The position numbers and the translations under genes are program-made. DNA of 64,000 nt, from contig OZ250169.1 in NCBI GenBank assembly GCA_965237955.1, positions 1,216,001 through 1,280,000 of the forward strand, written 5' to 3'. The notes below the pieces were generated by a model. That model had not been told where the DNA came from, made no database searches, and worked only from the letters and a program-made list of their open reading frames with translations. The DNA is from Candidatus Marinacidobacterales bacterium. GTDB taxonomy: Bacteria > Acidobacteriota > Vicinamibacteria > Marinacidobacterales > SMYC01. This document shows, in pieces, positions 1 to 64,000 of the stretch (position 1 is the first letter of the stretch; every line of letters starts with the position of its first letter).

Positions 1-2
1 GG

Positions 3-644
3 ATCGCGTACTGGCTTCTTCGAACCGGCGACGGGACTCCTGGTTATACAACCACGGTCGTCGCGTGGATTGTGGCGATGCTGGGGTGGCTACTGCTGGT
101 GATCTACGCCGGCCGTCGCGGTTTCTTCCTCACGCACACGCAATGGCTATCCAACCTCGTGGGGGTCGTCATCGTGGTGGCGTTCGCCACGGCAGTGTTC
201 GTAGCCATTCCGTCCGCGAGGGAAGGAGTTGCTCGTGCCGCAGCCGCGACGACCGACGGCGAGCTGGCCTCGATCCACATTCTTCGCCTGCTCGCCATCG
301 GAACGTTCATCAAGTACCTGCAGCGGCAGCTGCCGCTGCACTTCGTGATCTTGGGGGCCCTGCCGGACTTCCTATTTGCCGTAAGCGCCGTCGTCGTCAC
401 CTTCTTGGCGGGGAATGGTTTCCTGGGGCAGGAATTCCTCTTCGCCTGGCATTGGATTGGCTTCTCGCTATTCCTGGGTGCTGGTATCGCGATGTTTCTT
501 TCCGTGCCTTCACGATTTCGCATTTACCACAGCGATATCGACGCTTCAATCGTCTTCAGGTTTCCCATGCTCCTGGCTCCGAACTTCACCGTCCCTTTGT
601 TCATGCTGGCCCATGCCTTTGCCCTCGTGAAGCTGATCGAGTGA
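3..644 (+). CDS. Multi-pass membrane protein, 5' partial (frame open from window start)
   Basis: No stop between position 3 and TGA at 642-644; about 6 hydrophobic segments; no recognisable family motif. Confidence 0.6.
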   Translation: MAYWLLRTGDGTPGYTTTVVAWIVAMLGWLLLVIYAGRRGFFLTHTQWLSNLVGVVIVVAFATAVFVAIPSAREGVARAAAATTDGELASIHILRLLAIGTFIKYLQRQLPLHFVILGALPDFLFAVSAVVVTFLAGNGFLGQEFLFAWHWIGFSLFLGAGIAMFLSVPSRFRIYHSDIDASIVFRFPMLLAPNFTVPLFMLAHAFALVKLIE

Positions 645-653
645 GGCTGGCGT

Positions 654-1506
654 CTAGCTGATGGATGAGCCCGCGATTCGGGAGGGAGAGTGGAGACGAG
701 ACGCTGGCATCTTTTCCGGCGAAAGGCGCCACGCTGCGATCAGCCGGACTTCGCTCTGATCACAGGCGGCCTCCTTCTGGTCGCGGTCGTTCCGTTCCAC
801 GGCGCTCCCGTCCTTGAACTGAACTCCCGCACGAACCAGCGGCAGCAGGTGCGCTCCGTCCAGCTTGCGCCAGCGCTGCTGAGCCATAGCCAGGAGCTTG
901 AACGCCATCATCAACCCCTTGGTCGGGTTGCCTGCCCCCTTGGTCACACGCTGGCGTAGCCGTACAGTCGCAAACGCCGACTCGATCGGGTTCGTCGTGC
1001 GAAGGTGCTTCCAGTGCTCCGCCGGGAACTCGAAGAAGCTCAGCAGTCGCGCACGGTCCTTCTCAAGGCACTCGACCGCCTTCTCGTACTTCGGCGAGAA
1101 CTCGTCGACGAAGGCGTCGAACGACTCCTCCGCATCGTTCGTCGTCGCGGCATAGAGGATCTCGCGTAGCGCACGCCTCGCCTTTGGCTGCAGTCGTTTC
1201 GGCAGCTTGTCGAGCACGTTCGCCGTCTTGTGGCACCAGTCCAACTGCTCCTCAGTCTCGGGCCACACATCGCGAAGCGCCCTCCAGAAACCCAGAGCCC
1301 CATCCCCAATCGCCAGGAGCCTGCATGCCGCGGCGCTTTAGGTCCCGCAGCACCGACTGCCAGCTCTCCGTGCTCTCGCGGTAGCCATCGACCACCGTCA
1401 GCAGCTCCTTGGTCCCATCCTGCCGGGCTCCCAGCAGCACCAGCGTGCACAGCCGATCGTCCTCGAGACGGATGTTGAAGTGCACACCATCGGCCCACAC
1501 GTACAC
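654..1506 (-). pseudogene. IS256-family transposase, 5' truncated and frameshifted
   Basis: YVWADGVHFNIRLEDDRLCTLVLLG..DGTKELL..DGYRESTESW, then after a frameshift near 1300 WCHKTANVLDKLPK..EHWKHLRTTNPIESAFATVR. Confidence 0.9.
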
Positions 1507-1621
1507 GTAGTCACGGTTTCTCGACTCTCTTGATTGGGTTCATGCCATCTGCCAGCAGATTATCCCGGGAGGAGTAGCTTCGAAGTCATTCCGGGACATC
1601 TGATACCCACGAAGGAGTCCG

Positions 1622-2014
1622 ATGCGGACGATTCCTGACCGCGGCCAACACTTGACCAGGTTCTACGGTGCCTATGCGAACCGAATCCGAAAAGCGCTCT
1701 TCGAAGACGCGTCACCAGACGCTCCATCAAGCCCATCCAGCTCACCGCCTCCCTCAGAGACTGACCCAGCTTCCGCCGGCGCCCCGGCGAGTCGGGCTTG
1801 CTGGGCCCGTCTCATCCGAAAAGTCTTTGAAGTAGACCCGCTGATTTGCGCTCGATGCGGCGGGGAAATGAAAGTCATCGCCGTTCTCACCGAGCCCAAG
1901 GTCGTGGACAGAATCGTTCGACACCTTCAGGAAAAGGCCGAATCAGAGCGCGCTCCGCCTGGAGCCGCCCCGCAATCCCATCTGAGCTCCGAGGAGTCTG
2001 TTCCAGCGCGCTAG
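1622..2014 (+). pseudogene. IS91-like (Y2/HUH) transposase C-terminal remnant
   Basis: IPDRGQHLTRFYGAYAN and WARLIRKVFEVDPLICARCGGEMKVIA C-terminal motifs; N-terminal part absent. Confidence 0.75.
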
Positions 2015-2099
2015 CCAAGCTAGCGTAGCTAGAAGCGCCGCAAACCTCTAGCCCCCGTGCGCCTTCCGCCCCAGTTACCACCCCACAAAGTCCCTGACC

Positions 2100-2584
2100 G
2101 AGATTCTCGGCACGCCGTTTCGCCGAAGAACCTGGCCGGGCATCCGATCCAGGTCGTTCGAGCCTACTCCGGATCCCGATTGAACCTCTGCTCGGGGGCC
2201 GATACAATCTCCTACAGGTTAAAGCCATCGAGAAGCCTGCGCAATTCGAGATCCGCTTGCTGATACTCCATGACCGAAGCTTGGGAATTTCGAGCCTCGG
2301 TTGATCCAGTCATCCAAAAGGACTTCTTCGCCATGGACTTCTGCGGCACGCCCGATGGCACGAATGAAATTGTCCTCTGCCTGTGCATAGGCAAATCCGA
2401 AAGCGGCGGCGGCATCGGTCGGGCCGTACACATGGGCCACGCCGAAATCGTCGCGGTAGACGGTGACGGTTCGGGCGATCGACTCCAGCAGTTCGATGTC
2501 TTCGCTCTAGCGCGACGAGGTACCGCCGGCGCAGGTGAGACAAACAGCAGCCGACACCAGAAGGACTTCTCTCTTCGACAACAT
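2100..2584 (-). pseudogene. Penicillin acylase / Ntn-hydrolase family remnant
   Basis: GGAGG RBS + ATG at 2584, signal-like N-terminus, in-frame TAG, then TVTVYRDDFGVAHVYGPTDAAAAFGFAYAQAEDNF; frameshifted and truncated. Confidence 0.8.
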
Positions 2585-2706
2585 GGCTTACCTCCGACGT
2601 CCGACGTCCAATCTTCGAAGACCTTGTAACAGGAACAAGAAAACCAAAAACAGAGCTTATTCATTAGAATGACGTTTTACTTCGGTCTAAGGAGTCGATC
2701 CGAACC

Positions 2707-4038
2707 ATGGACCTCATCGCGACGATATCGGCCTGGATCTGGGGAACCCCCATGCTCGTCATTCTGGTTGGTGGGGGGCTCTGGCTCACCATCCGCCTGG
2801 ACTTTTTTACCATCCGATATCTCCCCTTCATCGTGAAGGAGACCTTCGGGAAGATATTCGCCAAGCCCCAGGGTGAAGGGACCATCACGCCATTTCAAGC
2901 CGCCTGTTCCGCACTTGCCTCCACCATCGGTGGTTCCAACATCGTCGGCGTTCCCGTGGCGATTGCCTTCGGTGGACCGGGAGCGGTGTTTTGGATGTGG
3001 GTCACCGCCATCATCGGCTCGGCCACAAAGTTCTCCGAGGTGACGCTGGGCATCGAGTATCGAGAGAAAAACGAAGAGGGCCATTTCGTCGGTGGTCCCA
3101 TGTACTACCTCAGAAAAGGACTGCGCTTTCGCTTCTTGGGGACGATCTATGCCTTCTTTCTCATGGTCGAGCTCATTCCCTCCATTTCGACTCAAACCGT
3201 CAGTGTGGCTCAAACCGCGGCGAGCATCGGGATCCCCAACCTGGCGACCGGCATCACCATGACCTTCATCGTGGGATTGGTGGTGATTGGCGGGATCAAA
3301 AGAATCGCGCAGGTGGCGGAGCGATTGGTTCCCTTCATGGCCCTCTTGTATTTCCTGGCCGCTCTGGTCATTGTTTTCATCAATATCACCAAGCTGCCGG
3401 GTGTCATCCTTATGATATTCGAGCACGCTTTCACCCCCATGGCGGCGACGGGTGGATTTGCGGGCTCGGCTCTTCCCGCGACCGTGAGGTGGGGTGTGGC
3501 GCGAGGGTGCTATTCCAACGAGGCGGGCATGGGCACGGCTTCCATCGCTCACGCCGCCGCGGTCACGGATCATCCCGCCCGCCAGGCTTTGTGGGGAGTT
3601 TTTGAAGTCATCGTCGACACGGTCATCTTGTGCACCACGACCGCTTTCGTCGTGCTCGTCACCGACGTTTGGAGGCAGGTGCCGGCTGCTCAGGCGGCTT
3701 CCATGCCTGCGAAGGCGTTCCAGCAGTACTTGGGTCAGAGCCTCGGAGGCGGTGCGGTAACCATCTGCTTGTTTCTGTTCGTCATCTCCACAATCATCGT
3801 GGTCACTTATTACGGGGAAAAGCAGGCGGAGTATCTCTTTGGCACCCGGTTTTCCATATTTATGAGATTCGTTTATCTGGGGGCTATCTTGGTGGGATCC
3901 GTCATGAATCTGGAGCTTCTGTATCAATTCCTCGACATCTTCTTGGCCACTATCGTGATTCCCAACGTCATCGGCCTCGTGCTCATGTCGGGGCGAGTCA
4001 AAAAGGTCAAGGACGATTTTCTGGGTAGATTGGCCTGA
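2707..4038 (+). CDS. Sodium:alanine/glycine symporter (AGCS family)
   Basis: ITPFQAACSALASTIGGSNIVGV, GGPGAVFWMW, GGPMYYL, GVARGCYSNEAGMGTA; AAGGAG RBS. Confidence 0.93.
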   Translation: MDLIATISAWIWGTPMLVILVGGGLWLTIRLDFFTIRYLPFIVKETFGKIFAKPQGEGTITPFQAACSALASTIGGSNIVGVPVAIAFGGPGAVFWMWVTAIIGSATKFSEVTLGIEYREKNEEGHFVGGPMYYLRKGLRFRFLGTIYAFFLMVELIPSISTQTVSVAQTAASIGIPNLATGITMTFIVGLVVIGGIKRIAQVAERLVPFMALLYFLAALVIVFINITKLPGVILMIFEHAFTPMAATGGFAGSALPATVRWGVARGCYSNEAGMGTASIAHAAAVTDHPARQALWGVFEVIVDTVILCTTTAFVVLVTDVWRQVPAAQAASMPAKAFQQYLGQSLGGGAVTICLFLFVISTIIVVTYYGEKQAEYLFGTRFSIFMRFVYLGAILVGSVMNLELLYQFLDIFLATIVIPNVIGLVLMSGRVKKVKDDFLGRLA

Positions 4039-4416
4039 GTTTAGCTGCTTCGGTGGATGCTCATGACCCGTCCCCGTCTGGTCAAAATACTCGAATGCCC
4101 AGTGGGTCAGCACGTTCGAAGCGCCTCCATCGCTCGCAGCCGTTTGAAACCGACGCCCTGGTCGGGTACCTACTCCAGTTCCGGGAGGAGACACGATGAA
4201 CTGGAAGACAATGCTGGCCTACATCACGGGATCGGTTGATCAGGAGTTGCTCCTGCGGAACGAGTACCTTGTGGCCGAGAATGGAATTCTGCGAAGTCAG
4301 ATTCAGGGTCGTTTGCGCCTGACCGATCGCCTGGCGCTGGGTGAAATCAGCCAAGGACGAGTGTCTCTCGAAACTCATGCTATTCGGTGAGAGGTTGCTT
4401 CGCCTGGCGCTGAAGG

Positions 4417-4575
4417 TGCGTATTCCGGGGCATCGTGAACGCAGATTCCAGCCGAAGGTGAACATCCATTCCAAAGCATCGTGAACACGGATTCCGGGGA
4501 TCGTGAACATCGATTCCGGGGAAGGTGAACACGGATTCCAGGCAACGTGAACGCCGGTTCCGGCATCGCGAACGC
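4417..4575 (+). repeat. IS21 left-end array of about 23-bp imperfect direct repeats (transposase binding sites)
   Basis: About 7 copies of ATTCCnggnnnnnGTGAACn; inverted copies at about 7170-7238. Confidence 0.85.
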
Positions 4576-4636
4576 TCATCGATAGCACGTTTCAAGGCAA
4601 CTCTAGGTCGTACCCGGAAGGAGGACGATCTAGGAA

Positions 4637-6072
4637 ATGGCAGCTAAGAGGGTATCGATGAGAAAAATACGAGAGGTTCTAAGGTTAAAGTACGAGCTGG
4701 GTTTTACTCACCGCATGATCGCAAAGGCACTTCGCGTGGCGGTTGGAACGGTGAGTGAGTACCTGGCCAAGGCGAAGAAGGGTGGTCTGAGCTGGCCGCT
4801 CCCGGAGGAGCTGAGCGAAGGGGAGCTGGAGGCAGGGCTGTTTCCGCCGCCGGGCTCGTCTGGCGCACGGCCGGGTCTGGACTATGCCCACATCCACGAG
4901 GAGCTGAGGCGTCACCGAGAGCTGACGTTGCTGCAGCTGTGGGTGGAGTACGCGGAGAATAAGCCGGGAGCGTACGGCTACAGCCGTTATTGCGAGCTGT
5001 ACGGTCAATGGAGCTGTTCGTCGGGACGTTGGGCGCGAGCAGTTACACCTACGTCGAAGCGACACTGAACCAGTCGCTGGAATCGTGGGCGAAGGCCCAT
5101 AAGGGGATGTCGGATTACTTCGGTGGCAGTACGGAGATCTGGGTTCCGGACAACTTGAAGAGCGGCGTGGATTTGGTGGACCGTTACGAGCCAGGGATCA
5201 ACCGGACGTACGAAGAGCTGGCGACGCATTACGGTGCGGTTGTGGTCCCGGCTCGGGTGTTCAAGCCGAAAGACAAAGCGAAGGTGGAGTCGGCAGTGCA
5301 GGTGGCGCAGCGCTGGATCCTGGCGGTGCTTCGTCATCGCACGTTCTTCAGCCTGGCGGAACTGAACGAAGCCATCTGGGAGAAGTTAGAGGTCCTGAAT
5401 GCGCGTCCGATGCAGAAGCTCGGTGTGAGTCGGCGGGAGTTGTACGAAAGGCTAGACCGGCCCGTACTGAAACCGCTACCGCAGGAGAGCTACGAGTTAT
5501 CGACGTGGAAGCGGTGCAGAGTGAACATCGACTACCACGTGGAGGTGGAGAACAACTTGTACAGCGTTCCCTATCAGCTCATTCACGAGAAAGTCGAGGC
5601 ACGGGTGACTGCCTCGGTGGTGGAGGTCCTGTTCAAGGGAAAGCGCGTCGCGTCGCATCCCCGCAAGAAAGGAAAGGGGCACTACTCCACGAACCCGGAG
5701 CATATGCCACGTTCGCATCGGGAGCACCTGGAGTGGACGCCGTCGCGGCTGCTCCACTGGGCGGAGCAGTCAGGTCGCGCCACGGGAAGGCTGGTTGCGG
5801 GGATTCTAGAGAGTCGGCCTCACCCGGAGCAGGGATTTCGCTCTTGCCTGGGAGTCATGCGACTAGGCAGCCGCTGGGGCAGTGAGCGTCTCGAGGCCGC
5901 TTGCGCACGAGCGGAAGCTTTGAGCTCTTACAGCTATCGCACGGTGAAAAACATTCTCTCGGCTGGTCTGGATCGTGTGGTGCTCGAATCGGACGCCGAA
6001 GCGAAACCGCGAGAGGAGCACGAGAACATCCGAGGCGCGGATCACTACGAAGGAGGAGAGTCCCGATGCTGA
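4637..6072 (+). pseudogene. istA: IS21 transposase IstA with internal deletion/frameshift near 5010
   Basis: HTH MRKIREVLRLK..YGYSRYCELYGQW joins out of frame to ELFVGTLGASSYTY..VPDNLKS..PKDKAKVE; the segment that usually carries the first catalytic Asp is missing. Confidence 0.85.
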
Positions 6073-6824
6073 CACCCGAAACGATAGAAAAGATGAACGC
6101 CATGAAGTTGTTCGGCTTGGTGTCCGCGTTCGAAACCCAGTTGAGCTCGAGCGAATACAAGGAGCTGAGCTTCGAGGAACGTGTGGGACTCCTGGTCGAT
6201 GCCGAGTGGACCGCCCGCGAACAGCGTAAGCTTTCTCGACGACTGCGAGCGGCAAAGCTCCGCTATCCGGCATGTTTGGAGAACGTGAACTTCCAAGCGC
6301 CTCGAGGCTTAAACCGCGAACAGATCTTGAGCCTGGGCAACTGCCGCTTTGTCGGTGAGCGCCATAACCTGCTCATCACCGGCCCGACGGGGATTGGCAA
6401 ATCGTTCTTGGCTTGCGCCTTCGTGGAGCGGGCCTGTCGTCGCGGCTTCACCGGATGCTACGTGCGAGCACCGCGCTTGCTCCACGAGCTCGCGGTCGCT
6501 CGTGGTGATGGTTCCTACGCCCGGCTTTTGACGAAACTCGCCAAGCTGGACTTACTGGCTATCGATGATTGGCTGCTTCACCCGCTGAAAGAATCGGAGA
6601 GACGGGATCTAATGGAGGTCATCGAAGACCGCGCCGAGCGTGGCTCCACACTCATCGCGACCCAGATTCCGCTCAAGCAGTGGCACGAAGCGATTGGCGA
6701 CCCAAACCAGGCAGACGCTATCTGCGATCGCATTCTCCACAGCGCGCACCGCATCACTCTCAAAGGAGCTTCTCTGAGAAAGACCAAGGCTGCGCCAAAG
6801 GCATTTGACAACGCCGATGCATGA
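6066..6824 (+). CDS. istB: IS21 helper AAA+ ATPase IstB
   Basis: ATG at 6066 overlapping the istA stop; Walker A GPTGIGKS; Walker B LLAIDDW; ADAICDRILH. Confidence 0.95.
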   Translation: MLTPETIEKMNAMKLFGLVSAFETQLSSSEYKELSFEERVGLLVDAEWTAREQRKLSRRLRAAKLRYPACLENVNFQAPRGLNREQILSLGNCRFVGERHNLLITGPTGIGKSFLACAFVERACRRGFTGCYVRAPRLLHELAVARGDGSYARLLTKLAKLDLLAIDDWLLHPLKESERRDLMEVIEDRAERGSTLIATQIPLKQWHEAIGDPNQADAICDRILHSAHRITLKGASLRKTKAAPKAFDNADA

Positions 6825-7485
6825 GCGAGCGAGGGACCACAGCGTCGATGCGATAAAAACGGGTGAAACCGCCAAACCCGGGGTACCAGACGATGCGGCG
6901 CCAAAACGACGCGCGAGAATGCCTCAGGAAGCGTCTTCTCGAGCCAGGCCATACCCCAGCAACCCCCCGAAACCAGCCCCACATCGCCCGGGGTTCGGCC
7001 GCGGCAGGTCGCTGCCTACGGGAGCGGGAAGGTCGCTTCGCGTCTTTCCTTACGCCCGCTCCCTCCGGCACCGACCTGCCGCCCCTTGCTACACAACACG
7101 CAGGTAAGATAGGTTCACGTTTTCAATCAGTGGGAAGGAGGTCACCCAACACTTCATCGCTTCGATGAGCGTTCGGCTTCACCGGATTCGCTGTTCAGCT
7201 TGCTCTGGATTCGGCGTTCACGATGGCTGGAATACGCACGGAAGGAGTACGTCACCCACCATCACCACGAGAGGAATCATCAAGGAAAGGGCAATTTAGT
7301 GTTATTCCCGGCCAGCGAAAAAGGATGTCGGGCCGAGAGCGCGATTCGATGTCGGGAGCGGCTCGGCGGGCTGCTCCGTTTCTACCATTGCGAAGCCGCA
7401 TGAGTTTTTTGACCACACGGGAAGTTATTGTCGCTCACGCGGTTGTCACTCTACCCCGATTCGCCATCAGGGTTATATTGACACC

Positions 7486-9024
7486 ATGCAATCTCGTACA
7501 GCCCTCACCTTCGCAACGTTCGTCCTGGCCGCCACGCCGCTCGCGGCCCAAAAGCTCGACCGCACGCGCTTGGGTGACTTGGCCGAAGCTCAAGTCGAGC
7601 CGGCGCTACGGAACTTTCGAGAGTATTTGAGCCTTCCCAACGACGCACATTTTCCCGAAGACATCCGGAAGGTGTTGGATTGGATGGAAGCCGCGCTGAA
7701 CGCGCGCGGATTCGAGACGAGCGAGCTCGATACCGGCGGCATCCCTCTGCTCTTGGCCGAGCGCACGTTCGACGGCGCAGACCGCACCGTGCTCATCTAC
7801 CTGCAAGCCGACGGGCAGCCGGTCGACCCTTCGGCATGGGAACAGGAGAACCCGTACGTCCCCGTTTTGAAACAGGAGTTCGCTGACGGTGAACGGCGCG
7901 CCATCGAGTGGAACCGACTCGAAAGCGCCCAACGCGATAACGACTGGCGCATCTTCGCCCGCTCCGCCTCCGACTCCAAGGGACCGAACGTGCAGTTCCT
8001 CGCGGCCCTCGATGCGATGGAGGCCGGAGACGTCACCCCCGACTTCAATATCAAGGTCATCGTCGACGCCGAAGAGGAGCTGGGATCGCCGCACCTTCCT
8101 CCCGCGGTCGAGCGTTACCGGGACGCGCTCGCGGCCGACATGCTGCTCATTCTGGACGGACCTCCGCACATCTCCGGCCGCCCGACGTTGAAGTTCGGCG
8201 CTCGCGGCATCGCCGCGTTCACCCTGACGGTGTTCGGACCGCGCGTTCCCGTCCACAGCGGTCACTACGGAAATTACGCGCCCAACCCGGCGCTCGGCCT
8301 CGCCGAAATCCTCGCTTCGATGAAAGACGAGCATGGGCGCGTGACCATCGACGGTTTCTACGACGGCGTCGAGCTCGGCGATGACACCAAGGCAATCCTG
8401 GAGGCGGTGCCCGACGACGAGGATTTCATCCACGATTGGCTCGGGATCGCGTCCCCAGACCAAGTCGGTGGCAGCTTGCAAGAGGCCGTCCAATATCCGT
8501 CGCTCAACATCCGCGGCATGTCGTCGGGTTGGGTCGGCGACGAGCGCCGAACGATCATACCTGCCACCGCCGTCGCGGAAGTCGATGTGCGTCTCGTCGT
8601 CGAGAGCAATCCCGAACGACTCCTGAACCTGATCCGTCGTCACATCGAAGCGCAGGGTTTCTATGTGATCGATCGCCCACCGACGGAAGACGAGCGTACG
8701 ACGCACGTGAAGATCGCCTCGTTCACGTCGGAGATTTCTTATCGGGCGTTCCGCACCGATTTCGACTCCGTGCCCGGTGTATGGCTTGCAGCGGCGATGA
8801 AACATCTCTACGGAGAGGAGCCCATCCGCATCCGCACCTCTGGAGGGTCCATTCCCATCTCGCCGTTCGTGGTCACTCTCGGGATCCCCGCCGTCGGGGT
8901 GCCCACGGTGAACCCCGACAACAATCAACACAGCCCGAACGAGAACATCAAGCTAGGAAGCTTTGTCGAGGGCATCCGGGTGATACTGACAGTGCTCTCC
9001 CAGGACCTGCCAGCAGGCCGTTAA
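7486..9024 (+). CDS. Secreted M20/M25/M40 family metallo-hydrolase
   Basis: Signal peptide; DGQPVD, ARSASDSKG, DAEEELGS, HSGHYGN, NNQHSPNEN. Confidence 0.9.
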   Translation: MQSRTALTFATFVLAATPLAAQKLDRTRLGDLAEAQVEPALRNFREYLSLPNDAHFPEDIRKVLDWMEAALNARGFETSELDTGGIPLLLAERTFDGADRTVLIYLQADGQPVDPSAWEQENPYVPVLKQEFADGERRAIEWNRLESAQRDNDWRIFARSASDSKGPNVQFLAALDAMEAGDVTPDFNIKVIVDAEEELGSPHLPPAVERYRDALAADMLLILDGPPHISGRPTLKFGARGIAAFTLTVFGPRVPVHSGHYGNYAPNPALGLAEILASMKDEHGRVTIDGFYDGVELGDDTKAILEAVPDDEDFIHDWLGIASPDQVGGSLQEAVQYPSLNIRGMSSGWVGDERRTIIPATAVAEVDVRLVVESNPERLLNLIRRHIEAQGFYVIDRPPTEDERTTHVKIASFTSEISYRAFRTDFDSVPGVWLAAAMKHLYGEEPIRIRTSGGSIPISPFVVTLGIPAVGVPTVNPDNNQHSPNENIKLGSFVEGIRVILTVLSQDLPAGR

Positions 9025-9028
9025 AACG

Positions 9029-9430
9029 TTGAGAATTCTCTACTGTGTCGTCGGTGAGCGGATGGGTCACGCGACCCGTAGCGCCGTCGTCTTGTCTCAC
9101 CTCGTATCGGCCGACACGAGATCCGAGTCGTCGTGTCCGGGCGGGCCCACGGCTTTCTCGAGGAACGATTTGGTAAAGAGAACTCGCTTAGCGTCGAAGA
9201 GATCGACGGGCTGACGCTGCGCTATTTCGGAAGCCGTCTCGACCGCGCCGGAAGCTTGTTCTGGAACTTGCGCTCCGCACCCAAAGCGGTCCGCAAGAAC
9301 ATCAAGGTCTATGGCAAAGTAGCCGAGGACGGATTCCGTCCCGAGCTCGTCATTAGCGACTTCGAATCCTTCGCGGCACTGTACGCTCTTCGCCATCGTC
9401 TGCCGGTCGTGAGCATCGAGAACATACAGG
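9029..9430 (+). pseudogene. Glycosyltransferase (MJ1255/VC2487-like) N-terminal remnant, frameshifted
   Basis: MRILYCVVGERMGHATRS, then in another frame SGRAHGFL..PELVISDFESFAALYA..LPVVSIEN; truncated. Confidence 0.75.
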
Positions 9431-9638
9431 AAAGGATAGGAAAAATCATAGCTTCGCTAATGGGTGCCTGTGGCAATTTTCGCAGGGTGCATGAGAGAAG
9501 GTTCCATTTCAGTACCTCGTGGAGCATACCAAAAGCCCAAGAGCGGTAGAAGCGACGTGTTCGCCCATTTTCCATCTCGACAAAGAGCTGGGTCGATGAT
9601 AAAAGAACGCTCACATTTTTACCGGAGGAGGCAAAGCG

Positions 9639-10493
9639 ATGCGCAATCTAATCTTTCTCATGAGTCTTGCTTTACTCGTCGGCTGCCAACCGGCGGCGGA
9701 GGCGGCGTCGGATGCAGCAACCAAAGACGCGGCCTCGGCCGACGCTGCCACCGACCCCACGGTATCCGAGCCCGCCAACTACAAAGTTGAGTTCGAGAAT
9801 GACCACGTGCGAGCGGTTCGAATCACGTACGCCGCCGGCGAAGAAACCGGAATGCACTCGCATCCCGCCTCGGTGTCGGTCTTTTTGACGGACGCCGAAG
9901 GCGTGCTTGCCATGGAGGACGGGAGTGAAGTGGAGTTCAACAACAAGGCCGGCGACTCGATGTTGATGGACGCGCAGAGCCACCAGCCCCGAGCGAAAAC
10001 GGACTTCGAGCTGATCCAGATCGAGCTCAAGGGCAGCGGTGGCGAAGCCGAGGCGGCACAGGAAGAGGTGTCCGGCGAGTCGGATGCGACCCAGGTGGAG
10101 CCGGATCACTACAAAGCGGTCCTCGAGAACGACCACGTGCGGGTAGTGCGCATTACGTATGGCGCCGGCGAGGAGGGCGCTCGTCACTCGCATCCGAACG
10201 GAGTGTTGGTTTATCTCAACGACGGCTCGTCAGAGCTTATCCTCGAGGACGGGACGAAACGCGAGGCTAGTCCCCTGTATCAGAACAAACTAGATAAAGC
10301 AGAGCTTGCCGAAACCCTTCTAAGTGCATGAATCTTATGAATATTATGGGCTGGCGAAAAGCCTAACTTTGTATAGTAATCAAAGATCCATGGGACTAGC
10401 TTCAAAGCCGGTGACACCGGGTGGGCTCCGGCGGAGACTCACCACGGCAAGGCCATAACCGACATCGATGCCATCCTGGTCGAGCTAAAGTAA
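9639..10493 (+). pseudogene. Tandem-cupin lipoprotein interrupted by a MITE
   Basis: Lipobox LVGC; two repeats YKV(E/L)ENDHVR.VRITY.AGEE...HSHP; removing 10267-10399 (keeping one CTAG) restores ..KREASFKAGDTGWAPAETHHGKAITDIDAILVELK* (stop 10491-10493). Confidence 0.85.
10267..10399. mobile_element. 133-bp MITE, copy 1 (IS630-related)
   Basis: CTAGTCCC...GGGACTAG ends; AT-rich; near-identical inverted copy at 52551-52683. Confidence 0.9.
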
Positions 10494-11196
10494 AGAAGTC
10501 GTTTCTTTCTGGGACCCCCCCGCTTGGGGATGGGACCCAATCTTCGCCTGGGCAACGGTATGGCCTGCGACCGGGCATCGGCGCGTCGACGTTCTTCCTC
10601 GTGGGGGGTCTGGTTTTTCTTCCCGAGATGGTCCCCTCACAGCTCGTCCCCTTGGTGACGGAAGCTCTCGGCGCTCTGTGGCTGCTACTGCCCTATGTCC
10701 TACGGGTGGGGCGCTGGGCCCGAGGCCGATAAAAAGCAGACTATAGAAAAAAGTTTCGGAGATTCAGGCGGAAGGGCAACGCGTCTCGGCAAGACTTGAA
10801 GCAAATGCTAACGTGAAAGCAGCGAAGTGGGGCGCGGTCAGCGGCATCCTCAGCGGCGGTGTAGCAGCAGCTATCGTTTCGGCGCTACTCACCGGGCGGT
10901 GCCCTTGAAAGCCGCTTACTAGAAGAGGTGTTCAAGGTACCACAATCGTCCCGATTGGGCTTTGGTGCAATCTGGTGGACTCGCGCGTGGCCATAGGAGC
11001 GGCGTCTTCGGCGCCGGTGACATCTGACATCGCTTTCATTGCACTGGGCTAGAGGGGCATGGCTACGGGTCTGTTGGCACGAGTCGAGGGCGCAACGGTT
11101 TTTCGCGCGCCACGGATTTCGTCTCCGAGACGGGGTAGACGTGTACCCAGCCGGGCAGTGTGCGCTTAGAATGGTGAAGTCTTTGGAGGTGAAATC

Positions 11197-11937
11197 ATGA
11201 AACTCGACCGAAGAGCGTTCCTGGCATCCAGTGCCGCGGGCTTGGCCGCCGCTTCTCGCCCGTTGAAGGTTTCGGCCGACGATGATCCTCTCGGCGTACG
11301 GAAGGACTTTCCCGCTGCTACGAACTGCACATACCTCAACACTCCGTTCATCTCGCCGCCACCTCGCTCGGTCGAGGAGGCGGGTGTTGCGTTCCTGCGC
11401 GCAAAGACGACCGCTCGCCGCACCCACGGCTCCATGTTCGAGACAACCGATGAAGCGCGCGGCCTGTTCGCATCGCTCTTTGGCGCCAAAACCGAGGAAG
11501 TCGCGTTTCTCTTTACCACCAGTGAAGGTGAGAACATCGTGGCGGCAGAGTTTCGTCTCCACGAAACGGCGAGGAAGTACGAGTACGCGACGGTCACCTT
11601 TGGTTCGCTCTATCAGCTGGTTGCAGGACTGAAGTACCTGACCGATGTCGGTCTCGAGAGCATCGAGGCTCATACGGTGGGTCTGGCGTCCTATATGCGA
11701 GCCGGACTCGTTGACCAGGGCCTCAAGGTGCGCACTCCGGAGGGAAACGCCTCCGCCATCGTGTCCTTTTACCACGGCGCGGACCCGAAGGCGGCGCGGT
11801 CGCTCTTCGAGAAAGAGAACATCGCGGTCGGCTTTCGCGAGAACGGCACCGGGATACGGGCCGGCGCGGCGCTCTTCAACACCAAGTCGGATATCGACCA
11901 CTTGCTGGCAACGACGAAGACCCTCGCACCTGCATGA
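11197..11937 (+). pseudogene. Tat-exported class V aminotransferase/cysteine desulfurase-like protein with large in-frame internal deletion
   Basis: RRAFL Tat motif; VRKDFP..TYLNT; FTTSEGENIVAA joined directly to ARKYEYAT; the PLP-binding Asp/Lys region is absent; only 246 aa. Confidence 0.75.
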
Positions 11938-11957
11938 AACGCTACGCTGCCTACGAT

Positions 11958-12124
11958 CCCGTCTGGTTAAAATACTCGAATGCCCAGTGGGTCAGCACGT
12001 TCGAAGCGCCCCCATCGCTCGCAGCCGTTTGAAACCGACGCCCTGGTCGGGTACCTACTCCAGTTCTTCGGGAGGAGACACGATGGACTGGAAGACAATG
12101 CTGGTCTACATCACGGGATCGGTT
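11958..12124 (+). mobile_element. Second, truncated copy of the left end of the rve-integrase element
   Basis: Near-identical to about 4073-4237, including the IR and the MDWKTMLVYITGSV start. Confidence 0.9.
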
Positions 12125-12260
12125 TTCCAGCACGCTCGAAGGCTCCGCCACCGTCACCTCGCCGTTGACCCCCTTGAATACGTGTGGTGCTTACATGAGT
12201 GGGGTTCTCGGCATTTCGGCGACGATGTCCACTCGAAAAGTCTTCAAGACATGCCTCGCG

Positions 12261-13574
12261 CTAATTGCGCCGGAAGACAATTCCGTCCTTCATGACGAAG
12301 GACACAAGCTTCAGGGCCTGGATGTCCTCGAGGGGGTTCTCCGGCGTACCTATGAGGTCTGCCGCCATGCCGGGTCGGATGCCGCCACGCTGGTCCTCCA
12401 CGCCGAGCAACCGCGCCGGCTTGGTGGTCATGGCCTGCAAGATTTCATTGGGCGGGATCCCGGCTGCGGCCCAGGTGTCGATGGCCCAGATGCTGACTTG
12501 CCCGCGCGAGAATCCGGGGGTACGCCTTAGGATATCAGAACCATACACCATCTCGACCCCGATGCGATGAGCTCGTTTCAAACGATCAAGGTCCCTCTCG
12601 TATACACTGAGGTGGCGTTCTATGTTGTAGCGGTCAGGTCCCAGCGCGTGTTCGGTGCCCACGAGAACGATTCCTTTTTGCTTGGCGAGCTCCAGCGCCT
12701 CATCGCTCATCGCGTAGCCGTGCTCGATGGAGGCGACACCCCCCTCGATAGCGAGACGCGCTCCCCGTTCGGTCACGGCATGGGCGGCCACCTTGACTCC
12801 CGCTGTTCGCGCTTCTTCCACCATGAACTGGATGTCCTCCACGGAGAAGACGTAATTGTAGTCATCGATGATGATCTTGATCCACGTCGCTCCGTAGTGG
12901 AGGTTCTGGCGGATGGCTTTTCTCATCTCATCGCGGGTGTCGGCGTAGAAATAGTCCTGCAACCCCACGTTGGGAAAGTCGGGGTTGACACGGAACTGCC
13001 CTCCGAAAACGGAGATCTCCTTGCCGGAAATGAAAAGCGTCGGACCGAGAACCCGGCCGATTTGCCCGGGAGAAGGTTTGGCGAAGTCAGCTACCTGGCC
13101 CATATCGGCAACCGGGGGAGCGCTGAGGAAACGTAAGAGCGCGGCGTCAGCCCAATTCCCGGCGTTTCCCAGATCGCGTATGGTCGTGAATCCGGCTTCC
13201 AGCATAGATTGGGCATTCAGCAGACTCAGGATGGCACGCTCGGCGGTGGGGACTTCGATGTTGTATAGGGTGAAGCCCCCCGTGTAGTAATCGAGGTACG
13301 CGATGCCAAGATGAGTGTGGCAGTCGAAGAGACCGGGAAGCACCGTCAGGGAAGACAGGTCGAGCTTTACCGCGCCGGCGGGGATCGTCGGATTCTCACC
13401 CACCTCACGGATCACCCCGTCCTCGATGACGAGGATCTGGTTCGACCGAGCCGTACCCGTCTCGGGATCGACGAGCTTGCCCGCGGTGATGACAGTCACT
13501 TGAGCCTCCGCGGCCGAGATCCAGAGGGCAAGGGAAGCGACGGTCGAGAATTTGAAGTAAGGTCGCAGCTTCAT
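12261..13574 (-). CDS. Secreted amidohydrolase (Xaa-Pro dipeptidase-like)
   Basis: GGAGAGG RBS + ATG at 13574; signal peptide; VLPGLFDCHTH, GATWIK, VAAHA, SIEHG, YGSD, GMAADLI. Confidence 0.9.
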   Translation of the reverse strand: MKLRPYFKFSTVASLALWISAAEAQVTVITAGKLVDPETGTARSNQILVIEDGVIREVGENPTIPAGAVKLDLSSLTVLPGLFDCHTHLGIAYLDYYTGGFTLYNIEVPTAERAILSLLNAQSMLEAGFTTIRDLGNAGNWADAALLRFLSAPPVADMGQVADFAKPSPGQIGRVLGPTLFISGKEISVFGGQFRVNPDFPNVGLQDYFYADTRDEMRKAIRQNLHYGATWIKIIIDDYNYVFSVEDIQFMVEEARTAGVKVAAHAVTERGARLAIEGGVASIEHGYAMSDEALELAKQKGIVLVGTEHALGPDRYNIERHLSVYERDLDRLKRAHRIGVEMVYGSDILRRTPGFSRGQVSIWAIDTWAAAGIPPNEILQAMTTKPARLLGVEDQRGGIRPGMAADLIGTPENPLEDIQALKLVSFVMKDGIVFRRN

Positions 13575-13989
13575 GTTCCTCTCCTTTTGAAGGGCAGCGT
13601 TCAGTATCCACAGGCACCAATGGGTTCGGACTATTGTATTTCCTAGATAACGTGATAGGAAATAGCGTTGTGCCTCCTCAATAATTGTCCGGTTTGAAAT
13701 CAGAGACTTACGCACGGCGGTCGCCCTACCCAGACCAGGCGATCGCCAGCTTGAGATCGGGGTCAAAGACGGGGAAACTCCGCCACCATGCTCCGTGTTC
13801 TTGTTTTGTGTCTCGGCGCGACCGTGCTCTACGGTTGGGTCCTCATGGTGTATCCGGTGCTGAGCGCGAGCGCCATTCGTGTGTCTGCCGCCATCCTTAT
13901 TAGTAGGCATCGGCGCGATCACGTGCGCCGTGCCGAGCCGGCTGCCGCCCGCCCCGATCGTGGACGAGCTTCTGGCGGCCTGGAGTAAC

Positions 13990-14255
13990 AGTTGATGGCG
14001 GAAGCACCGCCATTTGACTCTTCGAGTCCATAGAGCGTAGCGATGTTCGGGTGGTTCAGCGAAGCCAGGACCTTTGCTTCTCGCTTGAATCGGGCTAGGC
14101 GTTCTTCGTTCTCAGCGAACTCCTCGGCCAAGACTTTGATCGCCACGTCCCGGCCGAGCTTGGAGTCCTTTGCCCTATAGACCTCTCCCATCCCGCCCTT
14201 ACCGATGGGCTCGAGGATCTCGTAGTGGGCGAGTTTGTGACCAGGTTAGAGTGAC
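13990..14255 (-). pseudogene. Ser/Thr protein kinase N-terminal remnant
   Basis: HYEILEPIGKGGMGEVYRAKDSKLGRDVAIKVL..LARFKREAKVLASLNHPNIATLYGLEE, then truncated; early in-frame stop. Confidence 0.85.
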
Positions 14256-14463
14256 ACGACGTCGACGATGTTACGATGATGGTCGCCGGTCGGCAACTCA
14301 TGAAACCGTCAAGAATCGTCCAAAGCTGCTCGTGAGCTTTTGCAGCCCCGGCAACCCGTGCCGCTGTATGTATTCTTCTTTTTTTCTCCACGTCGACTCC
14401 CGTTGCTTGAAGCTTCCCGGCTGTCTACAATCTCTAGAACTCTTTCGCCGGTCACTAGGGGAG

Positions 14464-15550
14464 TGCCTTGGTGCACAACTCGCGATCTCGGTCCACAATT
14501 GTCCTTTACTCACGGATTCGAGGTTCCCCATGAGCATTTTCAAACGCACTCAGCGGAAGTATGTGAAGAAGGCCTATCGCGTGAGGAATTGGCGTGAATA
14601 TGAGGCGGGTCTACGCAACCGTGGGAGCCTGACCGTCTGGATCTCGCTCACCGCCGGCAAGCTTGTGAACTGGGACGCGCCCCGGCCGAGGAGGAGGAAC
14701 CCGGGCCGTCAACGCAAGTACTCGAACCACGCCATCGAGACGGCTGTCACCCTGGGCATGGTGTTTCATCTGTCATCTAGGCAGAGCGAGGGATTGCTGC
14801 GGTCGTTGTTCGCTCTGATGAAGCTAGACAATGATGTGCCCGATCACACCACGATCTCGAGGCGCAAGGCGAAGCTGGGTAAGGTCCCCTTCTACCAAGA
14901 CAAGCAGAAGACGCCGTTGCACATCTTGATCGACAGCAGCGGTCTCGCTGTCCACGCCGGCCAGCTGCGCAGAGCACCAAAGAGCAGGGACTATCGCAAG
15001 CTCCATCTGTGTGTCGACGAGCAGACTGGCGAAGTCGTCGCCGGCGAGCTGACGAGCAAAAGAGCCCGCGATTCATCGCGGGTTGCATCGCTTGTCGGAC
15101 AGATCGACAGTCCCATCTCATCGGCCAGAGCTGACACCGCATACGACGCCGGCGGCGTCTATGAGGCAATCGAGAATCACAGCGCTCATTGCTCGCCGAG
15201 GGTGCTGATACCGCCGCGCAAGGGCGCCCAGCTCGCATCGGGGCCGGCGAGCAGCCGACAGCGCAATCGCAACATTGCAGCACAAGCTCGGCTCGGCAAA
15301 CGAAAGTGGCACACAGAATCGGGCTACAGCAAACGGAGCAAAGTCGAGACAACGTTCCATCGCTACAAGGCTATCGTGGGCTCAGCGATGCGAGCGAGAG
15401 GGTTGGCGGCACAGAGAGTCGAGGCAAGGATCGGGTGCAAGATTCTCAACACGATGACGGCGCTCGGGATGCCTGATAGCGAGATGATCGGATGATGGGA
15501 GTCGGGGCCAAGCGAGCTCTCGGCCTCTATCGGAGTTGTGCACCAAGGCA
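14464..15550 (+). mobile_element. IS5-family (IS903 group) insertion sequence
   Basis: Perfect 18-bp IR TGCCTTGGTGCACAACTC / GAGTTGTGCACCAAGGCA; no target duplication visible. Confidence 0.9.
14530..15495 (+). CDS. IS5/IS903-type DDE transposase
   Basis: YRVRNWREYEAGLRNRGSLTVW, VPDHTTISRR, IDSSG, YRKLHL, ADTAYD, SGYSKRSKVETTFHRYK. Confidence 0.93.
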   Translation: MSIFKRTQRKYVKKAYRVRNWREYEAGLRNRGSLTVWISLTAGKLVNWDAPRPRRRNPGRQRKYSNHAIETAVTLGMVFHLSSRQSEGLLRSLFALMKLDNDVPDHTTISRRKAKLGKVPFYQDKQKTPLHILIDSSGLAVHAGQLRRAPKSRDYRKLHLCVDEQTGEVVAGELTSKRARDSSRVASLVGQIDSPISSARADTAYDAGGVYEAIENHSAHCSPRVLIPPRKGAQLASGPASSRQRNRNIAAQARLGKRKWHTESGYSKRSKVETTFHRYKAIVGSAMRARGLAAQRVEARIGCKILNTMTALGMPDSEMIG

Positions 15551-16332
15551 TCGCCGAGCCACGAATCGTTTTCCCGGCGGAAGCGCGCCTCGCCAACGAT
15601 AGGCTCGTCTACCGCAACCTCGGGCATCATCTCGTGAACGAGCGAGCCTTCGATGGTATGGGTGAGACTCGCCTCCGCGAGCAACGGCGCAAACGACTCG
15701 ATCCGGATCGTGCCCGTCCCATACGAGGCGCCTTTCTCAACACGGAAGTCGGTGACTTCAGCGCTCGTGGGACCGATGCGCAATCGCGCGCTTACCGCAT
15801 CGAGGACAGGAAAGCGCTCGCGTGCGGTCAGACGAGCTCGTCCGGTAGCGAGACTCCCTTCCCAGGACCCATCGTGAGGAACCACGCGAGACTCGATGTC
15901 CTCGAGCTCGAGATCGCCGAAGATCAGGAGTCCGTCGGTGACCGCGACGGCGATGCCGAAGAGCCCGGTGGGCAATCGTAGCGGAGCTCCAGTCTCACTG
16001 TCCCCCGGACGGACGCGAACTTCCGGCGAACGAACCATGAGTGACGTCGTGCTCCAAGGACTGAAACTGAGGACGAGCTCGTCCACTCGAACCGATACAC
16101 CTTCGCCGGCAGAGGACCAGGCGAAGCCGAAGCCGCGAATCTCCCCAAGCCACAGGCGGTAGTCCAGGTGCTCGACACTCGAGCTACCGCCGAGACGATC
16201 ATCCAATGACTTGATGATGAACCGCCGCGCCGCGTCCTTGAACCTGGACGTGTGGACCAACAGGCCGATGAGACAAAGCGCAGCCAGGCAGTAGGCGAAC
16301 GCTTTGAGTAACGATCGACCCTTGGTTTTCAC
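15551..16332 (-). pseudogene. AsmA/TamB-like envelope protein, 3' truncated by IS5
   Basis: N-terminal TM anchor followed by beta-rich repeats; the frame runs into the IS5 right IR. Confidence 0.55.
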
Positions 16333-16406
16333 AATGAGCTCCGTCGCGACGGGCGAAGCTCATTCTAGCGTGACGGCGGTAGCGTCACTGACATCGCCTT
16401 GCGGAT

Positions 16407-17858
16407 CTACAAATAGGGCGTCAGCAACCGCGCCGCGCCGTCGCGGAGACGGAGCGGAAGGCTCCGGCTTTCGACTTCTTTCCTTTCCAAGCGGCGCGCT
16501 TGGCGGATGCGTTCCATGACGAGCTCTCTCATACGCTTCGCGAGCTCACGGTCGTAGCATTCGACGTTGAACTCGAAGTTGAGCCTGAGGCTTCTCGGAT
16601 CCCAGTTCGTCGAACCGAACAGTACCCAGTAGTCATCCACGACCATCAGCTTGCTGTGATCGAAAGGTGTTTCCGGAGCAAGCCAAACGCGGACGCCGTG
16701 TCCGAGCACTTGCGCGATCTGGCCCCACATGGCCCAGGTGACGAGGTTGAGGTTCCCCTTCTCGGGAATCACGACGTCGACGTCGAGGCCGCTCAACGCG
16801 GCCGTATTGAGGGCGTAGACGAGCGGTTGATCAGGAAGGAAGTAGGGCGTGATGATGCGGATCGACCGTTCCGCGCACGCGATCGCACCCATGAGGGTGA
16901 AGTTCAAGACGTCGAGGTCAGCGTCGGGGCCGTCGAGAATGCCACGAGCGATGGTGTTCCCGGCCGGCTCGAGATCCGGATTCCACTTCGCGCCATCGAG
17001 CGACTCGCCGGTGGTGAACTCCCAATCCTCGGCGAAGGCATCCCGGAGGTGCGCGACAACGGGACCCTCGACGCGGAAGTGGAGATCCATCCCCGGGTGT
17101 TTCGGTCCGTTCGAGAGAACGAAGTCTTGGCGAATGTTCATCCCTCCGGTGAAACCGATGCGTCCATCGACGACCATGACCTTCCGATGGTTGCGCAAGT
17201 TGAACGAGGGCACACGTGTCGAGAACGTCGGCAGGAACGTGGCGACGGGCACGTCGCTCCGCCGGAGAAGCCGCGAGATCGGAGGGCGCGAGTAGCGCGA
17301 GCCCACGTGGTCGATGAGAACCCGTACTTCGACGCCGCGCTCTTTCGCGGCCTTGAGCGCTTCGAGAAACAACTTTCCCGCGGAGTCGTGATCAAAGATG
17401 TAGGTGAGAAGGACGACGGACTTTTCGGCGTTCCCAATCGCCTCTAGCATCGCTGGATATGCTTCGTCCCCGTTGACGAGTGGCTCCACGCAGTTGCCCG
17501 CCAGAAGCGTCCGCGAGGTGACGTTCCCGATGAGATGGGCGAGCTCGACGGCTTCGTCGTCCGCGTCGAGCAAGCTCGCGATGTCACCCGGAATCAGGCT
17601 GTCGCCGGGCCAGCGATCCTCCCTCTCCTCTTCGGCCTCACGCCTGAGGGCGACGGCGCGACGCCGGATGCGGTTGATGCCGATGAAGTAATAGAGGACG
17701 GATCCGATGACCGGCGCCAGAAGGATGAGACCGACCCACGCGATCGCCGCGCGCACTTCGTTCTTGAACAAGAGCGCATGGACGACAGCGACGGTTGCCG
17801 CGACGACGACGAGTGCCGACCCGGCTAGCAACAAATGCGACGCAACCCATTCGATCAT
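16407..17858 (-). CDS. cls: Cardiolipin synthase (phospholipase D family)
   Basis: Two N-terminal TM helices; two HKD motifs (RNHRKVMVVD, HSKLMVVD); GSTNWDPRSLRLNFE. Confidence 0.93.
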   Translation of the reverse strand: MIEWVASHLLLAGSALVVVAATVAVVHALLFKNEVRAAIAWVGLILLAPVIGSVLYYFIGINRIRRRAVALRREAEEEREDRWPGDSLIPGDIASLLDADDEAVELAHLIGNVTSRTLLAGNCVEPLVNGDEAYPAMLEAIGNAEKSVVLLTYIFDHDSAGKLFLEALKAAKERGVEVRVLIDHVGSRYSRPPISRLLRRSDVPVATFLPTFSTRVPSFNLRNHRKVMVVDGRIGFTGGMNIRQDFVLSNGPKHPGMDLHFRVEGPVVAHLRDAFAEDWEFTTGESLDGAKWNPDLEPAGNTIARGILDGPDADLDVLNFTLMGAIACAERSIRIITPYFLPDQPLVYALNTAALSGLDVDVVIPEKGNLNLVTWAMWGQIAQVLGHGVRVWLAPETPFDHSKLMVVDDYWVLFGSTNWDPRSLRLNFEFNVECYDRELAKRMRELVMERIRQARRLERKEVESRSLPLRLRDGAARLLTPYL

Positions 17859-18096
17859 CGGCGAGAGGCATCAAGAATAGCATGGTGGTTGTTGTCATCC
17901 CCAGTGGACGTTTTCGTCCTCTCGCGGGTCCGTCGCACGGTGTAAATCGCACCATAACAGCAGGTTCCGCCGACCCGAAAGCACTGCGGCAACGTGATTT
18001 CCGGTTCTCAGGCCGCGCGTCACGTGTTGTGGCCCTGACTTTGCAGATGAGTTACCATGGGTAAGGATCAGGGCGATTCCCGCCCATCCGGGGCGC

Positions 18097-18915
18097 ATGA
18101 CGATAAAAACATTGCGGCATTGGATACGAAACTTGGCACCGTGGTGCTTGGCCCTCACGCTCGTCGGTTGCAGCGCGAGCCAGCAAACATCTGTGCCGAC
18201 GCCCCCAGAGCCCCCGACGTCGCCGTCGTCACCGACGGACACGGGGGAATTCGAAGCGACGCCTACCACGCCGTCCCCAGCAGAGGCGCCGTCCGCGGAA
18301 GCACCATCGCTTCCCGAGCCCGCCGGCGAATCAGGAGACGAGACCGACGCCGCAGGCGAAGAGGCCGAGGCCGGCGGTGAAGCGGAAGCTGAGGCCAGCG
18401 CAGAAGCATCTGCCGCGGACGCACCGGCCGGGGGTGCGGAAACTTCGGAAGAGCGACGGGCCGGGCTCGATGGCAAGCTCGATGAATCGCTTCGTGAGTT
18501 CGACGGTCTCATTCTCAAAGAACAAGAAATCCTCGATGAGCGCCGCGAAGAAACCGCTGCGAATGCAGGCGGTGGCGGTGGTCTCGCAAGTGCGGAAGGA
18601 AGCACCGGTGGCGGCGGCAGCACTGAAGACGCCGATGTCGATGTCGATGCCGCATCCCAGGAGCAACGGGGAGGCACGGGTGGATCGCCTGACGCTCCGC
18701 CCGAGGATTCCGCACCGGCCTCACCGGAAGCCACGATCGACGGTGACCCCACGGCAACAGACCTCAATGGTCGGGTTCCCGGGGATGTCGGCGACGGTCG
18801 CGATGACGACATCGTGGCTCGCCAGCTCCGCGAGGCGGCCATGCAGGAAAAGGATCCTGCGCTTCGCGAACGACTGTGGGACGAATACCGCACGTACAAG
18901 AGCGGCACTAAATAG
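18097..18915 (+). CDS. Acidic low-complexity lipoprotein with a helical C-terminal motif (operon gene 1)
   Basis: Lipobox LVGC; long P/E/A/G-rich linker; short helices LDGKLDESLREFDGLILKEQ and DDDIVARQLREAAMQEKDPALRERLWDEYRTYK. Confidence 0.8.
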   Translation: MTIKTLRHWIRNLAPWCLALTLVGCSASQQTSVPTPPEPPTSPSSPTDTGEFEATPTTPSPAEAPSAEAPSLPEPAGESGDETDAAGEEAEAGGEAEAEASAEASAADAPAGGAETSEERRAGLDGKLDESLREFDGLILKEQEILDERREETAANAGGGGGLASAEGSTGGGGSTEDADVDVDAASQEQRGGTGGSPDAPPEDSAPASPEATIDGDPTATDLNGRVPGDVGDGRDDDIVARQLREAAMQEKDPALRERLWDEYRTYKSGTK

Positions 18916-18931
18916 TAATGTGGAGGCAGCC

Positions 18932-20161
18932 ATGACGGCAACGAGTTGGGCTCGAGTGGTGACGGCATCGATTCTCGTCCTCGGACTCATCGCGACCTCC
19001 GCGCTGGCCGAAGACAAACCCGTCGAGCTCGTGCAAGCTCAAACGGAAGTGCCGGAGGAATTGCTGCTCGACGTCGGTATCCAGCTCTTCGACCCCGGGC
19101 TTCCCGACGACGAGTACGAACGCTACCTGCTCGAAGAGAAGGGTGTCTTCGCCGACGTGCGCAAATCCGAAGCGCGCTATTTCCCGCTACGCCTCAAACA
19201 AGCTCTGGAGACTTCGGGGTTTTGGGGCGCGGTTCGCCTCGTGCCATACTCTCACGTCGTCGACGTTCGTATCGGCGGCTTGATCTGGAAGTCCAACGGC
19301 AAGAAGCTGGAAGTCTTCATCAAGGTCGTCGACGCGACCGGCAAAGAGTGGCTCGACAAAGGCTATAAGGCTGAGGCCAACCGGCTGGCCTATTTGGACA
19401 AAGAGACCGACCGCGAGCCGTTCCAAGATCTCTACAACGAGATAGCGAACGATCTTCTCAAGGTGAGCAGAAAACTCGACGAGGAGGTCGTCGTCGAGAT
19501 CCGACGCATTACCGAGCTTCGGTTCGCGGACTACCTGGCGCCGACCGCGTTCGCGGACTACCTTGAGGCCAAGAAAACCAAGTACAAAATTGAACGGTTG
19601 CCTCCGTACGAGGATCCGATGATGCTCCGGCTCGCCGAGATCCGCGAGCGCGACTTCATGTTCGTCGACACCCTCAACGAGTACTACGCGGACTTCGACG
19701 CACAAATGAAAGAGCCCTACGACGGCTGGCGCGAGTTCAGCTATGAGGAGCAGGTCGCTCTCGATGAGCTGAACAAGAAGAAAAAGATGGAGATGATCGC
19801 GGGCATCGCCGCCGTCGTTGGAGGCGTTGTCGCGACCACCAACGGCGGACGCTGGGGTCACGGCGGAGGCCAAGTGGCCATTCTTGGCGGGATGGCAGCC
19901 ATCCAGGACAGCCTCCAGAAGGCCCAGGAAGCCGAGATGCACCGCGAGGGGCTTCGAGAGCTCGCCGCGTCGTTCGATTCCGAGATCACCCCCATCCTCC
20001 TCGATGTCGAGGGGGAGGTGTTGCGCCTCACCGGTTCCGTGGATACACAGTACGCAACATGGCGCCAACTTCTTCGTCACATTTTTGCAGCCGAGACGGG
20101 ACTGCCCTTGGACCCCAACGCCGCGCCGATTCCGGCGACGGAGGGTGAGTCCAAAAACTGA
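18932..20161 (+). CDS. Secreted uncharacterised protein with glycine-zipper hairpin (operon gene 2)
   Basis: GGAGG RBS + ATG at 18932; signal peptide ending ALA; IAGIAAVVGGVVA..GGGQVAILGGMAAI segment between helical stretches. Confidence 0.8.
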   Translation: MTATSWARVVTASILVLGLIATSALAEDKPVELVQAQTEVPEELLLDVGIQLFDPGLPDDEYERYLLEEKGVFADVRKSEARYFPLRLKQALETSGFWGAVRLVPYSHVVDVRIGGLIWKSNGKKLEVFIKVVDATGKEWLDKGYKAEANRLAYLDKETDREPFQDLYNEIANDLLKVSRKLDEEVVVEIRRITELRFADYLAPTAFADYLEAKKTKYKIERLPPYEDPMMLRLAEIRERDFMFVDTLNEYYADFDAQMKEPYDGWREFSYEEQVALDELNKKKKMEMIAGIAAVVGGVVATTNGGRWGHGGGQVAILGGMAAIQDSLQKAQEAEMHREGLRELAASFDSEITPILLDVEGEVLRLTGSVDTQYATWRQLLRHIFAAETGLPLDPNAAPIPATEGESKN

Positions 20162-20180
20162 CTCTCGGTTGGACCCGGCC

Positions 20181-22514
20181 ATGACGGCTCTGGCTCCCGG
20201 TCAGATTCTCGGCGAACGCTTCGAACTCATCCGTCGACTCGGCGAAGGAGGGATGGGCGAAGTGTGGCTCGTGGAAGATTTGGAGCTCTCGGATCGTGTC
20301 GTCGCCAAGATGGTGCCGCAGGTTGCGACCGAGGACCATCTCACTCAGCTGCGACGTGAGTGCCGCCACGCGAGAAAACTCGTCCACTCCAATATCGTCC
20401 CCGTCTACGATTTCCATCGCGCTTCCGGCGTTAGCTTCATCACCATGGCCTACGTCGAAGGTTCCGACATCGGCTCGCTGCGCGGTCGCCCGATCGAAGA
20501 CGTTTTGCCACCGTTGATTGCGGTTGCTGGTGCGCTCGTTTATGCCCACGCACGAGGGATCGTCCACCGCGACCTCAAGGTTGCGAACGTGCTGATGGAC
20601 TACACCGGCGAGCCGCAATTGTTGGACTTCGGGATCTCGGGCCTCGTCGCGCAAGAAAGAAGCGTCGACGGCATCAATATTAAGGGCGGAGGCTCCGAAG
20701 GATCGGCGAGCCCGCAACAGCTCGCCGGGGCTTCACCATCGGTGAGAGACGACATCTACGCTTTCGGCGTGCTCGCCAGCGATCTCCTGAGCGGGCAAAA
20801 ACTCCCGATGAAGCTCGACGCGCTCCTTAATGCCGCAATGAATCGCGAGCCGCGACATCGGCCGCAGACCATGTCCGAAGTCAAGAGCGCGCTCGAGACG
20901 ACCCCGAGTGCACTCGACGCGCCAGCGGCGAAAGAAGTCAAGTTGGCACCGCCACCGCGTGTGAGCCGGGTCGATCCGATCGTGCCCGTCGAAGTAGGGG
21001 CTCGCGAAGCGCCGCCAGTCGATGATGTCCCCTCTGTTCGCTTGGAGCGCGACGTCTCTGGAGGCGGCGTCGGAAGCAAAACCTTTGCCGCGTTCGTCGT
21101 GCTGCTCGCGCTCGCCGCCGGTGTTTTCATCGTCCTACCTCGCTGGGTCCCTCGCTTGGTCGACGATTCGGCCTCGCCGGTTGCAGGTGGACAAAATGAA
21201 CGGGCTGAACAGGCTGAACAGGCGGTTGCACCGCCACCGGCGTTGGAGGAAACCGACGTCGACGACGAAATCAATCTCGAAAACCTCGCGCAAAAGATGA
21301 CCGCGGCGGAGAACGTTCGCGCGCGCGCGGTCGCGTTGCGCGAATCCCTAGATGCGCTAAACGCCGGTGTTTGGGGCGGCGATGCCTATCGAGATGCTCT
21401 AGAAGCTCTCACCCGCGGTGAGGAACAGATGGGACGCCGCGCATTCACGGAGGCCGGGGCCAGTTTTCAAGGAGCACTTTCCGAGCTCGAATCGGTTCGT
21501 GCCAGCTCGACCAGCATCGCCGCCGATGCCATCCGGCGCGGACGAGAGGCGCTCGCCGCGGGAAGCTCGACCGAAGCCGAGGACGCGTTTGCACTAGCCC
21601 TCCAGATCCAGCCCTCGAACCCGGGGGCGAAGCGGGGTCGCGCGCGCGCCAAGGTGCTCGACGAGGTAAGAAATCTCGTGGCACGCGGGGAAGAGCTCGA
21701 ACGTCGAGGCGAGCTCGAGGGCGCTGCCGATAGCTACCGCAAAGCGGTAGCGCTCGATGCGCTCGCTCGAGCCGCGCAGCAAGGTCTCGCTCGTATCGAC
21801 TCGAGAGCGTCGGAGGAGGCCTTCACCCGAGCCATGTCCGAGGCGGTCGCAGCGTTAAACCGGCGTGACTTCGAAGTGGCACGCGCCGGCTTCGAGCGAG
21901 CCCGCGCGATCAAGCCCGACGCACCCGGCGTCGCCGATGGGCTCGAGGCCGTCAAGGAAGGGGAGCGAATCCAAGCTATCGCCCTCCACCGTGAAAAAGC
22001 GATGGCCTTCGAAACGCGAGAAGCATGGCGCTCTGCAGAGCAGCAATATCAAGCCGTGCTCGACATGGACGACACCATCCGATTCGCGCAGGAGGGTAAA
22101 GCGCGGGCTCTCGTCCGAGCCGAGCTGTCAGAGAAGCTCGAGTTTCACATCGGCCGTCCGGAGCGGTTGGCCGAAGACAAAGTTCTCGAGGAGGCATCCA
22201 CGGTCCTGGAAAACGCCAGTGCCGTTTTGAACGCTGGTCCCAAGATTGAGGCGCAGATCGCCCGCCTGACGGATCTGGTCGCCGAGTTCTCGACACCGGT
22301 TCAAGTCCGTCTTCTCTCTGACGGAAAGACCGAAGTCGTCGTCTACAAGATCGGAACGCTCGGCAAGTTCGCTACCCACGCGCTCGTGCTCCGTCCGGGC
22401 ACGTACACGGTGGTGGGACGGCGCCAAGGCTTTCGTGATGTGCGATACCGGCTCGTCGTCCACGCCGACACGCCACCGGAGCCACTAGACGTCCGTTGCC
22501 AGGAGGAGATTTGA
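20181..22514 (+). CDS. Membrane Hanks-type Ser/Thr kinase with periplasmic TPR-like repeats and C-terminal PEGA-like domain (operon gene 3)
   Basis: GEGGMGEV, VAK, HRDLKVANVL, DFG; TM FAAFVVLLALAAGVFIVLP; TPR-like helices (AFALALQIQPSNPGAKRG); LRPGTYTVVGRRQGFRD. Confidence 0.9.
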   Translation: MTALAPGQILGERFELIRRLGEGGMGEVWLVEDLELSDRVVAKMVPQVATEDHLTQLRRECRHARKLVHSNIVPVYDFHRASGVSFITMAYVEGSDIGSLRGRPIEDVLPPLIAVAGALVYAHARGIVHRDLKVANVLMDYTGEPQLLDFGISGLVAQERSVDGINIKGGGSEGSASPQQLAGASPSVRDDIYAFGVLASDLLSGQKLPMKLDALLNAAMNREPRHRPQTMSEVKSALETTPSALDAPAAKEVKLAPPPRVSRVDPIVPVEVGAREAPPVDDVPSVRLERDVSGGGVGSKTFAAFVVLLALAAGVFIVLPRWVPRLVDDSASPVAGGQNERAEQAEQAVAPPPALEETDVDDEINLENLAQKMTAAENVRARAVALRESLDALNAGVWGGDAYRDALEALTRGEEQMGRRAFTEAGASFQGALSELESVRASSTSIAADAIRRGREALAAGSSTEAEDAFALALQIQPSNPGAKRGRARAKVLDEVRNLVARGEELERRGELEGAADSYRKAVALDALARAAQQGLARIDSRASEEAFTRAMSEAVAALNRRDFEVARAGFERARAIKPDAPGVADGLEAVKEGERIQAIALHREKAMAFETREAWRSAEQQYQAVLDMDDTIRFAQEGKARALVRAELSEKLEFHIGRPERLAEDKVLEEASTVLENASAVLNAGPKIEAQIARLTDLVAEFSTPVQVRLLSDGKTEVVVYKIGTLGKFATHALVLRPGTYTVVGRRQGFRDVRYRLVVHADTPPEPLDVRCQEEI

Positions 22515-24955
22515 CCTCTCCGAAGGGACGTTTCTACATTCGTGAAGCCGATGGCACCCGTCGTCGCGTAGAGACGAGCGCGTTCCCGCTCGCCGTCGGT
22601 GGCACGAATGCTGATATTGCCATCGCCGTTTCCGGTCCGAACGTGGAGCCCCTCGCCCACCTCGCTCTCTCGGACGGCGAAGTATTCCTGCAACCCAACA
22701 TGTCCAACAGGGGGCGCGTTCTTTGTAACGGCGAGCCCGTGGCATCGTCGCAGTGGCTCCGCCACGGCGACGTTTTGTCGATCGGAGGGACCCGCATCGA
22801 AATCGAAGCGCGCGACGGCGGCTTTCGCTTTTGTATCGCGACAGCGGCGGAGAAAACGACCGACCCACCGATTTTGGAGGTCGCGTCAAAAACGCCCCCG
22901 GAACCGCCGAAGGGGGAAACCGTGGAGCCAATCGCGTTCACGCCGAGCTCGCTCGACGACGCGAGACGTCCACGGCGACGGTTGAAAGTTGGGGCGCTGA
23001 TGTTCTGGGGGGCGCTTGTCTTCCTGGGCGCTCTTGCATGGGCTCTATTCAACGCGCGTGGGGTGATGATCGAGATCGATCCGATGCCGGAGAGTGTCGT
23101 CGTAGACGGAAATGCGCTCGTCGTTGAGCTCGGCGGGCGTTTTTGGATGCACCCCGGCGCGTTCACCGTCGTCGCGGAAAAAGAAGGCTACCGGCGGCTC
23201 GAAGCACCCATCGAGGTCGGTGAGCCACGTAGCCAAACGTATGAGTTCTCGATGCAACGGCTTCCGGGGCGGCTCGCCATCACCACCATCCCGAACGAAG
23301 GAGCCGTGATCACGATCGACGGCGCCGAGCTCGGCACTTCCCCACTGCAGCCGGTGCAGCTCGAGCCCGGCGAGCATCAGGTGCTCGTCCGTGCATCCGG
23401 CTATCGCGACTTCCAGACCGAAGTCATGATCGAGGGCGAGGGCACCATCGTGAACCTCGAAGCGTCGCTCGAGCCACGATGGGCGCCGATCACGTTTCAA
23501 TCGAATCCGCCGGGTGCCATGATCCGGGTCGCGGGCAAGCCCCACGGTCCGACGCCGGTCACCGCAAACGTCATCGAAGGCACTCACGACTACGTCGTCG
23601 TTTTGGATGGGTACAAGCCCTACCGCGGCAGCGTGCACGTCGCCGCCGGCCAACCGCAAACGCTGAGCCCGGTGGCGTTGTCGCTCGTCGAAGGCACCAT
23701 CGCCCTTCTCAGTGTTCCCGCGACGGCGAACGTGACCCTCGATGGCGACTATCTTGGGCAGACACCCCTCGATGTCCATCTGACCCCGGGCGAAACGTAT
23801 CAGCTCGAGTTGTCGCGCGCCGGCTATGATCCCGTCACCCAAGAGATTTCGGTGGCGTCCTCGGCGAAGAAGACGATGACGGTTCGCCTCGAGCCTAGAC
23901 TCGGAGAGGTCGCACTCGTCGTCGATCCACCCGATGCCGAGCTCTACATCGACGGCGAGCACCGCGGCGCGGCCAAGCAAGTGTTGAACCTTCCAGCCAC
24001 CTCCCACCGCATCGAGATCAAGAAAGACAAGTACGAGAGCTTCGCCACCGATATCACCCCTCGACCCGGTTTTCCGCAAACGCTCGAAGTCAATCTCAAG
24101 ACCACCGCCGAGATCAAAGCCGCATCGATTCTCCCCGTGATCCAGACGTCCAAAGGACACGAGCTCAGACTCATAACCCCCAAACGCTTCGAGATGGGTG
24201 CATCGCGACGAGAGCCGGGAAGACGGGCGAACGAGTCGCTTCGCACCGTCGAGCTCACGCGCTCGTTCTACCTAGCGACCCGGGAAATCACCAACCGGCA
24301 GTTTCGCGAGTTCAGAAGCGGCCACCGCTCCGGCGCCGTCTCCGGGCACAACCTCGAAGTCGACCATCACCCGGTGGTACGTATCACCTGGCAGGACGCG
24401 GCCGCCTATTGCAATTGGTTGAGCCAACAAGAGTCGCTCCCACCCGCTTACGTCAACGCCGGCGGGAAGCTAATAGGCGCGAATCCGCCGAGAACCGGCT
24501 ATCGGCTTCCCACCGAAGCAGAATGGGCGCAGGCCGCGAGGTATGCTGGGGACACGAAGCTCAAATACCCTTGGGGGAGTGCGCTTCCGGTGGCGCCGGG
24601 CTCCGGCAACTACGCCGATGAGTCCGCGAAAGGTCTGGTGACGGCGACGGTGCCGAATTACAACGACAAGTTCCCGGTCACCGCTCCCGTGGACAGCTTC
24701 TCCGCCAACGAGCTCGGCATGTTCAACCTCGGCGGCAACGTCGCCGAGTGGGTGCACGACCTCTACACGATTTATCCGTCGGGCGCGCGTAAAGTGATGC
24801 AGGATCCCATGGGTCCAACCGAAGGAGAGTTTCATACCATTCGGGGTGCGAGCTGGATGCACGGAAGCGTGACCCAGCTCAGGCTCAGCTTCCGTGACTA
24901 CGGGAACAAACCGCGACCCGACGTCGGATTCAGGATCGCGAGATATTTGGAGTAA
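22511..24955 (+). CDS. FHA-like + TM + multiple PEGA + FGE/SUMF1-fold protein (operon gene 4)
   Basis: GAGGAG RBS, TTG overlapping the kinase stop; CNGEPV..LRHGDVLSIGG; PEGA repeats (SNPPGA.I...G.TP); GYRLPTEAEW, GGNVAEW, RGASW, GFR. Confidence 0.9.
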   Translation: MTSPKGRFYIREADGTRRRVETSAFPLAVGGTNADIAIAVSGPNVEPLAHLALSDGEVFLQPNMSNRGRVLCNGEPVASSQWLRHGDVLSIGGTRIEIEARDGGFRFCIATAAEKTTDPPILEVASKTPPEPPKGETVEPIAFTPSSLDDARRPRRRLKVGALMFWGALVFLGALAWALFNARGVMIEIDPMPESVVVDGNALVVELGGRFWMHPGAFTVVAEKEGYRRLEAPIEVGEPRSQTYEFSMQRLPGRLAITTIPNEGAVITIDGAELGTSPLQPVQLEPGEHQVLVRASGYRDFQTEVMIEGEGTIVNLEASLEPRWAPITFQSNPPGAMIRVAGKPHGPTPVTANVIEGTHDYVVVLDGYKPYRGSVHVAAGQPQTLSPVALSLVEGTIALLSVPATANVTLDGDYLGQTPLDVHLTPGETYQLELSRAGYDPVTQEISVASSAKKTMTVRLEPRLGEVALVVDPPDAELYIDGEHRGAAKQVLNLPATSHRIEIKKDKYESFATDITPRPGFPQTLEVNLKTTAEIKAASILPVIQTSKGHELRLITPKRFEMGASRREPGRRANESLRTVELTRSFYLATREITNRQFREFRSGHRSGAVSGHNLEVDHHPVVRITWQDAAAYCNWLSQQESLPPAYVNAGGKLIGANPPRTGYRLPTEAEWAQAARYAGDTKLKYPWGSALPVAPGSGNYADESAKGLVTATVPNYNDKFPVTAPVDSFSANELGMFNLGGNVAEWVHDLYTIYPSGARKVMQDPMGPTEGEFHTIRGASWMHGSVTQLRLSFRDYGNKPRPDVGFRIARYLE

Positions 24956-24958
24956 ACG

Positions 24959-25147
24959 ATGAAATGGATGATTTATTCACTCGCTGTGACACTTCTCGCT
25001 AGTGGCTCCCTGGTGGCGAGCTCGACCGCACCAAAAACCTACGAGAGCTCACAAACAGAACCCGAGCCAGATCCCGAGGAAGACGACTTCCTCCCCACTG
25101 AGAAAGTCCCAGCCGATAGCGCCATCTCGTTTCCAGTGGATATTTGA
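24959..25147 (+). CDS. Small secreted acidic protein (operon gene 5)
   Basis: GGAG RBS; signal peptide; fills the gap exactly between genes 4 and 6; ends DFLPTEKVPADSAISFPVDI. Confidence 0.75.
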   Translation: MKWMIYSLAVTLLASGSLVASSTAPKTYESSQTEPEPDPEEDDFLPTEKVPADSAISFPVDI

Positions 25148-25945
25148 ATGAAGAAATCGTACCCGGTCGAGTTCGTTTATCAAGCGCTATCTCTCATCGT
25201 CGCGATTATCGTCGTCCACGCCATCTACGTGCTCGTGGTGCGTCCGAAGGCCGACGTCGTTTTCGGCGAGCAGCAAGCGATGATGGAGATCGACCCGAAC
25301 TACGTTCAAGAGCGTTCGGTGTGGGTCATCATCCGTGATTTCGAACAAGAGACGTGCATCGTGCTCATGCTCTGGGCCATGGCGATCATGGTCTACAAAG
25401 GTGTGCTCGTGGCGCGTGAGCATCGCCTCCTCGAGATGGATCTCGTACCGGTGGACGAGGGAACGAAAATTCTCCCGGAGGACGCGCGCGAGTACGCGCG
25501 CCAGATGCAATCCCTGCCGGACTACGAGCAGCGGCTTTTGTTGCCGCGTTCGCTTCTCTCGGCGCTTCACCGCTTCCGCGCGACGCGCAACATTCAAGAC
25601 GTGTCGAACACCGCACACGGCGTGTGTGAAGCCGAATCCGAGCGACTCGAATCAGAGCTTTCGATGGTGCGCTACATCGCATGGGCGATCCCATCGATCG
25701 GGTTCATCGGCACCGTGCGCGGCATCGGTGAAGCGCTCGGCCAGGCGCACAGGGCCGTCGAGGGCGACATCGCCGGCGTGACCCAAAGCTTGGGGGTCGC
25801 GTTCAACTCGACGTTCATCGCGCTCTTGATCAGCATCGTGCTCATGTTCCTGCTCCATCAGCTCCAGTTGCAGCAAGAGCGGTTGGTCCTCGATACCGAA
25901 ACCTACCTCGACCATCATTTGATCCAACACCTCCAGGTTCCCTAG
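25148..25945 (+). CDS. MotA/TolQ/ExbB proton channel family protein (operon gene 6)
   Basis: IAWAIPSIGFIGTVRGIG..LGVAFNSTFIALLISI signature; 4 hydrophobic helices. Confidence 0.92.
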   Translation: MKKSYPVEFVYQALSLIVAIIVVHAIYVLVVRPKADVVFGEQQAMMEIDPNYVQERSVWVIIRDFEQETCIVLMLWAMAIMVYKGVLVAREHRLLEMDLVPVDEGTKILPEDAREYARQMQSLPDYEQRLLLPRSLLSALHRFRATRNIQDVSNTAHGVCEAESERLESELSMVRYIAWAIPSIGFIGTVRGIGEALGQAHRAVEGDIAGVTQSLGVAFNSTFIALLISIVLMFLLHQLQLQQERLVLDTETYLDHHLIQHLQVP

Positions 25946-25955
25946 GCGCCTCGAG

Positions 25956-27365
25956 ATGACCGTAGTCGCATTGGAGCTCAACGACGCGGGCATCTCTGCC
26001 GTCTCGGATGGAGCTCCCGATAGTCTCGCCATTCCCGAGAGCCCGGGATACGCGCTCGTTGAAGACGGGAGTGTCGTCACCGGAGTCGATGCCCGTGCTC
26101 GAGCACGGCTCAAGCCACGATTCACCCACACGCGATTCTGGGATGCTCTCGACACGACGCCCTTGTCGCGACCGTTTCCGAACAAGCTGAGTCGAGCCGA
26201 CCTCGCGCACGCCCATCTGAAGCACGTTTGGAAGAGTCTTCAGGATGACGGTGGGGTGGACGAAGCCGTGCTCGCCGTCCCCGGCTGGTACGGATTGGAG
26301 CAGCTGGGCCTCATCCTCGGCATGGCGCGGGCGTGCGACATCTCCGTCAACGGCATGATCGACTCGGCGCTGGCGGCCGCGGCCGGAGTGTCGGGACCGA
26401 GCGCAGCGTCCCCCGTGCACGCCGTCCATCTCGATCTCCATCTCCACCGGTGCTCCGCCGCGAGGATCGTGAGAGAAGATCGCCTCGTTCGCGAAAACAC
26501 CGTCGTCGACGACGACGTTGGTCTGATCCCGCTCTACGATGCTTGGGCCACGCTAGTGGCACAGTCTTTCGTTCGCCAGACGCGCTACGACCCGCTGCAC
26601 TCGGCCGAGAGCGAACAGAAGCTCTACGATCTGCTCCCGGGCTGGCTCGAGACACTGATCGACGACGACGAGGCAACGCTCTCGCTGACGCCAGCCGGAA
26701 AAGAGCTCGCGATCGAGCTCGACCGACGCCAGCTCGTTCACAGCGCAGGCTCGTATTACGAGTCGATCGCGGCGCTCGCAACCTCGGTGATGCCTGCCGA
26801 TGAGCCGGTGATGCTCCTCGTTTCCCATCGTCTCGGCCGACTCCCGGGTCTCGTCGAGAAGCTCTCCCGCGACGTTTCCGACAACCTCGTCCTCCTGCCG
26901 CCCGAAGCGGCAGCCGCGGGCGCGCTCGCCTACGACAGCCACGTCCCGAGCGCTCCGGAGAACGAGGGTTCTCTGACGTTTCTCACCAGCCTCCATCTCG
27001 GCGAAGGCGGCAAACCGCTCGCCGCCGATCCAAGCTTTCACGCAACCAGCGATGATGTGCGCTCGCCCACCCACCTGCTCCACGACGCTTCCGCGTACCC
27101 GCTCGATCCTGAGCCGTTCCTCCTCGGAGTATCCATCCCGGAAGGCAAACGCGGATTGAATCTCGCGGGTGACACCGCCGGGATTTCGCGCTATCACTGC
27201 AGCATCTACCGCATGAACGGACGCATCGTCGTCGAGGATCACAGCAAGTTCGGCTCGTTCGTGAACGGGACACGCGTTCACGAGCGTGCCGCGCTCGCAA
27301 TAGGCGACCGACTACGACTCGGCACGCCCGGTGTCGAAGTGCAGCTCATCGAGGTAGCGGACTGA
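25956..27365 (+). CDS. Degenerate Hsp70/actin-like fold protein with C-terminal FHA domain (operon gene 7)
   Basis: EAVLAVPGWY..MIDSALAAA and PPEAAAAGALAY resemble the Hsp70 nucleotide-binding domain; FHA ISRYHC..EDHSKFGSFVNG..GDRLRLG. Confidence 0.75.
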   Translation: MTVVALELNDAGISAVSDGAPDSLAIPESPGYALVEDGSVVTGVDARARARLKPRFTHTRFWDALDTTPLSRPFPNKLSRADLAHAHLKHVWKSLQDDGGVDEAVLAVPGWYGLEQLGLILGMARACDISVNGMIDSALAAAAGVSGPSAASPVHAVHLDLHLHRCSAARIVREDRLVRENTVVDDDVGLIPLYDAWATLVAQSFVRQTRYDPLHSAESEQKLYDLLPGWLETLIDDDEATLSLTPAGKELAIELDRRQLVHSAGSYYESIAALATSVMPADEPVMLLVSHRLGRLPGLVEKLSRDVSDNLVLLPPEAAAAGALAYDSHVPSAPENEGSLTFLTSLHLGEGGKPLAADPSFHATSDDVRSPTHLLHDASAYPLDPEPFLLGVSIPEGKRGLNLAGDTAGISRYHCSIYRMNGRIVVEDHSKFGSFVNGTRVHERAALAIGDRLRLGTPGVEVQLIEVAD

Positions 27366-28456
27366 TGGCGCGGCGACGCATCAACATATTCACGCTCTCT
27401 TTTCTGGACGCGATGATGTGCGGCTTCGGCGCGGTCGTGTTGTTCTTCATGATCATCAACGCGAGCTTCGGAAAAGTGTCGCGCGGGATGACCGGGAAAC
27501 TGCAGGGTGAGGTCACCCGGCTGGAGCAAGAAGTCCTCGAAGGCTACGTCCAGCTCGTCGAGCTCCGGAACTCCTTCGAGGAGATCGACCAGGAAAACGT
27601 CATTGCCGCAGGGTTATCGAGGCGGCTCATCGAGACTCTCACCGTAGTCCAGGAAGAGCTCGCAACCTACGAGAATTCGACGCTCGCAACGCGCGAGCAC
27701 ATTAACAAGCTCAAGACCGATCTGAAGACGCTTGAAGACGGGGTGAAACGGCTGTCGGCTGCGGGCCCGAGTGAGGAGACGCCTGGTGACCGTATCCGCA
27801 CGTTCGTTGGAGACGGCGATCGACAATACCTCACGGGGTTGAAGGTCGGAGGCCGCCGCATCCTCATTCTCGTCGACGTGTCCGCGAGCATGCTCGACGA
27901 GACCATCGTCAACGTCGTGCGCCGCCGCAACCAGTCGGTTGCGATCAAGAGGCGGTCCGAAAAATGGCAGCAGGCGGTCTCCACCGTGGATTGGATCACG
28001 ACCCAGATTCCGACTGACAGTCGGTTTCAAATCTACACGTTCAATACGAGCTCGGCGTCGGTCGTGCCCGGAAAGAACCACGAGTGGCTCGACGCAGGCG
28101 ATCGCGAAGTCCTCGACGAGGCCGTCCAACGCCTCCGCGGCGTCATCCCTAGTGACGGCACCAACCTTTACCGGGCGTTCACGTCGTTCCGCTCGTTGCG
28201 CCCGGCTCCCGACAATATCTACTTGCTCGTCGACGGTCTCCCCACACAAGGCCAACGACCACCGAGACGCGCCACGATCTCCGGAAAAGACCGCGCCAAG
28301 CTATTCAACGACGCCGTCAAAGAGCTACGGGACAACATTTCCATCAACGTGATCTTGTTCCCCATGGAAGGCGACCCCATGGCCGCAAGCGCTTTCTGGA
28401 AGTTGGCCCTGTTCTCGGGTGGCGCCTACATAAGCCCATCGGAGGACTGGCCTTGA
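27365..28456 (+). CDS. TM-anchored coiled-coil + vWA protein with ExbD/TolR-like N-terminus (operon gene 8)
   Basis: RRR..FTLSFLDAMMCGFGAVVLFFMII; MIDAS DVSAS, GTN, VDGLP. Confidence 0.88.
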   Translation: MARRRINIFTLSFLDAMMCGFGAVVLFFMIINASFGKVSRGMTGKLQGEVTRLEQEVLEGYVQLVELRNSFEEIDQENVIAAGLSRRLIETLTVVQEELATYENSTLATREHINKLKTDLKTLEDGVKRLSAAGPSEETPGDRIRTFVGDGDRQYLTGLKVGGRRILILVDVSASMLDETIVNVVRRRNQSVAIKRRSEKWQQAVSTVDWITTQIPTDSRFQIYTFNTSSASVVPGKNHEWLDAGDREVLDEAVQRLRGVIPSDGTNLYRAFTSFRSLRPAPDNIYLLVDGLPTQGQRPPRRATISGKDRAKLFNDAVKELRDNISINVILFPMEGDPMAASAFWKLALFSGGAYISPSEDWP

Positions 28457-29469
28457 GAAAGAGAAGAAGAAGACGCCGCGATTTCGATGCGTTCAACCTG
28501 TCGTTTCTCGACGTAGTCTGCTGCGGCTTCGGCGCGATCATTCTGCTCCTCGTTCTCACCAAGATCGGTGAGCCCCGCGCTCTCGAGAACATCAAGAGCG
28601 AGCTCGAAGGGCTCGTCGACAAGTTACAAGAAGAGCTCTTCGAGATCCGAGGCGAGACCAACGTTTTCGAGCGGGACCTGAAAACGAGAGTCGAGCAGCT
28701 ATCGACCGAGCGCGACGCCATAGCGCGCCTCCGCGGGGATCTCTCCAAGATTCAGGGCGTATTCGCCGCGACCCAACAACTCTCCGAAGTCAACGACATC
28801 GTCGAAGGACGGCTTCTCGCCGCCCAGCAGGACCTGACCGAGGAGATGAAGAGGTTGCTCGGCCGAAGCTACCGCCGACGTGAGAGCGACTCCACCGTCG
28901 GCGGCATCCCCGTCGACAGCGAGTACATCATCTTCATCATCGATACGTCCGGCAGCATGCGCAACTACGCGTGGCACCTGGTCGTCAAGAAAATGCAAGA
29001 GGTCCTCAACATCTACCCCAAAGTCAAAGGCATCCAGGTCATGAACGACATGGGGCAATACATGTTCGGGAACTATTCGGGGCGGTGGATCCCGGATACC
29101 CCGGGCCGGCGGAAGGTCATCCTCAATCGGCTGCGGAGCTGGGCGCCGTTCAGCAACTCGAGCCCGGTGGAAGGTATCATCCGGGCGATCCGAAGCTTCG
29201 CAGCTCCGGACAAGAAAATTAGCCTCTACGTCTTCGGCGACGATTTCAACGGCGATTCCATCGATCGAGTCGTGGAAACGGTGGATCGCATCAACAAGAG
29301 AGACAAGGACGGCAACCGCCTGGTCCGCATTCACGGCATCGGTTTTCCGGTGTTGTTCTCTCGGATCGGGTTTCAAGAGAACGGGGGTGTACGGTTTGCA
29401 ACGCTGATGCGTTTACTGTGTCGTGAGAACGGTGGCGCTTTTGTGGGATTGGGATCGTTGCGGCGGTGA
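28453..29469 (+). CDS. Second TM-anchored coiled-coil + vWA protein (operon gene 9)
   Basis: RRRR..FNLSFLDVVCCGFGAIILLLVL; MIDAS DTSGS, FGDD; TTGA overlap with gene 8. Confidence 0.88.
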   Translation: MRKRRRRRRDFDAFNLSFLDVVCCGFGAIILLLVLTKIGEPRALENIKSELEGLVDKLQEELFEIRGETNVFERDLKTRVEQLSTERDAIARLRGDLSKIQGVFAATQQLSEVNDIVEGRLLAAQQDLTEEMKRLLGRSYRRRESDSTVGGIPVDSEYIIFIIDTSGSMRNYAWHLVVKKMQEVLNIYPKVKGIQVMNDMGQYMFGNYSGRWIPDTPGRRKVILNRLRSWAPFSNSSPVEGIIRAIRSFAAPDKKISLYVFGDDFNGDSIDRVVETVDRINKRDKDGNRLVRIHGIGFPVLFSRIGFQENGGVRFATLMRLLCRENGGAFVGLGSLRR

Positions 29470-29470
29470 G

Positions 29471-29679
29471 CAGCATTCAGCATTCAGCATCCAGCATTCA
29501 GTACAGCTCGCGAACTTTGCCTTCGGACACTTTGCCCCAAACGCGGAGGAGCATCGCCTTCGGGCAGCGTTCGCTCTGGTTACCTGCGGCACGGTGCTGA
29601 TGGGTACGACGTCATTTACCGGCACGATGCTGGTCTGAACCGGACGCTGGATGCTGAATGCTGGATGCTGAGTGCTGAT
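29471..29679. repeat. Heptamer (CAGCAT[T/C]) tandem arrays in inverted orientation
   Basis: CAGCATTCAGCATTCAGCATCCAGCATTCAG at about 29471-29501 and CTGGATGCTGAATGCTGGATGCTGAGTGCTG at about 29647-29677. Confidence 0.8.
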
Positions 29680-32011
29680 CCTCAGTCGGATGAACATGCA
29701 GGTCTCGTTGCGGGAATGGGATACTTATTCCCGCGTCTTTGAGCTCGTCGTTGATGGTGACGTGCAGGTCGCTCGAGACTTGTAAGAAGTCGTCGATCCG
29801 GGTCCATACCAGCAGCCGGAAGTCGAGGGCGCTTTCCCCGAAGCCGACCATCAGCGCCGAAGGCGCGGGACTCTCGAGTGTTTTCGGATGCGCGCTCGCG
29901 GTGTCGCGGAGTATTTCCAATACTTTCTTCGGGTCGGTGCCGAGGGCGACGTGAACGAGAACTTCGACCCGGCGCGTCATGTCCGTGCGCGTCCAGTTGA
30001 CGAACTCTTTGGACACGAGGTCGCTGTTCGGTACGACGACCTCGGCGCCATCGAACGTCCGGATGGTGCTAGCGCGGATACCGATGCCGGTCACGATTCC
30101 GAAATGATCTTTCGTTTCGACGCGATCGCCGACTTTGATCGGTCTTTCGAAGATCAGAATCAGTCCAGAGACGAAGTTGCTGACGATGTTCTGGAGGCCG
30201 AAGCCAATGCCGACCCCCAACGCGCCAAAAACAACGGTTAGTTGCGTCGCGCTGAGCCCACCGGCGGCAGCCGCCAGTAACAGTCCCGAGCCCCAGATCA
30301 CGTAGTTGATGACGGAGACCACAGAGTGGTCCGCTACAGCGGGCAGACGAAGGCGGGGCAACATTTCCTCGCGCAGGACGAAGCGCACCATCCGCGCCGT
30401 GAACCATGTCGCCACCAGGATGACCATCGCCGCAACGACGCGACCTACCGACACGTCGAGCCCCCCCACGGTCGCAGACGCGGATAGCGCTGCCGCTGCT
30501 TTCTCGGTCAAAGGTTCGAGAAGCTGGAAATTTCTGAGCGAAGCTCGACTCCACCAAATGAACGCGACGGTCGCGGCGACGAGGAATACCCCGCGCGCGA
30601 ACATGTCGCCGTGCCGGCGAACGCTCGGGAAGATGGCGCCGAGCGGGCTCCGGACGGCGACGGGAACGAGAGCCGTCAACGCGAGGACGACAGTTGCCCA
30701 TGCGATGGCGCCAAAGGCGGCCGTCGTCGTCGCATCGGTCAAAGTCTCCGACAGATTTTCCCAACCTAGGATGTTCGCGATCAAGGAAACGGTCAGGAGC
30801 ACGGCCGCCATGGCGAGCAAGAACCAAGCGAAGCGCCACCAAACGCCCACCTTGGTCTTCTCATCCGGCCGCCACCGCGAGATCAGAGCCGCCACCGCTC
30901 CGAGCGCCAACGCGGTCACCAAAACCAGGAGAATCCTGCGAAGAAACGAACCGTCCGGGGCCAGCGCCCACAGACGATTGAGGACGAGCAGCACCATGGC
31001 ACCATAGAGCGCGGATCGCGCCGGTACCGGCAGGAGCCCTCGTCCGAGTCGCACGATGGGCACGATGGCAAGAACCAACACCATGTCCTCGACCGGACCA
31101 ACGGTGTTATCGAGCAGGAACACCATCGCGACGACGGTGAAGGCGACCGCCGTCGACAACGGCCGGGAGACAACGAACCGGGCACTATCCAAACGGTGGT
31201 CGTCGGGGGGCCATGAACGGCTAACGTATCGCGCGAGGAGAGCCGCGAACAAGAACGCGACGAAAGATGTCAAGAGAAACGTGAACCTCCCCGGGCGGGA
31301 CAGGATGAAGGCGACGAGAGTGTCGAGCCAATACTTCTGAGCCTCGACGGCGGAGGCGCGGATCGTGCTGCCTTCCGAAGACTCGCCCAATCGCCACAGG
31401 GGTGGCGTGTTCCGAGTCCAGACACGTGCTCGAACTTTGGCGGCGATGGCCGAGAGTCGATCGATCGCTTCCGCGGAAATCTCTCTGCCTTGTGACACCC
31501 GGGCGAGCACGGAACCGATGGCCTCACCACGTTCGGTGAGACGTCTGTCGACGCCATCCAATCGCTCCAACAGCCGGTCGATCTGCTCGACAATCTCGGT
31601 AGGGGCGTTCTCCTCGGTTGCGTTCTCGCGAGTGATTTCCCACTCGTCGCGAGCCGCCGAAAGCTCTTCGCCTTCCTGAGCGAGCGTCTGCCAACGCTCC
31701 TGAAGCTCGACCATCCACTGGGCCAGCTTTTCGTCGAACTCGCCCCAACCCAGGCGATGATCCGCGAGCATCCGCATCGAGATCTCGTCGCCCTTCACGG
31801 CGTCGAGGTTCCGACGAAGCTCCACGAGAACATCACCGGCATCGCCGACGGCAGCCTCGATTGCTTGTATCTCGTAGCTCGGCTCGAGCAAGGCTTCGAC
31901 CCGACGCAAATTCGCGCCGAGCTCGTCGGAGCGGACCGCCACATCCGCCAGCGGGATCGCAACCGGCACTTCGGCCGTTACCGCCGGCACCGACGCCTCG
32001 TCCTGTGCCAT
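29612..32011 (-). CDS. Large MscS-family (MscK-like) mechanosensitive channel
   Basis: Periplasmic coiled coil, many TMs, GALGVGIGFGLQNIVSNFVSGLILIFERPIKVGD, VVPNS, IPFPQRDLH; signal peptide appears out of frame. Confidence 0.9.
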   Translation of the reverse strand: MAQDEASVPAVTAEVPVAIPLADVAVRSDELGANLRRVEALLEPSYEIQAIEAAVGDAGDVLVELRRNLDAVKGDEISMRMLADHRLGWGEFDEKLAQWMVELQERWQTLAQEGEELSAARDEWEITRENATEENAPTEIVEQIDRLLERLDGVDRRLTERGEAIGSVLARVSQGREISAEAIDRLSAIAAKVRARVWTRNTPPLWRLGESSEGSTIRASAVEAQKYWLDTLVAFILSRPGRFTFLLTSFVAFLFAALLARYVSRSWPPDDHRLDSARFVVSRPLSTAVAFTVVAMVFLLDNTVGPVEDMVLVLAIVPIVRLGRGLLPVPARSALYGAMVLLVLNRLWALAPDGSFLRRILLVLVTALALGAVAALISRWRPDEKTKVGVWWRFAWFLLAMAAVLLTVSLIANILGWENLSETLTDATTTAAFGAIAWATVVLALTALVPVAVRSPLGAIFPSVRRHGDMFARGVFLVAATVAFIWWSRASLRNFQLLEPLTEKAAAALSASATVGGLDVSVGRVVAAMVILVATWFTARMVRFVLREEMLPRLRLPAVADHSVVSVINYVIWGSGLLLAAAAGGLSATQLTVVFGALGVGIGFGLQNIVSNFVSGLILIFERPIKVGDRVETKDHFGIVTGIGIRASTIRTFDGAEVVVPNSDLVSKEFVNWTRTDMTRRVEVLVHVALGTDPKKVLEILRDTASAHPKTLESPAPSALMVGFGESALDFRLLVWTRIDDFLQVSSDLHVTINDELKDAGISIPFPQRDLHVHPTEDQHSASSIQHPASGSDQHRAGK

Positions 32012-32300
32012 GGCGAGGGGAACGACCAGCGAGCAGGGCGAATCCCAGTCTGAGGCGCACGGTCATCAGCAATGAGTCGAGGGGTTATCGCCGGGCGAGC
32101 TCCAGAGACAAGTGGTGCCCGACGCTACGGGCTCTTCTCGGGCGATGAGGAACGCTTCGGCGAGCTCGGACACTCGCCGAGGATATCATGGGCCTCGAGC
32201 CGGCTCACGAGCTCTCGCACGGGCTCGGCGGCGATGCGGTTCGGAACGGAGCCTCTCATTTTGGCCACAGAGTCACAGCGCGGCGGAGCCGCAACCAAGA

Positions 32301-32468
32301 ATCACCGCAAAGCGCAGAGGACGCAGAGATTTGCAGAGAAAAACAACACTAGGGCCCAAGGTCGAAAAAAAGCAAATCGGTACGGGGTGCTCTTCCGCGC
32401 AGCGGCTCTCCACCCTTACGTTTTTTTCCTCTGCGTTTCCTTTGCGTCCTCTACGCCTCTGCGGTGAT
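32301..32468. repeat. REP-like long imperfect inverted repeat built from CGCAGAG units
   Basis: ATCACCGCAAAGCGCAGAGGACGCAGAG...CTCTGCGTTTCCTTTGCGTCCTCTACGCCTCTGCGGTGAT. Confidence 0.7.
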
Positions 32469-32500
32469 CTTTTCTTTTCCAGAAAAGAAGCTTTCGGGAG

Positions 32501-33481
32501 TTAGGGGTGGCGGCAAAGGATTCGCCTTTGTTCGCCGAGGGCGCGCAGGGCCGGGGCTTGTCGATCGTTGTCGGGAAAGAGGTTTCCGGGGAGGCGTTTG
32601 AGCATCAGCGTCATCGCGAGACGCTCTCGCGGTGAGAACCCCTCTGGGGATCGCACGCGGCGCACGCCCATGACCTCGCTGCGATCGGGCGAGTGGTTGA
32701 GCCCGAACGTATGGCCGAGCTCGTGTAGCGTCGTGTTGCTGCGAACGACTTCGACATCGCGGAACACGATCTCGCAGCGGGTGATGACGAGCCGGGTCAT
32801 CCAGCAGCGGGTGAACGCCCGGAGGTTCTCGTCGACGATGGACTCGTTCTGGGGCTCGACGAGGAGCGTGATCGGCACGGCCCCGGGGTCTTCTCCCACC
32901 GAGTAGACGACCGCGCCACCGAGCGCGTTGGTCATCTCGGCGGCAGCGTCTCTGAGGGTTTGCATCGCGCGGGGGTCCAGCGGGATGGCACCCGTGGGTA
33001 CGATCGCGACACGACCCACATCGAGACTCGGTCGATCGAGTGGCTCGAGCTCTCCTTGATCACCAAGAGACGCGCTCACGTACACCAGAGCTCGCGTGTA
33101 GTCGGAATCCAATCGTGTCGGGCTCTCGGACGGCCATAGCTCGAACGTCGTCTGCTCTCCTCGGCGGACGATGGTCTGGCGGTCGAGAAAACCGGGCGCC
33201 TTGATGTCGACGGAGACACCGTTGGACGCAAGCTCCTCGAGCGTGAGCTGTCCCGAGTCGTCGCTTACATGCTCCCGGCCCGCGATGACCACTCGAGCGC
33301 CTGCGACGGGCCGCCCCGTCTCGCCCGACATGATGCGAACCGTCGAGCCCGGCACGATACCGTTGGCCGTGTCCGCCGCGCTCAGATCGCGACGCACCGT
33401 CGTCGGCCCCGCGGGTCCGGTATCGGCGCAGCCGCTCAAAAGGCGCACTGACAAAACCAAGACCGGGGCCCGCCATTTCAT
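32501..33481 (-). CDS. Matrixin/metzincin metalloprotease lipoprotein
   Basis: Lipobox LSGC; beta-sandwich N-domain; HELGHTFGLNHS plus Met-turn EVM. Confidence 0.85.
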   Translation of the reverse strand: MKWRAPVLVLSVRLLSGCADTGPAGPTTVRRDLSAADTANGIVPGSTVRIMSGETGRPVAGARVVIAGREHVSDDSGQLTLEELASNGVSVDIKAPGFLDRQTIVRRGEQTTFELWPSESPTRLDSDYTRALVYVSASLGDQGELEPLDRPSLDVGRVAIVPTGAIPLDPRAMQTLRDAAAEMTNALGGAVVYSVGEDPGAVPITLLVEPQNESIVDENLRAFTRCWMTRLVITRCEIVFRDVEVVRSNTTLHELGHTFGLNHSPDRSEVMGVRRVRSPEGFSPRERLAMTLMLKRLPGNLFPDNDRQAPALRALGEQRRILCRHP

Positions 33482-33519
33482 AGGGCGGGGAGTCTACCCG
33501 ATCTAAAGCCTCAAGGCGA

Positions 33520-34000
33520 ACCGTACCCGTCTCGGCTGTGGCAGGCGCCGTCCCAACAGACGCGAAGCGACCAACGTGCGCAAAACTTGCGCGGTTCCGC
33601 CACCGATGGTGAACATTCGCGCGTCTCGAACCATTCTCTCCAGCGGATTGTTTCGTGAATACACCGCAGCGCCGAATATTTGTAGGGCAAAGATCTTCGC
33701 CCGCGCCGCTTCCAGGCTGCCGGGAAAGCCGTCGGACGCGCCCGCCGCGGCTCCGTAGATGAGCCCGCGCGACGCCTCGAGCTGCACGTGCATGACGGCG
33801 AGCATCCACTGGAGGCCTTGAAACTCCGCGATCGGGCGGCCGAATTGCTGGCGTTGGCCGCTGAACTCGAGAGCCCAACGCGAACGCTCCCTGCGCGATA
33901 CCGAACGCGACCGTAGCCGCACCAACCCGCTGCGTGTTGTAGGCGTTCATCAAGTCGGCGAATCCCTTGGCGGGTCCGCGCGGCGAGACGAGCCTCATGC
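33520..34000 (-). pseudogene. Acyl-CoA dehydrogenase C-terminal remnant
   Basis: GFADLMNAYNTQRVGAA, frameshift, RQQFGRPIAEFQGLQWMLA..LERMVRDARMFTIGGGTAQVLR. Confidence 0.85.
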
Positions 34001-34225
34001 TCGCGTGTCCCCACCGAGAGCCCCGGCGACTCACCGACGACGGCGAGAAAACCGCCGATGCCCTCCTCGACGCCATGCTCGTCGATCCCACGGGTAGGAT
34101 TCGGTGCGGTCAACCTCGGCCGCCCGCGGACGAACGACGGTGTCGGCGAACGCGCGCGCACGCACGTGAAGAGCTTCTTGTTCTTCCGTCAAGCTATATT
34201 ATGGTTTCGACGGATTGGAGGAAAG

Positions 34226-34624
34226 TTGGGTCTAGGATACGTCATCGTTCTCGAGCGGGAGCTCGACGGCATCGAGCCCAGAGACGTCGATGGCAGAACG
34301 CTTGCCAAACACCGCCACGCCCTCGATGCCGTCGCCCACGAGATGGACCTCCCGGGTCTCGGTGAGTTCGTCGCGTTCAGCCAAGCGGAGGCGGACGCAC
34401 TTGCGGACGATATGAAGTTCGACGCGCCGACTGCCGGAGGCGGCCGTTGGTTCGTGTCCGCCAACGGACTCGAGGTCGTCCGATCGATTCGAACGTACCT
34501 CCAGGAAAACCCGGATGAGATCGAGGACGCGGACGCGGTACTTCAAGGACTCCAAGAGATGCAGAGCGTGCTGGAAGCCGCGCACGCTGCGGACACTCGG
34601 TTTCGGTTGAGTATTGATTATTGA
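34226..34624 (+). CDS. Acidic hypothetical protein
   Basis: GGAGG RBS + TTG at 34226; typical codon usage; W-F...GL..VR motif. Confidence 0.6.
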   Translation: MGLGYVIVLERELDGIEPRDVDGRTLAKHRHALDAVAHEMDLPGLGEFVAFSQAEADALADDMKFDAPTAGGGRWFVSANGLEVVRSIRTYLQENPDEIEDADAVLQGLQEMQSVLEAAHAADTRFRLSIDY

Positions 34625-34704
34625 ATCGCCACAGAAGAACGAGAAAATAGGCGGCCATCACCGCGAGATCGAGGGGGCGCAGAAGGGTCACGCCGACCGG
34701 AGGA

Positions 34705-35346
34705 TCACACGGACACGATGCCGTGTTTGATGGCGTATTGAGTCAGCTCGGCGGTGGTGCGAAGGCCGAGCTTTTCCATGACGTTGTACTTGTGGAACTC
34801 CACCGTGCGCGGGGAAATGTCGAGAACCGCCGCAATCTCCTTGACCGAGCGGCCCTCGGCGAGAAGTTGTAACACCTCGCGCTCCCGCGGCGTGAGCACG
34901 ACGGCGTGGCTTTCCGCCGCCTGATCGGCTTCGAGGAGATCATCGAGTAGATCTCGCGCGATGAGGGGGGTCACATAAGTCCGGCCCTCGTGCACCGCGC
35001 GGATTGCCGAGCGCAGCTCTTCTGCAGCGGATTGCTTCAGCACGTAGCCGGACGCACCGGCGCGAAACGCTTCGGCGACGTAGGTGATGTCAGCGTGCAC
35101 CGTGAGGAACACGACGCGTACATTGGGTTTCGTTTTCTTGAGCTGTCGCAGCGCTTCGATGCCGTTGAGAAGCGGCATCGAGATGTCGGTGACGATGACG
35201 TCCGGTGAAAGTTCGTCCGCCGCTCGCAGCAGGTCGCGACCGTTTTGCACGCGGCCAACGAGCTCGTACTCCGGCTCGAGCAAGCTCGCAAGTCCTTCGG
35301 CGACGATCGTGTGATCGTCGGCGAGCAGAACCCTCGTGCGCGTCAT
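34705..35346 (-). CDS. NarL/LuxR-family response regulator
   Basis: LLADDH, DISMP, ASGYVLK, LTPREREVLQLLAEG..TVEFHK. Confidence 0.95.
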   Translation of the reverse strand: MTRTRVLLADDHTIVAEGLASLLEPEYELVGRVQNGRDLLRAADELSPDVIVTDISMPLLNGIEALRQLKKTKPNVRVVFLTVHADITYVAEAFRAGASGYVLKQSAAEELRSAIRAVHEGRTYVTPLIARDLLDDLLEADQAAESHAVVLTPREREVLQLLAEGRSVKEIAAVLDISPRTVEFHKYNVMEKLGLRTTAELTQYAIKHGIVSV

Positions 35347-35912
35347 GAACCCTCGAGCTCGAGCGGGATGCGCACGCTGAGCCGCGTCCCCACCGAAAGT
35401 TCCGAACGCACTTCGAGCTCGCCTCCAACGAAACGCACACGCTCCTCCATGCTCACCAAACCCAGGCGGCCGTTGTTCGAGGCACGCGCCACGTCGAAAC
35501 CCGAGCCATCCTGCTGCAATGCCTCTTGGGCCTTCTTGTGCTCGGTGAGATCGGTGAGCACCATGACGGCGGCCCCGTTTCGGCGGCGAAGCGGCGTGAC
35601 CGTGACTCGAAACCAGCTCTCGTGCGACGGCGCCGGTCGCGGGAACTCATGGGTGTAGACGTCTTGGGTGCCTTCGAGCACGGCCGCGACGCCCCCGCTG
35701 GTCGCACCTGAGCTATCGCCGACGAGAGTGTCACAGAGGATGTCGAGAGGCACGTCGGAGCTCACGTCGAGGCCGAGCTCCGCCCACGCGTCGTTCGAGC
35801 TGAGGATTCGACCATCGCAGGAGAGCACGCACACCGCGTCCCGGATGGAGGACAGCACGCCTTGGAGAAGCTCGTCCGTCCCGGTGACCGCGTGCGATAC
35901 TTCCGAGGTCAT
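35343..35912 (-). pseudogene. PAS sensor histidine kinase with internal deletion
   Basis: PAS/PAC ending DLTEHKKAQEAL joined in frame to the HATPase tail DGSGFD..LGLVSMEERV..GGELEVRS; His-box absent. Confidence 0.8.
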
Positions 35913-36014
35913 GACGAGAGCATCCTAACACTGGCCAGCCTAGCGCCGGGCAATCCGGATGTGCCTCGTGCGGAGGCGGACTGATAGAATGCGCGCCCGG
36001 GGAGGCTCGGTTCG

Positions 36015-36777
36015 ATGAAAAAGTCGATGATTCTGTTGCGCGTGGTGGTTTCCACGTCTTTCGCGCACGCCGCTCTTGCCGAGGACACAGCCGATCTCAT
36101 TCTCGTCAACGGCCGGGTGTATACGGTCGAGCAGAGCCAGCCGTGGGCGGAAGCCCTCGCCATCAAAGGCGAGTGGCTCCTCGCCGTCGGCACCAACGCC
36201 GAGGCGCGGGCGTTCTCGGGCCCGGACACCCGTGAGATCGACCTCGACGGCGCTTTCGTCTCCCCCGGATTCAACGACTCTCACGTTCACGTGGAAAGCA
36301 CGGCTAGATTGCTGAGCGGTGTGAACTTGCTCGACGTGCACGAACCGGCCGCTTTCCAAGAGCGCCTCCAAGCGACCGCGGAGAGGATTCCGGACGGGAG
36401 CTGGATCACGCGCAGCATGTGGGGTGCGTACGAGCAGTGGGGTGCGGGGTCAGCCGGAGAGGATCCGTCGTCGGGAACGTTGGCAAGCGGCCCGTTCACG
36501 CCGGACCGCGAGTTGATCGACGCCGTCACCCGCGAACATCCCGTGCTCGTCAGCCGGTTCGATCGCAGCATGCATCTCGCCAACAGCCTCGCGCTCGAGA
36601 TCGCCGGCATCGACGAGAGCACGCCCTCGCCGGCCGATGGCGAGATCGTGAAAGATGCGAGCGGCCGACTGACAGGAATTCTCAAAGGAAGCGCGTACGA
36701 AGAGCGATCTGAAGAAACTACTCGACGCGAAGGTGCTCTACACGATCGCCGGCGGCAAAGTCGTCTACGAGCGCTAG
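36015..36777 (+). pseudogene. YtcJ-like amidohydrolase 3 with large internal deletion
   Basis: ADLILVNGRVYT, PGFNDSHVH, LTGILK; the family C-terminus DAKVLYTIAGGKVVYER* follows in another frame (stop 36775-36777). Confidence 0.85.
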
Positions 36778-36921
36778 GCGTCGAAGACGGGGTAAGCCGT
36801 ATCCATCACGCTCGATGATCTCAGCGTGGGAAGTATCTGTTGTCATCATCACGAACCAACCGATTTTATGCGACGGATTGACAACTTGACAGGCGCTGCT
36901 CGAACGTTTATTACCGCTTGC

Positions 36922-39900
36922 ATGAAACGCACCATCACGAAGCTCGTTTTTGCCTCACTTCTACTCGCGCCATCGATCACTTCAGGGCGCGAGCTCGACG
37001 CCGATCTGCTAGGTAACTGGCAGTGGCGTCTGTTGGGACCGTCGACACCAGCCGGGCGCGCTTGGACCGTCGTCGGCGTCGAAAGCACGCCGAAGACTCT
37101 CTATGTCACGACCGCGAGCGGCGGCGTATGGAAGAGCGTCAACGCCGGCACCACCTTCGAGCCCATTTTCGACGATGCCCACGTCGCGTCGAGCTCGGTC
37201 GTCGCCGTCGCCCCGTCGAACCCCGATATCGTTTGGGTTGCTACCGGCGAGCCGGCCAACACCCGCGCCAACTCGTGGGGCGACGGCGTCTACAAATCCG
37301 AGAACGGCGGTGAGAGCTGGACCCACGCGGGACTTTCTGAGACGCGCATGATCGGCCACCTCATCATCCACCCCACGAACCCTGACATCGTCTACGTCGC
37401 AGCGATGGGTCGTCTATGGGGTCGGAACGAGGAACGTGGCATCTTCCGGACGTCGAACGGCGGACGTTCGTGGGACAAGGTCCTCTACGTCGATGACACC
37501 ACCGGATTCAACGACATCCAGATGCACCCGGAGAATCCGGACGTGCTCTACGCGGGCGCGTGGCAACGCTTTCGATACGGCGGTGGCGACATGGTCGAGT
37601 CAGGCCCGAGCAGCGGCCTGTACAAGAGCACCGACGGCGGAGACACCTAGACCCGTCTTGCGAACGGTCTTCCCACCGATTCGATGGGGAAAATTCATAT
37701 CGTGATCGCACGCGGGAACCCCGAGCTCGTCTACGCGAACATCCTCACCGGCGAGTCCGTACGGCCCGGGCGCACCAGTAGCCAGGGCGGGCTCTTTCGT
37801 TCGGAAGACGCGGGAGCGTCTTGGGTCCGGGTCAACGATCGGCAAACGAGCTACTACCTACGATCGCGTGTACGTGGATCCGAACGACGACGAGACCGTG
37901 TGGATGCCGGTATTCGAGCTCAACGTCTCTCGAGACGGCGGGCGCACGTTCGAGGAAGTCAACATGCGCCACGTGCACAACGACCTCCATTCGATGTGGA
38001 TCGACCCGAACGACTCGGACCATATCGTCGTGAAAACGGCAATAGTGCGCGGCGACCGTCCAGGCTCAGGTTCTCCCGCCGGGAAAGCAACGTGTAACGC
38101 TGCCCCTTGATATACGACCGGCGCCGCTGAGGCGTGTACTCACGGCGCCGGACCTCATCAGCCTTTGACGACGGATGAAACCGAAGATGATCCGCGCATT
38201 GGGTGCGTCACCGAGTTCCGGAAGGGCTTCCACATATCCATGGCGGCCAGCTTGATACGGGCGCTTTTCTTCCCGCCCAGCGCCTTGAAGAACCATGTCG
38301 GTTTCTTTGCGACCCTCACCGCCCACCCAGATGGGACGCGCCCGCTCCAGGTCGCTCTGACACGATAGTTATGTCCCTTGCGGATGGAGATCTCATCGAT
38401 ACCGATGGCCCGAGGCGCGGCAGCCCCGCCCGTCGACTTGCTCTTGCATGTAGAGCTTATCCAGGTCCTTCACCGTAGTGTGGTGCAGACGTTCCATCTC
38501 GGCCACCGCCTTGTTCGGCATATCCCGGACACGGGCCATTGGCGCGCGCCGGTTCGAACCTACGACGAAGAAGGCATCACCGCCCACGATTGGATCAAGC
38601 TCCGCTACACCGGCGACGGGATGGGGATCGCGGCGCTGACCCACGCGACGAGAACATTATTCATATGGTGCAGCAGGTCGGCAATACGTCGCGACTCGAC
38701 CTGAGAACATGGGACCGCATCGAGCTGCAACCGCGGGACGCCGACGCTCTGCGAGCACGGGGTGCAACCCACGATCAACGGTGGGACTGGTCGCCCGCGT
38801 TCACGCTTTCTCGCCACGATCCCGACTACGTCTACGTCGGTGGCAACTATCTTTTTCGGATTCACGCAGCCTCGGCGCAGTGGGAGCGCATCAGTCCCGA
38901 TCTGACGCGCCAACAGAACACGGAGCCTCAAGGCGCGACCGACGGCTACCACAGCTACGGCGCGTTGTTTTCCGTCGCCGAGTCTCCCGTCGCAGCCGAG
39001 ATGTTATGGGCCGGCGCGGATGACGGCCCGCTCTGGGTTACGACGAACGGCGGTCGCGATTGGACACGGGTCGATATCAACATCGATGGGCCGAGCCTCG
39101 GCTCGCCTCCGTATCCTCCGTCACGTTCGGCCCCCATCGCTGATCTTCCCGGCATGCTGCCGCTCGGGAACTGGCCGACACCGTGCGTCGTCGCCGAGAT
39201 CGAGCCGTCGCACTTCGACAAGCGCACGGCCTATATCGCGTACGACTGCCACAAGCTCGACGACGAGGCCCCCTATCTCTTCAAGACGACCGACACGGGG
39301 GCGAGCTGGTCGTCTGTCAACGGCGATCTTCCTATTGGCTCGACGTGGGTGGTGAAAGAAGACCCCGCGCACCCGAAAGTTCTCTACGCCGGCACCGAGT
39401 TCGGTATCTACGTCACCATCGACGGCGGCGAGCACTGGGAGCCACTGAAAGGAAACTTGCCTCGAGTAGGAACCCGGTCGCTCGCCATCCAGGCGCGCGA
39501 CAAGGACCTCGTTGCAGCAACTTACGGCCGCTCGATCTGGGTGACGGACATTGCACCGTTCGCGGAAATGGCAGACGGGGCGCTCGACAAACCACTGCAC
39601 CTTTTTGCTGCTGCATCGGCAACACTATTCAAAACTCACGTTACTTACGGCAACACGATCGAAGAGATGAACGGTGACATGTTCTTCCGCGCTGCCAATC
39701 CCCCCGACGGAGCTCTCCTTCGATACCACCTCGAGGACGACGCGTCGGACGTCCGCATCGAGATCCGAGATGCATCGGGAAGTCTCGTTCGTACCCTCGG
39801 CGGGCCGGCAACAGCGGGGCTCCACCAGGTGGAGTGGGACCTCAAAACCAACGAGACCGCCGGACGCAAGCGAGAGCGGCGAGCGCCGGTCACACCGAGC

Positions 39901-40014
39901 GAGTGGGAGTTCTCCCAGAAAGTGGCTCCCGGACGCTACGGTGTCCGCGTCATCGCGGACGAGCTGACGGACGAGGGCTTTGTCACGGTGCGCCCGCAGC
40001 CGCCGACAAAATGA
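36922..40014 (+). pseudogene. VPS10/BNR (Asp-box) repeat glycosyl-hydrolase-like protein, disrupted
   Basis: SxDGGxTW Asp-boxes; TAG at 37648, frameshift near 37860, foreign DNA about 38030-38540, further frameshift; intact C-terminal half. Confidence 0.85.
38160..38535 (-). mobile_element. Degenerate ISL3 transposase fragment inside the VPS10/BNR gene
   Basis: Minus-strand reading gives KDLDKLYM, PRAIGIDEISIRKGHNYRV, AMDMWKPFRNS, ARIIF across several frameshifts. Confidence 0.75.
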
Positions 40015-40263
40015 CCTCGCCGAACAGAACGTTCCCGTGGACGGTAACTTCACATCCATGCCATTGTCTCTCCAGATCGGTGACTCGATAGTAGATGTGA
40101 TAGCGGACACGGCTAGATGAGTGTCTCGACCACGCTACAGGTAGCAGGCACAACAGTTTGACAGGAAAATGGTGTATACTGCTTTCCGTTTTCACTAGCC
40201 TTTCCCTGGACACCACGCATGCCTCCAGACATCGTGAGCTTCAGAGGACTGGAGGAAGTACCG

Positions 40264-40545
40264 TTGAAGATTTACGTGGGCAATTTGAACTTTACCACTT
40301 CTGAGGGAACGCTCAGAGACCTCTTCGCCGAGCACGGCGAAGTGGAAGAAGTCCGAATCATCACCGATCGCGATTCCGGCCGCTCGCGCGGTTTCGGTTT
40401 CGTGACGATGCCGGAGCGCGAGCACGCAGCCGCTGCCATCGAGACTCTGAATCGTCAAGAGTTCGATGGCCGCACCCTGGTCGTGAACGAAGCCCGACCC
40501 AAGAATGAGGGCGGCGGACGCGGCGGCGGCGGTCGGCGATATTAG
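40264..40545 (+). CDS. RRM RNA-binding protein
   Basis: GGAGG RBS + TTG; KIYVGNL (RNP2), RGFGFV (RNP1), VNEARP, Gly-rich tail. Confidence 0.93.
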   Translation: MKIYVGNLNFTTSEGTLRDLFAEHGEVEEVRIITDRDSGRSRGFGFVTMPEREHAAAAIETLNRQEFDGRTLVVNEARPKNEGGGRGGGGRRY

Positions 40546-40705
40546 CGCACCGCGATCACACCTTCCCCGAAAGCTCGCGGATTCAACGGTACCACTGCGG
40601 GCTCTTGCGTTTTCCGGTCTCGCCCCCTATCCTGAGATCATCGACTACAACTGAATCCAGACCGACCATCGCACGCCGACTCACTCCAACCAAGGAGGCA
40701 GAACG

Positions 40706-41200
40706 ATGTGGAAGAAATCGGAAGCAGCAGTTTCTTCTCAAACCACGACAAAAAACCCGACTCCCGCCCGCCCGGAGGGCACGGACACTCGCAAGGCCCG
40801 CATCGGGGTCGGGATCTTGCTCAAGGGCGAGCTCCACGGTGAAGAAGACGTCATCATCGAGGGACGCGTGGAAGGCAAGATCACGCTGAAACAACATGGC
40901 GTCATCATCGAAGAATCGGGGCGAGTCGATGCCGACATCACCGCGAGCAGTATCTGTGTCGCCGGCGAGGTGCATGGAAATCTCCACGGAACGGAGCAAG
41001 TCGTGCTGCTCAAGACCGGACGTGTCGAGGGCAATATCAACGCGAAGAGCGTGACGCTCGAGACGGGTGCGCAGTTCAAAGGAAGCATCGATATGGAGAC
41101 GGTGGAAGCCGCCTCCGGCGTGAAGCTTCACGCGAAGGCGGCTCCAGGCTCGAGTGATTCCTCCACGAAGATCTCGACTCACCGTATCGCCGCAAGCTGA
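40706..41200 (+). CDS. Bactofilin (polymer-forming cytoskeletal protein)
   Basis: AAGGAGG RBS; IG.GI.LKGEL.G.EDVIIEGRVEGKI..GRVEGNI.A..TLETGAQFKGSIDM. Confidence 0.92.
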   Translation: MWKKSEAAVSSQTTTKNPTPARPEGTDTRKARIGVGILLKGELHGEEDVIIEGRVEGKITLKQHGVIIEESGRVDADITASSICVAGEVHGNLHGTEQVVLLKTGRVEGNINAKSVTLETGAQFKGSIDMETVEAASGVKLHAKAAPGSSDSSTKISTHRIAAS

Positions 41201-41208
41201 GACGAGGA

Positions 41209-41823
41209 ATGCGGCTCGGGCTCCCTTGGCGATCCGACCCGAAACCACCACCACCGGTGGAGGCCGCGCGCTTCGAGCAAACGTCGATCGCACTCGAGCA
41301 CGTCATGAGACGACTCGAGGAAGCGCCGCGCTGCGGAGTTCTCGACCTGGGCGCCCCCATCGCCGCCAACGTGGAGCTCTACGCGCGCCACGGCTCGAGA
41401 ATCACGTTCGCCGACTTCTATCGTTTCTACGAGCCCACCCGGCCCGACGGCGCGAACGCGAAAAGCTTCGCTGAGTTGCTACCCGCTAGCGCGACCCGGC
41501 TCGACGTCATCTTCGCGTGGGACCTTCTGAACTATCTCACGCTCGAGGAGATTGGCTGGCTCGGCCAGAGCGTGAGCGAAACCTGCGCGCCGGGAGCGAT
41601 CCTGTTGGCACTCGTTTCGTGTCCGGGTTTGATGTCGGCTGCACCTTCGAACCATACGATCGTGGACGAGGGGACACTCCGAGTCGAAGCAACGGCTCCA
41701 CCCGCCAGGCCATCGCCGGCCTACTCCGAACACGCGCTTTTGGGTTCTCTTCCGGACTGGACGGTCAAAAGTCGATTCCAGTTGAGAAACTCCATGGTCG
41801 AATACCTCTTGTATCGGGAATAA
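41209..41823 (+). CDS. Class I SAM-methyltransferase-like protein coupled to bactofilin
   Basis: VLDLGAP; DVIFAWDLLNYL; PGAILL. Confidence 0.7.
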   Translation: MRLGLPWRSDPKPPPPVEAARFEQTSIALEHVMRRLEEAPRCGVLDLGAPIAANVELYARHGSRITFADFYRFYEPTRPDGANAKSFAELLPASATRLDVIFAWDLLNYLTLEEIGWLGQSVSETCAPGAILLALVSCPGLMSAAPSNHTIVDEGTLRVEATAPPARPSPAYSEHALLGSLPDWTVKSRFQLRNSMVEYLLYRE

Positions 41824-41951
41824 TTCTTACCAAGGGATTCCGAGCCGGGACGTCTTCGCCCGTATCAACCCGCGGGTCGAGATCGAAGGACCGGTGATGG
41901 AAGACGAAGGGCTGCGAATCCACCGCGACTTCTGGCCCGACTTCCTGCGCT

Positions 41952-43140
41952 CTAGTCCCCTGGATCTTTAATTACTGTCCAAATTCGATTTGCCATGTGT
42001 ATCGAGCGTTCGCTGGGCGAACCGAGCGATGGTTTCGAGGATTTGGTCGGCGGATTTCGTCCACTTGAACGGCTTTGGGTTCTCGTTGTGAGCATCGAGA
42101 TAGTCTTGTATCGCAACGCGGAGCTGAGGCACGCTCGTGTGCGAGCCTCGTCGCAAGGCGTGTTCGGTGAGCAAGCCAAAGAAGCGCTCAGCGAAGTTGA
42201 GCCAAGAGGCGTGTGTCGGTGTGAAGTGAAAGTGGAACCGAGGTCGCTTGGAAAGCCAGCGTTTGATCGCCGGTGTCTTGTGCGTGGCGAGATTGTCGAG
42301 CACGACGTGGATGTCCAACTCGCTGGGAACGGCTGCTTCGATCTCAGCGAGGAACTTCTTGAACTCTAGCGCTCGATGTCGCGCGTAGCACTTTCCGAAG
42401 ACTTCACCTGTTGCGGCGTCGAGTGCGGCAAACAGGTCAGTCGTTCCATGCCGAATGTAGTCGTGGGTTTGTCGCTCGGGCTGGCCCAAGCTCATGGGCA
42501 GGACAGGTTGAGCACGCTCGAGCGCTTGAATCTGCGATTTCTCGTCGACGCACAGGACGACCGCGTTATCCGGTGGGTTCATATACAGGCCAACAAGGTC
42601 GCGTACTTTTTCGACCAGTTGTGGGTCTTGCGAGAGACGAAACGATTCCGAGCGGTGCGGTTGAAGCCCGAACGTTCGCCAAATACGTCCAATCGTCGAA
42701 TGACTCAGCCCAAGATGCTTGGCCATCGAGCGCGTACTCCAATGGGTTCTCCCCTTTGGAGTCGTCTCCAGCGTCTTGGTCACGACTTCCTCGATCTGGT
42801 CATCGCCGATTTTGCGAGCCGCTCCCGGCCGAGGTTCGTCGTACAACCCTTCCATTCGTTGTTCTACAAAGCGTCTTCGCCACTTGCCCACCGTGCTCCT
42901 CATGGTGTGCATCTTCCTAGCAACTTCCATATTCGTCAGACCCGCCGCGCAATCCAGCACGATCTTCGCTCGGAAGGCTTGGTGCGGCGAACTACGGCTG
43001 CGTCGCGCCAGTCGCGTCAGCGCTTCGCTTTCTTGAGACGACAGCTTCAATTCGGCTTTTCGCCGGCCCTTGTGTTTCATGCATTTAGCAGATCACAGAA
43101 GGGCCGGTGTTGTCTAGCTTTTTCTGTTCCATGGGACTAG
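41952..43140 (-). mobile_element. IS630-family insertion sequence
   Basis: CTAGTCCC...GGGACTAG ends (TA within CTAG target); contains a full transposase. Confidence 0.93.
41968..43080 (-). CDS. IS630 transposase
   Basis: [54 protein letters not shown]. Confidence 0.95.
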
Positions 43141-46100
43141 CTAATGTGAGCCATCGCCGGCATCATCGGTGACACCCGTGAGCTCGTCGAGCTTCGCGAC
43201 CTGCTCGTCGAGATGGCGCCTCAGGCTCTGGTAGCGCTCGACCGCGTCCACGCCCGGGCGCTGGTCGGCGCGGTCGAGATTGCTGCAGAGATAGCTGAGC
43301 TGATCGATGAGCATCGGCTGCGAGTAGCGGCGGGGCGCAGTCACGATCTCTTTTCGGATTTCCGCGAGCGCGCTTCTCGTGGCACCGGTGGCGCTCTCGA
43401 GCGCGTCATCCAACCGCGCTGCAGCGAGCCGGGCGCTACTCAGCGCGTCCCGCGCTTTCAAGCTGAGCTCGACCTGCGCCGCAATATCTTCGCTCGACAC
43501 GAAGCCTTCCTTGGCCACGCGAGGATCGAGTCTCGCTTCGAACGATACCGTGCGGCTCCAATTCCCTAGCGTGAGTCGAGCGTGGTAGCTGCCCGGAGCG
43601 ACCAGCGGTCCGTTCCGCCCCGATCGCTCGGCGTCCTCGTGCCAAGGTCCTGGATATCGGAGCTGCCACGTAAAGCGATGCATCCCTGCGCTCTTGTCGA
43701 GCTTCGGCGTGCCCACGCGCTCGAGCCGCCACTCGCGCATGCTCGCTTCTCGGGGAAGAACGTTCCGTTCTCCGGAGTCGTGGCTCGAGAACGAGCGGAT
43801 GACATCGCCGTCCGCGTCGAGAATGTCGATCTTCAACTCCCCCTCCGACTCGTCCGGCTCGCTCGCGAGGTAGTAGTCGATGTTCGCACCCACCACTGGA
43901 TACTGCGGCTCGTCGGGTGCGTAACTCGATTTCACCAGTTGCCCAGGTGTCCGAATTCGATAGGGATCCTTGACCTCGAAGAGATGCGCGGGCGCCGCGG
44001 CAACGCTCCCGTCGATCTCGTGTAGCGGCGTCAGGTCGTAGAGGATCCAGAAGCTTCGACCCATGGTCGAGATAACGAGGTCTTTTTGGACGACCTTGAG
44101 GTCCGTAATCGGCGTCACCGGAAGATTCAGTTGGAACGACTGCCAGCTGTCTCCGTCGTCGAACGAGATGAACATCCCGAACTCCGTACCTGCATAAAGG
44201 AGCCCCTCGCGATCGGGATCTTCACGCACCACCCGCACCGGGTGGTCGTTGGGAATACCGTTCGTTCCCGTCGTGATGCGGTTCCAGGTTTCGCCATAGT
44301 CGGTGGTCTTGTATGCGTACGGTGTGAAGTCGCCAAGCTGGTACCGAAGGATCGCAGCATAAGCCTTGGACGGCTGGTGCGGAGAGACTTCGATGTTCTG
44401 CACGCGTCCGTAAGGCCCGATCCCGGGTGGGGTCACTTCCTTCCAATTCGCACCGTTGTCGCGTGAGATGTGGATGGGACCGTCGTTGGCCCCAACCCAG
44501 AGGACGCCCCGCTCGTGGGTCGATTCTTGAATCTCGTAAATGACACTGAAGTGCTCCTCGCCGGTCACGTCGATCGTGATCGGGTCTCCCGAAACAACCT
44601 GGGTCTCGGGCGTGAACACCGTGAGGTCGGTCGAGATCGTCTGCCACGAGCGCCCGCCGTCTTCGGTCGCGTGAACGTACTGAGACGTGTGATACACGCG
44701 ATTGGAATCGTGGGGTGAGACGTGGATGGGCGCCACCCGTTGAAACCGGAACATCAGGTCTTTGGGGTTGTGGCCGTAAAGGTTCTGGAAGCCTACATAA
44801 TAATGTTGCTCCTGACCGGTCCTGCGATTGAAGACCCCGAACCGGCCCTTGCAATTCGCGTAAACGATGTCGGGATCCCCCGGCTTGGGGACGACCGGAC
44901 CGGTCTCACACCCGCCTTGCGACTCCCACAGGGACTTATGACCTCCGGGCATGCGGCGCGGCGGAAAGCTCGGTACGGAGATCGTGGAGTTGTCCTGTTG
45001 CCCCGCGTACAACCGGTACGGGAACCCGTCGCTCACGTCTACCTGATAGAGCTCGGCGGTCGGCTGATTGAACTGGGTCGACCACGTCTCGCCGCCGTCG
45101 AGCGACACGTTCGCACCGCCGTCGTTCGATTGGATGAGGATGTTCGGGTCGTCGGGGTTTACCCACATGTCGTGGTTGTCGCCGCTAGGCGTCGGCTTGC
45201 GCGTCCACGTCTTCCCGCCGTCCTCCGACATGTAGTGACCCTCGGCCATACCCCAAAGGATGTCCGGATTAATAGGATGCGCTTCGAGGTTGCAGTAGTA
45301 GAACGGCCGATTACGAATGGGCTGAAAGTCCGTGACTTGGCGCCAGCCGGCACCACGATTATCGGAGCGATACACGCCACCTTCGGTGCCCGGCGCTTCG
45401 ATGAGCACGTAGACTCTGTCGGGGTCGGCGGGTGAGACCGCAAGGTCCGCTTTGCCGCGCAAACCGCTCGGAAGGCCACGCGTTAGCTGGTTCCAAGTGT
45501 CGCCGCCATCCGTGGTTTTGTAGACACCGCCTTCGTGGCCACCGCTTACGATGGTCCACGGCTTGCGCTCTGCGCGCCACATCGTCGCGTAAATCTCGCT
45601 CGGGTCGTCCGGTACGAACTCGAGATCGACGGCGCCGGTCTCGTCGGAGACGAACAGAACGTTCTCCCAGCTCTCGCCTCCATCTTTCGAGCGATACACG
45701 CCGCGCTCGGGATTGGAGATGAACGGGTTACCGATCGCGGCAACGTAGACGAGATCCGGATTCTCCGGATGGATGAGGATGGCGCCGCTGTTGCCGGTTT
45801 TCTCGAGACCGATGTGTGTCCACGTTTTCCCGGCGTCAGTTGATTTGTACACACCCTTGCCAATGATGACGTTGCTTCGAAGTGCGTCCGAACCGGTGGC
45901 GACGTACACGATGTTCGGGTTCGAATCGGCCATACGGATCGCGCCGATGGAGCCGGTCGCGAAGTAGCCGTCGCTTACCGGATACCAGATGTTGCCGTAG
46001 TCATCGGTCTTCCACACGCCACCGCCCACGGTGCCCATATAAAACGTCGACGGGTGCGCGCGATGCCCGGCAACAGCGGTTACCCGGCCGCCGCGCGACG

Positions 46101-46206
46101 GCCCCACCATCCGGTACTGAAGGCCGGAAAACAAACTCGGGGAATATTCAGCCGTCGCGGCTGAACCCACTCCCAGGACGATCATGATCGCGGCGATACG
46201 GCGCAT
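43141..46206 (-). CDS. Secreted VPS10/BNR-repeat glycosyl-hydrolase-like protein (1021 aa)
   Basis: Signal peptide; GPSRGGRVTAV; repeated S/TxDxGxTW Asp-boxes; GGQQDN-like motif; C-terminal FlgD-like domain and helical tail. Confidence 0.9.
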   Translation of the reverse strand: MRRIAAIMIVLGVGSAATAEYSPSLFSGLQYRMVGPSRGGRVTAVAGHRAHPSTFYMGTVGGGVWKTDDYGNIWYPVSDGYFATGSIGAIRMADSNPNIVYVATGSDALRSNVIIGKGVYKSTDAGKTWTHIGLEKTGNSGAILIHPENPDLVYVAAIGNPFISNPERGVYRSKDGGESWENVLFVSDETGAVDLEFVPDDPSEIYATMWRAERKPWTIVSGGHEGGVYKTTDGGDTWNQLTRGLPSGLRGKADLAVSPADPDRVYVLIEAPGTEGGVYRSDNRGAGWRQVTDFQPIRNRPFYYCNLEAHPINPDILWGMAEGHYMSEDGGKTWTRKPTPSGDNHDMWVNPDDPNILIQSNDGGANVSLDGGETWSTQFNQPTAELYQVDVSDGFPYRLYAGQQDNSTISVPSFPPRRMPGGHKSLWESQGGCETGPVVPKPGDPDIVYANCKGRFGVFNRRTGQEQHYYVGFQNLYGHNPKDLMFRFQRVAPIHVSPHDSNRVYHTSQYVHATEDGGRSWQTISTDLTVFTPETQVVSGDPITIDVTGEEHFSVIYEIQESTHERGVLWVGANDGPIHISRDNGANWKEVTPPGIGPYGRVQNIEVSPHQPSKAYAAILRYQLGDFTPYAYKTTDYGETWNRITTGTNGIPNDHPVRVVREDPDREGLLYAGTEFGMFISFDDGDSWQSFQLNLPVTPITDLKVVQKDLVISTMGRSFWILYDLTPLHEIDGSVAAAPAHLFEVKDPYRIRTPGQLVKSSYAPDEPQYPVVGANIDYYLASEPDESEGELKIDILDADGDVIRSFSSHDSGERNVLPREASMREWRLERVGTPKLDKSAGMHRFTWQLRYPGPWHEDAERSGRNGPLVAPGSYHARLTLGNWSRTVSFEARLDPRVAKEGFVSSEDIAAQVELSLKARDALSSARLAAARLDDALESATGATRSALAEIRKEIVTAPRRYSQPMLIDQLSYLCSNLDRADQRPGVDAVERYQSLRRHLDEQVAKLDELTGVTDDAGDGSH

Positions 46207-46264
46207 TAAAGGCTCCTTCGAATACAGGGCGGGATGTTAGTCGAACTGTGGCAGCAAGACAAAC

Positions 46265-48247
46265 TTACTCGGGCGCCACCATCACGATGTATTGGCTCGT
46301 TCCCTCGTCACCCCAATCACCGCCTGCGGCACTGTTACCCCCGAGCACAACGCACCCGGCAGGAAAGTCGCGACGGTAGAGCTCGAAAAACCTCATCGCG
46401 TCACCCTCGACCTCGACTCGCCCCTTCACCGCCTCCCATTCGTCGAGCCAGTACGGGAGGCGTCGAGCGCGACGGTCGAAACCAACGTAGATCGTCGCCG
46501 CCCGTGCGAGACGGAGCGATAGGAAACCCTCGCCGCGCGCGAGCTTGTCGTCGTTTGCGGTTCGCACTAGAAAGCCACCGTCGAGAACCGAGGGAAACGA
46601 CGCGAGCGTATAGGCACGATCGATGTAATACCGCTTCCCGACTCCGAGCGTCGTGAGCCCGTAGCTCGAAGGACGAAGCTCTGTTATCAAATTCGCGGTC
46701 GCAGCGCTCGAGACACGCCACGCTTCCGTGTAGCCTGTTGCGCCCCGAGTCGTCAGCGCACGCACGCGATACCAATACGTCGCTCCCGGCGACGCGTCGC
46801 GGTCGGTGAAGCGCGTCTCGCCTGGAGGAAGCGTAGCGATGATCTCGAAGGTGCCCGGGGTAACCCCTTCGCCTCGCGCGCGTTCGACCTCGAACCCGCT
46901 CGTGCCTTCGCTGTTATCGACCCAGACGAGCCTCGTGGCCCCATCATTGGTTGGGCGTACGGTGAGCTTCGAGGGTGCTTCGGTCTCGATCGCGCGACGT
47001 TTGCGATCTCGACGGAATGCACCGGCCGCGATCGCCCAGTCAGAGCGGTAGGGCGCGCGCCACTCGTGACGACCCGGCGCATACTTGCCAAGTTCGAGCT
47101 CCTCGTACGGCTTCGTGGTATCGACGGCGACGACCGCCAACGCGCTAACCGCGTTTTTCAGATCGAGATCGACGCGGTCAGTGTTCTCTCGGTAAAAGAG
47201 GTAATGCTCTCCGGCGTCACCCAGGCATAGGCTCCGGCGGCTCGGGTTCGTCTTCGCCGCGCTGCAGCGCTTCATCGGTTCCAGGAAACGACCTCGCACG
47301 AGCTCGAAGTAAGTGCGAATCTGGCCGCGGTTCGGAAACGGCGCGGAGCCGAGCTCGTGCGAGCCGCCGTCTTTTAGATGACCCCAGATGTTCGCGACAC
47401 CACCCGCGAACGTCGAGTGATATAGACCTCGCCGGATCTCTCGAGGTGAGTAGTGCTTTCTATCGCTCGACGGCAGCACGCGGAAGCGATCTTCGGACAT
47501 CACCGGTTTGTCCGGATTCGATTCGAGCGCGTCGACGTAAACCGCGTAGCTCGGTTTGTGATGCTCGTAGCTCGCGTAGTCGAGCCCGCGATTCCAAGCC
47601 GCGTAGCGTTCGTGGTTCCGACCGTTGTTCGGCCCTTGAGGTCTGCCACCCATGAAGCGGAACCCCGGTAGTAGCCGATGCATGCGATCGCGCCACGCGT
47701 GGATTTCAGACGCTTCGACCCACTCGTCGAGATCGAAGCCGTAGCCGAGCGTCCACCCCGGAAGGGGTCCGAGTCGCTCGGCGATCGCCGCTTCCACCTT
47801 CCGCGCAACCGGGCCGTCCAGTCCTTCCCAGTCGTCTCGAGCCGACGGGGTCTGACCGCGCTCTTCATCACCCCACATCCACAAGTGGACCATGCCGGTC
47901 GCGGCGTAGGTTTTGCGAATGAGCATTTCCAACGCTTCGAACGTGCGCGGGTCCAGCTCGGGATCGGTCCCCTCCGCTTCGCGACAATCCGGCTCCCCGA
48001 TGTCGAACCATCGACATGAGACGAAAACGTGAAACCCGTTGAAGCCGTACGTGTCCAGATACAGGCGCACGTCGGCATCGACCTTCCCGGGGTTCCCATA
48101 GAAGTTGGGCGGGGTCGCGTACATGACGAGCTGAGGGACGAACACCTCTCCGGTGCCGGCCCATCCCCACTTGTTGCCAAAGTGTGTCAGCTCGCCGCGA
48201 TCAGACGGTTGAACGAGAGCGAGCCACAAGAGAAAGCGCATCTGCAT
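46265..48247 (-). CDS. Putative glycoside hydrolase-like (TIM-barrel) protein with beta-sandwich and FN3 domains
   Basis: Barrel-like N-domain (LEMLIRK..GMVHLW, KPVMSEDR); FN3 LVWVDNS..GFEVER..FTD..YWYRVRA. Confidence 0.55.
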   Translation of the reverse strand: MQMRFLLWLALVQPSDRGELTHFGNKWGWAGTGEVFVPQLVMYATPPNFYGNPGKVDADVRLYLDTYGFNGFHVFVSCRWFDIGEPDCREAEGTDPELDPRTFEALEMLIRKTYAATGMVHLWMWGDEERGQTPSARDDWEGLDGPVARKVEAAIAERLGPLPGWTLGYGFDLDEWVEASEIHAWRDRMHRLLPGFRFMGGRPQGPNNGRNHERYAAWNRGLDYASYEHHKPSYAVYVDALESNPDKPVMSEDRFRVLPSSDRKHYSPREIRRGLYHSTFAGGVANIWGHLKDGGSHELGSAPFPNRGQIRTYFELVRGRFLEPMKRCSAAKTNPSRRSLCLGDAGEHYLFYRENTDRVDLDLKNAVSALAVVAVDTTKPYEELELGKYAPGRHEWRAPYRSDWAIAAGAFRRDRKRRAIETEAPSKLTVRPTNDGATRLVWVDNSEGTSGFEVERARGEGVTPGTFEIIATLPPGETRFTDRDASPGATYWYRVRALTTRGATGYTEAWRVSSAATANLITELRPSSYGLTTLGVGKRYYIDRAYTLASFPSVLDGGFLVRTANDDKLARGEGFLSLRLARAATIYVGFDRRARRLPYWLDEWEAVKGRVEVEGDAMRFFELYRRDFPAGCVVLGGNSAAGGDWGDEGTSQYIVMVAPE

Positions 48248-48392
48248 CCAAGCTTAGCAATTTCCATAGGGTTCAGGCTCAACTCACGTAATATCATACA
48301 GTTGCAACAACTAGCGGGGCGTTCATGGCGTGAATGTCCTTTCCGCCACCAGCTGGTACAATGAAAAGAAAAAGTCCCTCGCAGTCAAACAC

Positions 48393-49670
48393 ATGGGAAA
48401 AGACCGCATTTTGGTCGTCGACGACGACCCTGACAATCGGGCCATGATCGGCCACTTTCTCAGCAACTGGGGCTACGACGTCGACGACGCGAAAAACGGC
48501 AAAGTAGCACTCGAGAAGGTGGCGGCTCACCCGCCGAAGCTCGTCTTGCTCGACCTCGAGATGCCCGAGATGGACGGGTTCGAGACGTGCGAACACTTGA
48601 AGACCAATCCCGACACCGAGTGGATTCCCGTCATCATCTTCACCGGGCTCGAGAAAATGCCGCACCGCATCCGCGGTTTCCGCCACGGCGCCGACGACTA
48701 CGTCGTCAAGACGGTGGAGCCCGACGAGCTTCGAACCCGGATTGAGCTGGTGTTGAAGCGCACCAAGAAGTATTCGAGCCTCGCGGGTCTGAACACCGAC
48801 AACAACGCGGTTCCCGTCATCAATGCGGAATCTCACCCGCAAGATGCTCCCATCGAATCGTCACAATCTCAATCTCAACGCGACTTGGCGGTCTCGGTTT
48901 CGTTGGCGCGGATCCCGTTTCCCGAAGCGATGCGACTCGTCCTCGCCCACGGCGAGAACGGGATCGTTCACATCAGCGACGGTACTCGGATGGGTGCCGT
49001 TCACATCATGGCGGGCGAAGTCGTCCACGCGGTCGCCAGAAACGACCAGGGGGAGGAAGCTTTCTACGAGCTCGCTCTTTGGAGGAGCGGCCGCTTCGAC
49101 TTCCAGGAAACCGATCCGGGAACGACGCAATCGATCCGAACACCGGCCCGCAGCCTTCTCGTCGAGTCCAGCCGGCGCCAGGACGCATGGGCCATGATCT
49201 CGACCAAAGTGCCGAGCTTCGATTTGATCCCCAAGTGGGTGCCGCTCCAGGGAGCCTCTTCGATTCGGTTGACGAAGTCGGATTGGGCAGTGATTCGCCT
49301 AGTGGACGGTCGACGAACGATCCGAGAGATCGTCGACGTGCTCGAGACCGATATCTTCGAAGCCGGACGCGTCGTGTTCAGCCTCATCACCGTTGGCGTT
49401 CTCCGCCTCGACAATGCCGCGGATCAAAAAGACGATGCGTTCGATCTCGTCCCGCTCAGGGGCGACCAACTCGCGGTCACCGAACCGTTCGAGCTCAGCG
49501 CTGGCGAATGGGCGCTCTTGTCACGCGTCGATGGGCAGACAAACCTCGCGTCGATCCGGGAAGTCATGAACGTCGCACCGGCTGGTTTCATGAAAGCGGT
49601 ACGAACGCTGAAGGACAAAGGATTCATCCGACTCGCCTCGCGAGAACGACGAGCGCGTAAAGGGGCTTGA
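48393..49670 (+). CDS. Response regulator: REC + DUF4388 (PATAN-like) + wHTH-like repeats
   Basis: ILVVDDD, LLDLEMPEMDG, GADDYVVK; G.VHI..GEVVHA..GEEAFYELALW..GRFDF; LTKSDW..IRLVDGRRTI. Confidence 0.85.
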   Translation: MGKDRILVVDDDPDNRAMIGHFLSNWGYDVDDAKNGKVALEKVAAHPPKLVLLDLEMPEMDGFETCEHLKTNPDTEWIPVIIFTGLEKMPHRIRGFRHGADDYVVKTVEPDELRTRIELVLKRTKKYSSLAGLNTDNNAVPVINAESHPQDAPIESSQSQSQRDLAVSVSLARIPFPEAMRLVLAHGENGIVHISDGTRMGAVHIMAGEVVHAVARNDQGEEAFYELALWRSGRFDFQETDPGTTQSIRTPARSLLVESSRRQDAWAMISTKVPSFDLIPKWVPLQGASSIRLTKSDWAVIRLVDGRRTIREIVDVLETDIFEAGRVVFSLITVGVLRLDNAADQKDDAFDLVPLRGDQLAVTEPFELSAGEWALLSRVDGQTNLASIREVMNVAPAGFMKAVRTLKDKGFIRLASRERRARKGA

Positions 49671-49785
49671 TCAGCTTCCGGCTATCCGCTACCCGATGCC
49701 GCGGTCGAATTGTTGCTTTTTCCGACGAAATTGCGGATAATATAAACACCAACACAATTCGGGAACGCCGAACGGGGGAACGGCC

Positions 49786-52554
49786 ATGCGCCATCATTGG
49801 CCCATCTTGAGAACTGCGTTAGCGGCTCTTGCCCCATTGGTTCTAATCACCTGGATTCACTGGGACGCTGTCGCCGCCGTTACACTTTCGCTGACGAGCG
49901 TTACCTGGCTCCTCCTCGCCGGCGCCCTCTACACGCAGCTCGTCGAGTATTGGTGTCACCGCGTACCGATGCACCGCGGTCTTCCGTATCTGACCTACGT
50001 TCGATGGAATCATCTCGACCATCACCGTATTTTCCGCGGGACGAACTTCCAAACGCGGGATGTCGACGATCTCGAACACATCACCGGCCGGTTTTGGGTC
50101 TTTCCGATACTTTTTCTCGTCCACTACGCCGCACTCGTCTTCGTCATCGAAGCGCAGGCGCTCATCGTTTTCCTGCTCGGTACCGTGCTCCACTATCTCG
50201 TGTTCGAGGCTACGCACTGGCTCACCCACATCGAGGACAACCCTGTCGACCGCATGCTCGCGCGCATTCCGCTCGTCTCCGAGCTTCGTGCGTATCAAAT
50301 CGAGCACCACCGCATCCATCATGAAGTGCCCGAGATGGCTTTCAATTTCAATCCGCCGTACCTCGGCGACCGTATCGCCGGCCATATGCCCAACCGAGCG
50401 GAAGCGTGGGCAGGCGGAGTCGCCTTCGAAACGCCAGAGGCAGCGCTGGTGCCAACCGTCGCGCCACAACCGATCGTCCCGGTCGTCGAGGCACGATTCG
50501 GCGTTTGGCGTCGGCGACTCGTTCGCTACGGCTCCGCCGCCGCCGTCGGCGTCGCGCTCGTCGGTGCCGTCGTCGTTGCACACGGCCTCCTCACTAAGGG
50601 CCGCCGACAAAATAACTGTCTAGTTTTGAGCACACTCTTCCTGTTTCAGGTCGTGATCGCGATGTCGTCTGGCATCACGAGAGCCTGGCAAGCTCCCTAG
50701 AAACGGAACATTTGTAGATCTTCAGCAACCAGCGCGTGTTTGACAAACGGTCCTCATTTTAGGGAGGATTACGCCTATCAAGGAGCACTTCTCCTATTAT
50801 GAGACCTACGAGCTATCAGTCTGAAGATCTCGACCGCCTGTTGAGGAAGCACAAAATAGCTACCCTCGATGATTTGAAGGCAGTGTTGGGTACCGATGTG
50901 GACTCGACCGTCTTCCGAAAGCTCAATGAGTTGGCGTATCGGACAAGCTACTCCCACCGTGGTAGCTACTACACGTTGGACGAGATCGCCCAGTTCGATC
51001 GAAAAGGTCTTTGGTCGTTGCGCTCAGTGTGGTTCTCGAAGTACGGGACGTTGCTTGCGACGGTAAAAGCGTTGGTCGCGGCCTGTGAGGCAGGCTACTA
51101 CGTCGACGAGCTCGAGGACGTGGTGCAGGTTGACGTCAAGGCTCCTCTGTTGAAACTGGTCCGAGAGAAAAGATTGGCGCGCGAGCAGGTGTTCGGCCGA
51201 TATCTGTATCTGGCCACCGATGTGAGCACGCGCAAGCAACAGCTCTCGGCCCGCCAGGTACATGAGGCGTCACCTTCCACGTTGGGCTGGGTCGGGGGAG
51301 TCCGCGTGCTCCCCGTGGAGTTGAAGGCTGCGATCGTTCTTTTCTACAGCCTGCTCGATGAAAAGCAGCGCCGTCTCTACGCGGGAGTCGAGGCCATGAA
51401 GCTCGGTCACGGTGGCGACCAACAGATTGCCGAACTGCTCGGGATGGATCCGAGCACGGTAGCCAGAGGTCGTAGGGAATTGCTAATGAGAGATGTTGAG
51501 CTCGACGGAGTTCGGCGAAAGGGTGGCGGACGGCGCGCCGTGCAAAAAAAACGCCAGAAGTCATCGCCAAGATCGAAGAACTCATGAAGCACGACACCGC
51601 GGGCGATCCGATGACGGGAGTGAAATGGACGCGGCGGACCACCGACAAGATTGCTTGCGAGCTAAGAAGCCTTGGTGTGAACGTCAGCAGCAAAACCGTC
51701 GGTCGACTGCTCAAACAGCTCGGCTTCTCGTTGCGGGTGAACCACAAGAAGCTGTGCGGTGCCACGTCCGAAGATCGCGATACCCAATTCGCGTGTATCG
51801 CCGAACTGCGCGAGCGTTTTGCCGCAGCTGGTCATCCCATCATCAGCGTAGACACGAAGAAACGGGAGCTGGTGGGATTATTCAAAAACGGCGGGCAGGC
51901 CTGGAACCGCGAGCCGACTCTCGTCAAAGACCATGACTTCCGTTCCGAATCGAACGGCATCGCAATCCCCTACGGCGTCTACGATCTGCTCGCGAACCGC
52001 GGGACAGTGTTCATTGGTACCTCGTACAACACCCCGGACTTCGCCGTGAATGCCATCGAGAAGTGGTGGCGAACGGAAGGACGGCGACGCTATCCTGCAG
52101 CCCGTGACCTCGCGATATTGGCAGACGCCGGGGGCAGCAATGGCTATCGGTGTCGGGGTTGGAAGCACGGGCTTCAAACGCGGATTTGCAATCGCCACGA
52201 CATCGCTATCACCATAGCCCACTATCCGTCCGGTACATCCAAGTGGAATCCAGTGGAGCACCGTCTGTTCAGCGAGATCAGCAAGAACTGGGCGGGCAGG
52301 CCTCTCGACAGCTACGAAACCATCCTCAAATACATCCGCACGACCACCACCTCTTCCGGTTTGCGAGTACGCGCACACCTTATCCGGCGTCGTTATCCGA
52401 AGGGCGTCAAAATCACTGACGAGCGGATGCAGGCGCTTTCCGTTACAAAGGACCAGACTCTACCCAAATGGAACTACACCATCCGACCGTCTTGAAAACG
52501 GGAACTTATTTTGTCGCCGGCCCTAAGGGCCCGTCTCCCGAGCAAACCGCCTAG
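49786..52554 (+). CDS. Fatty acid hydroxylase/sterol desaturase family protein; last 8 codons displaced by ISAzo13
   Basis: His-boxes HRVPMH, HLDHH, HWLTH, HHRIHH; original end LTKGPSPEQTA* continues at 52527-52554; now reads into the IS and stops at 50700. Confidence 0.8.
50598..52523 (+). mobile_element. ISAzo13-family insertion sequence
   Basis: 18-bp IR GGGCCG(C/G)CGACAAAATAA; TAA target duplication. Confidence 0.92.
50799..52495 (+). CDS. ISAzo13 transposase in two ORFs joined by a probable -1 frameshift at A8 (51544-51551)
   Basis: ORF1 LDEKQRRLYAG..HGGD; ORF2 TAGDPM, ISVDTKKRELVG, DAGGSNG, HYPSGTSKWNPVEHRLFS. Confidence 0.88.
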
Positions 52555-52683
52555 TCCCCCGGATCTTTGATTACTATACAAAGTTAGGCTTTTCGCCAGC
52601 CCATAAGATTCATAAGATTCATGCACTTAGAATGGTTTCGGCAAGCTCTGCTTTATCTAGTTTGTTCTGATACAGGGGACTAG
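52551..52683. mobile_element. 133-bp MITE, copy 2 (inverted relative to copy 1)
   Basis: Reverse complement nearly identical to 10267-10399; inserted at the CTAG overlapping the hydroxylase stop codon. Confidence 0.9.
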
Positions 52684-52734
52684 CGCACCCGCCGCTTTTG
52701 CGGTGGAAAACGTCGGGTTTCCCCAACTTTAAAC

Positions 52735-52986
52735 ACGCTGAAGATCGACAAGTTCTTCACTCGGGGCATCGCCGTCGACGGCAAGGATGCCACCATCAAG
52801 AAAGCCCTGCTCGCGATGGGACACCGACTCGAGTTGAACGTCGTTGCGGAGGGCGTCGAAAACGAGGCACAGATGTCGTTTCTCGGCGAGCACCACCGGG
52901 CCGAAGTACAAGGCTACCTTTTCGGGAAGCCCATCCCGGCTTCGGAGCTCGCGAGAACGTTGGAACAATACGCCATCGCGGTCTGA
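52735..52986 (+). pseudogene. EAL (c-di-GMP phosphodiesterase) C-terminal remnant, not in the ORF track
   Basis: Manual translation TLKIDKFF..LELNVVAEGVENEAQ..EVQGYLFGKPIP..*. Confidence 0.85.
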
Positions 52987-53067
52987 CCCTTAGGGTCCTT
53001 ACACCCGCCCGCTGAATCCGGTACCATGGATTCATCCGCATTTCGCCGGATGTTGATTTGCTGTCCA

Positions 53068-53877
53068 ATGCCCTATACCGGACGTCTCGAGGCGACTCCC
53101 CTTCTGGACATCGTGCAGATCATCGCGTACTCGCAGCAAAGCGGTCTTCTCTCCGTCAAAGGGAGCAACACCAAAGGGCTTCTGATTTTTCAGGCTGGGA
53201 ACATTATCTGCGCCTACTCGCCTACCGCATTGCCGCTCCTCGTCAAAGCCGCCAAAGAACAAAATCCTGACAATCGCCTCTCGCTCAGACGCATCCAGGT
53301 GCTCGCCGCTCTCCGAGAGCTATTCGACGTCGGCGAAGGCGACTATCGTTTCGTCAAGAAAGCCGAGCCCATCACCGAGCTCGAGGGGCTCGATATGAGG
53401 TTGTTCTACGCGAGCGGCCCACTGGACACCGGCGATCTCCTGCTCGTCCTCGAGAACGCGATGGACGAGCAGCCGCAGGATATCCAAGTCACCCGCGTTT
53501 CTCCGCCGGAATCGCGCGTGGCCACCGAAGGCCGTGTGCATCCTCGCTACGGGCCGATCGTCGTCCAAGCCACCCTCGAGTTCGCCGGCACCACCGTCGT
53601 CGGTTATTTGACTAATCTGAGCGAGGGCGGTACTTTCTTCCACGCGGACGAGTTTCCTGGACCCGATAGCGAGTGTGAGCTCGGTTTCGAGCTTCCATGG
53701 GAGCTAGGGTACTGTCAGGCGAAAACCAAAGTGGCCTGGCTCCGCTCCGAGGGGCCCGACACCCGACGAGGCGTCGGGCTGACTTTCCTCGAGGTCTCCC
53801 CCGACAGCAAGGGAAGAATCGCCGCCTATTTGGAGCGATTCCAGGAGCTCGCCGCAGATGTGGATTTCGAGGCCTAG
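53068..53877 (+). CDS. DUF4388 + PilZ domain protein
   Basis: GRLEATPLLDIVQII..SGLL; PilZ RVHPR and NLSEGG; GVGLTF. Confidence 0.85.
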   Translation: MPYTGRLEATPLLDIVQIIAYSQQSGLLSVKGSNTKGLLIFQAGNIICAYSPTALPLLVKAAKEQNPDNRLSLRRIQVLAALRELFDVGEGDYRFVKKAEPITELEGLDMRLFYASGPLDTGDLLLVLENAMDEQPQDIQVTRVSPPESRVATEGRVHPRYGPIVVQATLEFAGTTVVGYLTNLSEGGTFFHADEFPGPDSECELGFELPWELGYCQAKTKVAWLRSEGPDTRRGVGLTFLEVSPDSKGRIAAYLERFQELAADVDFEA

Positions 53878-53977
53878 AAGCCCGAATCCCCTGATAATTA
53901 ATAAATGATGAATTTCCGGCGAAAGCCGGATAATCCAGTTTTGTGCCCGCAACGGGGCTTGGTAGCAAGGAGAAATA

Positions 53978-55693
53978 ATGTCAGCGCATTTGATCGAGCC
54001 GCATGGTGGAGCCCTGACGAACCTCGTCGTCGAGCCGGAGCGGCAGACCGAGCTCAAGGCGAACTCGACCGACTGGCCGTCCTGGGACCTCACCCCACGC
54101 CAACTCTGTGACCTCGAGCTCGTGCTGAACGGCGGGTTCTCGCCACTCACGGGTTTCCTCGGCCGCTCGGACTACGAGTCCGTGTGCTCGGACATGCGTC
54201 TCGAGAGTGGGCTCCTGTGGCCGATACCGATCACCCTCGACGTGACCGAAGAACGTGCCAAAGAGCTGGACTCCGACGCCAAGCTAGCGCTTCGCGATCC
54301 GGAGGGCGTCATGCTCGCTGTCCTTCACGTCGATGACGTGTGGCAGCCCGATCGCGAGGCGGAAGTCGAGGCCGTGTTCGGCACGACCAATCCAGAGCAT
54401 CCCGGAGTCGGATACACGTTGAACCAGGCTCATCCTTACTACGTCGGCGGACGGCTCGAGGGAGTGCAGCTACCGATCCACCATGACTTTCGTGCGCTCC
54501 GCTTCGCCCCCAAGAGGCTTCGCGAAGAGTTCGGCCGGCTCGGGTGGCGGAAGATCGTCGCGTTTCAAACGCGCAACCCCATGCACCGCGCTCATCACGA
54601 GCTGACGCTGCGTGCCGCGAAGAAAGTCGAAGCGAATCTTCTGATTCACCCTGTCGTCGGCATGACCAAACCCGGCGACCTCGATCACTACACACGAGTG
54701 CGTTGTTACCAAGCCATCGCGTCCCACTACCCGCGGAACACCGCGCGTCTGTCGCTCCTGCCGCTCGCGATGCGCATGGGAGGGCCGCGCGAAGCGGTGT
54801 GGCACGCGATCATCCGCAAGAACTACGGTTGCACCCACCTCATAATAGGGCGCGACCACGCCGGCCCGGGAAGCGATTCGAGCGGCAAACCGTTCTACGG
54901 TCCGTACGACGCTCAGGAGCTCTTGCAGAAACACGAAAAAGAGAGCGGCGTGGCGATGGTGCCGTTCAAGATGATGGTGTATCTCGAAGACAAAGATACC
55001 TACATGCCGCAGGACGAAGTCGAGGAAGGCACCCGCGTGCTAAGCATTTCAGGGACGGAGCTCCGTGAACGCCTCGCGGGCGGCAAAGATCTTCCCGAGT
55101 GGTTCACGTTTCCCGCCGTCGCCCAAGAGCTCAGAAAAACGCATCCGCCGCGAGAACGTCAGGGCTTCACCGTGTTCTTCACCGGCCTATCGGGTTCCGG
55201 CAAATCGACGATCGCCAACGTGCTCCTCGTCAAGCTTCTCGAAATGGGCGGCCGTCCGGTGACGATCCTCGACGGCGACCTCGTGCGCAAGAACTTGTCG
55301 TCGGAGCTCGGTTTCTCCAAAGAGCACCGCGACATCAATATCCGCCGTATCGGCTACGTGGCGTCGGAGATCACCAAAAACGGCGGCATCGCCGTGTGTG
55401 CGCCGATCGCGCCGTACGCCTCCGTGCGCAAGGAAGTCGAGGCGATGATTGCCCCCCTCGGCGGCTACATCCTGGTCCACGTCGCGACTCCCCTCGAAGT
55501 TTGTGAGAAACGCGATCGCAAGGGGATGTACGCCAAAGCACGCGCGGGAATCATCAAAGAGTTCACCGGCATCTCCGATCCTTACGAGGAGCCCGAGAAC
55601 GCGGCGTTGACGATCGACACGACCGACAAGAGCCCGGAGGAAGCCGCGCAGGAGATCATCCTCCACCTCGAAAGCCTCGGGTTCATCGGGTGA
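53978..55693 (+). CDS. sat: Bifunctional sulfate adenylyltransferase / adenylylsulfate kinase
   Basis: VAFQTRNPMHRAH, MRMGGPREA, GRDHAG; APS kinase FTGLSGSGKST, LDGDLVR, FTGISDPYEEP. Confidence 0.96.
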   Translation: MSAHLIEPHGGALTNLVVEPERQTELKANSTDWPSWDLTPRQLCDLELVLNGGFSPLTGFLGRSDYESVCSDMRLESGLLWPIPITLDVTEERAKELDSDAKLALRDPEGVMLAVLHVDDVWQPDREAEVEAVFGTTNPEHPGVGYTLNQAHPYYVGGRLEGVQLPIHHDFRALRFAPKRLREEFGRLGWRKIVAFQTRNPMHRAHHELTLRAAKKVEANLLIHPVVGMTKPGDLDHYTRVRCYQAIASHYPRNTARLSLLPLAMRMGGPREAVWHAIIRKNYGCTHLIIGRDHAGPGSDSSGKPFYGPYDAQELLQKHEKESGVAMVPFKMMVYLEDKDTYMPQDEVEEGTRVLSISGTELRERLAGGKDLPEWFTFPAVAQELRKTHPPRERQGFTVFFTGLSGSGKSTIANVLLVKLLEMGGRPVTILDGDLVRKNLSSELGFSKEHRDINIRRIGYVASEITKNGGIAVCAPIAPYASVRKEVEAMIAPLGGYILVHVATPLEVCEKRDRKGMYAKARAGIIKEFTGISDPYEEPENAALTIDTTDKSPEEAAQEIILHLESLGFIG

Positions 55694-56490
55694 GCGATCC
55701 GATCCTCGCGCGCATCGCAGAAGCGCTTCGAGCATCCGCGGAGATCTTCCGGGACTACGAGCCGGGAAAAGTCGAGGCGAAGGAAAAGGCCGGTGGCGAC
55801 CCCGTCACCGAAGCGGACAACGCCGTCAACGAGGTGCTCCACAAGCTGTTGCCCCGCGACGGCGAGGGCTGGCTTTCCGAAGAGACGACGGATGATCTTC
55901 GTCGTCTCGAGGCGCGTCGCGTTTGGGTCGTCGACCCGCTCGACGGCACCAAGGAGTTCGTTTTGGGCATTCCGGAATGGTGCGTCTCGATCGGCTACGT
56001 CGAGGACGGCGTCCCGACGGCGGGTGGTATCTTCAACCCGCAGAGTGGCGAGACGATCCTCGGCGGACGCGGCGAAGGGGTTCTCTACAACGGCGAAGCG
56101 GCAACGATGAGCCAGCGCGACCGTCTCGAAGGAGCCGTCGTTCTCGGAAGCCGTAGCGAGTCCAAGCGCGGCGAATGGGATCTCTTCGACGACGCGCCCT
56201 TCACCGTACGCCCCATGGGCTCGGTGGCGTACAAGCTCGGCCTCGTCGCCGCCGGCAAGGCGGACGCTACCTGGACGGTCATTCCCAAGAACGAATGGGA
56301 CGTCGCAGCCGGCGTCGCCCTCGTGCTCGCGGGCGCAGGCGTTGCCTACGAGCCCGATGGAACACCGCGCACGTTCAACAGCCGCGATCCACTTCTGAGC
56401 GGTCTCGTCGCCCACCCGACGGCGCTGGCCACGGACGTCAAACCCGTGGTCGAACGCCACCGACTCTCCCAGGCAGCGCGGGCGCGCTAG
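55690..56490 (+). CDS. cysQ: 3'(2'),5'-bisphosphate nucleotidase (CysQ / IMPase family)
   Basis: PVTEAD, LSEE, WVVDPLDGTKEF, EWDVAAG; 4-bp overlap with sat. Confidence 0.88.
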   Translation: MSDPILARIAEALRASAEIFRDYEPGKVEAKEKAGGDPVTEADNAVNEVLHKLLPRDGEGWLSEETTDDLRRLEARRVWVVDPLDGTKEFVLGIPEWCVSIGYVEDGVPTAGGIFNPQSGETILGGRGEGVLYNGEAATMSQRDRLEGAVVLGSRSESKRGEWDLFDDAPFTVRPMGSVAYKLGLVAAGKADATWTVIPKNEWDVAAGVALVLAGAGVAYEPDGTPRTFNSRDPLLSGLVAHPTALATDVKPVVERHRLSQAARAR

Positions 56491-56715
56491 CGAAGCTTCA
56501 GCAGTGCAATCACTCACCAGTGCCACGTCGACGTCGCTGGAGCGATCATGGTCTCGCCTTTCCTTTCATTGATGAGCGTTTCGTAACCACGGCCGCTCGA
56601 GCGCATTTTGAAATAATCCCCAACCGCATTGTCCAGCACGTAATTGACCCTGGTCTTTCTTCAGGAACATCGTTCGACAGAGTCTTATCTTGGGGTGGTA
56701 CAAGTTCTTAATGGA

Positions 56716-56750
56716 GAATTATCGTGTTATGATATTATCGTATCGTGATA
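56716..56750 (+). promoter_or_regulatory. Putative higBA promoter/operator
   Basis: AT-rich; tandem imperfect palindromes TATCGTGTTATGATA and TATCGTATCGTGATA overlapping -10-like hexamers and the GTG start. Confidence 0.45.
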
Positions 56751-57035
56751 CAAGACTTCGGCAATCGACTGGCGGAGGATCTCTATGACGACAAAAATAC
56801 AAAGGCGGTCAGGCGAATTCCGAAAGAGTTACACCGAAGAGCTCGACGCAAGCTGTTGTATTTACATGAAGCGGCAGAGCTCCAAGATTTGCGCGAACCA
56901 CCCGGTAACAGGTTGGAAGCCTTCAAGGGTGATTGGAAGGGCTTTCATTCCATTCGCAGTAATGATCAGTGGCGAATCGTTTTCCGGTGGCAAAGTAGCA
57001 ACGCTTATGATGTGCATGTCATCGATTATCACTGA
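56745..57035 (+). CDS. higB: HigB (RelE/ParE superfamily) toxin
   Basis: MIQDF..ARRKL..DLREPPGNRLEAFKG..HSIRSNDQWRIVFRW..IDYH. Confidence 0.92.
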   Translation: MIQDFGNRLAEDLYDDKNTKAVRRIPKELHRRARRKLLYLHEAAELQDLREPPGNRLEAFKGDWKGFHSIRSNDQWRIVFRWQSSNAYDVHVIDYH

Positions 57036-57069
57036 TGACGGGGGTTATTTTTATGCCTCTCCTGCCATT

Positions 57070-58287
57070 TCAGTGGATCCTCTCGAGGGTGAGACCGCCA
57101 CAGTTTAGGTAGACGAGACTGATGAGAGCTTCGGCAGAGTGGAGTCCAAAGCTGCGGTGGCTCAGCAGCCTGATTTTGTTGTTCATTCCTTCGAGTCGGC
57201 CGTTGCTGAGTCTCCACGTGACCCACGCGATGACGCCATCGAAGTGGCTGCTCATCTTCGCCGCGCGTTTGACGGGCTCTATCCTCGAGCTCATAGCGCG
57301 CCGCAGCCATCCTCGGAGAAACTTCTTGGCCCATGTCTCGGTTTTGTAGGTGTAGAGGTCCATGAAGTCGTCGCGCAGAAGCATGGCGCGGTAGAGGCGA
57401 CGATTAGCTCGCACCTGCTCGCGGAGCACCCGTTTGTCTTTCGCGCTGCGGTTGTGTTTGGCCTTGAGAAGGGGAAACTTGGTGTTCTTGAGGTTGCGCC
57501 GGGCAGTCCCTTTGAGCTCGCGCACCAGCTCGCGCCGGGTCTTATCCACGGCCTCGTTCAGATGCTTGACGATGTGGAAGCGGTCAAAGATCACCCGTGC
57601 CTGAGGAGCCTTTTTGCCGACGACAGTTATGTACGGCTCCCACATGTCCATGCTGACCGCTTCGAGCTCCGCGGCTCTTTGTGGTCCGAGCTTGCGGAAA
57701 AACCGCAGCAGCGTCTTGGCCTTGCGCTCCTTTCCCGCCCAGACGACCCGGCCGCTGAGATGGTCTATTACCACTGTTAAGTACTTGTGGCGTTTGCGGT
57801 AGCTGATCTCGTCCATCCCAATCACCCGCAATCCATCGAGCTCGCGCCGCTCATCCCGCTGCTCGGCAACCACTCGCTGGATGATCCGTCGCACCGAACG
57901 CCACGTCACTCGGAAATAGTTCGCTACGGCGCTGACGTCCGTCCTCTGTGCCAGCCACGCTACCTCTTGTTCGAAGCTTTTGGTAAAGCGGCTTCCCTTG
58001 TCTGCCCAAGGCACCTTTTCTCTGACCACTCCACACCGCCGACATACCACTCGTCGGATCGAGTAGCGAAGATAGGTCCGGACTCCGAACAGGTCCAAGT
58101 GCCGCCAGTAGCGATTGTAGCGATCTTTGTTCTTGCGGACCTTTCGTCCGCAAATCCCGCACAGAGGCTTCCTCCTCCGTGGTACTACATCCACCACCAC
58201 TCTGGCTTTGTCCGCCTGGAAGTAGAAACCTCGGACCCACAGGCCTTGCAATCCGATGAGCTTGTTGACTAACGTAGTAACGCGCAT
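57070..58287 (-). CDS. ISL3 transposase
   Basis: Zn finger CGIC..CRRC; IGMDEIS, SMDMW, FDRFHIV, SNGRLEGMNNKI. Confidence 0.93.
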   Translation of the reverse strand: MRVTTLVNKLIGLQGLWVRGFYFQADKARVVVDVVPRRRKPLCGICGRKVRKNKDRYNRYWRHLDLFGVRTYLRYSIRRVVCRRCGVVREKVPWADKGSRFTKSFEQEVAWLAQRTDVSAVANYFRVTWRSVRRIIQRVVAEQRDERRELDGLRVIGMDEISYRKRHKYLTVVIDHLSGRVVWAGKERKAKTLLRFFRKLGPQRAAELEAVSMDMWEPYITVVGKKAPQARVIFDRFHIVKHLNEAVDKTRRELVRELKGTARRNLKNTKFPLLKAKHNRSAKDKRVLREQVRANRRLYRAMLLRDDFMDLYTYKTETWAKKFLRGWLRRAMSSRIEPVKRAAKMSSHFDGVIAWVTWRLSNGRLEGMNNKIRLLSHRSFGLHSAEALISLVYLNCGGLTLERIH

Positions 58288-58412
58288 CGCGGGAACGCTC
58301 TTTTCTCTTTCGGAAAAAAAGATTCTAGCGTTCTCGCCGATGCGCATCTACACATGGCTTACCCTCTCAACCCACGGGCCTCACCAAATGCCACTGCCCC
58401 TCAGCGAGAGAC

Positions 58413-58725
58413 GAGGCTGTGGGAAACGCCCCCACGGTTCTGGTCGTTCAGACCTTGCTCACGACTGAGTTCTCTTCGAAGCCTGGAAGGGCGTTTTCCA
58501 TAGCCTCCACTAATCGAGCCCCCCCTTCCTTATTCCATATGAATTAATCTTTCTTGTATATATATCAGGAGGGGCCTGTGGGCGCTCGTGGGAAACGCGA
58601 AGCGTTTTCCAAGCGATTGTGGAAAACGCCGCTCCACGTTTGTACGTGCTCACAACCTTTCCCTAAACGCCTCTCTCGCCCGGAGTTTCCGGCGTTTTCC
58701 ACAATCGCGGCAGCGTCCATAGGCC
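58413..58725 (+). other. Two strongly structured palindromic elements in the ISL3 non-coding end
   Basis: 19-bp stem 58413-58507; multi-branch stem 58573-58725; mismatches are G-U on the + strand. Confidence 0.6.
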
Positions 58726-58776
58726 ATGCCCTCCAACACAAATCAGATCCCCCGAAACGACAGGAGAACCATTTTT

Positions 58777-59046
58777 ATGAGGCAGCCAACTAATCCGTTT
58801 CATCCTGGGGAAATTCTCGCTGAGGAGTTTTTGAATCCGGCAGGAATCACGCAAACTGCTTTTGCGGAGAAGATAGGCTGGACGCGGGCCCGTCTCAACG
58901 AGCTCATCAACGGGAAGCGCGGAATAACGGCTGACGCAGCGTTGGACCTCGCTGAAGCGTTGGGCACCACCGCCAAATTATGGATGAATCTTCAGACCAC
59001 CTATGACCTAAATCGCGCTAAGAAACGAAGAGAGCAGGTCGCTTGA
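58777..59046 (+). CDS. higA: HigA antitoxin (XRE HTH)
   Basis: HPGEILAEEFL..ITQTAFA..LNELINGKRGITADAALDL..LWMNLQ..YDL. Confidence 0.93.
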   Translation: MRQPTNPFHPGEILAEEFLNPAGITQTAFAEKIGWTRARLNELINGKRGITADAALDLAEALGTTAKLWMNLQTTYDLNRAKKRREQVA

Positions 59047-59198
59047 TACTATCCTGAACTCCCACCGGATTTTGCAATCTGTTCTCCGGGACTTGCGATC
59101 CTATGAGGTCCCGTTTGCGTCGAGGTGCCGATCGACTTCATCGAGCTTCTGAGCATCTACCACTTGTTCGGCGATCCCGCGCTCACCCTTCGTCCCAA

Positions 59199-59819
59199 CT
59201 AGCCGCGGTTGCGGTAGAGCTTTTCGTCGACGGCCCCGGCCATCTTCTCGGGGGCGAGTGGAAGGCCCAAGAACTCCTTGATGCGACGGGCCTGCTCGAG
59301 CGGATTGGCCACAGCATCCTTATACGGAATCTCGAGAGACTCCAGGTGGTCGGCGTGTTTCAGGAGGTAGTTGACCTTCCACAAGTGGTCTTTCCAGAGC
59401 TCGAGCATTTTCTCGTCCTCGATCTCATTGGCCTCCCCCCGACGATCGAGCATTTTTTGCTGGGACGCGAGCACCTCCGGTAGGTCTCGCCGCATGAAGA
59501 TGACCTTGTAGTTGTTCGTCTCCGGAAGGTCCTTGAGAAGAAAGGAGATGATCTTGACCGCCTTGCCGCGCGCCTCGCGAAGCCAGCCACGGTCTTTGCC
59601 ATCCTTATCGGCCTTGTGGAGATCCTTGACCCGCTCGTCCTCGAAATAACCCTTGGGGTTGTCCTCGCCGGCTTTGCGCACGCCGTCGGTGATGGCGCTG
59701 ACACCTGCGGCCGCCAGCATTTGCATTGCCATCGAGGTACCCGAGCGCGGAAGCCCCGAGACCACGATCACGGGCTCTCCGTAGCGGATCCTTCGATAGA
59801 GGCGATAAAGTCTCTTCAT
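59199..59819 (-). CDS. PAPS-dependent sulfotransferase family protein
   Basis: 5'-PSB loop VVSGLPRSGTS; DNPKGYFE; 3'-PB IFMRRDL.EVLAS. Confidence 0.85.
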   Translation of the reverse strand: MKRLYRLYRRIRYGEPVIVVSGLPRSGTSMAMQMLAAAGVSAITDGVRKAGEDNPKGYFEDERVKDLHKADKDGKDRGWLREARGKAVKIISFLLKDLPETNNYKVIFMRRDLPEVLASQQKMLDRRGEANEIEDEKMLELWKDHLWKVNYLLKHADHLESLEIPYKDAVANPLEQARRIKEFLGLPLAPEKMAGAVDEKLYRNRG

Positions 59820-59870
59820 CCCAACAGAGCATGCTACACTATCCCGTCCTCCCCTTTTGAGATAGACTAA

Positions 59871-61982
59871 TTGGTTCTGTTTCGTCTCGTCGTTTTGGTA
59901 GTGGGTCTGGTGCTCCTCGTGGCCCCACAACCGGCCGAAGCCTACATCGGCCCCGGCGCCGGCTTCGCGCTACTGTCGTCGTTTCTGATCGTATTCACCA
60001 CGATCCTGATCGCGATGGCGTCGCTCCTCATCTGGCCCTTGCGGATGGCGTGGCGCTTTTTCGGGAGGAAGACGCAAGCGAAGCCCCTGGTCAAGAGGCT
60101 CATCATCGTCGGCTTCGACGGCCAGGACCCGAAGCTGACCGAGAAGTTCATGAAGCAAGGGATTCTGCCCAATATGGAGAAGCTCGCTAAAGCGGGCTGC
60201 TACACGAAGCTGGGGACGACTTACCCGGCCATCTCTCCGGTCGCGTGGTCGTCGTTCGCAACCGGCACGAACCCCGCACGGCACAACATCTTCGACTTCC
60301 TCGATCGGGATCGCCGAACCTATCTTCCGCTTCTATCGTCGACGCACATCGGTAGCGTCGAACGCTTTCTCAAGATCGGCCCCTACCGGATTCCTTTGAA
60401 CAAGCCGGAGGTGAGGCTCCTTCGGAAATCGACACCGTTCTGGTCGATCCTCGGCGAGCACAACATCTGGAGCACGGTGCTTCGCGTGCCCATAACCTTC
60501 CCACCGGACAAGTTCTATGGCGCTCAGCTCTCCGCGATGTGCGTCCCCGATCTCCTTGGCACGCAGGGCACGTTCCTTCTGTACACGACGCGACCCGCGG
60601 AGCAGAAGTTCAAAGAAGGCGGCCTCAGGTTCCAGCTCGAGAAAAACGGCGACCGGATGGAGACCACTCTCCAGGGTCCCGAGAATATGTTTCGTGACGG
60701 CAATCCTCCTCTCGAGGTCCCGGTTGTCATCGACGTGGACCGCTCGTCCGGAAAGACTCGCGTGAGCGTCGATGGCGAGACGATGGAGCTCGAACCGATG
60801 AAGCTATCGGATTGGATTCCGATATCGTTCAAGGCCGCGCCTACCATCAAAGTCTCCGGCATCTGCCGCATGATGGTGACGGAAATGGACGATCACTTCT
60901 CCCTGTATGTCACGCCGATCAACATCGATCCCGACAAGCCGGCGATGCCGATCTCGCATCCTTCTTATTACGCAACCTACCTGTCGAAGAAGGTAGGACA
61001 TTTTTGCACGCTCGGCTTGGCGGAAGACACGTGGGCGCTCAACGAAGGGGTCACCGACGACGGCACGTTCCTGCAGCAGACCTACGACATCGACCGCGAG
61101 CGCCAGGACATGTTCTTCACGTCACTCGATCATCTGCGACGAGGGTCTCTCGTCTGTGTCTTCGACGCCACCGATCGCATCCAGCACATGTTCTGGCATT
61201 ACCTCGAAAAGGATCATCCGGCCAATCACGGAAACGGAATCGAAGATGCCGAGCACAAAGACGCCATCGAAGCCATCTACAAACACAACGACGTCCTCGT
61301 CGGCAAAGTCATGGACAAACTGAGAGACGGCGACGTGCTCATGGTGCTCTCCGACCACGGGTTCAATTCCTTCCAGCGCGGCGTCAACTTGAACCGGTGG
61401 CTGCAACAAGAAGGCTTGCTCGTGTTGAAGGACGGGGCGAGCGGCGAAGAGGAATGGCTCCAGGGTGTGGACTGGTCAAAAACCAGAGCCTACTCGCTCG
61501 GACTGACCGGCATGTTCCTCAACATGAAGGGTCGCGAGGCCCAAGGCATCGTCGAGCCCGGCAAGGAAGAAAAAGACGTCAAGGAAGAGATCATCGCCAA
61601 GCTGAGTGGCCTGAAAGACGAAGAGCGCGGCGCCGTCGGCATCAAAGAGGTCTTCGACACCAAGAAGATCTACGACGGTCCCTATTCGGAGAACGCACCC
61701 GACCTCATTATTGGGTACGACAACGGCTATCGAATCTCGTGGGATTGCGCCACCGGCATGGTCGCAGGAGCGGTGTTCGAAGACAACGTCAAAGCGTGGA
61801 GCGGAGATCACTGTGTGGATCCCAGGCTCGTACCCGGTGTCTTGTTCTCGAACTACCCCGTCGATTCCGAAGACCCGACCCTGCTCGACGTCGCGCCGAG
61901 CGCGTTGAAAATGTTCGGGCTCACGCCACCCAAGTACATGGAAGGCTCGTCGCTCTTCACCGAGGCGACGTTTCTAAAATGA
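59871..61982 (+). CDS. AlkP-superfamily / type I phosphodiesterase (nucleotide pyrophosphatase-like), membrane anchored
   Basis: AYIGPGAG N-terminal hairpin; GFDG, PAISPVAWSSFATG, DRIQH, SDHGF, WSGDH. Confidence 0.88.
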   Translation: MVLFRLVVLVVGLVLLVAPQPAEAYIGPGAGFALLSSFLIVFTTILIAMASLLIWPLRMAWRFFGRKTQAKPLVKRLIIVGFDGQDPKLTEKFMKQGILPNMEKLAKAGCYTKLGTTYPAISPVAWSSFATGTNPARHNIFDFLDRDRRTYLPLLSSTHIGSVERFLKIGPYRIPLNKPEVRLLRKSTPFWSILGEHNIWSTVLRVPITFPPDKFYGAQLSAMCVPDLLGTQGTFLLYTTRPAEQKFKEGGLRFQLEKNGDRMETTLQGPENMFRDGNPPLEVPVVIDVDRSSGKTRVSVDGETMELEPMKLSDWIPISFKAAPTIKVSGICRMMVTEMDDHFSLYVTPINIDPDKPAMPISHPSYYATYLSKKVGHFCTLGLAEDTWALNEGVTDDGTFLQQTYDIDRERQDMFFTSLDHLRRGSLVCVFDATDRIQHMFWHYLEKDHPANHGNGIEDAEHKDAIEAIYKHNDVLVGKVMDKLRDGDVLMVLSDHGFNSFQRGVNLNRWLQQEGLLVLKDGASGEEEWLQGVDWSKTRAYSLGLTGMFLNMKGREAQGIVEPGKEEKDVKEEIIAKLSGLKDEERGAVGIKEVFDTKKIYDGPYSENAPDLIIGYDNGYRISWDCATGMVAGAVFEDNVKAWSGDHCVDPRLVPGVLFSNYPVDSEDPTLLDVAPSALKMFGLTPPKYMEGSSLFTEATFLK

Positions 61983-63952
61983 TGCGAGCTCTCGGTCTTG
62001 TCACGATCGCACTGATGGCGTCGACGTCGAGTGTCGGCTGTGGCACCGGCGACGACGCCAAGGCCTCCGGACCGCGCGTCATCGTCCTCGGGCTCGATGG
62101 CATGGACTACGCTCTCACCAAGAAGCTCATGGACGAAGGGCGCATGCCCAACTTCTCGAAAGTCGCGCAACAGGGCAGCTTCGCCCCTCTCGAGACCTCG
62201 GTGCCCCCTCAAAGCCCGGTAGCATGGTCGAACTTTATTACTGGCCTGGATTCCGGCGGCCACGGTATCTACGACTTCGTTCACCGCGATCCCGATACGA
62301 TGATCCCGTACCTCTCGACGAGCCGCACGAGCGGAGGCGGCAGGACGCTCGAGATCGGCAAGTATCAGTTCCCTCTCTCCGGAGGCTCGATCGAGCTTCT
62401 ACGAAAGGGCCGTGCCTTTTGGGAGGTCCTCGAGGCCCAGGGCATCCAGACCACGATCCTGCGCATGCCCGCGAACTTTCCGCCGTCCGGAACGGCCACC
62501 TACGAGCTCTCCGGTATGGGAACCCCTGACATCACCGGGACCTACGGCGAGTTCTCTTTCTACACGTCGAAGCTCTTCGCGTTCGTGGGACAAGACATCG
62601 CGAGCGGCGAGGTTTACGAAGTGGACATCTTCGACGGTGTCGTCGACGCCAGATTGTACGGCCCGGACAACCCGTTCCTGAAGGAGGCGGAGAAGCTCAC
62701 GTCGGAGTTCACCGTGTACCTCGATCCGGTGGACCCCATCGTCAAGCTGGTGGCAGGGACCGAGGAAGTAATCCTCAAAGAAGGCGAGTTCAGCGACTGG
62801 GTGCCGGTCGAGTTCCCGATGATCCCAACCCAGGCGCTCGCCGGCGTGGTTCGCTTTTATCTGCGCTCGGTACGCCCCGACTTCGAGCTCTATGCATCAC
62901 CGGTGAACTACGACCCACTCGACCCAGCACTTCCGATCTCGACCCCAGACGACTACGCTCGCGAGCTCGCTCGAGCGACCGGACGCTTCTACACGCAAGG
63001 CATGCCCGAGGACACCAAAGCCTTGGAGGGAGGTGTTCTCCATCCAGACGAGTTCCTGGCGCAGGCCGAGATCGCGGGCCAAGAGATCCTCGACCAATAC
63101 GAGTACGTGCTCGATCAGTTCAAAGGCGGCTTCCTCTTCTACTACACGGGGAACATCGATCAAATCAGCCACATGATGTGGAGGACGCTCGACCCCGAGC
63201 ACCCAGGCTACGACCCCGACGTCGACCCTCAGTACGCCGGGCTCATCGAAAGCCTCTACGTCGGCCTAGACGATGTCGTCGGTTACACGCTCGAGCGCAT
63301 GGGCGACGACACGACGTTGATCATCATGTCGGACCACGGTTTCACCTCGTGGAAGCGATCGTTTCACTTGAACGCGTGGCTGAAAGAGCACGGCTACCTC
63401 ACCGTCAAGAATCCCGACATGAAAAACGATCCCGGCATGTTCGTAAACGTCGACTGGGCGCACACCCAAGCGTACGCACTCGGAATGAACGGACTCTACT
63501 TGAACATGCGGGGGCGCGAGAAGAACGGGATCGTCACCGAGGGCCAGCGGGACGATCTCATGGAAAAGATCGCGCAGGACCTGCTCGCCGAGATCGATCT
63601 GGTCACCGAAATGCCCGCGGTGACGAAAGTCTACAAGCGCGAAGAGATTTTCAAAGACCGAGGCCACCTCGATATCGGCCCCGACATTATCGTCGGCTAC
63701 GCGAAAGGAACCCGGGGCTCGGGTCAATCGGCACTGGGTGCAGTAGGAAGCGAGCTCATCACCGATAACACCGGCGCCTGGAGCGGCGATCACACCATGG
63801 ACCACGAGGCCGTTCCTGGAATCCTGCTGACGAGCCGCGCTCTCAAAAAGCCGGCACCGAGGCTGCTGGATTTGGCGGCGGCCATTCTCGCCGAGTTCGG
63901 CATCGACACACCGATCAACCCAAGCGTCGACTTGGGACCTACGGACGACTGA
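61979..63952 (+). CDS. Second AlkP-superfamily phosphodiesterase-like protein (probable lipoprotein)
   Basis: ATGA overlap; SVGC lipobox; GLDG, PPQSPVAWSNFITG, DQISH, SDHGF, WSGDH. Confidence 0.88.
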   Translation: MMRALGLVTIALMASTSSVGCGTGDDAKASGPRVIVLGLDGMDYALTKKLMDEGRMPNFSKVAQQGSFAPLETSVPPQSPVAWSNFITGLDSGGHGIYDFVHRDPDTMIPYLSTSRTSGGGRTLEIGKYQFPLSGGSIELLRKGRAFWEVLEAQGIQTTILRMPANFPPSGTATYELSGMGTPDITGTYGEFSFYTSKLFAFVGQDIASGEVYEVDIFDGVVDARLYGPDNPFLKEAEKLTSEFTVYLDPVDPIVKLVAGTEEVILKEGEFSDWVPVEFPMIPTQALAGVVRFYLRSVRPDFELYASPVNYDPLDPALPISTPDDYARELARATGRFYTQGMPEDTKALEGGVLHPDEFLAQAEIAGQEILDQYEYVLDQFKGGFLFYYTGNIDQISHMMWRTLDPEHPGYDPDVDPQYAGLIESLYVGLDDVVGYTLERMGDDTTLIIMSDHGFTSWKRSFHLNAWLKEHGYLTVKNPDMKNDPGMFVNVDWAHTQAYALGMNGLYLNMRGREKNGIVTEGQRDDLMEKIAQDLLAEIDLVTEMPAVTKVYKREEIFKDRGHLDIGPDIIVGYAKGTRGSGQSALGAVGSELITDNTGAWSGDHTMDHEAVPGILLTSRALKKPAPRLLDLAAAILAEFGIDTPINPSVDLGPTDD

Positions 63953-63961
63953 AGGGTCATT

Positions 63962-64000
63962 ATGTTTGGTTCGAAAATCAAGCTCGACAAAGAGCTCATC
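63962..64000 (+). CDS. Start of next gene, 3' partial (MFGSKIKLDKELI...)
   Basis: ATG 10 bp after the previous stop; open to the window edge. Confidence 0.4.
   Translation, partial: MFGSKIKLDKELI

What the first reader, a model, noticed from the sequence alone, without database searches (positions are those of the whole stretch)
18097..29469. Intact 9-gene operon: candidate undescribed ion-motive-force-driven envelope machine (MotA/ExbB + two vWA-bearing partners) with its own kinase/FHA switch
Seen: nine co-directional genes with gaps of 0-20 bp or 1-4 bp overlaps, all intact in a region full of pseudogenes and IS insertions, which suggests selection. Established: MotA/TolQ/ExbB channels normally pair with MotB/TolR/ExbD and drive a TonB/TolA-like transducer; kinase + FHA + FGE-fold protein is the logic of the T6SS PpkA/Fha1/TagR switch; non-catalytic FGE folds form the GldK/GldJ structural parts of T9SS and gliding. 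Inference: this locus merges those modules into one trans-envelope apparatus (transport, adhesion/motility or envelope remodelling). No exbD/tolR, tonB, T6SS or T9SS core gene is present in the window. I know of no characterised system with this composition.
Basis: partly seen in the sequence, partly recalled or inferred. Interest (0 to 1): 0.92.

Follow-up and report, generated by a model that had tools for sequence, protein, structure and literature searches.

The report
Ion motor with vWA-headed axle
This is a real nine-gene operon, conserved across several bacterial phyla, that likely builds an ion-driven machine spanning the cell envelope; its three-gene motor core was predicted by computer in 2025, while its other six parts, its optional kinase switch and its job remain untested.

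Summary
Confirmed: nine intact, tightly packed genes (18097-29469), all under purifying selection (dN/dS 0.06-0.43). All nine occur in 57 of 63 related loci long enough to hold them, in four phyla. The core is a TolQ-like channel keeping both pore threonines, plus two membrane-anchored vWA proteins with the pore aspartate and intact MIDAS. It matches the 'TPH-vWA' motor predicted in PMC12204202; my six literature searches found no description of the rest. Shown here: g7 has an Hsp70 ATPase fold (Z 32) without ATP motifs; g2's N-domain has the fold of outer-membrane ring lipoproteins (Z 9-11); g4's FGE domain lacks catalytic cysteines; g5 is a 62-aa predicted exported peptide with a near-invariant FPxDI tail. 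The kinase is optional (34 of 66 loci). g7's FHA Ser/His survives in 30 of 30 intact-kinase loci against 3 of 32 kinase-less ones, but only five independent contrasts exist (p 0.125). It is not a T6SS, Ton/Tol, Agl-Glt or MoxR system. Likely role: pulling on an outer-membrane complex for envelope upkeep or transport. This scan found the same operon before on other DNA.

The parts
18097..18915 (+). g1, 272 aa: predicted lipoprotein (LVGC), long acidic/Pro/Gly low-complexity body, conserved middle helix and conserved C-terminal helical motif; no Pfam/NCBIfam family
   Evidence: C-terminal motif found in 64 of 66 loci; dN/dS 0.15-0.31; lipidation inferred from sequence
18932..20161 (+). g2, 409 aa: exported protein (lipobox-like in 36 of 68 homolog ORFs by a loose pattern). 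N-domain of TolB-N/FlgT/PelC/CsgG fold, then a long helical hairpin with a Gly-rich, low-confidence tip; candidate outer-membrane ring
   Evidence: AF2 pLDDT 82.5; VIA Z 10.7 to an LPHT-ring chain (rmsd 5.3, 173 aligned), 10.2 TolB (2.6, 101), 9.9 PelC (2.4, 108), 9.2 curli complex (3.6, 119); ring formation not tested
20181..22514 (+). g3, 777 aa: cytoplasmic Hanks Ser/Thr kinase (K43, E60, HRDLKxxN, DFG intact; APE reads SPQ), one TM helix (301-319), periplasmic TPR/helical region and conserved C-terminal domain. The kinase domain is optional, the periplasmic part is core
22511..24955 (+). g4, 814 aa (819 from 22496): degenerate FHA-like domain, one TM helix without SHLS motif, four PEGA repeats, FGE-fold domain without catalytic cysteines
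   Evidence: only one conserved Cys column, 75 of 83; SxxxH in 0 of 73 TM helices
24959..25147 (+). g5, 62 aa: signal-like N-terminus, acidic linker, near-invariant C-terminal tail (FPVDI in 57 of 86 ORFs, FPxDI-like in the rest); stop abuts the g6 start
   Evidence: dN/dS 0.14-0.43
25148..25945 (+). g6, 265 aa: MotA/TolQ/ExbB-family channel; T189 and T222 align to TolQ T145 and T178
   Evidence: PF01618 E 2e-14; Thr invariant in 93 of 93 rows; alignment to 8odt_A
25956..27365 (+). g7, 469 aa: cytoplasmic Hsp70/actin-fold domain lacking the ATP-binding glycine motifs and catalytic Glu (likely pseudo-ATPase) plus C-terminal non-canonical FHA
   Evidence: profile hit Ssz1 E 3.5e-6; AF2 pLDDT 94.7; VIA Z 32.1, rmsd 3.4, 340 aligned; motif counts
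27365..28456 (+). g8, 363 aa: TM helix with Asp15, long helical stalk, vWA head with MIDAS D171-S173-S175, T266, D290
   Evidence: (D15 invariant in 82 rows chosen without the pattern)
28453..29469 (+). g9, 338 aa: paralog of g8 (about 24% identity); TM Asp20, stalk, vWA head with MIDAS D164-S166-S168, S236, D263
   Evidence: D20 100 of 101; DxSxS Asp/Ser 98 of 101, the other three gaps or X

Best explanation
The nine genes likely build one ion-driven machine that spans the envelope and pulls or twists on an outer-membrane complex. Shown: g6 keeps the two pore threonines of TolQ, and g8 and g9 each keep the membrane aspartate and a complete MIDAS. Inferred from the TolQRA/ExbBD family and PMC12204202: five g6 subunits surround the g8/g9 helices, and ion flow turns ring against axle, so that the two vWA heads at the end of a helical stalk (about 140-150 residues between the Asp and the MIDAS) become the force-bearing tool, with no separate TonB/TolA. 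Inferred: the MIDAS sites clamp an acidic residue of a partner inside the system, the best candidates being the g5 FPxDI tail or the acidic C-terminal motif of g1. g2 would form the outer-membrane ring or docking site, g1 its tether, and g3 and g4 would be single-pass struts that hold the motor in place, with g4's non-catalytic FGE domain as a binding module. g7 would be a cytoplasmic, ATP-independent adaptor on the channel. In about half of the loci a kinase on g3 would gate the motor through g7's FHA domain. The most likely job is outer-membrane upkeep or remodelling (Tol-Pal-like), with gated transport through g2 next.
For: All nine genes in 57 of 63 long loci, same order in 57 of 58 scored complete by profile; 71 Pseudomonadota, 6 Thermodesulfobacteriota, 2 Myxococcota, 1 Acidobacteriota among 80 named loci, Opitutae names for one g8 cluster. 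g6, g8, g9 are the most constrained genes against the nearest relative (dN/dS 0.06-0.08). No exbD next to g6; the genome's four ExbD matches lie elsewhere. No SHLS-type helix in g3 (0 of 68) or g4 (0 of 73). g2 fold neighbours are mostly envelope lipoproteins, several ring-forming (ring-forming status of PelC, CsgG, FlgT, PqiC, TraT partly from entry titles, partly recalled). FHA Ser/His kept in 30 of 30 intact-kinase loci, 1 of 4 degenerate-kinase loci, 3 of 32 kinase-less loci. Recurrent gammaproteobacterial neighbours are envelope genes: two lipoprotein-like ORFs (40 and 28 of 80 loci), an M48 peptidase (20), a TPR protein with weak TonB_C (26).
Against: No experiment exists; function rests on anatomy and neighbours. 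The g2 fold also occurs in monomeric TolB-N and LptE-like proteins, Z-scores under 11 are tied, and the hairpin has no clear match. The kinase-FHA link has only 5 independent contrasts (3.5 same way, 0 opposite, p 0.125), g7's FHA lacks two canonical phosphothreonine-binding residues, three kinase-less loci keep Ser/His, and no phosphatase is in the operon. g7 is absent from 3 of 66 loci and g6 from one (L093). The host's g2 has no lipobox. The extra lipoprotein and TPR neighbours were not found in this genome. The system is patchy: 3 of 300 genomes of the host phylum, 0 of 14 in one family of its order, so it is not a general essential envelope function.
Confidence: 0.5

Rival explanations
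1. The motor gates or powers transport through a g2 channel (export of a polymer, adhesin or the g5 peptide, or TonB-independent uptake) rather than envelope upkeep.
For: g2's fold neighbours include secretion and transport parts (PelC, CsgG, PqiC) and it has a Gly-rich hydrophobic hairpin tip. Patchy distribution fits an accessory transport role.
Against: No substrate, synthase, TonB-dependent receptor or beta-barrel gene recurs among the 25 largest neighbour clusters as judged from the printed starts and six Pfam scans. g5 is fixed in sequence, unlike a diversifying cargo.
Confidence: 0.22
2. It is a surface motility or adhesion machine like Agl-Glt, the vWA heads acting as or driving adhesins.
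For: Agl-Glt also has a heterodimeric plug, an FHA-TM-periplasmic protein (GltG), TPR proteins and a vWA adhesin (PMC11761067 passages; PMC9946355 listing). g7 has an actin-family fold.
Against: g8/g9 are tied to the inner membrane by a stalk and cannot plainly reach the surface; no TonB_C domain or outer-membrane barrel in the nine genes; g7 lacks ATP motifs needed for a filament. The operon also sits in 1.9-2.6 Mb genome bins.
Confidence: 0.1
3. It is mainly an envelope-damage or contact sensor of TagQ/TagR/PpkA/Fha1 logic, with the channel as output (defence, depolarisation) rather than as a motor.
For: Lipoprotein + FGE protein + membrane kinase + FHA is the H1-T6SS sensor set (PMC13713981 abstract and passages). 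FHA residues track kinase integrity.
Against: The kinase is missing or broken in 36 of 66 loci while the structural genes stay. No VipB in this genome or in 4 of 5 other carriers. Strong sequence conservation and fixed order are unlike defence islands. The padloc library was not scanned.
Confidence: 0.1
4. Two separate modules share an operon: a motor unit (g5-g9) and a scaffold/signalling unit (g1-g4).
For: The operon breaks between g4 and g5 in L023 (inverted half), L049 (g2 on another contig) and L100 (2.6 kb insert).
Against: All 5 genomes checked with incomplete loci still hold g2; 57 of 63 long loci keep all nine; the kinase (g3) and FHA (g7) co-vary across the break.
Confidence: 0.08

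Closest known systems
TolQ-like gene plus heterologous pair of transpore-helix (TPH) vWA genes, predicted in Williams-Jones et al., Mol Biol Evol 2025 (PMC12204202, section 8, Fig. 4c-d)
   Same: tolQ-like gene, no exbD/tolR, two different TM-vWA proteins with the conserved Asp, Thr ring in the channel, no SHLS motif; Proteobacteria and Verrucomicrobia.
   Different: The main text has no hit for PEGA, FGE or kinase and the text supplement none for PEGA or SUMF1: g1-g5, g7, the kinase option and MIDAS are not discussed there. The gene-cluster figure itself could not be seen and may draw these neighbours. No function tested.
TolQRA / ExbBD-TonB / MotAB 5:2 ion motors
   Same: Channel family, two pore threonines, partner helix with an aspartate.
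   Different: Partner has a stalk and vWA head instead of an ExbD or OmpA-like domain; heterodimer; no SHLS transducer; g6 has an extra N-terminal hydrophobic segment and conserved loop.
Myxococcus Agl-Glt gliding machine (PMC11761067, passages)
   Same: Heterodimeric plug, FHA-TM-periplasmic protein, TPR proteins, a vWA component, actin-fold partner.
   Different: No TonB_C domains, no outer-membrane barrels, vWA is on the plug rather than a surface lipoprotein; PEGA/FGE, g2 and g5 have no counterpart.
Pseudomonas H1-T6SS TagQ/TagR/PpkA/Fha1 sensor (PMC13713981, abstract and passages)
   Same: Lipoprotein, non-catalytic FGE protein, membrane Ser/Thr kinase, FHA reader.
   Different: No T6SS sheath gene found, no phosphatase or TagST; FGE is fused to a TM-PEGA stalk; kinase optional; FHA non-canonical.
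MoxR-vWA ternary systems (PMC7159879, passages) and Bat operons (recalled)
   Same: vWA, FGE, PEGA, kinase, FHA and Hsp70-like domains appear in those systems.
   Different: No MoxR ATPase here; that paper has no hit for ExbB or TolQ; this operon is conserved, not diversifying.

Membership tests
TPH-vWA motor (PMC12204202) | tolQ-like gene next to the vWA genes, no exbD/tolR/motB | tested here: met
TPH-vWA motor (PMC12204202) | heterologous pair of TM-tethered vWA proteins | tested here: met
   g8/g9 about 24% identical; both found in the loci
TPH-vWA motor (PMC12204202) | conserved Asp in each TM helix, Thr ring in the channel | tested here: met
   D15 invariant in 82 rows; D20 100 of 101, T189/T222 93 of 93; the 80 named loci were picked by a pattern that holds the Asp, the 82 rows were not
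TPH-vWA motor (PMC12204202) | helices insert in a pentamer (5:1:1) | not testable with these tools
   seven chains and over 1000 residues exceed the complex tool
TPH-vWA motor (PMC12204202) | sequence kinship with the paper's Idiomarina query | not tested
   that sequence was not retrieved; no Idiomarina among the 80 loci shown of 597
Ton/Tol-Pal | ExbD/TolR partner and SHLS-bearing TonB/TolA | tested here: not met
Agl-Glt | TolR-like AglQ/AglS, TonB_C proteins GltG/J, OM barrels | tested here: not met
   no such Pfam/NCBIfam domain in the nine genes; rest of the genome not searched for Glt genes
T6SS accessory cluster | T6SS core genes in the genome | tested here: not met
   VipB not found in G000 (98% complete; control rang in E. 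coli); found in 1 of 5 other carriers, far from the operon
T9SS / Bacteroidota gliding | GldL/GldM motor, GldK/N ring | tested here: inconclusive
   g4 scores 107 bits to GldK against a cut-off of 350; the GldM search rang in no control
MoxR-vWA / Bat | MoxR AAA+ ATPase in the cluster | tested here: not met
   none among the nine genes; neighbour clusters only partly annotated
Catalytic FGE (SUMF1) | active-site Cys pair near the C-terminus (recalled) | tested here: not met
   no conserved Cys in that region in 83 rows
Hsp70 chaperone | NBD fold | tested here: met
Hsp70 chaperone | phosphate-loop glycines, catalytic Glu, substrate-binding domain (recalled motifs) | tested here: not met
   ELND, D-A/S-A, D-L-H/Q-L-H and S-x-R replace the motifs in 88 rows; FHA follows instead
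Canonical pThr-binding FHA | G-R, S-x-x-H and N-G motifs (recalled) | tested here: inconclusive
   g7: Ser 31, Arg 29, His 31 of 34 kinase loci, but Arg after Gly not among the five commonest residues and Asn replaced by Tyr/Phe in 31 of 33; g4: none of the motifs

The most novel reading that the evidence does not exclude
A new class of trans-envelope machine: a rotary ion motor whose axle ends in two integrin-like MIDAS heads that grip a dedicated exported peptide (FPxDI) and wind or pull cargo through an outer-membrane ring of g2, switched on by a kinase acting on an Hsp70-derived pseudo-ATPase clutch. It would be a secretion or uptake route independent of TonB, present in hundreds of marine, sediment and soil species.
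Probability: 0.25. Interest if true: 0.9.

Novelty: new variant of a known kind. Interest (0 to 1): 0.72.

Why it matters
Only a few jobs are known for 5:2 ion motors (flagella, Ton, Tol, gliding, Zorya; recalled). This operon gives the whole parts list for one more, predicted but never tested, in which the axle itself would apply force. It also offers a direct test of rotation versus pulling in this motor family, and a case of phosphorylation control that lineages gain or lose.

Tried and rejected
IS-free stretch as proof of selection: rejected, P 0.65 by chance. T6SS/T9SS accessory cluster, Ton/Tol, Agl-Glt, MoxR-vWA: see membership tests. g3 or g4 as SHLS-type TolA/TonB: rejected. g7 as active Hsp70 or filament: rejected on motifs. 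g4 as sulfatase maturase: rejected. g4's FHA as phospho-reader: no motif. Sequence searches of g2 against Pfam, NCBIfam and PDB found nothing useful; the ESM Atlas gave only unnamed clusters with an automatic DUF2884 label and no common Pfam. The sigma-70 promoter scan was at chance level (3 against 2.2) and gave no terminator after g9. The g2 hairpin and second domain were not searched alone. A look for homologs of the ORF at 15382-16332 in the loci found none. Place and sequence look-ups in earlier findings were blank. Rows dropped: 34 of 100 loci lacked g2, g3C or g9 (mostly contig ends) and were left out of the kinase count; L014, L015 (frameshifted), L091, L093 (short) were left out of the tree. 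Literature searches; none described the nine-gene system; subscription papers are not covered.


Full report
Observation. Nine co-directional ORFs fill 18097-29469 with gaps of 16, 19, -4, 3, 0, 10, -1 and -4 bases. The host is an Acidobacteriota bacterium, probably Vicinamibacteria, judged from names on close g6 homologs. The window holds many multi-copy insertion sequences and none in the operon, but at 308 repeat sites in 8.13 Mb an empty 11.4 kb has probability 0.65. Selection is shown by dN/dS of 0.056-0.43 for all nine genes in five locus pairs, lowest for g6, g8 and g9 against the nearest relative.

Distribution. g8 was found in 24 of 26 genomes of two families of the host order, 0 of 14 in a third, and 3 of 300 genomes drawn across the phylum at E 1e-20. 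With 20 loci that I took from close relatives, 100 loci were mapped. Of 63 with at least 9.3 kb upstream of g8, 54 held all nine genes by profile and 3 more once g5 was sought by its tail: 57 of 63. The six others lack g7 (L013, L067), lack g6 (L093), or are split or cut (L022, L049, L100); all five incomplete cases checked still hold g2 in the genome. Order is identical in 57 of 58 loci scored complete by profile; L023 has g1-g4 inverted.

Motor core. g6 is a PF01618 protein whose T189 and T222 align to TolQ T145 and T178 and are invariant in 93 of 93 rows. g8 and g9 begin with basic residues, a TM helix with an Asp (D15 invariant in 82 rows chosen without the search pattern; D20 100 of 101), a helical stalk and a vWA head with a full MIDAS. 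The genome's four ExbD matches lie elsewhere, three of them beside two other MotA/ExbB genes. This is the arrangement predicted in PMC12204202, of which I read the abstract, the section 8 passage with the Fig. 4 legend, and supplement passages: TolQ-like pentamer, heterologous TPH-vWA pair, Asp facing Thr, function unknown. The figure of gene clusters could not be seen and may show the neighbours; the text has no hit for PEGA, FGE or kinase.

Other parts. g7's N-terminal 345 residues are an Hsp70 nucleotide-binding fold (profile E 3.5e-6 to Ssz1; model pLDDT 94.7; Z 32.1 over 340 residues), but the glycine loops and catalytic Glu are replaced across 88 rows (canonical motifs read from the alignment and recalled), so it is likely an adaptor rather than an ATPase. 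g2 folds with pLDDT 82.5; its first 160 residues match a flagellar LPHT-ring chain, TolB-N, CT253, PelC, CsgG-complex, PqiC and TraT (Z 10.7-6.8). Several of these form rings, TolB-N does not, so a ring is a hypothesis. g4's FGE domain has no catalytic cysteines. Neither g3 nor g4 has an SHLS helix. g5 ends in FPVDI in 57 of 86 ORFs and close variants in the rest, and stays with g6-g9 where the operon splits, though in L093 it stays without g6.

Kinase switch. Of 66 loci holding g2, the g3 C-terminus and g9, 34 have the kinase domain, 30 with all five catalytic residues checked. The g7 FHA Ser and His are kept in 30 of 30 intact-kinase loci, 1 of 4 degenerate ones (a frameshifted assembly), and 3 of 32 kinase-less loci, those three being same-family relatives of the host. 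On a 63-row tree the kinase changes state five times and the FHA motif four; 3.5 of 5 independent pairs agree, none oppose, p 0.125. This is suggestive, not significant. g7's FHA lacks the usual Arg and Asn, and g4's FHA-like domain shows no binding motif. The machine works, by inference, without the kinase in about half of its hosts.

Mechanism. Shown: parts, conserved motor residues, fixed gene order, optional kinase. Inferred: 5:1:1 motor, stalk and MIDAS heads as force tool, g5 or g1 as the gripped ligand, g2 as outer-membrane ring, g3/g4 as struts, g7 as gated adaptor. I put 0.5 on an envelope-upkeep pulling machine, 0.22 on transport, 0.1 each on motility/adhesion and damage sensing, 0.08 on two loosely linked modules. 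The envelope reading leans on neighbours (lipoprotein-like ORFs, M48 peptidase, TPR-TonB_C-like protein in gammaproteobacterial loci; cardiolipin synthase beside it in 12 of the 20 host-order loci), which is weak evidence, and the patchy distribution argues against an essential role.

Comparison. It works like a Ton/Tol/Agl 5:2 motor and fits the predicted TPH-vWA class on every feature I could test. It fails membership of Ton/Tol, Agl-Glt (PMC11761067, passages), T6SS accessories (no VipB; PMC13713981 abstract and passages) and MoxR-vWA systems (PMC7159879, passages). The T9SS test was inconclusive. Six literature searches found no account of the full operon; PMC12505986, PMC9946355 and PMC4488436 were seen as listings only. 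Earlier agents of this scan reported the same operon in at least eight other windows and the peptide in two; these are leads, not independent support.

Verdict. Real, widespread, functionally untested; core predicted in print, full apparatus not found in the papers searched. New variant of a known kind, interest 0.72.

Noticed in passing
G000:C1:3948417-3949604 (outside the window): A lone g2 paralog (38% identity, 396 aa) among transposases, with no other operon gene beside it; G343 also has a second, longer g2-like ORF.
   Followed up: partly
L001 and L013 (genome G012): One genome holds two copies of the operon: a complete one and one lacking both the kinase domain and g7.
   Followed up: partly
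L093:8222-8611: g5 runs straight into g7; the MotA-like g6 is missing from the locus. Deletion, relocation or assembly error not resolved.
   Followed up: partly
L061:3-1118, L022:12091-12840, L095:7416-8144, L062:13419-14825: Gammaproteobacterial loci add an upstream TPR protein with a weak TonB_C match (26 of 80 loci), two downstream lipoprotein-like ORFs without Pfam family (40 and 28) and an M48 peptidase (20).
   Followed up: partly
window 16407-17858 (-) and 29612-32011 (-): Cardiolipin-synthase-like gene divergent from g1 (kept in 12 of 20 host-order loci) and a large MscS-family gene convergent on g9.
   Followed up: partly
window 14170-16332: A 316-aa ORF without Pfam match (15382-16332, -) ends inside an IS5-like element present about 100 times in the genome; probably an interrupted gene.
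   Followed up: partly
L026, L075, L077: Records titled Klebsiella pneumoniae or Enterobacteriaceae; L026 and L075 fall among Pseudomonadales and Pseudohongiellaceae sequences in the tree, so the labels are doubtful.
   Followed up: no
window 20709-20720 (g3 residues 177-180): The kinase's APE motif reads SPQ in 31 of 34 homologs, a family signature.
   Followed up: no

Follow-up and report, generated by a model that had tools for sequence, protein, structure and literature searches.

Bacteria use 5:2 ion motors to rotate flagella, take up nutrients, maintain the outer membrane, glide and defend themselves against phages. The locus analysed here lies in a window of 64,000 nucleotides (the whole stretch of DNA under study) and raises the question whether such a motor could turn on two different vWA proteins. 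The original prediction cast these proteins as replacements for ExbD, TolR or MotB within a MotA-like pentamer. We consider it probable that g6, which is TolQ-like, and the vWA pair form a 5:1:1 ion-driven rotary motor, an arrangement that was already published as a prediction in 2025 (PMC12204202).

The operon and its accessory genes

The trio of g6, vWA1 and vWA2 is part of a nine-gene operon, g1 to g9, encoded entirely on the + strand:

g1, 18097..18915, + strand: predicted lipoprotein (LVG-C lipobox, identified by eye) with a long acidic low-complexity linker
g2, 18932..20161, + strand: predicted secreted protein of 409 aa with an N-terminal hydrophobic segment
g3, 20181..22514, + strand: Ser/Thr kinase, TM segment (301-319) and predicted periplasmic TPR/helical region
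g4, 22496..24955, + strand: degenerate FHA-like domain, TM segment (167-185), four PEGA domains and a domain of the FGE-sulfatase fold
g5, 24959..25147, + strand: predicted secreted peptide of 62 aa with an acidic linker
g6, 25148..25945, + strand: channel subunit of the TolQ/ExbB/MotA family (PF01618, E = 2.1e-14)
g7, 25956..27365, + strand: soluble protein of 469 aa with an Hsp70/actin-type nucleotide-binding fold and a C-terminal FHA domain
g8 (vWA1), 27365..28456, + strand: basic tail followed by a TM helix that bears Asp15 (codon 27407-27409), coiled-coil stalk of about 97 aa and vWA head
g9 (vWA2), 28453..29469, + strand: basic tail followed by a TM helix that bears Asp20 (codon 28510-28512), stalk of about 96 aa and vWA-like head

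The operon has a host-like GC content (0.62 vs 0.60) and its gene order is stable across phyla. Scans for promoters and terminators gave counts near the shuffled background (3 vs 1.6; 18 vs 11.1), and the plasmid collection that we searched held no match.

Most of the genes upstream of the trio recur with it. The lipoprotein g1, found in 36 of the 39 loci with sufficient upstream DNA, has no match in Pfam or NCBIfam and carries a conserved C-terminal helical motif (DDxxARQLREAA...LWxEY). Its neighbour g2 (43/45 loci) belongs to no Pfam or NCBIfam family, its Atlas look-alikes are all unannotated clusters, and a paralogue with 38% identity is encoded elsewhere in the host genome. We found g3, which matches Pkinase (E = 1e-25) and TPR_2 in Pfam, in 47 of 48 loci and its kinase region in 19 of the 46 that could be fully scored, so relatives can do without the kinase domain. 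The g4 protein (50/51 loci) matches PEGA (E = 6.5e-50) and FGE (E = 1.2e-42). No Cys follows RGxSW, which we take to be the FGE catalytic motif, in any of the 38 rows in which this motif was found. Hence, we reject g4 as a true formylglycine-generating enzyme and regard it as probably non-enzymatic, like GldK/PorK.

The g5 peptide has a conserved C-terminus (...PxExIxxDxxVxFPxDI-COOH). It ends in [FY]PxD[IM] in 52 of 58 loci and in LPxDI or FPSNI in the remaining 6, a pattern that can be summarised as P-x-[D/N]-I (58/58) if Met is allowed as the last residue within the 52. The penultimate Asp is not invariant, since it is Asn in 4/58. The gene is also present in 11 of 16 further loci that we scanned, and its product is a candidate ligand or 'box' peptide.

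The 469-aa gene between g6 and vWA1 was left out of the original reading of 25148..29469. The AF2 model of this protein, g7, has a pLDDT of 91 and retrieves Ssz1/DnaK with Foldseek (E = 1.6e-20), while profile searches match SSB1 (E = 3.3e-4) and FHA (E = 5.5e-12). Its phosphate motifs (ELNDA, DLHLH) are degenerate when judged against what we take to be the consensus, so that g7 is probably an inactive ATPase and can be discarded as an active DnaK. It was found in 70 of 72 close loci. Among 16 other operon-bearing loci, however, 9 gave no g7 hit in the interval from g6 to vWA1; g7 is dispensable in some lineages.

Conservation and linkage of g6 and the vWA pair

The basic tail and single Asp-bearing TM helix claimed for both vWA proteins agree with motifs and hydropathy. 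Read directly, the N-termini are MARRR-INI-FTLSFLDAMMCGFGA for vWA1 and (M)RKRRRRRR-DFDA-FNLSFLDVVCCGFGA for vWA2, and each protein has one strong hydrophobic segment (aa 13-31 and aa 18-36, respectively), to which vWA1 adds a marginal window (1.53) within a strand of its vWA domain. In the AF2 model of vWA1 (pLDDT 89.8), an unbroken helix from residue 8 to 131 is joined by a disordered linker to a head of the Rossmann type, whose best Foldseek matches are vWA domains, e.g. ITIH1, CLCA1 and BatB; the stalk measures about 145 A. For vWA1, these results bear out the predicted coiled coil and DxSxS-containing vWA domain. All MIDAS positions are present in vWA1 (D171-x-S173-x-S175, T266 and D290), and they are conserved in 79, 82, 79, 74 and 82 of 82 homologs, respectively. 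In vWA2, D164, S166 and S168 are invariant (74/74) and the fourth position is, judging from the sequence, probably a Ser (S234 or S236). The vWA2 protein falls below the Pfam VWA_2 cut-off (E = 6.7e-4) and its Atlas matches are vWA-type clusters.

We examined 150 homologs of vWA1 and 120 of vWA2 for the membrane Asp, whose lack of conservation among homologs had been named as one of two points that would undo the original idea. Counting only sequences that cover the position, it is kept in 119/119 and 118/118; for vWA1, most of the uncovered rows are fragments or lack the N-terminus, and for vWA2 they number two. A Cys follows at Asp+4 in 120/126 vWA1 and 119/119 vWA2 homologs. The Cys residues that had been remarked upon in the helix are therefore real, but calling them unusual was an overstatement, since PomB has S27 and C31 in the equivalent helix.

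In g6, three TM windows exceed the hydropathy cut-off and a fourth is inferred from the alignment with TolQ, so the protein probably has four TM helices. The profile alignment to TolQ is ungapped and places T189 and T222 at TolQ T145 and T178; both pore threonines are kept in 69/69 homologs. E66, E68, R191 and N220 are invariant. R191 stands where TolQ has Trp in 28/28, which, together with E66 and E68 in the membrane, counts against the proposed motor. The protein also falls far short of the TolQ and ExbB equivalog cut-offs (TIGR02796, 29 bits vs 221; TIGR02805, 19 vs 135).

The three genes are tightly linked. The two vWA genes are present together in 80/80 loci, less than 150 nt apart in all 74 full-length cases and often overlapping (by 4 nt in the window), and they stay adjacent in diverged loci. 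Because the pattern used to retrieve these 80 loci included the Asp, and because they represent the closest relatives, the sample is biased and non-independent. The g6 gene is found beside the pair in 66 of 67 loci; the sole exception is not a loss, as g6 sits there on another contig. No ExbD, TolR or MotB domain was matched within the window operon. A profile built from four ExbD/TolR sequences of the host, of limited sensitivity, found none in the 80 loci, many of them truncated; the same profile does detect TolR beside tolQ in control loci. One locus has a match to the host MotB about 5 kb downstream. In the host, the three other MotA-family genes are each flanked by their own ExbD, TolR or MotB partner. 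Strong matches occur in 38 of 400 sampled gammaproteobacterial-class genomes, 37 of which carry a second match. The nearest named homologs are in Vicinamibacteria, and 4 of 201 genomes of the host's phylum match.

A predicted motor, its rivals and the coupling ion

Is the vWA helix an axle of the TolR/MotB type? The sequence likeness is at motif level. The Asp occupies the place that it has in TolR/MotB and shows the F-x-D spacing; the profile match to ExbD or the MotB plug that might have been expected did not appear. Neither ExbD nor MotB_plug was matched at E ≤ 10 when the first 45-50 residues were scanned against Pfam, and hhalign comparisons of Asp-anchored 33-residue blocks with 33 rows of TolR and the single row of the host MotB returned probabilities of 0.5-9%, no better than one control (four control helices, 0.1-6.5%). 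Three of the four local matches nevertheless place Asp on Asp. Nothing comparable to the CGFG stretch is present in TolR, MotB or PomB, and a different packing of the helix is therefore conceivable. A fold job with four copies of g6 (55-260), vWA1 (1-80) and vWA2 (3-85) scored 0.04 against a mark of 0.32, with controls unfolded and a ring one subunit short, conditions unlike those of the tool's calibration, so that this score weighs neither for nor against binding. The proposal of a g6 ring around one helix per vWA protein thus has circumstantial support (invariant Asp, pore threonines, linkage, no exbD/tolR detected nearby, separate partners for the host's other MotA-family genes) and no significant helix homology.

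We infer the following scheme for the motor that we favour. Five g6 subunits would form a TolQ/MotA-type ring in the inner membrane around one Asp helix from each vWA protein, and ions passing both Asp would make ring and axle turn relative to each other. The stalks, equal in length (about 145 A), would wind into a coiled coil long enough to hold the metal-dependent heads far out in the periplasm. At that distance, the heads would grip an acidic side chain or the free C-terminal carboxylate of another product of the operon, most plausibly the g5 peptide, the C-terminal helices of g1, or g2. An envelope complex of g1-g5 would thereby be pulled or turned, much as PorLM drives the FGE-fold PorKN ring, and an optional regulatory layer in the cytoplasm would consist of the kinase, the FHA domains and the protein with the Hsp70 fold.

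Other arrangements could account for part of these data. MotB, ExbD and TolR are usually homodimers, and each vWA protein might likewise homodimerise in its own g6 pentamer, giving two 5:2 motors with different heads. The heads have indeed diverged (23% identity between the proteins, with differing MIDAS details) and what looks like a sister family apparently makes do with one TM-vWA gene. Yet the adjacency of both genes in all 80 loci and beyond, the matching stalk lengths and the predominantly heterologous pairs reported for this class (PMC12204202) make this quite improbable. We give little credence to the idea that the vWA proteins are anchored adhesion or scaffold proteins, or TonB/TolA-like side transducers, while g6 borrows an ExbD/TolR or acts alone. 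It would fit the insignificant helix homology, and the invariant E66, E68 and R191 could pair with the Asp at what we place as the outer face of the ring. The host also has one orphan ExbD that could act in trans, but this protein is short and apparently truncated, and resembles the host's ExbB-linked (Ton-type) ExbD. Neither vWA helix contains a His, and thus the SHLS motif is missing; the position of the Asp and the retained pore threonines also argue for an axle.

A gated channel or Zorya-like envelope sensor, in which a ligand bound by the heads triggers ion flow or a signal to the kinase/FHA/Hsp70-fold module without mechanical work, seems to us similarly doubtful. The co-encoded kinase, two FHA-like domains and probably inactive ATPase would suit it, as would the lack of a separate plug helix in the vWA1 monomer model. 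The kinase of g3 and the FHA domain of g4 covary (14 loci with both, 26 with neither and 6 discordant, n = 46), a count that includes non-independent kin. However, the signalling parts are dispensable while the periplasmic ones are kept, and the stable gene order and host-like GC are unlike a typical defence island.

Returning to the 5:1:1 motor, the proton flux of the original prediction was an assumption, and 'proton' is unsettled because the pore combines several residues like those of the Na+ stator PomAB with others that look H+-type. T189 (69/69), S221 (67/69) and T222 (69/69) of g6 correspond to PomA T158, T185 and T186, in a register fixed by motif rather than by a computed g6-PomA alignment. 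In the helices, Ser occupies Asp-3, the place of PomB T21 (72/82 in vWA1, 71/74 in vWA2), Ser, Cys or Thr occupies Asp+3, the place of PomB S27 (66/82 and 74/74; Met in the window's own vWA1), and an invariant Leu at Asp+11 matches PomB L35. On the other side, A196 and L226 of g6 are of the H+ type at the places of PomA M165 and A190, L215 differs from PomA M179, and the hydroxyl triad is also kept in an H+ stator. We regard H+ as the somewhat likelier coupling ion and Na+ as a serious, lesser possibility. A Na+-driven Tol/Ton-type motor would be notable, because our literature search found none. The boldest version joins all of these elements: a Na+-driven, non-flagellar 5:1:1 motor whose heterodimeric axle grips g5 (P-x-D-I-COOH) or g1 via the MIDAS and drives a trans-envelope machine of g1-g5 with an FGE-fold hub, an independently evolved counterpart of PorLM-PorKN under optional kinase/FHA/pseudo-Hsp70 control. 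We think this full combination unlikely.

Comparison with known systems

By its anatomy, the locus is a new member of the predicted TPH-vWA class, a computational proposal by Williams-Jones et al. (2025, Mol Biol Evol, msaf138; PMC12204202). As its text describes it, the class has a heterologous pair of TM-tethered vWA proteins with a helix Asp and no SHLS, and a neighbouring tolQ-like gene with the pore Thr, lacking exbD/tolR; the window locus is alike in all of these and also lacks motB. The class was described mostly in Proteobacteria, with PMF assumed, whereas the window host is an acidobacterium. In section 8 of that paper, an AF3 model of the Idiomarina set, which we liken to our locus by anatomy and not by sequence, has the helices inserted and both Asp inside the Thr ring. 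The words 'kinase' and 'PEGA' do not occur in its main text and g1-g5 and g7 do not figure in section 8, although its gene-cluster figure may show them (PMC12204202).

Since the core idea is published, the locus alone is no discovery. What our analysis adds is the full nine-gene parts list and the PomAB-like pore residues. Uncultured bacteria of sea and soil often carry motors of this predicted class, and our literature search found no experimental test, phenotype or function for it. It can be tested with the parts list, the candidate ligand peptide, the coupling-ion question and cultured carriers (Biformimicrobium ophioploci NKW57 and Pseudohalioglobus sediminis NY5).

Like TolQR and ExbBD, the locus combines a PF01618 subunit that has the equivalents of TolQ T145/T178 with partners that have a basic tail and an Asp-bearing TM helix. 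It differs in the partner head, a vWA domain on a long stalk instead of an ExbD domain (PF02472 has no match in the vWA partners), and in having no TolA or TonB gene in the operon. Control TolQ proteins have Trp and Ala (28/28) at the positions of R191 and S221, and control TolR proteins have Pro at Asp-3 (29/29), where the vWA partners have Ser. MotAB and PomAB share the probably four-TM A subunit, and S-F-x-D resembles T21-F-A-D24 of PomB; the vWA proteins match neither PF13677 (MotB_plug) nor an OmpA-like peptidoglycan domain, and the operon lies outside the flagellar locus of a host that has its own PomA-type stator. The T9SS motors PorLM/GldLM offer a works-like analogy, pairing an ion motor that has a long periplasmic arm with a non-enzymatic FGE-fold partner. 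To our knowledge, GldL and GldM are unrelated to g6 and the vWA proteins. Unlike GldK/PorK, g4 has an inner-membrane TM anchor and PEGA repeats in place of a lipoprotein anchor, and it matches the GldK model with E = 1.3e-30 yet only 107 bits (cut-off 350). PorKN sets a precedent for the FGE fold as a motor-linked hub (PMC12421860).

The operon: core and optional parts

The two vWA genes close a nine-gene, same-strand cluster (18097-29469). The original prediction had placed its three genes (g6, g8 and g9) correctly but left out g7.

Genes of the operon, all on the forward strand (window coordinates)
g1: predicted lipoprotein
g2: predicted secreted protein, unknown family
g3: kinase-TM-TPR protein
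g4: FHA-like-TM-PEGAx4-FGE protein
g5: predicted secreted peptide of 62 aa
g6, 25148-25945: PF01618 channel
g7, 25956-27365: Hsp70 nucleotide-binding-domain fold plus FHA
g8, 27365-28456: vWA1
g9, 28453-29469: vWA2

Of the first 605 pattern matches, 597 were confirmed relatives, and we kept the best 80 loci, a set biased towards the closest relatives and by a search pattern that included the helix Asp. By title, the relatives' loci are mainly from Gammaproteobacteria and Desulfobacterota, and also from Vicinamibacteria and Myxococcales. Among the best 80, where upstream DNA sufficed, we found g7 in 70/72, g6 in 66/67, g4 in 50/51, g3 in 47/48, g2 in 43/45 and g1 in 36/39. The g5 C-terminus, P-x-[D/N]-[I/M], occurred in all 58 of these loci with g4 and g6 adjacent. 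A profile search of 400 genomes of the class of one relative (L045) gave 48 matches at 1e-6 and 38 at E<1e-60, the latter including the centre genome and genome G242; 37 of these 38 genomes had a second match. In the host's phylum, 4 of 201 genomes matched.

We then considered 20 further regions, picked so as to include weaker matches. Sixteen carried g1-g4, g6 and both vWA genes (g1 being undetected in one), nine of these sixteen had no g7 match between g6 and vWA1, and the remaining four regions were something other than this operon. Therefore, g1-g6 and the vWA pair make up the core, with g7 as an optional member. The fold of g7 is an Hsp70 nucleotide-binding domain plus FHA, and the protein is probably inactive because its phosphate-loop motifs are degenerate relative to the consensus. 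The g3 kinase and g4 FHA-like domains are optional as well and tend to be found together. Both were present in 14 of 46 scorable loci, neither in 26, and 6 were discordant, a covariation obtained with crude thresholds among relatives that are not independent.

Some loci deserve separate mention. A Myxococcales MAG (L007) has g1-g4 downstream of g6-g9 and on the opposite strand, so that the cluster is rearranged yet intact. Three MAGs labelled Klebsiella pneumoniae or Enterobacteriaceae (L010, L059, L061) carry operons like Pseudomonadales/Pseudohongiella-type loci, and their labels may be wrong. The host has a second g2 homolog (38% identity) away from the operon, at G000:C1:3948411-3949568. 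Four neighbours recur in other loci.

Recurrent neighbours among the best 80 loci (coordinates in one locus)
Downstream lipoprotein, L055:12079-12717: 33 loci
Upstream TPR protein with a weak TonB_C tail, L045:3-1118: 28 loci
M48 peptidase, L019:5793-7364: 20 loci
OmpA-domain protein, L058:4742-5581: 11 loci

None of the four lies beside the window operon, and a tblastn search of the host for them returned homologs of the M48 peptidase only. Between the operon end and a convergent MscS gene sits a ~210-bp element (29468-29680) with 34-36-nt inverted arms of CAGCAT(T/C) heptamers. It belongs to a REP/MITE-like family, and sequence related to it recurs at roughly 40 genomic sites (98 HSPs). A transposase-like ORF, identified by eye at 14170-15495, appears to cut off an opposite-strand gene (15382-16332).

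A channel and two tethered vWA proteins

Both vWA genes and g6 lie where they had been predicted, and the helix motifs read as originally written. These motifs, FTLSFLDAMMCGFGA in vWA1 and FNLSFLDVVCCGFGA in vWA2, each follow a basic tail and overlap the sole strong hydrophobic segment of the protein (aa 13-31 and 18-36). The helix Asp (D15 in vWA1, D20 in vWA2), on whose conservation the original prediction depended, is present in all sequences covering the position (119/119 vWA1, 118/118 vWA2). These counts come from homologs gathered without an Asp filter (150 and 120 examined) and are fairer than those from alignment A1, the 82 of 150 vWA1 homologs hand-picked as full-length. In the AF2 model of vWA1 (built from an 83-row alignment; pLDDT 89.8), a single helix (8-131) is followed by a disordered linker and a Rossmann head whose top Foldseek matches are vWA domains. 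vWA2 matches VWA_2 weakly (E 6.7e-4), with 32/75 of its family at E<=0.01. The MIDAS, said to be intact in both, is complete in vWA1; in vWA2 DxSxS is invariant and the Thr is probably replaced by Ser.

Residues 148-256 of g6 align without gaps to E. coli TolQ (E 8e-4), and its T189 and T222, equivalent to TolQ T145 and T178, are both invariant (69/69). A profile of four host ExbD/TolR proteins had no match in the best 80 loci and, as a control, 29 matches in 29 tolQ loci. The host has four PF01618 genes, including g6; the other three belong to TolQ-TolR-TolA-like, ExbB-ExbD-ExbD-TonB-like and flagellar stator sets, where a partner adjoins each. The host's orphan ExbD (G000:C1:7475695-7476063, locus L085), near a kinase gene, is apparently truncated and resembles the host's own Ton-type ExbD. 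Four charged or polar residues of g6 within or beside TM helices (E66, E68, R191, N220) are invariant, R191 standing where TolQ has Trp (28/28 controls); they might pair in a salt bridge within the membrane, or offer the TM helices of g3/g4 a place to dock.

The association of g6 with the vWA pair is real and conserved, and the original interpretation, a g6 pentamer around one Asp helix per vWA protein, is probably correct. No significant profile similarity links the helices to TolR/MotB, and the resemblance is S/T-F-x-D behind a basic tail; the case for an axle is built on the gene neighbourhood, on residue conservation and on the published model. That the vWA proteins sit outside the pore is one alternative, which we regard as improbable, and the same holds for a complex acting as a sensor or gated channel. 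The two vWA proteins are paralogues (23% identity), and they might instead serve as alternative homodimeric axles, which is unlikely, if slightly less so. We favour a 5:1:1 rotary motor of g6, vWA1 and vWA2 with long stalks presenting MIDAS heads, which we hold to be likely.

In such a motor, the stalks (97 residues in vWA1, 96 in vWA2, ~145 A) would carry a pair of MIDAS heads far into the periplasm. A MIDAS domain holds a carboxylate of its ligand through the metal; within the operon, conserved acidic candidates for that ligand would be the C-terminus of g5 and the DD...REAA motif of g1. The g4 FGE domain lacks the Cys after RGxSW and resembles GldK, albeit below the cut-off. In the T9SS, an FGE-type fold serves as a non-enzymatic hub touched by the motor arm (PMC12421860). 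By analogy g4 might be a motor-linked hub, a likeness to T9SS and not membership of it. We infer that the output is work on the outer envelope.

Coupling ion

In PomAB, the Na+ site lies between PomA T158, T185, T186 and PomB T21/D24, and H+ stators are reported to have Ala at the T158/T185 positions and Ile at A190 (Hu et al. 2023, PMC10374538). With the register to PomA, PomB and TolQ anchored by motif, the g6 triad is T189/S221/T222, with S221 in 67/69 and 120/120, and in all 16 of the diverged loci. TolQ has T/A/T in 28/28 controls (29 loci scanned, one unmatched by the pattern, G242 excluded). Three residues before the Asp, the vWA helices have Ser (72/82 in vWA1, 71/74 in vWA2), whereas TolR has Pro in 29/29 controls. 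PomB S27 corresponds to S/C/T at Asp+3, and PomB L35 to an invariant Leu at Asp+11. Given this likeness to PomB, the Cys residues of the vWA helices plausibly line the ion path. Genes for NqrA (scoring above the cut-off) and for a PomA-type stator are present in the host, which can thus probably draw on a sodium gradient.

Against Na+ count A196 and L226 of g6, which are H+-type at the PomA M165 and A190 positions. The R. sphaeroides H+ stator retains all three threonines, selectivity being multifactorial (Nishikino et al. 2024, PMC11725901). With selectivity rules derived from stators remote from g6, and a CGFG stretch that may shift the register, we put Na+ coupling at somewhat under an even chance. 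The fuller picture of a Na+-driven, T9SS-like envelope machine is unlikely.

Sister and published systems

One locus (L101, G483:C1:361000-375000) holds a sister system with a g6-like channel and a single TM-vWA protein (IFSMSALDLFA...), which L099 and L100 match partially. Its channel reads AFYTTLL, with T-T at the PomA 185/186 positions; L100 has AFDTT. Around this pair in L101 we recognized by eye FHA proteins, a PP2C-like phosphatase, trypsin-like proteins, kinases and Sel1-repeat proteins.

Our literature search, which covered open-access papers, retrieved neither an experiment nor a full-operon description. The original hypothesis is already predicted in print: Williams-Jones et al. (2025, PMC12204202) report heterologous pairs of vWA proteins, tethered by a TM helix and encoded next to a tolQ homolog but no tolR/exbD, and in their AF3 models a conserved Asp lies within a Thr ring. 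What we add is the list of core and optional parts, the g5 peptide, the identification of the Hsp70 fold in g7 and the Na+ question. The system appears to belong to this computationally defined class, sharing with the TPH-vWA set described there a heterologous pair of TM-tethered vWA proteins, the helix Asp, a tolQ-like neighbour and the absence of tolR/exbD.

Follow-up and report, generated by a model that had tools for sequence, protein, structure and literature searches.

The seventh gene of a nine-gene operon in the window, by which we mean the whole 64,000-nucleotide stretch analysed, encodes a 469-residue protein in which a nucleotide-binding domain (NBD) of predicted Hsp70 fold is joined to an FHA domain. 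The ATP motifs of this pseudo-NBD are replaced, and the phospho-binding loops of the FHA domain are retained wherever the Ser/Thr kinase of the same operon is present and are usually decayed where that kinase is missing. On balance we favour the reading that the protein acts as a kinase-switched cytoplasmic adaptor, which would sit on the tail of the neighbouring PEGA-FGE protein and tune a TolQ-like/paired-vWA proton motor. The nine genes are co-directional, and the pseudo-Hsp70-FHA gene, which has one copy in the source genome, stands between the MotA/ExbB gene and two vWA genes. The features of the operon are as follows.

18097..18915, +, gene 1: lipoprotein with lipobox LVGC, acidic/disordered with a conserved C-terminus
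18932..20161, +, gene 2: exported protein, N-terminal FlgT/TolB-N/CsgG/PelC-like fold and a long Gly-rich helical hairpin
20181..22514, +, gene 3: Hanks Ser/Thr kinase, TM, TPR and beta tail; kinase domain absent in many relatives
22511..24955, +, gene 4: degenerate FHA-like domain, cytoplasmic linker, TM, PEGA repeats and FGE-sulfatase-like domain; likely start TTG at 22511 after AGGAGG
22859..22870, +, T-D-P-P (TxPP) in the gene 4 cytoplasmic linker: candidate phosphothreonine, follows the kinase
22922..22945, +, VEPIAFTP juxtamembrane motif of gene 4 ([ILVF]xxxx[FY]x[PR]): candidate kinase-independent ligand of the pseudo-NBD
24959..25147, +, gene 5: 62-residue exported peptide ending FPxDI, easily overlooked by annotation; found in 164 of 169 FGE-MotA intervals
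25148..25945, +, gene 6: MotA/TolQ/ExbB channel; both lumen threonines conserved (104/105 each)
25956..27365, +, gene 7: pseudo-Hsp70-FHA gene, ATG start, predicted cytoplasmic
25956..26945, +, residues 1-330 of gene 7: Hsp70 NBD-like domain (AF2 model, structure searches, alignment)
26973..26993, +, LTFLTSL hydrophobic stretch of gene 7 (family LPFVTRL): conserved, just past the NBD
27066..27356, +, residues 371-467 of gene 7: FHA domain in place of the Hsp70 substrate-binding domain (Pfam and PDB FHA matches)
27186..27254, +, S411-R-x-H414 and D428-x-S430-x-x-G433 of gene 7: phospho-binding loops (motif conservation against kinase)
27365..28456, +, gene 8: transpore helix, coiled coil and vWA domain with DxSxS; conserved Asp in 105/106
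28453..29469, +, gene 9: second transpore-helix vWA protein; Asp in 97/101

An Hsp70-type domain with a replaced nucleotide site, joined to an FHA domain

By sequence, the Hsp70 signal is weak. A profile search against PDB reached Sse1 and Ssz1 at E values of 0.015-0.06, a single-sequence PDB search with the protein gave no Hsp70 match at all, and Pfam assigned it an FHA domain alone (residues 407-456, PF00498, E 5.5e-12) with no match to HSP70. Searching with the 469-residue protein gave 527 matches among 7995 scored candidates, and FHA-type labels were the only Pfam labels on 118 of the best 120; at E<=1e-30 the family counted 1243 representatives. In comparison, the AF2 model (mean pLDDT 91.4) contains an actin-like NBD with Hsp70-type subdomains, followed by the FHA domain, with the Hsp70 C-terminal substrate-binding domain absent. 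The top Foldseek matches of the model were all Hsp70s (best E 5e-20, Ssz1), and an Atlas search returned unnamed clusters first and then Hsp70 clusters at 0.89-0.90. VIA-align superposed the model on Ssz1 (Z 32.0, rmsd 3.8, 343 aligned), Ssb1 (Z 30.6, rmsd 3.3, 328 aligned), Sse1 (Z 29.8, rmsd 3.9, 341 aligned), MreB (Z 25.3, rmsd 4.3, 292 aligned), FtsA (Z 19.1, rmsd 3.3, 255 aligned) and PilM (Z 17.0, rmsd 3.6, 242 aligned), while GspL was not among the best 50 matches listed. The Hsp70 fold of the NBD is, on the predicted model, near certain.

An earlier note on this DNA had proposed an Hsp70/actin fold from the order of its motifs, naming a predicted structure without that fold as the refutation; the model and both structure searches confirm the fold, and every motif it quoted is found in the reading frame. 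Its further description of a scaffold like PilM, GspL or FtsA holds for the actin fold and fails for descent from the PilM/FtsA branch (Z 17-19 against 30-32). The closest fold is that of Hsp70 rather than PilM or FtsA (Z 32.0 against 17.0 and 19.1), and judged from the model the domain is a descendant of Hsp70, with PilM a functional analogy only. Ssz1 and Hsp110/Sse1 share its four-subdomain fold (Z 30-32, rmsd 3.3-3.9 over 326-343 residues) and its motif order, while the pseudo-NBD is about 55 residues shorter than the DnaK NBD. The protein lies outside the Hsp70 chaperones, outside PilM/FtsA and, by motif, outside the canonical FHA. The hydrophobic stretch just past the NBD is also kept, in LPFVTRL-type form, where the FHA domain is missing, and by its position may be the counterpart of the Hsp70 interdomain linker.

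The ATP motifs of Hsp70 are phosphate-1 DxGTT, the catalytic Lys70 and Glu171, phosphate-2 DxGGGT and adenosine GGxxR. We compared the nucleotide site with the source genome's own DnaK and in a HMMER register to Sse1, assuming the functional roles that we assign to the compared positions; percentages are over the 115 sequences of alignment A1, which holds the window protein and 114 of its best 120 matches (four near-duplicates and two partial matches were left out). None of the motifs is found intact in the pseudo-NBD, and the two leading acids alone remain, which stand at the Mg site (E7 in 90%, D160 in 99%). Phosphate-1, D8-L-G-T-T-N in DnaK, reads E7-L-N-D-A-G (E 90%, D10 98%, G12 98%), and N168-E169 has become D136-S/A/Q, with IDS in the window protein. 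Phosphate-2, D191-F-G-G-G-T in DnaK, reads D160-L-H-L-H-R (L 95%, H 96%, R 95%), G221-G222 has become G189-L (VGL for LGG in the window protein), and the adenosine G334-G335 has become S-x-R (SHR for GGS/T in the window protein), with the E/K/S adenine-ribose contacts gone as well. The earlier report of altered phosphate loops (ELND, DLHLH) is thus correct, and the bulky substitutes are conserved through the 115 sequences. An invariant Trp62 appears to occupy the position of Lys70. Profile-profile alignment (hhalign) against the genome's three DnaK domains gave a probability of 6.5%, which is uninformative given a DnaK alignment of just three rows, and the register placing W62 at Lys70 is therefore a presumed one, counted by hand.

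Since the ATP motifs are replaced, hydrolysis becomes very unlikely: the pseudo-NBD very probably does not hydrolyse ATP. Its binding of nucleotide is doubtful, but it may still bind Mg or nucleotide, since the two leading acids survive. The pocket substitutes are conserved alike in kinase-bearing and kinase-less groups, and the domain therefore seems to be under selection for another job.

The C-terminal domain of the AF2 model is all-beta and has the FHA fold. The earlier note had stated that this domain retains S-x-x-H and NG. The former was right, S411 and H414 each being present in 99% of the 115 sequences, whereas the binding NG is absent: F432 stands at the canonical Asn in a HMMER alignment to the Rv0020c FHA (Y/H/F in the family), and the NG at N437 is a later, structural one. 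The GR dipeptide is also missing, with V, L, I or T in place of Arg after G391 in the 115 sequences. According to the available part of PMC3162421, three motifs are crucial for FHA domains, and two of them are incomplete here, with neither the Arg of GR nor the Asn of NG. The missing Arg may be compensated for by R399 and R412, both of which track the kinase.

The FHA loops and the operon kinase

Of 197 loci in which the FHA loops were scored against the kinase, 79 were dropped because their contig stopped too early to show whether the kinase is there, and two because of an unreadable FHA. Among the rest, the motif SxxH...DxSxxG was intact in all 68 loci with a kinase domain and in 3 of 38 kinase-less loci, the others having an eroded (28) or deleted (7) FHA. 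Ten further kinase-less loci had no pseudo-Hsp70-FHA gene, and the kinase was absent from all 10 gene-less loci that could be scored. In phylogenetically independent pairs taken from a FastTree tree of FGE+MotA+vWA1+vWA2, 8 of 9 agreed with the link and none opposed it (8:0:1, p=0.008), and with IQ-TREE on 47 thinned rows the outcome was 7:0:1 (p=0.016). The first 80 loci, which had been chosen partly by their FHA pattern, yield three independent pairs by themselves (2:0:1); later sets were assembled without such a choice. Erosion hits the loops, with S411 and S430 each kept in 5 of 35 sequences, as against 29 for H373, 25 for N437 and 26 for D451. Two kinase-less genomes in which the FHA is eroded have 25 and 16 Hanks kinases elsewhere, which points to the cognate operon kinase.

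One clade (L007, L052 and L168) keeps the FHA motif without the kinase and without TxPP. It is sister to locus L010, in which the kinase match covers residues 1-161 only and TxPP is likewise absent; the clade looks like a case of lagging decay. All 69 kinases have the catalytic Asp and 67 have the DFG Asp, while 13 carry Arg or some other residue instead of the beta-3 Lys. The kinase domain of the window (20181-20930) has a short activation segment, with GGS...SPQQ replacing the usual T-P-x-Y...APE. In one gammaproteobacterial clade the kinase shows Arg in place of the beta-3 Lys and HGD in place of HRD, yet both the FHA motif and TxPP are kept.

The loss of FHA loops along with the kinase in 8 of 9 pairs gives comparative support to phosphothreonine-dependent recruitment, as the earlier note had supposed in making phosphothreonine the means by which the protein reaches the motor. 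What changes is the docking site, for which a Thr of the PEGA-FGE protein is now the best candidate, rather than the motor or the kinase domain. From these sequence comparisons, we consider it likely that the FHA domain reads a mark placed by the cognate operon kinase.

Candidate ligands and rival readings

TxPP, often preceded by N-x, was found by a post hoc column scan of seven operon proteins, and is the clearest kinase-tracking Ser/Thr site in them outside the FHA domain. It occurs in 65 of 68 kinase-bearing loci and 5 of 48 kinase-less ones; in a larger set the counts are 65/69 and 9/60, with 5% expected from shuffles. Independent pairs give it borderline support (about 5.5:0:3.5; p has a median of 0.03 and a range of 0.03-0.125), and the matches in kinase-less loci sit, by eye, in proline-rich stretches. 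Other candidates were discarded. S79 of the NBD and T10 and S85 of vWA1 gave weak or discordant independent pairs, the kinase's own linker holds no comparably conserved Thr (best 18/55), and in gene 4 the FHA-like domain at the N-terminus, considered as a phospho-reader, has G-G for G-R and no SxxH. The TxPP Thr is thus a probable site of reading by the FHA domain, on the strength of its co-occurrence with the kinase. The juxtamembrane motif of the same tail accompanies the pseudo-Hsp70-FHA gene in 116 of 123 loci and occurs in 2 of 21 without it, with two independent pairs only (p 1); an initial pattern, PxxF/Y, had failed to match 39 of 124 loci and was broadened post hoc. A contact between the pseudo-NBD and this juxtamembrane tail can be put forward only tentatively.

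The mechanism that we propose begins with an Hsp70 NBD fold whose ATP motifs have been replaced and whose substrate-binding domain has given way to an FHA domain, as modelling and conservation show, and with phospho-loops that, by comparative evidence, are kept with the operon kinase and usually decay after its loss. The kinase would then phosphorylate the TxPP Thr (22859-22861), to which the FHA domain would bind. Less firmly, the pseudo-NBD might grip VEPIAFTP in the same tail independently of phosphorylation, much as PilM does with the N-terminus of PilN, and such a grip would explain why the NBD outlives both the kinase and the FHA domain. Speculatively, the resulting two-point grip could couple or uncouple the PEGA-FGE arm and the motor. 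The full version of this scheme, which combines a nucleotide-free Hsp70 clamp, a non-canonical FHA reading phosphothreonine without the GR Arg and the NG Asn, a two-point grip on a constitutive motif and pThr-x-P-P, and a phosphorylation-operated clutch on an undescribed proton-driven two-membrane machine, is rather unlikely to be right in every part.

Three rival readings share some of this evidence. The adaptor could be just as dependent on the kinase and read a phosphothreonine elsewhere, in the kinase, in the motor or in its own linker, with TxPP serving, for example, as a kinase docking site. Co-loss of the loops with the kinase names no ligand, and the clade keeping the FHA motif without TxPP fits this account; however, the prominence of TxPP in the column scan and the lack of a conserved Thr in the kinase linker count against it, and we think it unlikely. 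A low probability also goes to an NBD that binds ATP/ADP or Mg without hydrolysis, in the manner of Ssz1, PilM and FtsA, as a nucleotide-loaded scaffold or the motor's energy sensor. Such an NBD would suit the strong conservation of E7, D10, D136 and D160, the identity of the nearest structures (Ssz1, Ssb1 and Sse1) and the precedent of Ssz1, which is described in PMC7083937 as binding ATP without hydrolysing it. The pocket itself argues otherwise, since L-H-R (95-96% conserved) has taken the place of the Gly-rich phosphate-2 loop, G-L that of the G-G before helix IIB and S-x-R that of the adenosine GG, and the adenine-ribose contacts are gone. Nucleotide loading would be compatible with a role as phospho-reader.

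The remaining rival takes the FHA domain as a phosphate-independent structural module, as in MxiG or the myxobacterial GltG, with its erosion reflecting relaxed selection in streamlined operons. The want of the GR Arg and NG Asn agrees with this, as do the T3SS protein MxiG as a precedent (in the available part of PMC3162421) and the persistence of eroded FHA folds in 28 kinase-less loci. We hold it to be improbable, because all 68 kinase-bearing loci have S411, H414, D428, S430 and G433 unchanged, those loop residues are lost selectively while the FHA core is kept, and 8 of 9 independent pairs agree with a link to the kinase.

If the reading of a kinase-switched adaptor is true, an Hsp70 fold has been reused as a non-enzymatic signalling adaptor, and a variant of the FHA domain reads phosphate without two textbook residues. 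The reading names a triple of kinase, site and reader that is testable with a soluble domain and a synthetic peptide.

Motor core, related systems and distribution

The neighbourhood was examined in 81 loci, namely the window's own and the best 80 of 394 GTDB relatives, mostly from Acidobacteriota and Gammaproteobacteria. MotA was found in 78 of them, each vWA gene in 78, PEGA-FGE in 76 and kinase/TPR in 72. The operon combines a TolQ-like gene with two TM-vWA genes carrying a transpore Asp, and no ExbD/TolR was seen in it; it belongs by these features to the class of TolQ-like motors with a heterologous pair of TPH-vWA proteins that PMC12204202 (2025) predicted. Genes 6, 8 and 9 match that class as described there (TolQ-like, no ExbD/TolR, paired vWA transpore Asp, Thr ring). 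The motor core had thus already been predicted, while Hsp70, kinase and PEGA have 0 mentions in the main text of PMC12204202, the part available, where the regulatory layer and the pseudo-Hsp70-FHA protein are absent. Our literature search, which reached few subscription papers, found no paper describing the protein or the operon, and no literature account of the pseudo-Hsp70-FHA protein. The Hsp70-associated conflict systems of PMC7159879 were considered and set aside: in the available part of that paper MotA/ExbB has 0 mentions, and its Hsp70s go with GTPases, GrpE and DnaJ. The fold match of gene 2 is modest (best Foldseek E 3.9e-5, TM 0.23); from its modelled fold it is a candidate outer-membrane ring, and a stand-alone paralog lies elsewhere in the source genome (G000:C1:3948387-3949607).

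Several known systems share parts of the arrangement. Like PilM and FtsA, the protein has an actin fold, is cytoplasmic and is encoded with an envelope machine, and judging from the titles of PDB entries 2ych and 5eou, PilM holds a bitopic partner by its N-terminal peptide, which is the binding mode proposed here. In contrast, PilM and FtsA bind ATP (titles of PDB 5eou, 7q6d and 3wqt) and are not known to carry an FHA domain, and the pseudo-Hsp70-FHA protein is dispensable in many lineages. Ssz1 is non-hydrolysing yet ATP-binding in the account of PMC7083937, whereas here the phosphate and adenosine loops are replaced. A parallel to the proposed signalling is the Agrobacterium T6SS set of PpkA, TssL and Fha, in which, in the portion of PMC3953482 available, an operon kinase phosphorylates a cytoplasmic Thr of a bitopic inner-membrane protein that is then bound by a soluble FHA protein. 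Fha there binds pThr14 of TssL, and its single change R30A merely reduced function; unlike the protein described here, it retains the canonical Arg and lacks an Hsp70 domain. In the operon of the window, neither T6SS genes nor a PP2C phosphatase were seen. In layout, the Myxococcus Agl-Glt machine, as presented in the parts of PMC3169522 and PMC11761067 at hand, is also alike, with one TolQ-like channel shared by two unlike partners, GltG as an FHA-TM-periplasmic arm, TPR proteins, and MreB as a cytoplasmic partner of actin fold. It differs in that the partners here end in vWA rather than ExbD, the arm is PEGA-FGE rather than TonB-C, and the actin-fold protein is a dedicated Hsp70 derivative.

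The pseudo-Hsp70-FHA gene is an accessory part of a widespread operon. Within the window's phylum, 5 of 301 genomes were found to have it. The vWA2 gene, and with it the 5:2-type motor class, turned up in 35 of 400 genomes sampled from the class to which a Steroidobacter genome belongs (Gammaproteobacteria; one genome is unpublished). Among 32 gammaproteobacterial regions chosen via vWA2, 18 had the gene and 14 did not, and it was found in none of 20 further regions from two orders, two of which were too short to judge. A whole-genome search of 33 such genomes, incomplete and mostly kin, detected both positive controls and the gene in one genome, on another contig. This copy (G709:C150:1348-2178), off the contig of a gene-less operon, points to a second operon or bin contamination. 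A role as an essential scaffold was ruled out, because whole clades keep the operon without the gene.

Natural forms without the FHA domain end at about 345 residues. In three small-genome gammaproteobacteria (L134, L135 and L136) the operon is shrunken, with fewer PEGA repeats, TPR nearly gone and a barely recognisable NBD of 310 residues without FHA. motA is absent from the fetched region in L129 and L137 and lies behind the vWA genes in L133, while L121 has the motor trio without the upstream genes, and L067 has NBD-vWA-vWA without them and with an eroded FHA. Around the operon of the window, a cardiolipin-synthase-like PLD gene (16407-17858) is shared upstream by 9 of 81 loci and an MscS-family channel (29612-32011) downstream by 2 of 81, all of them close relatives, and two DDE transposase genes of IS elements are found at 14170-15495 and 41968-43080.
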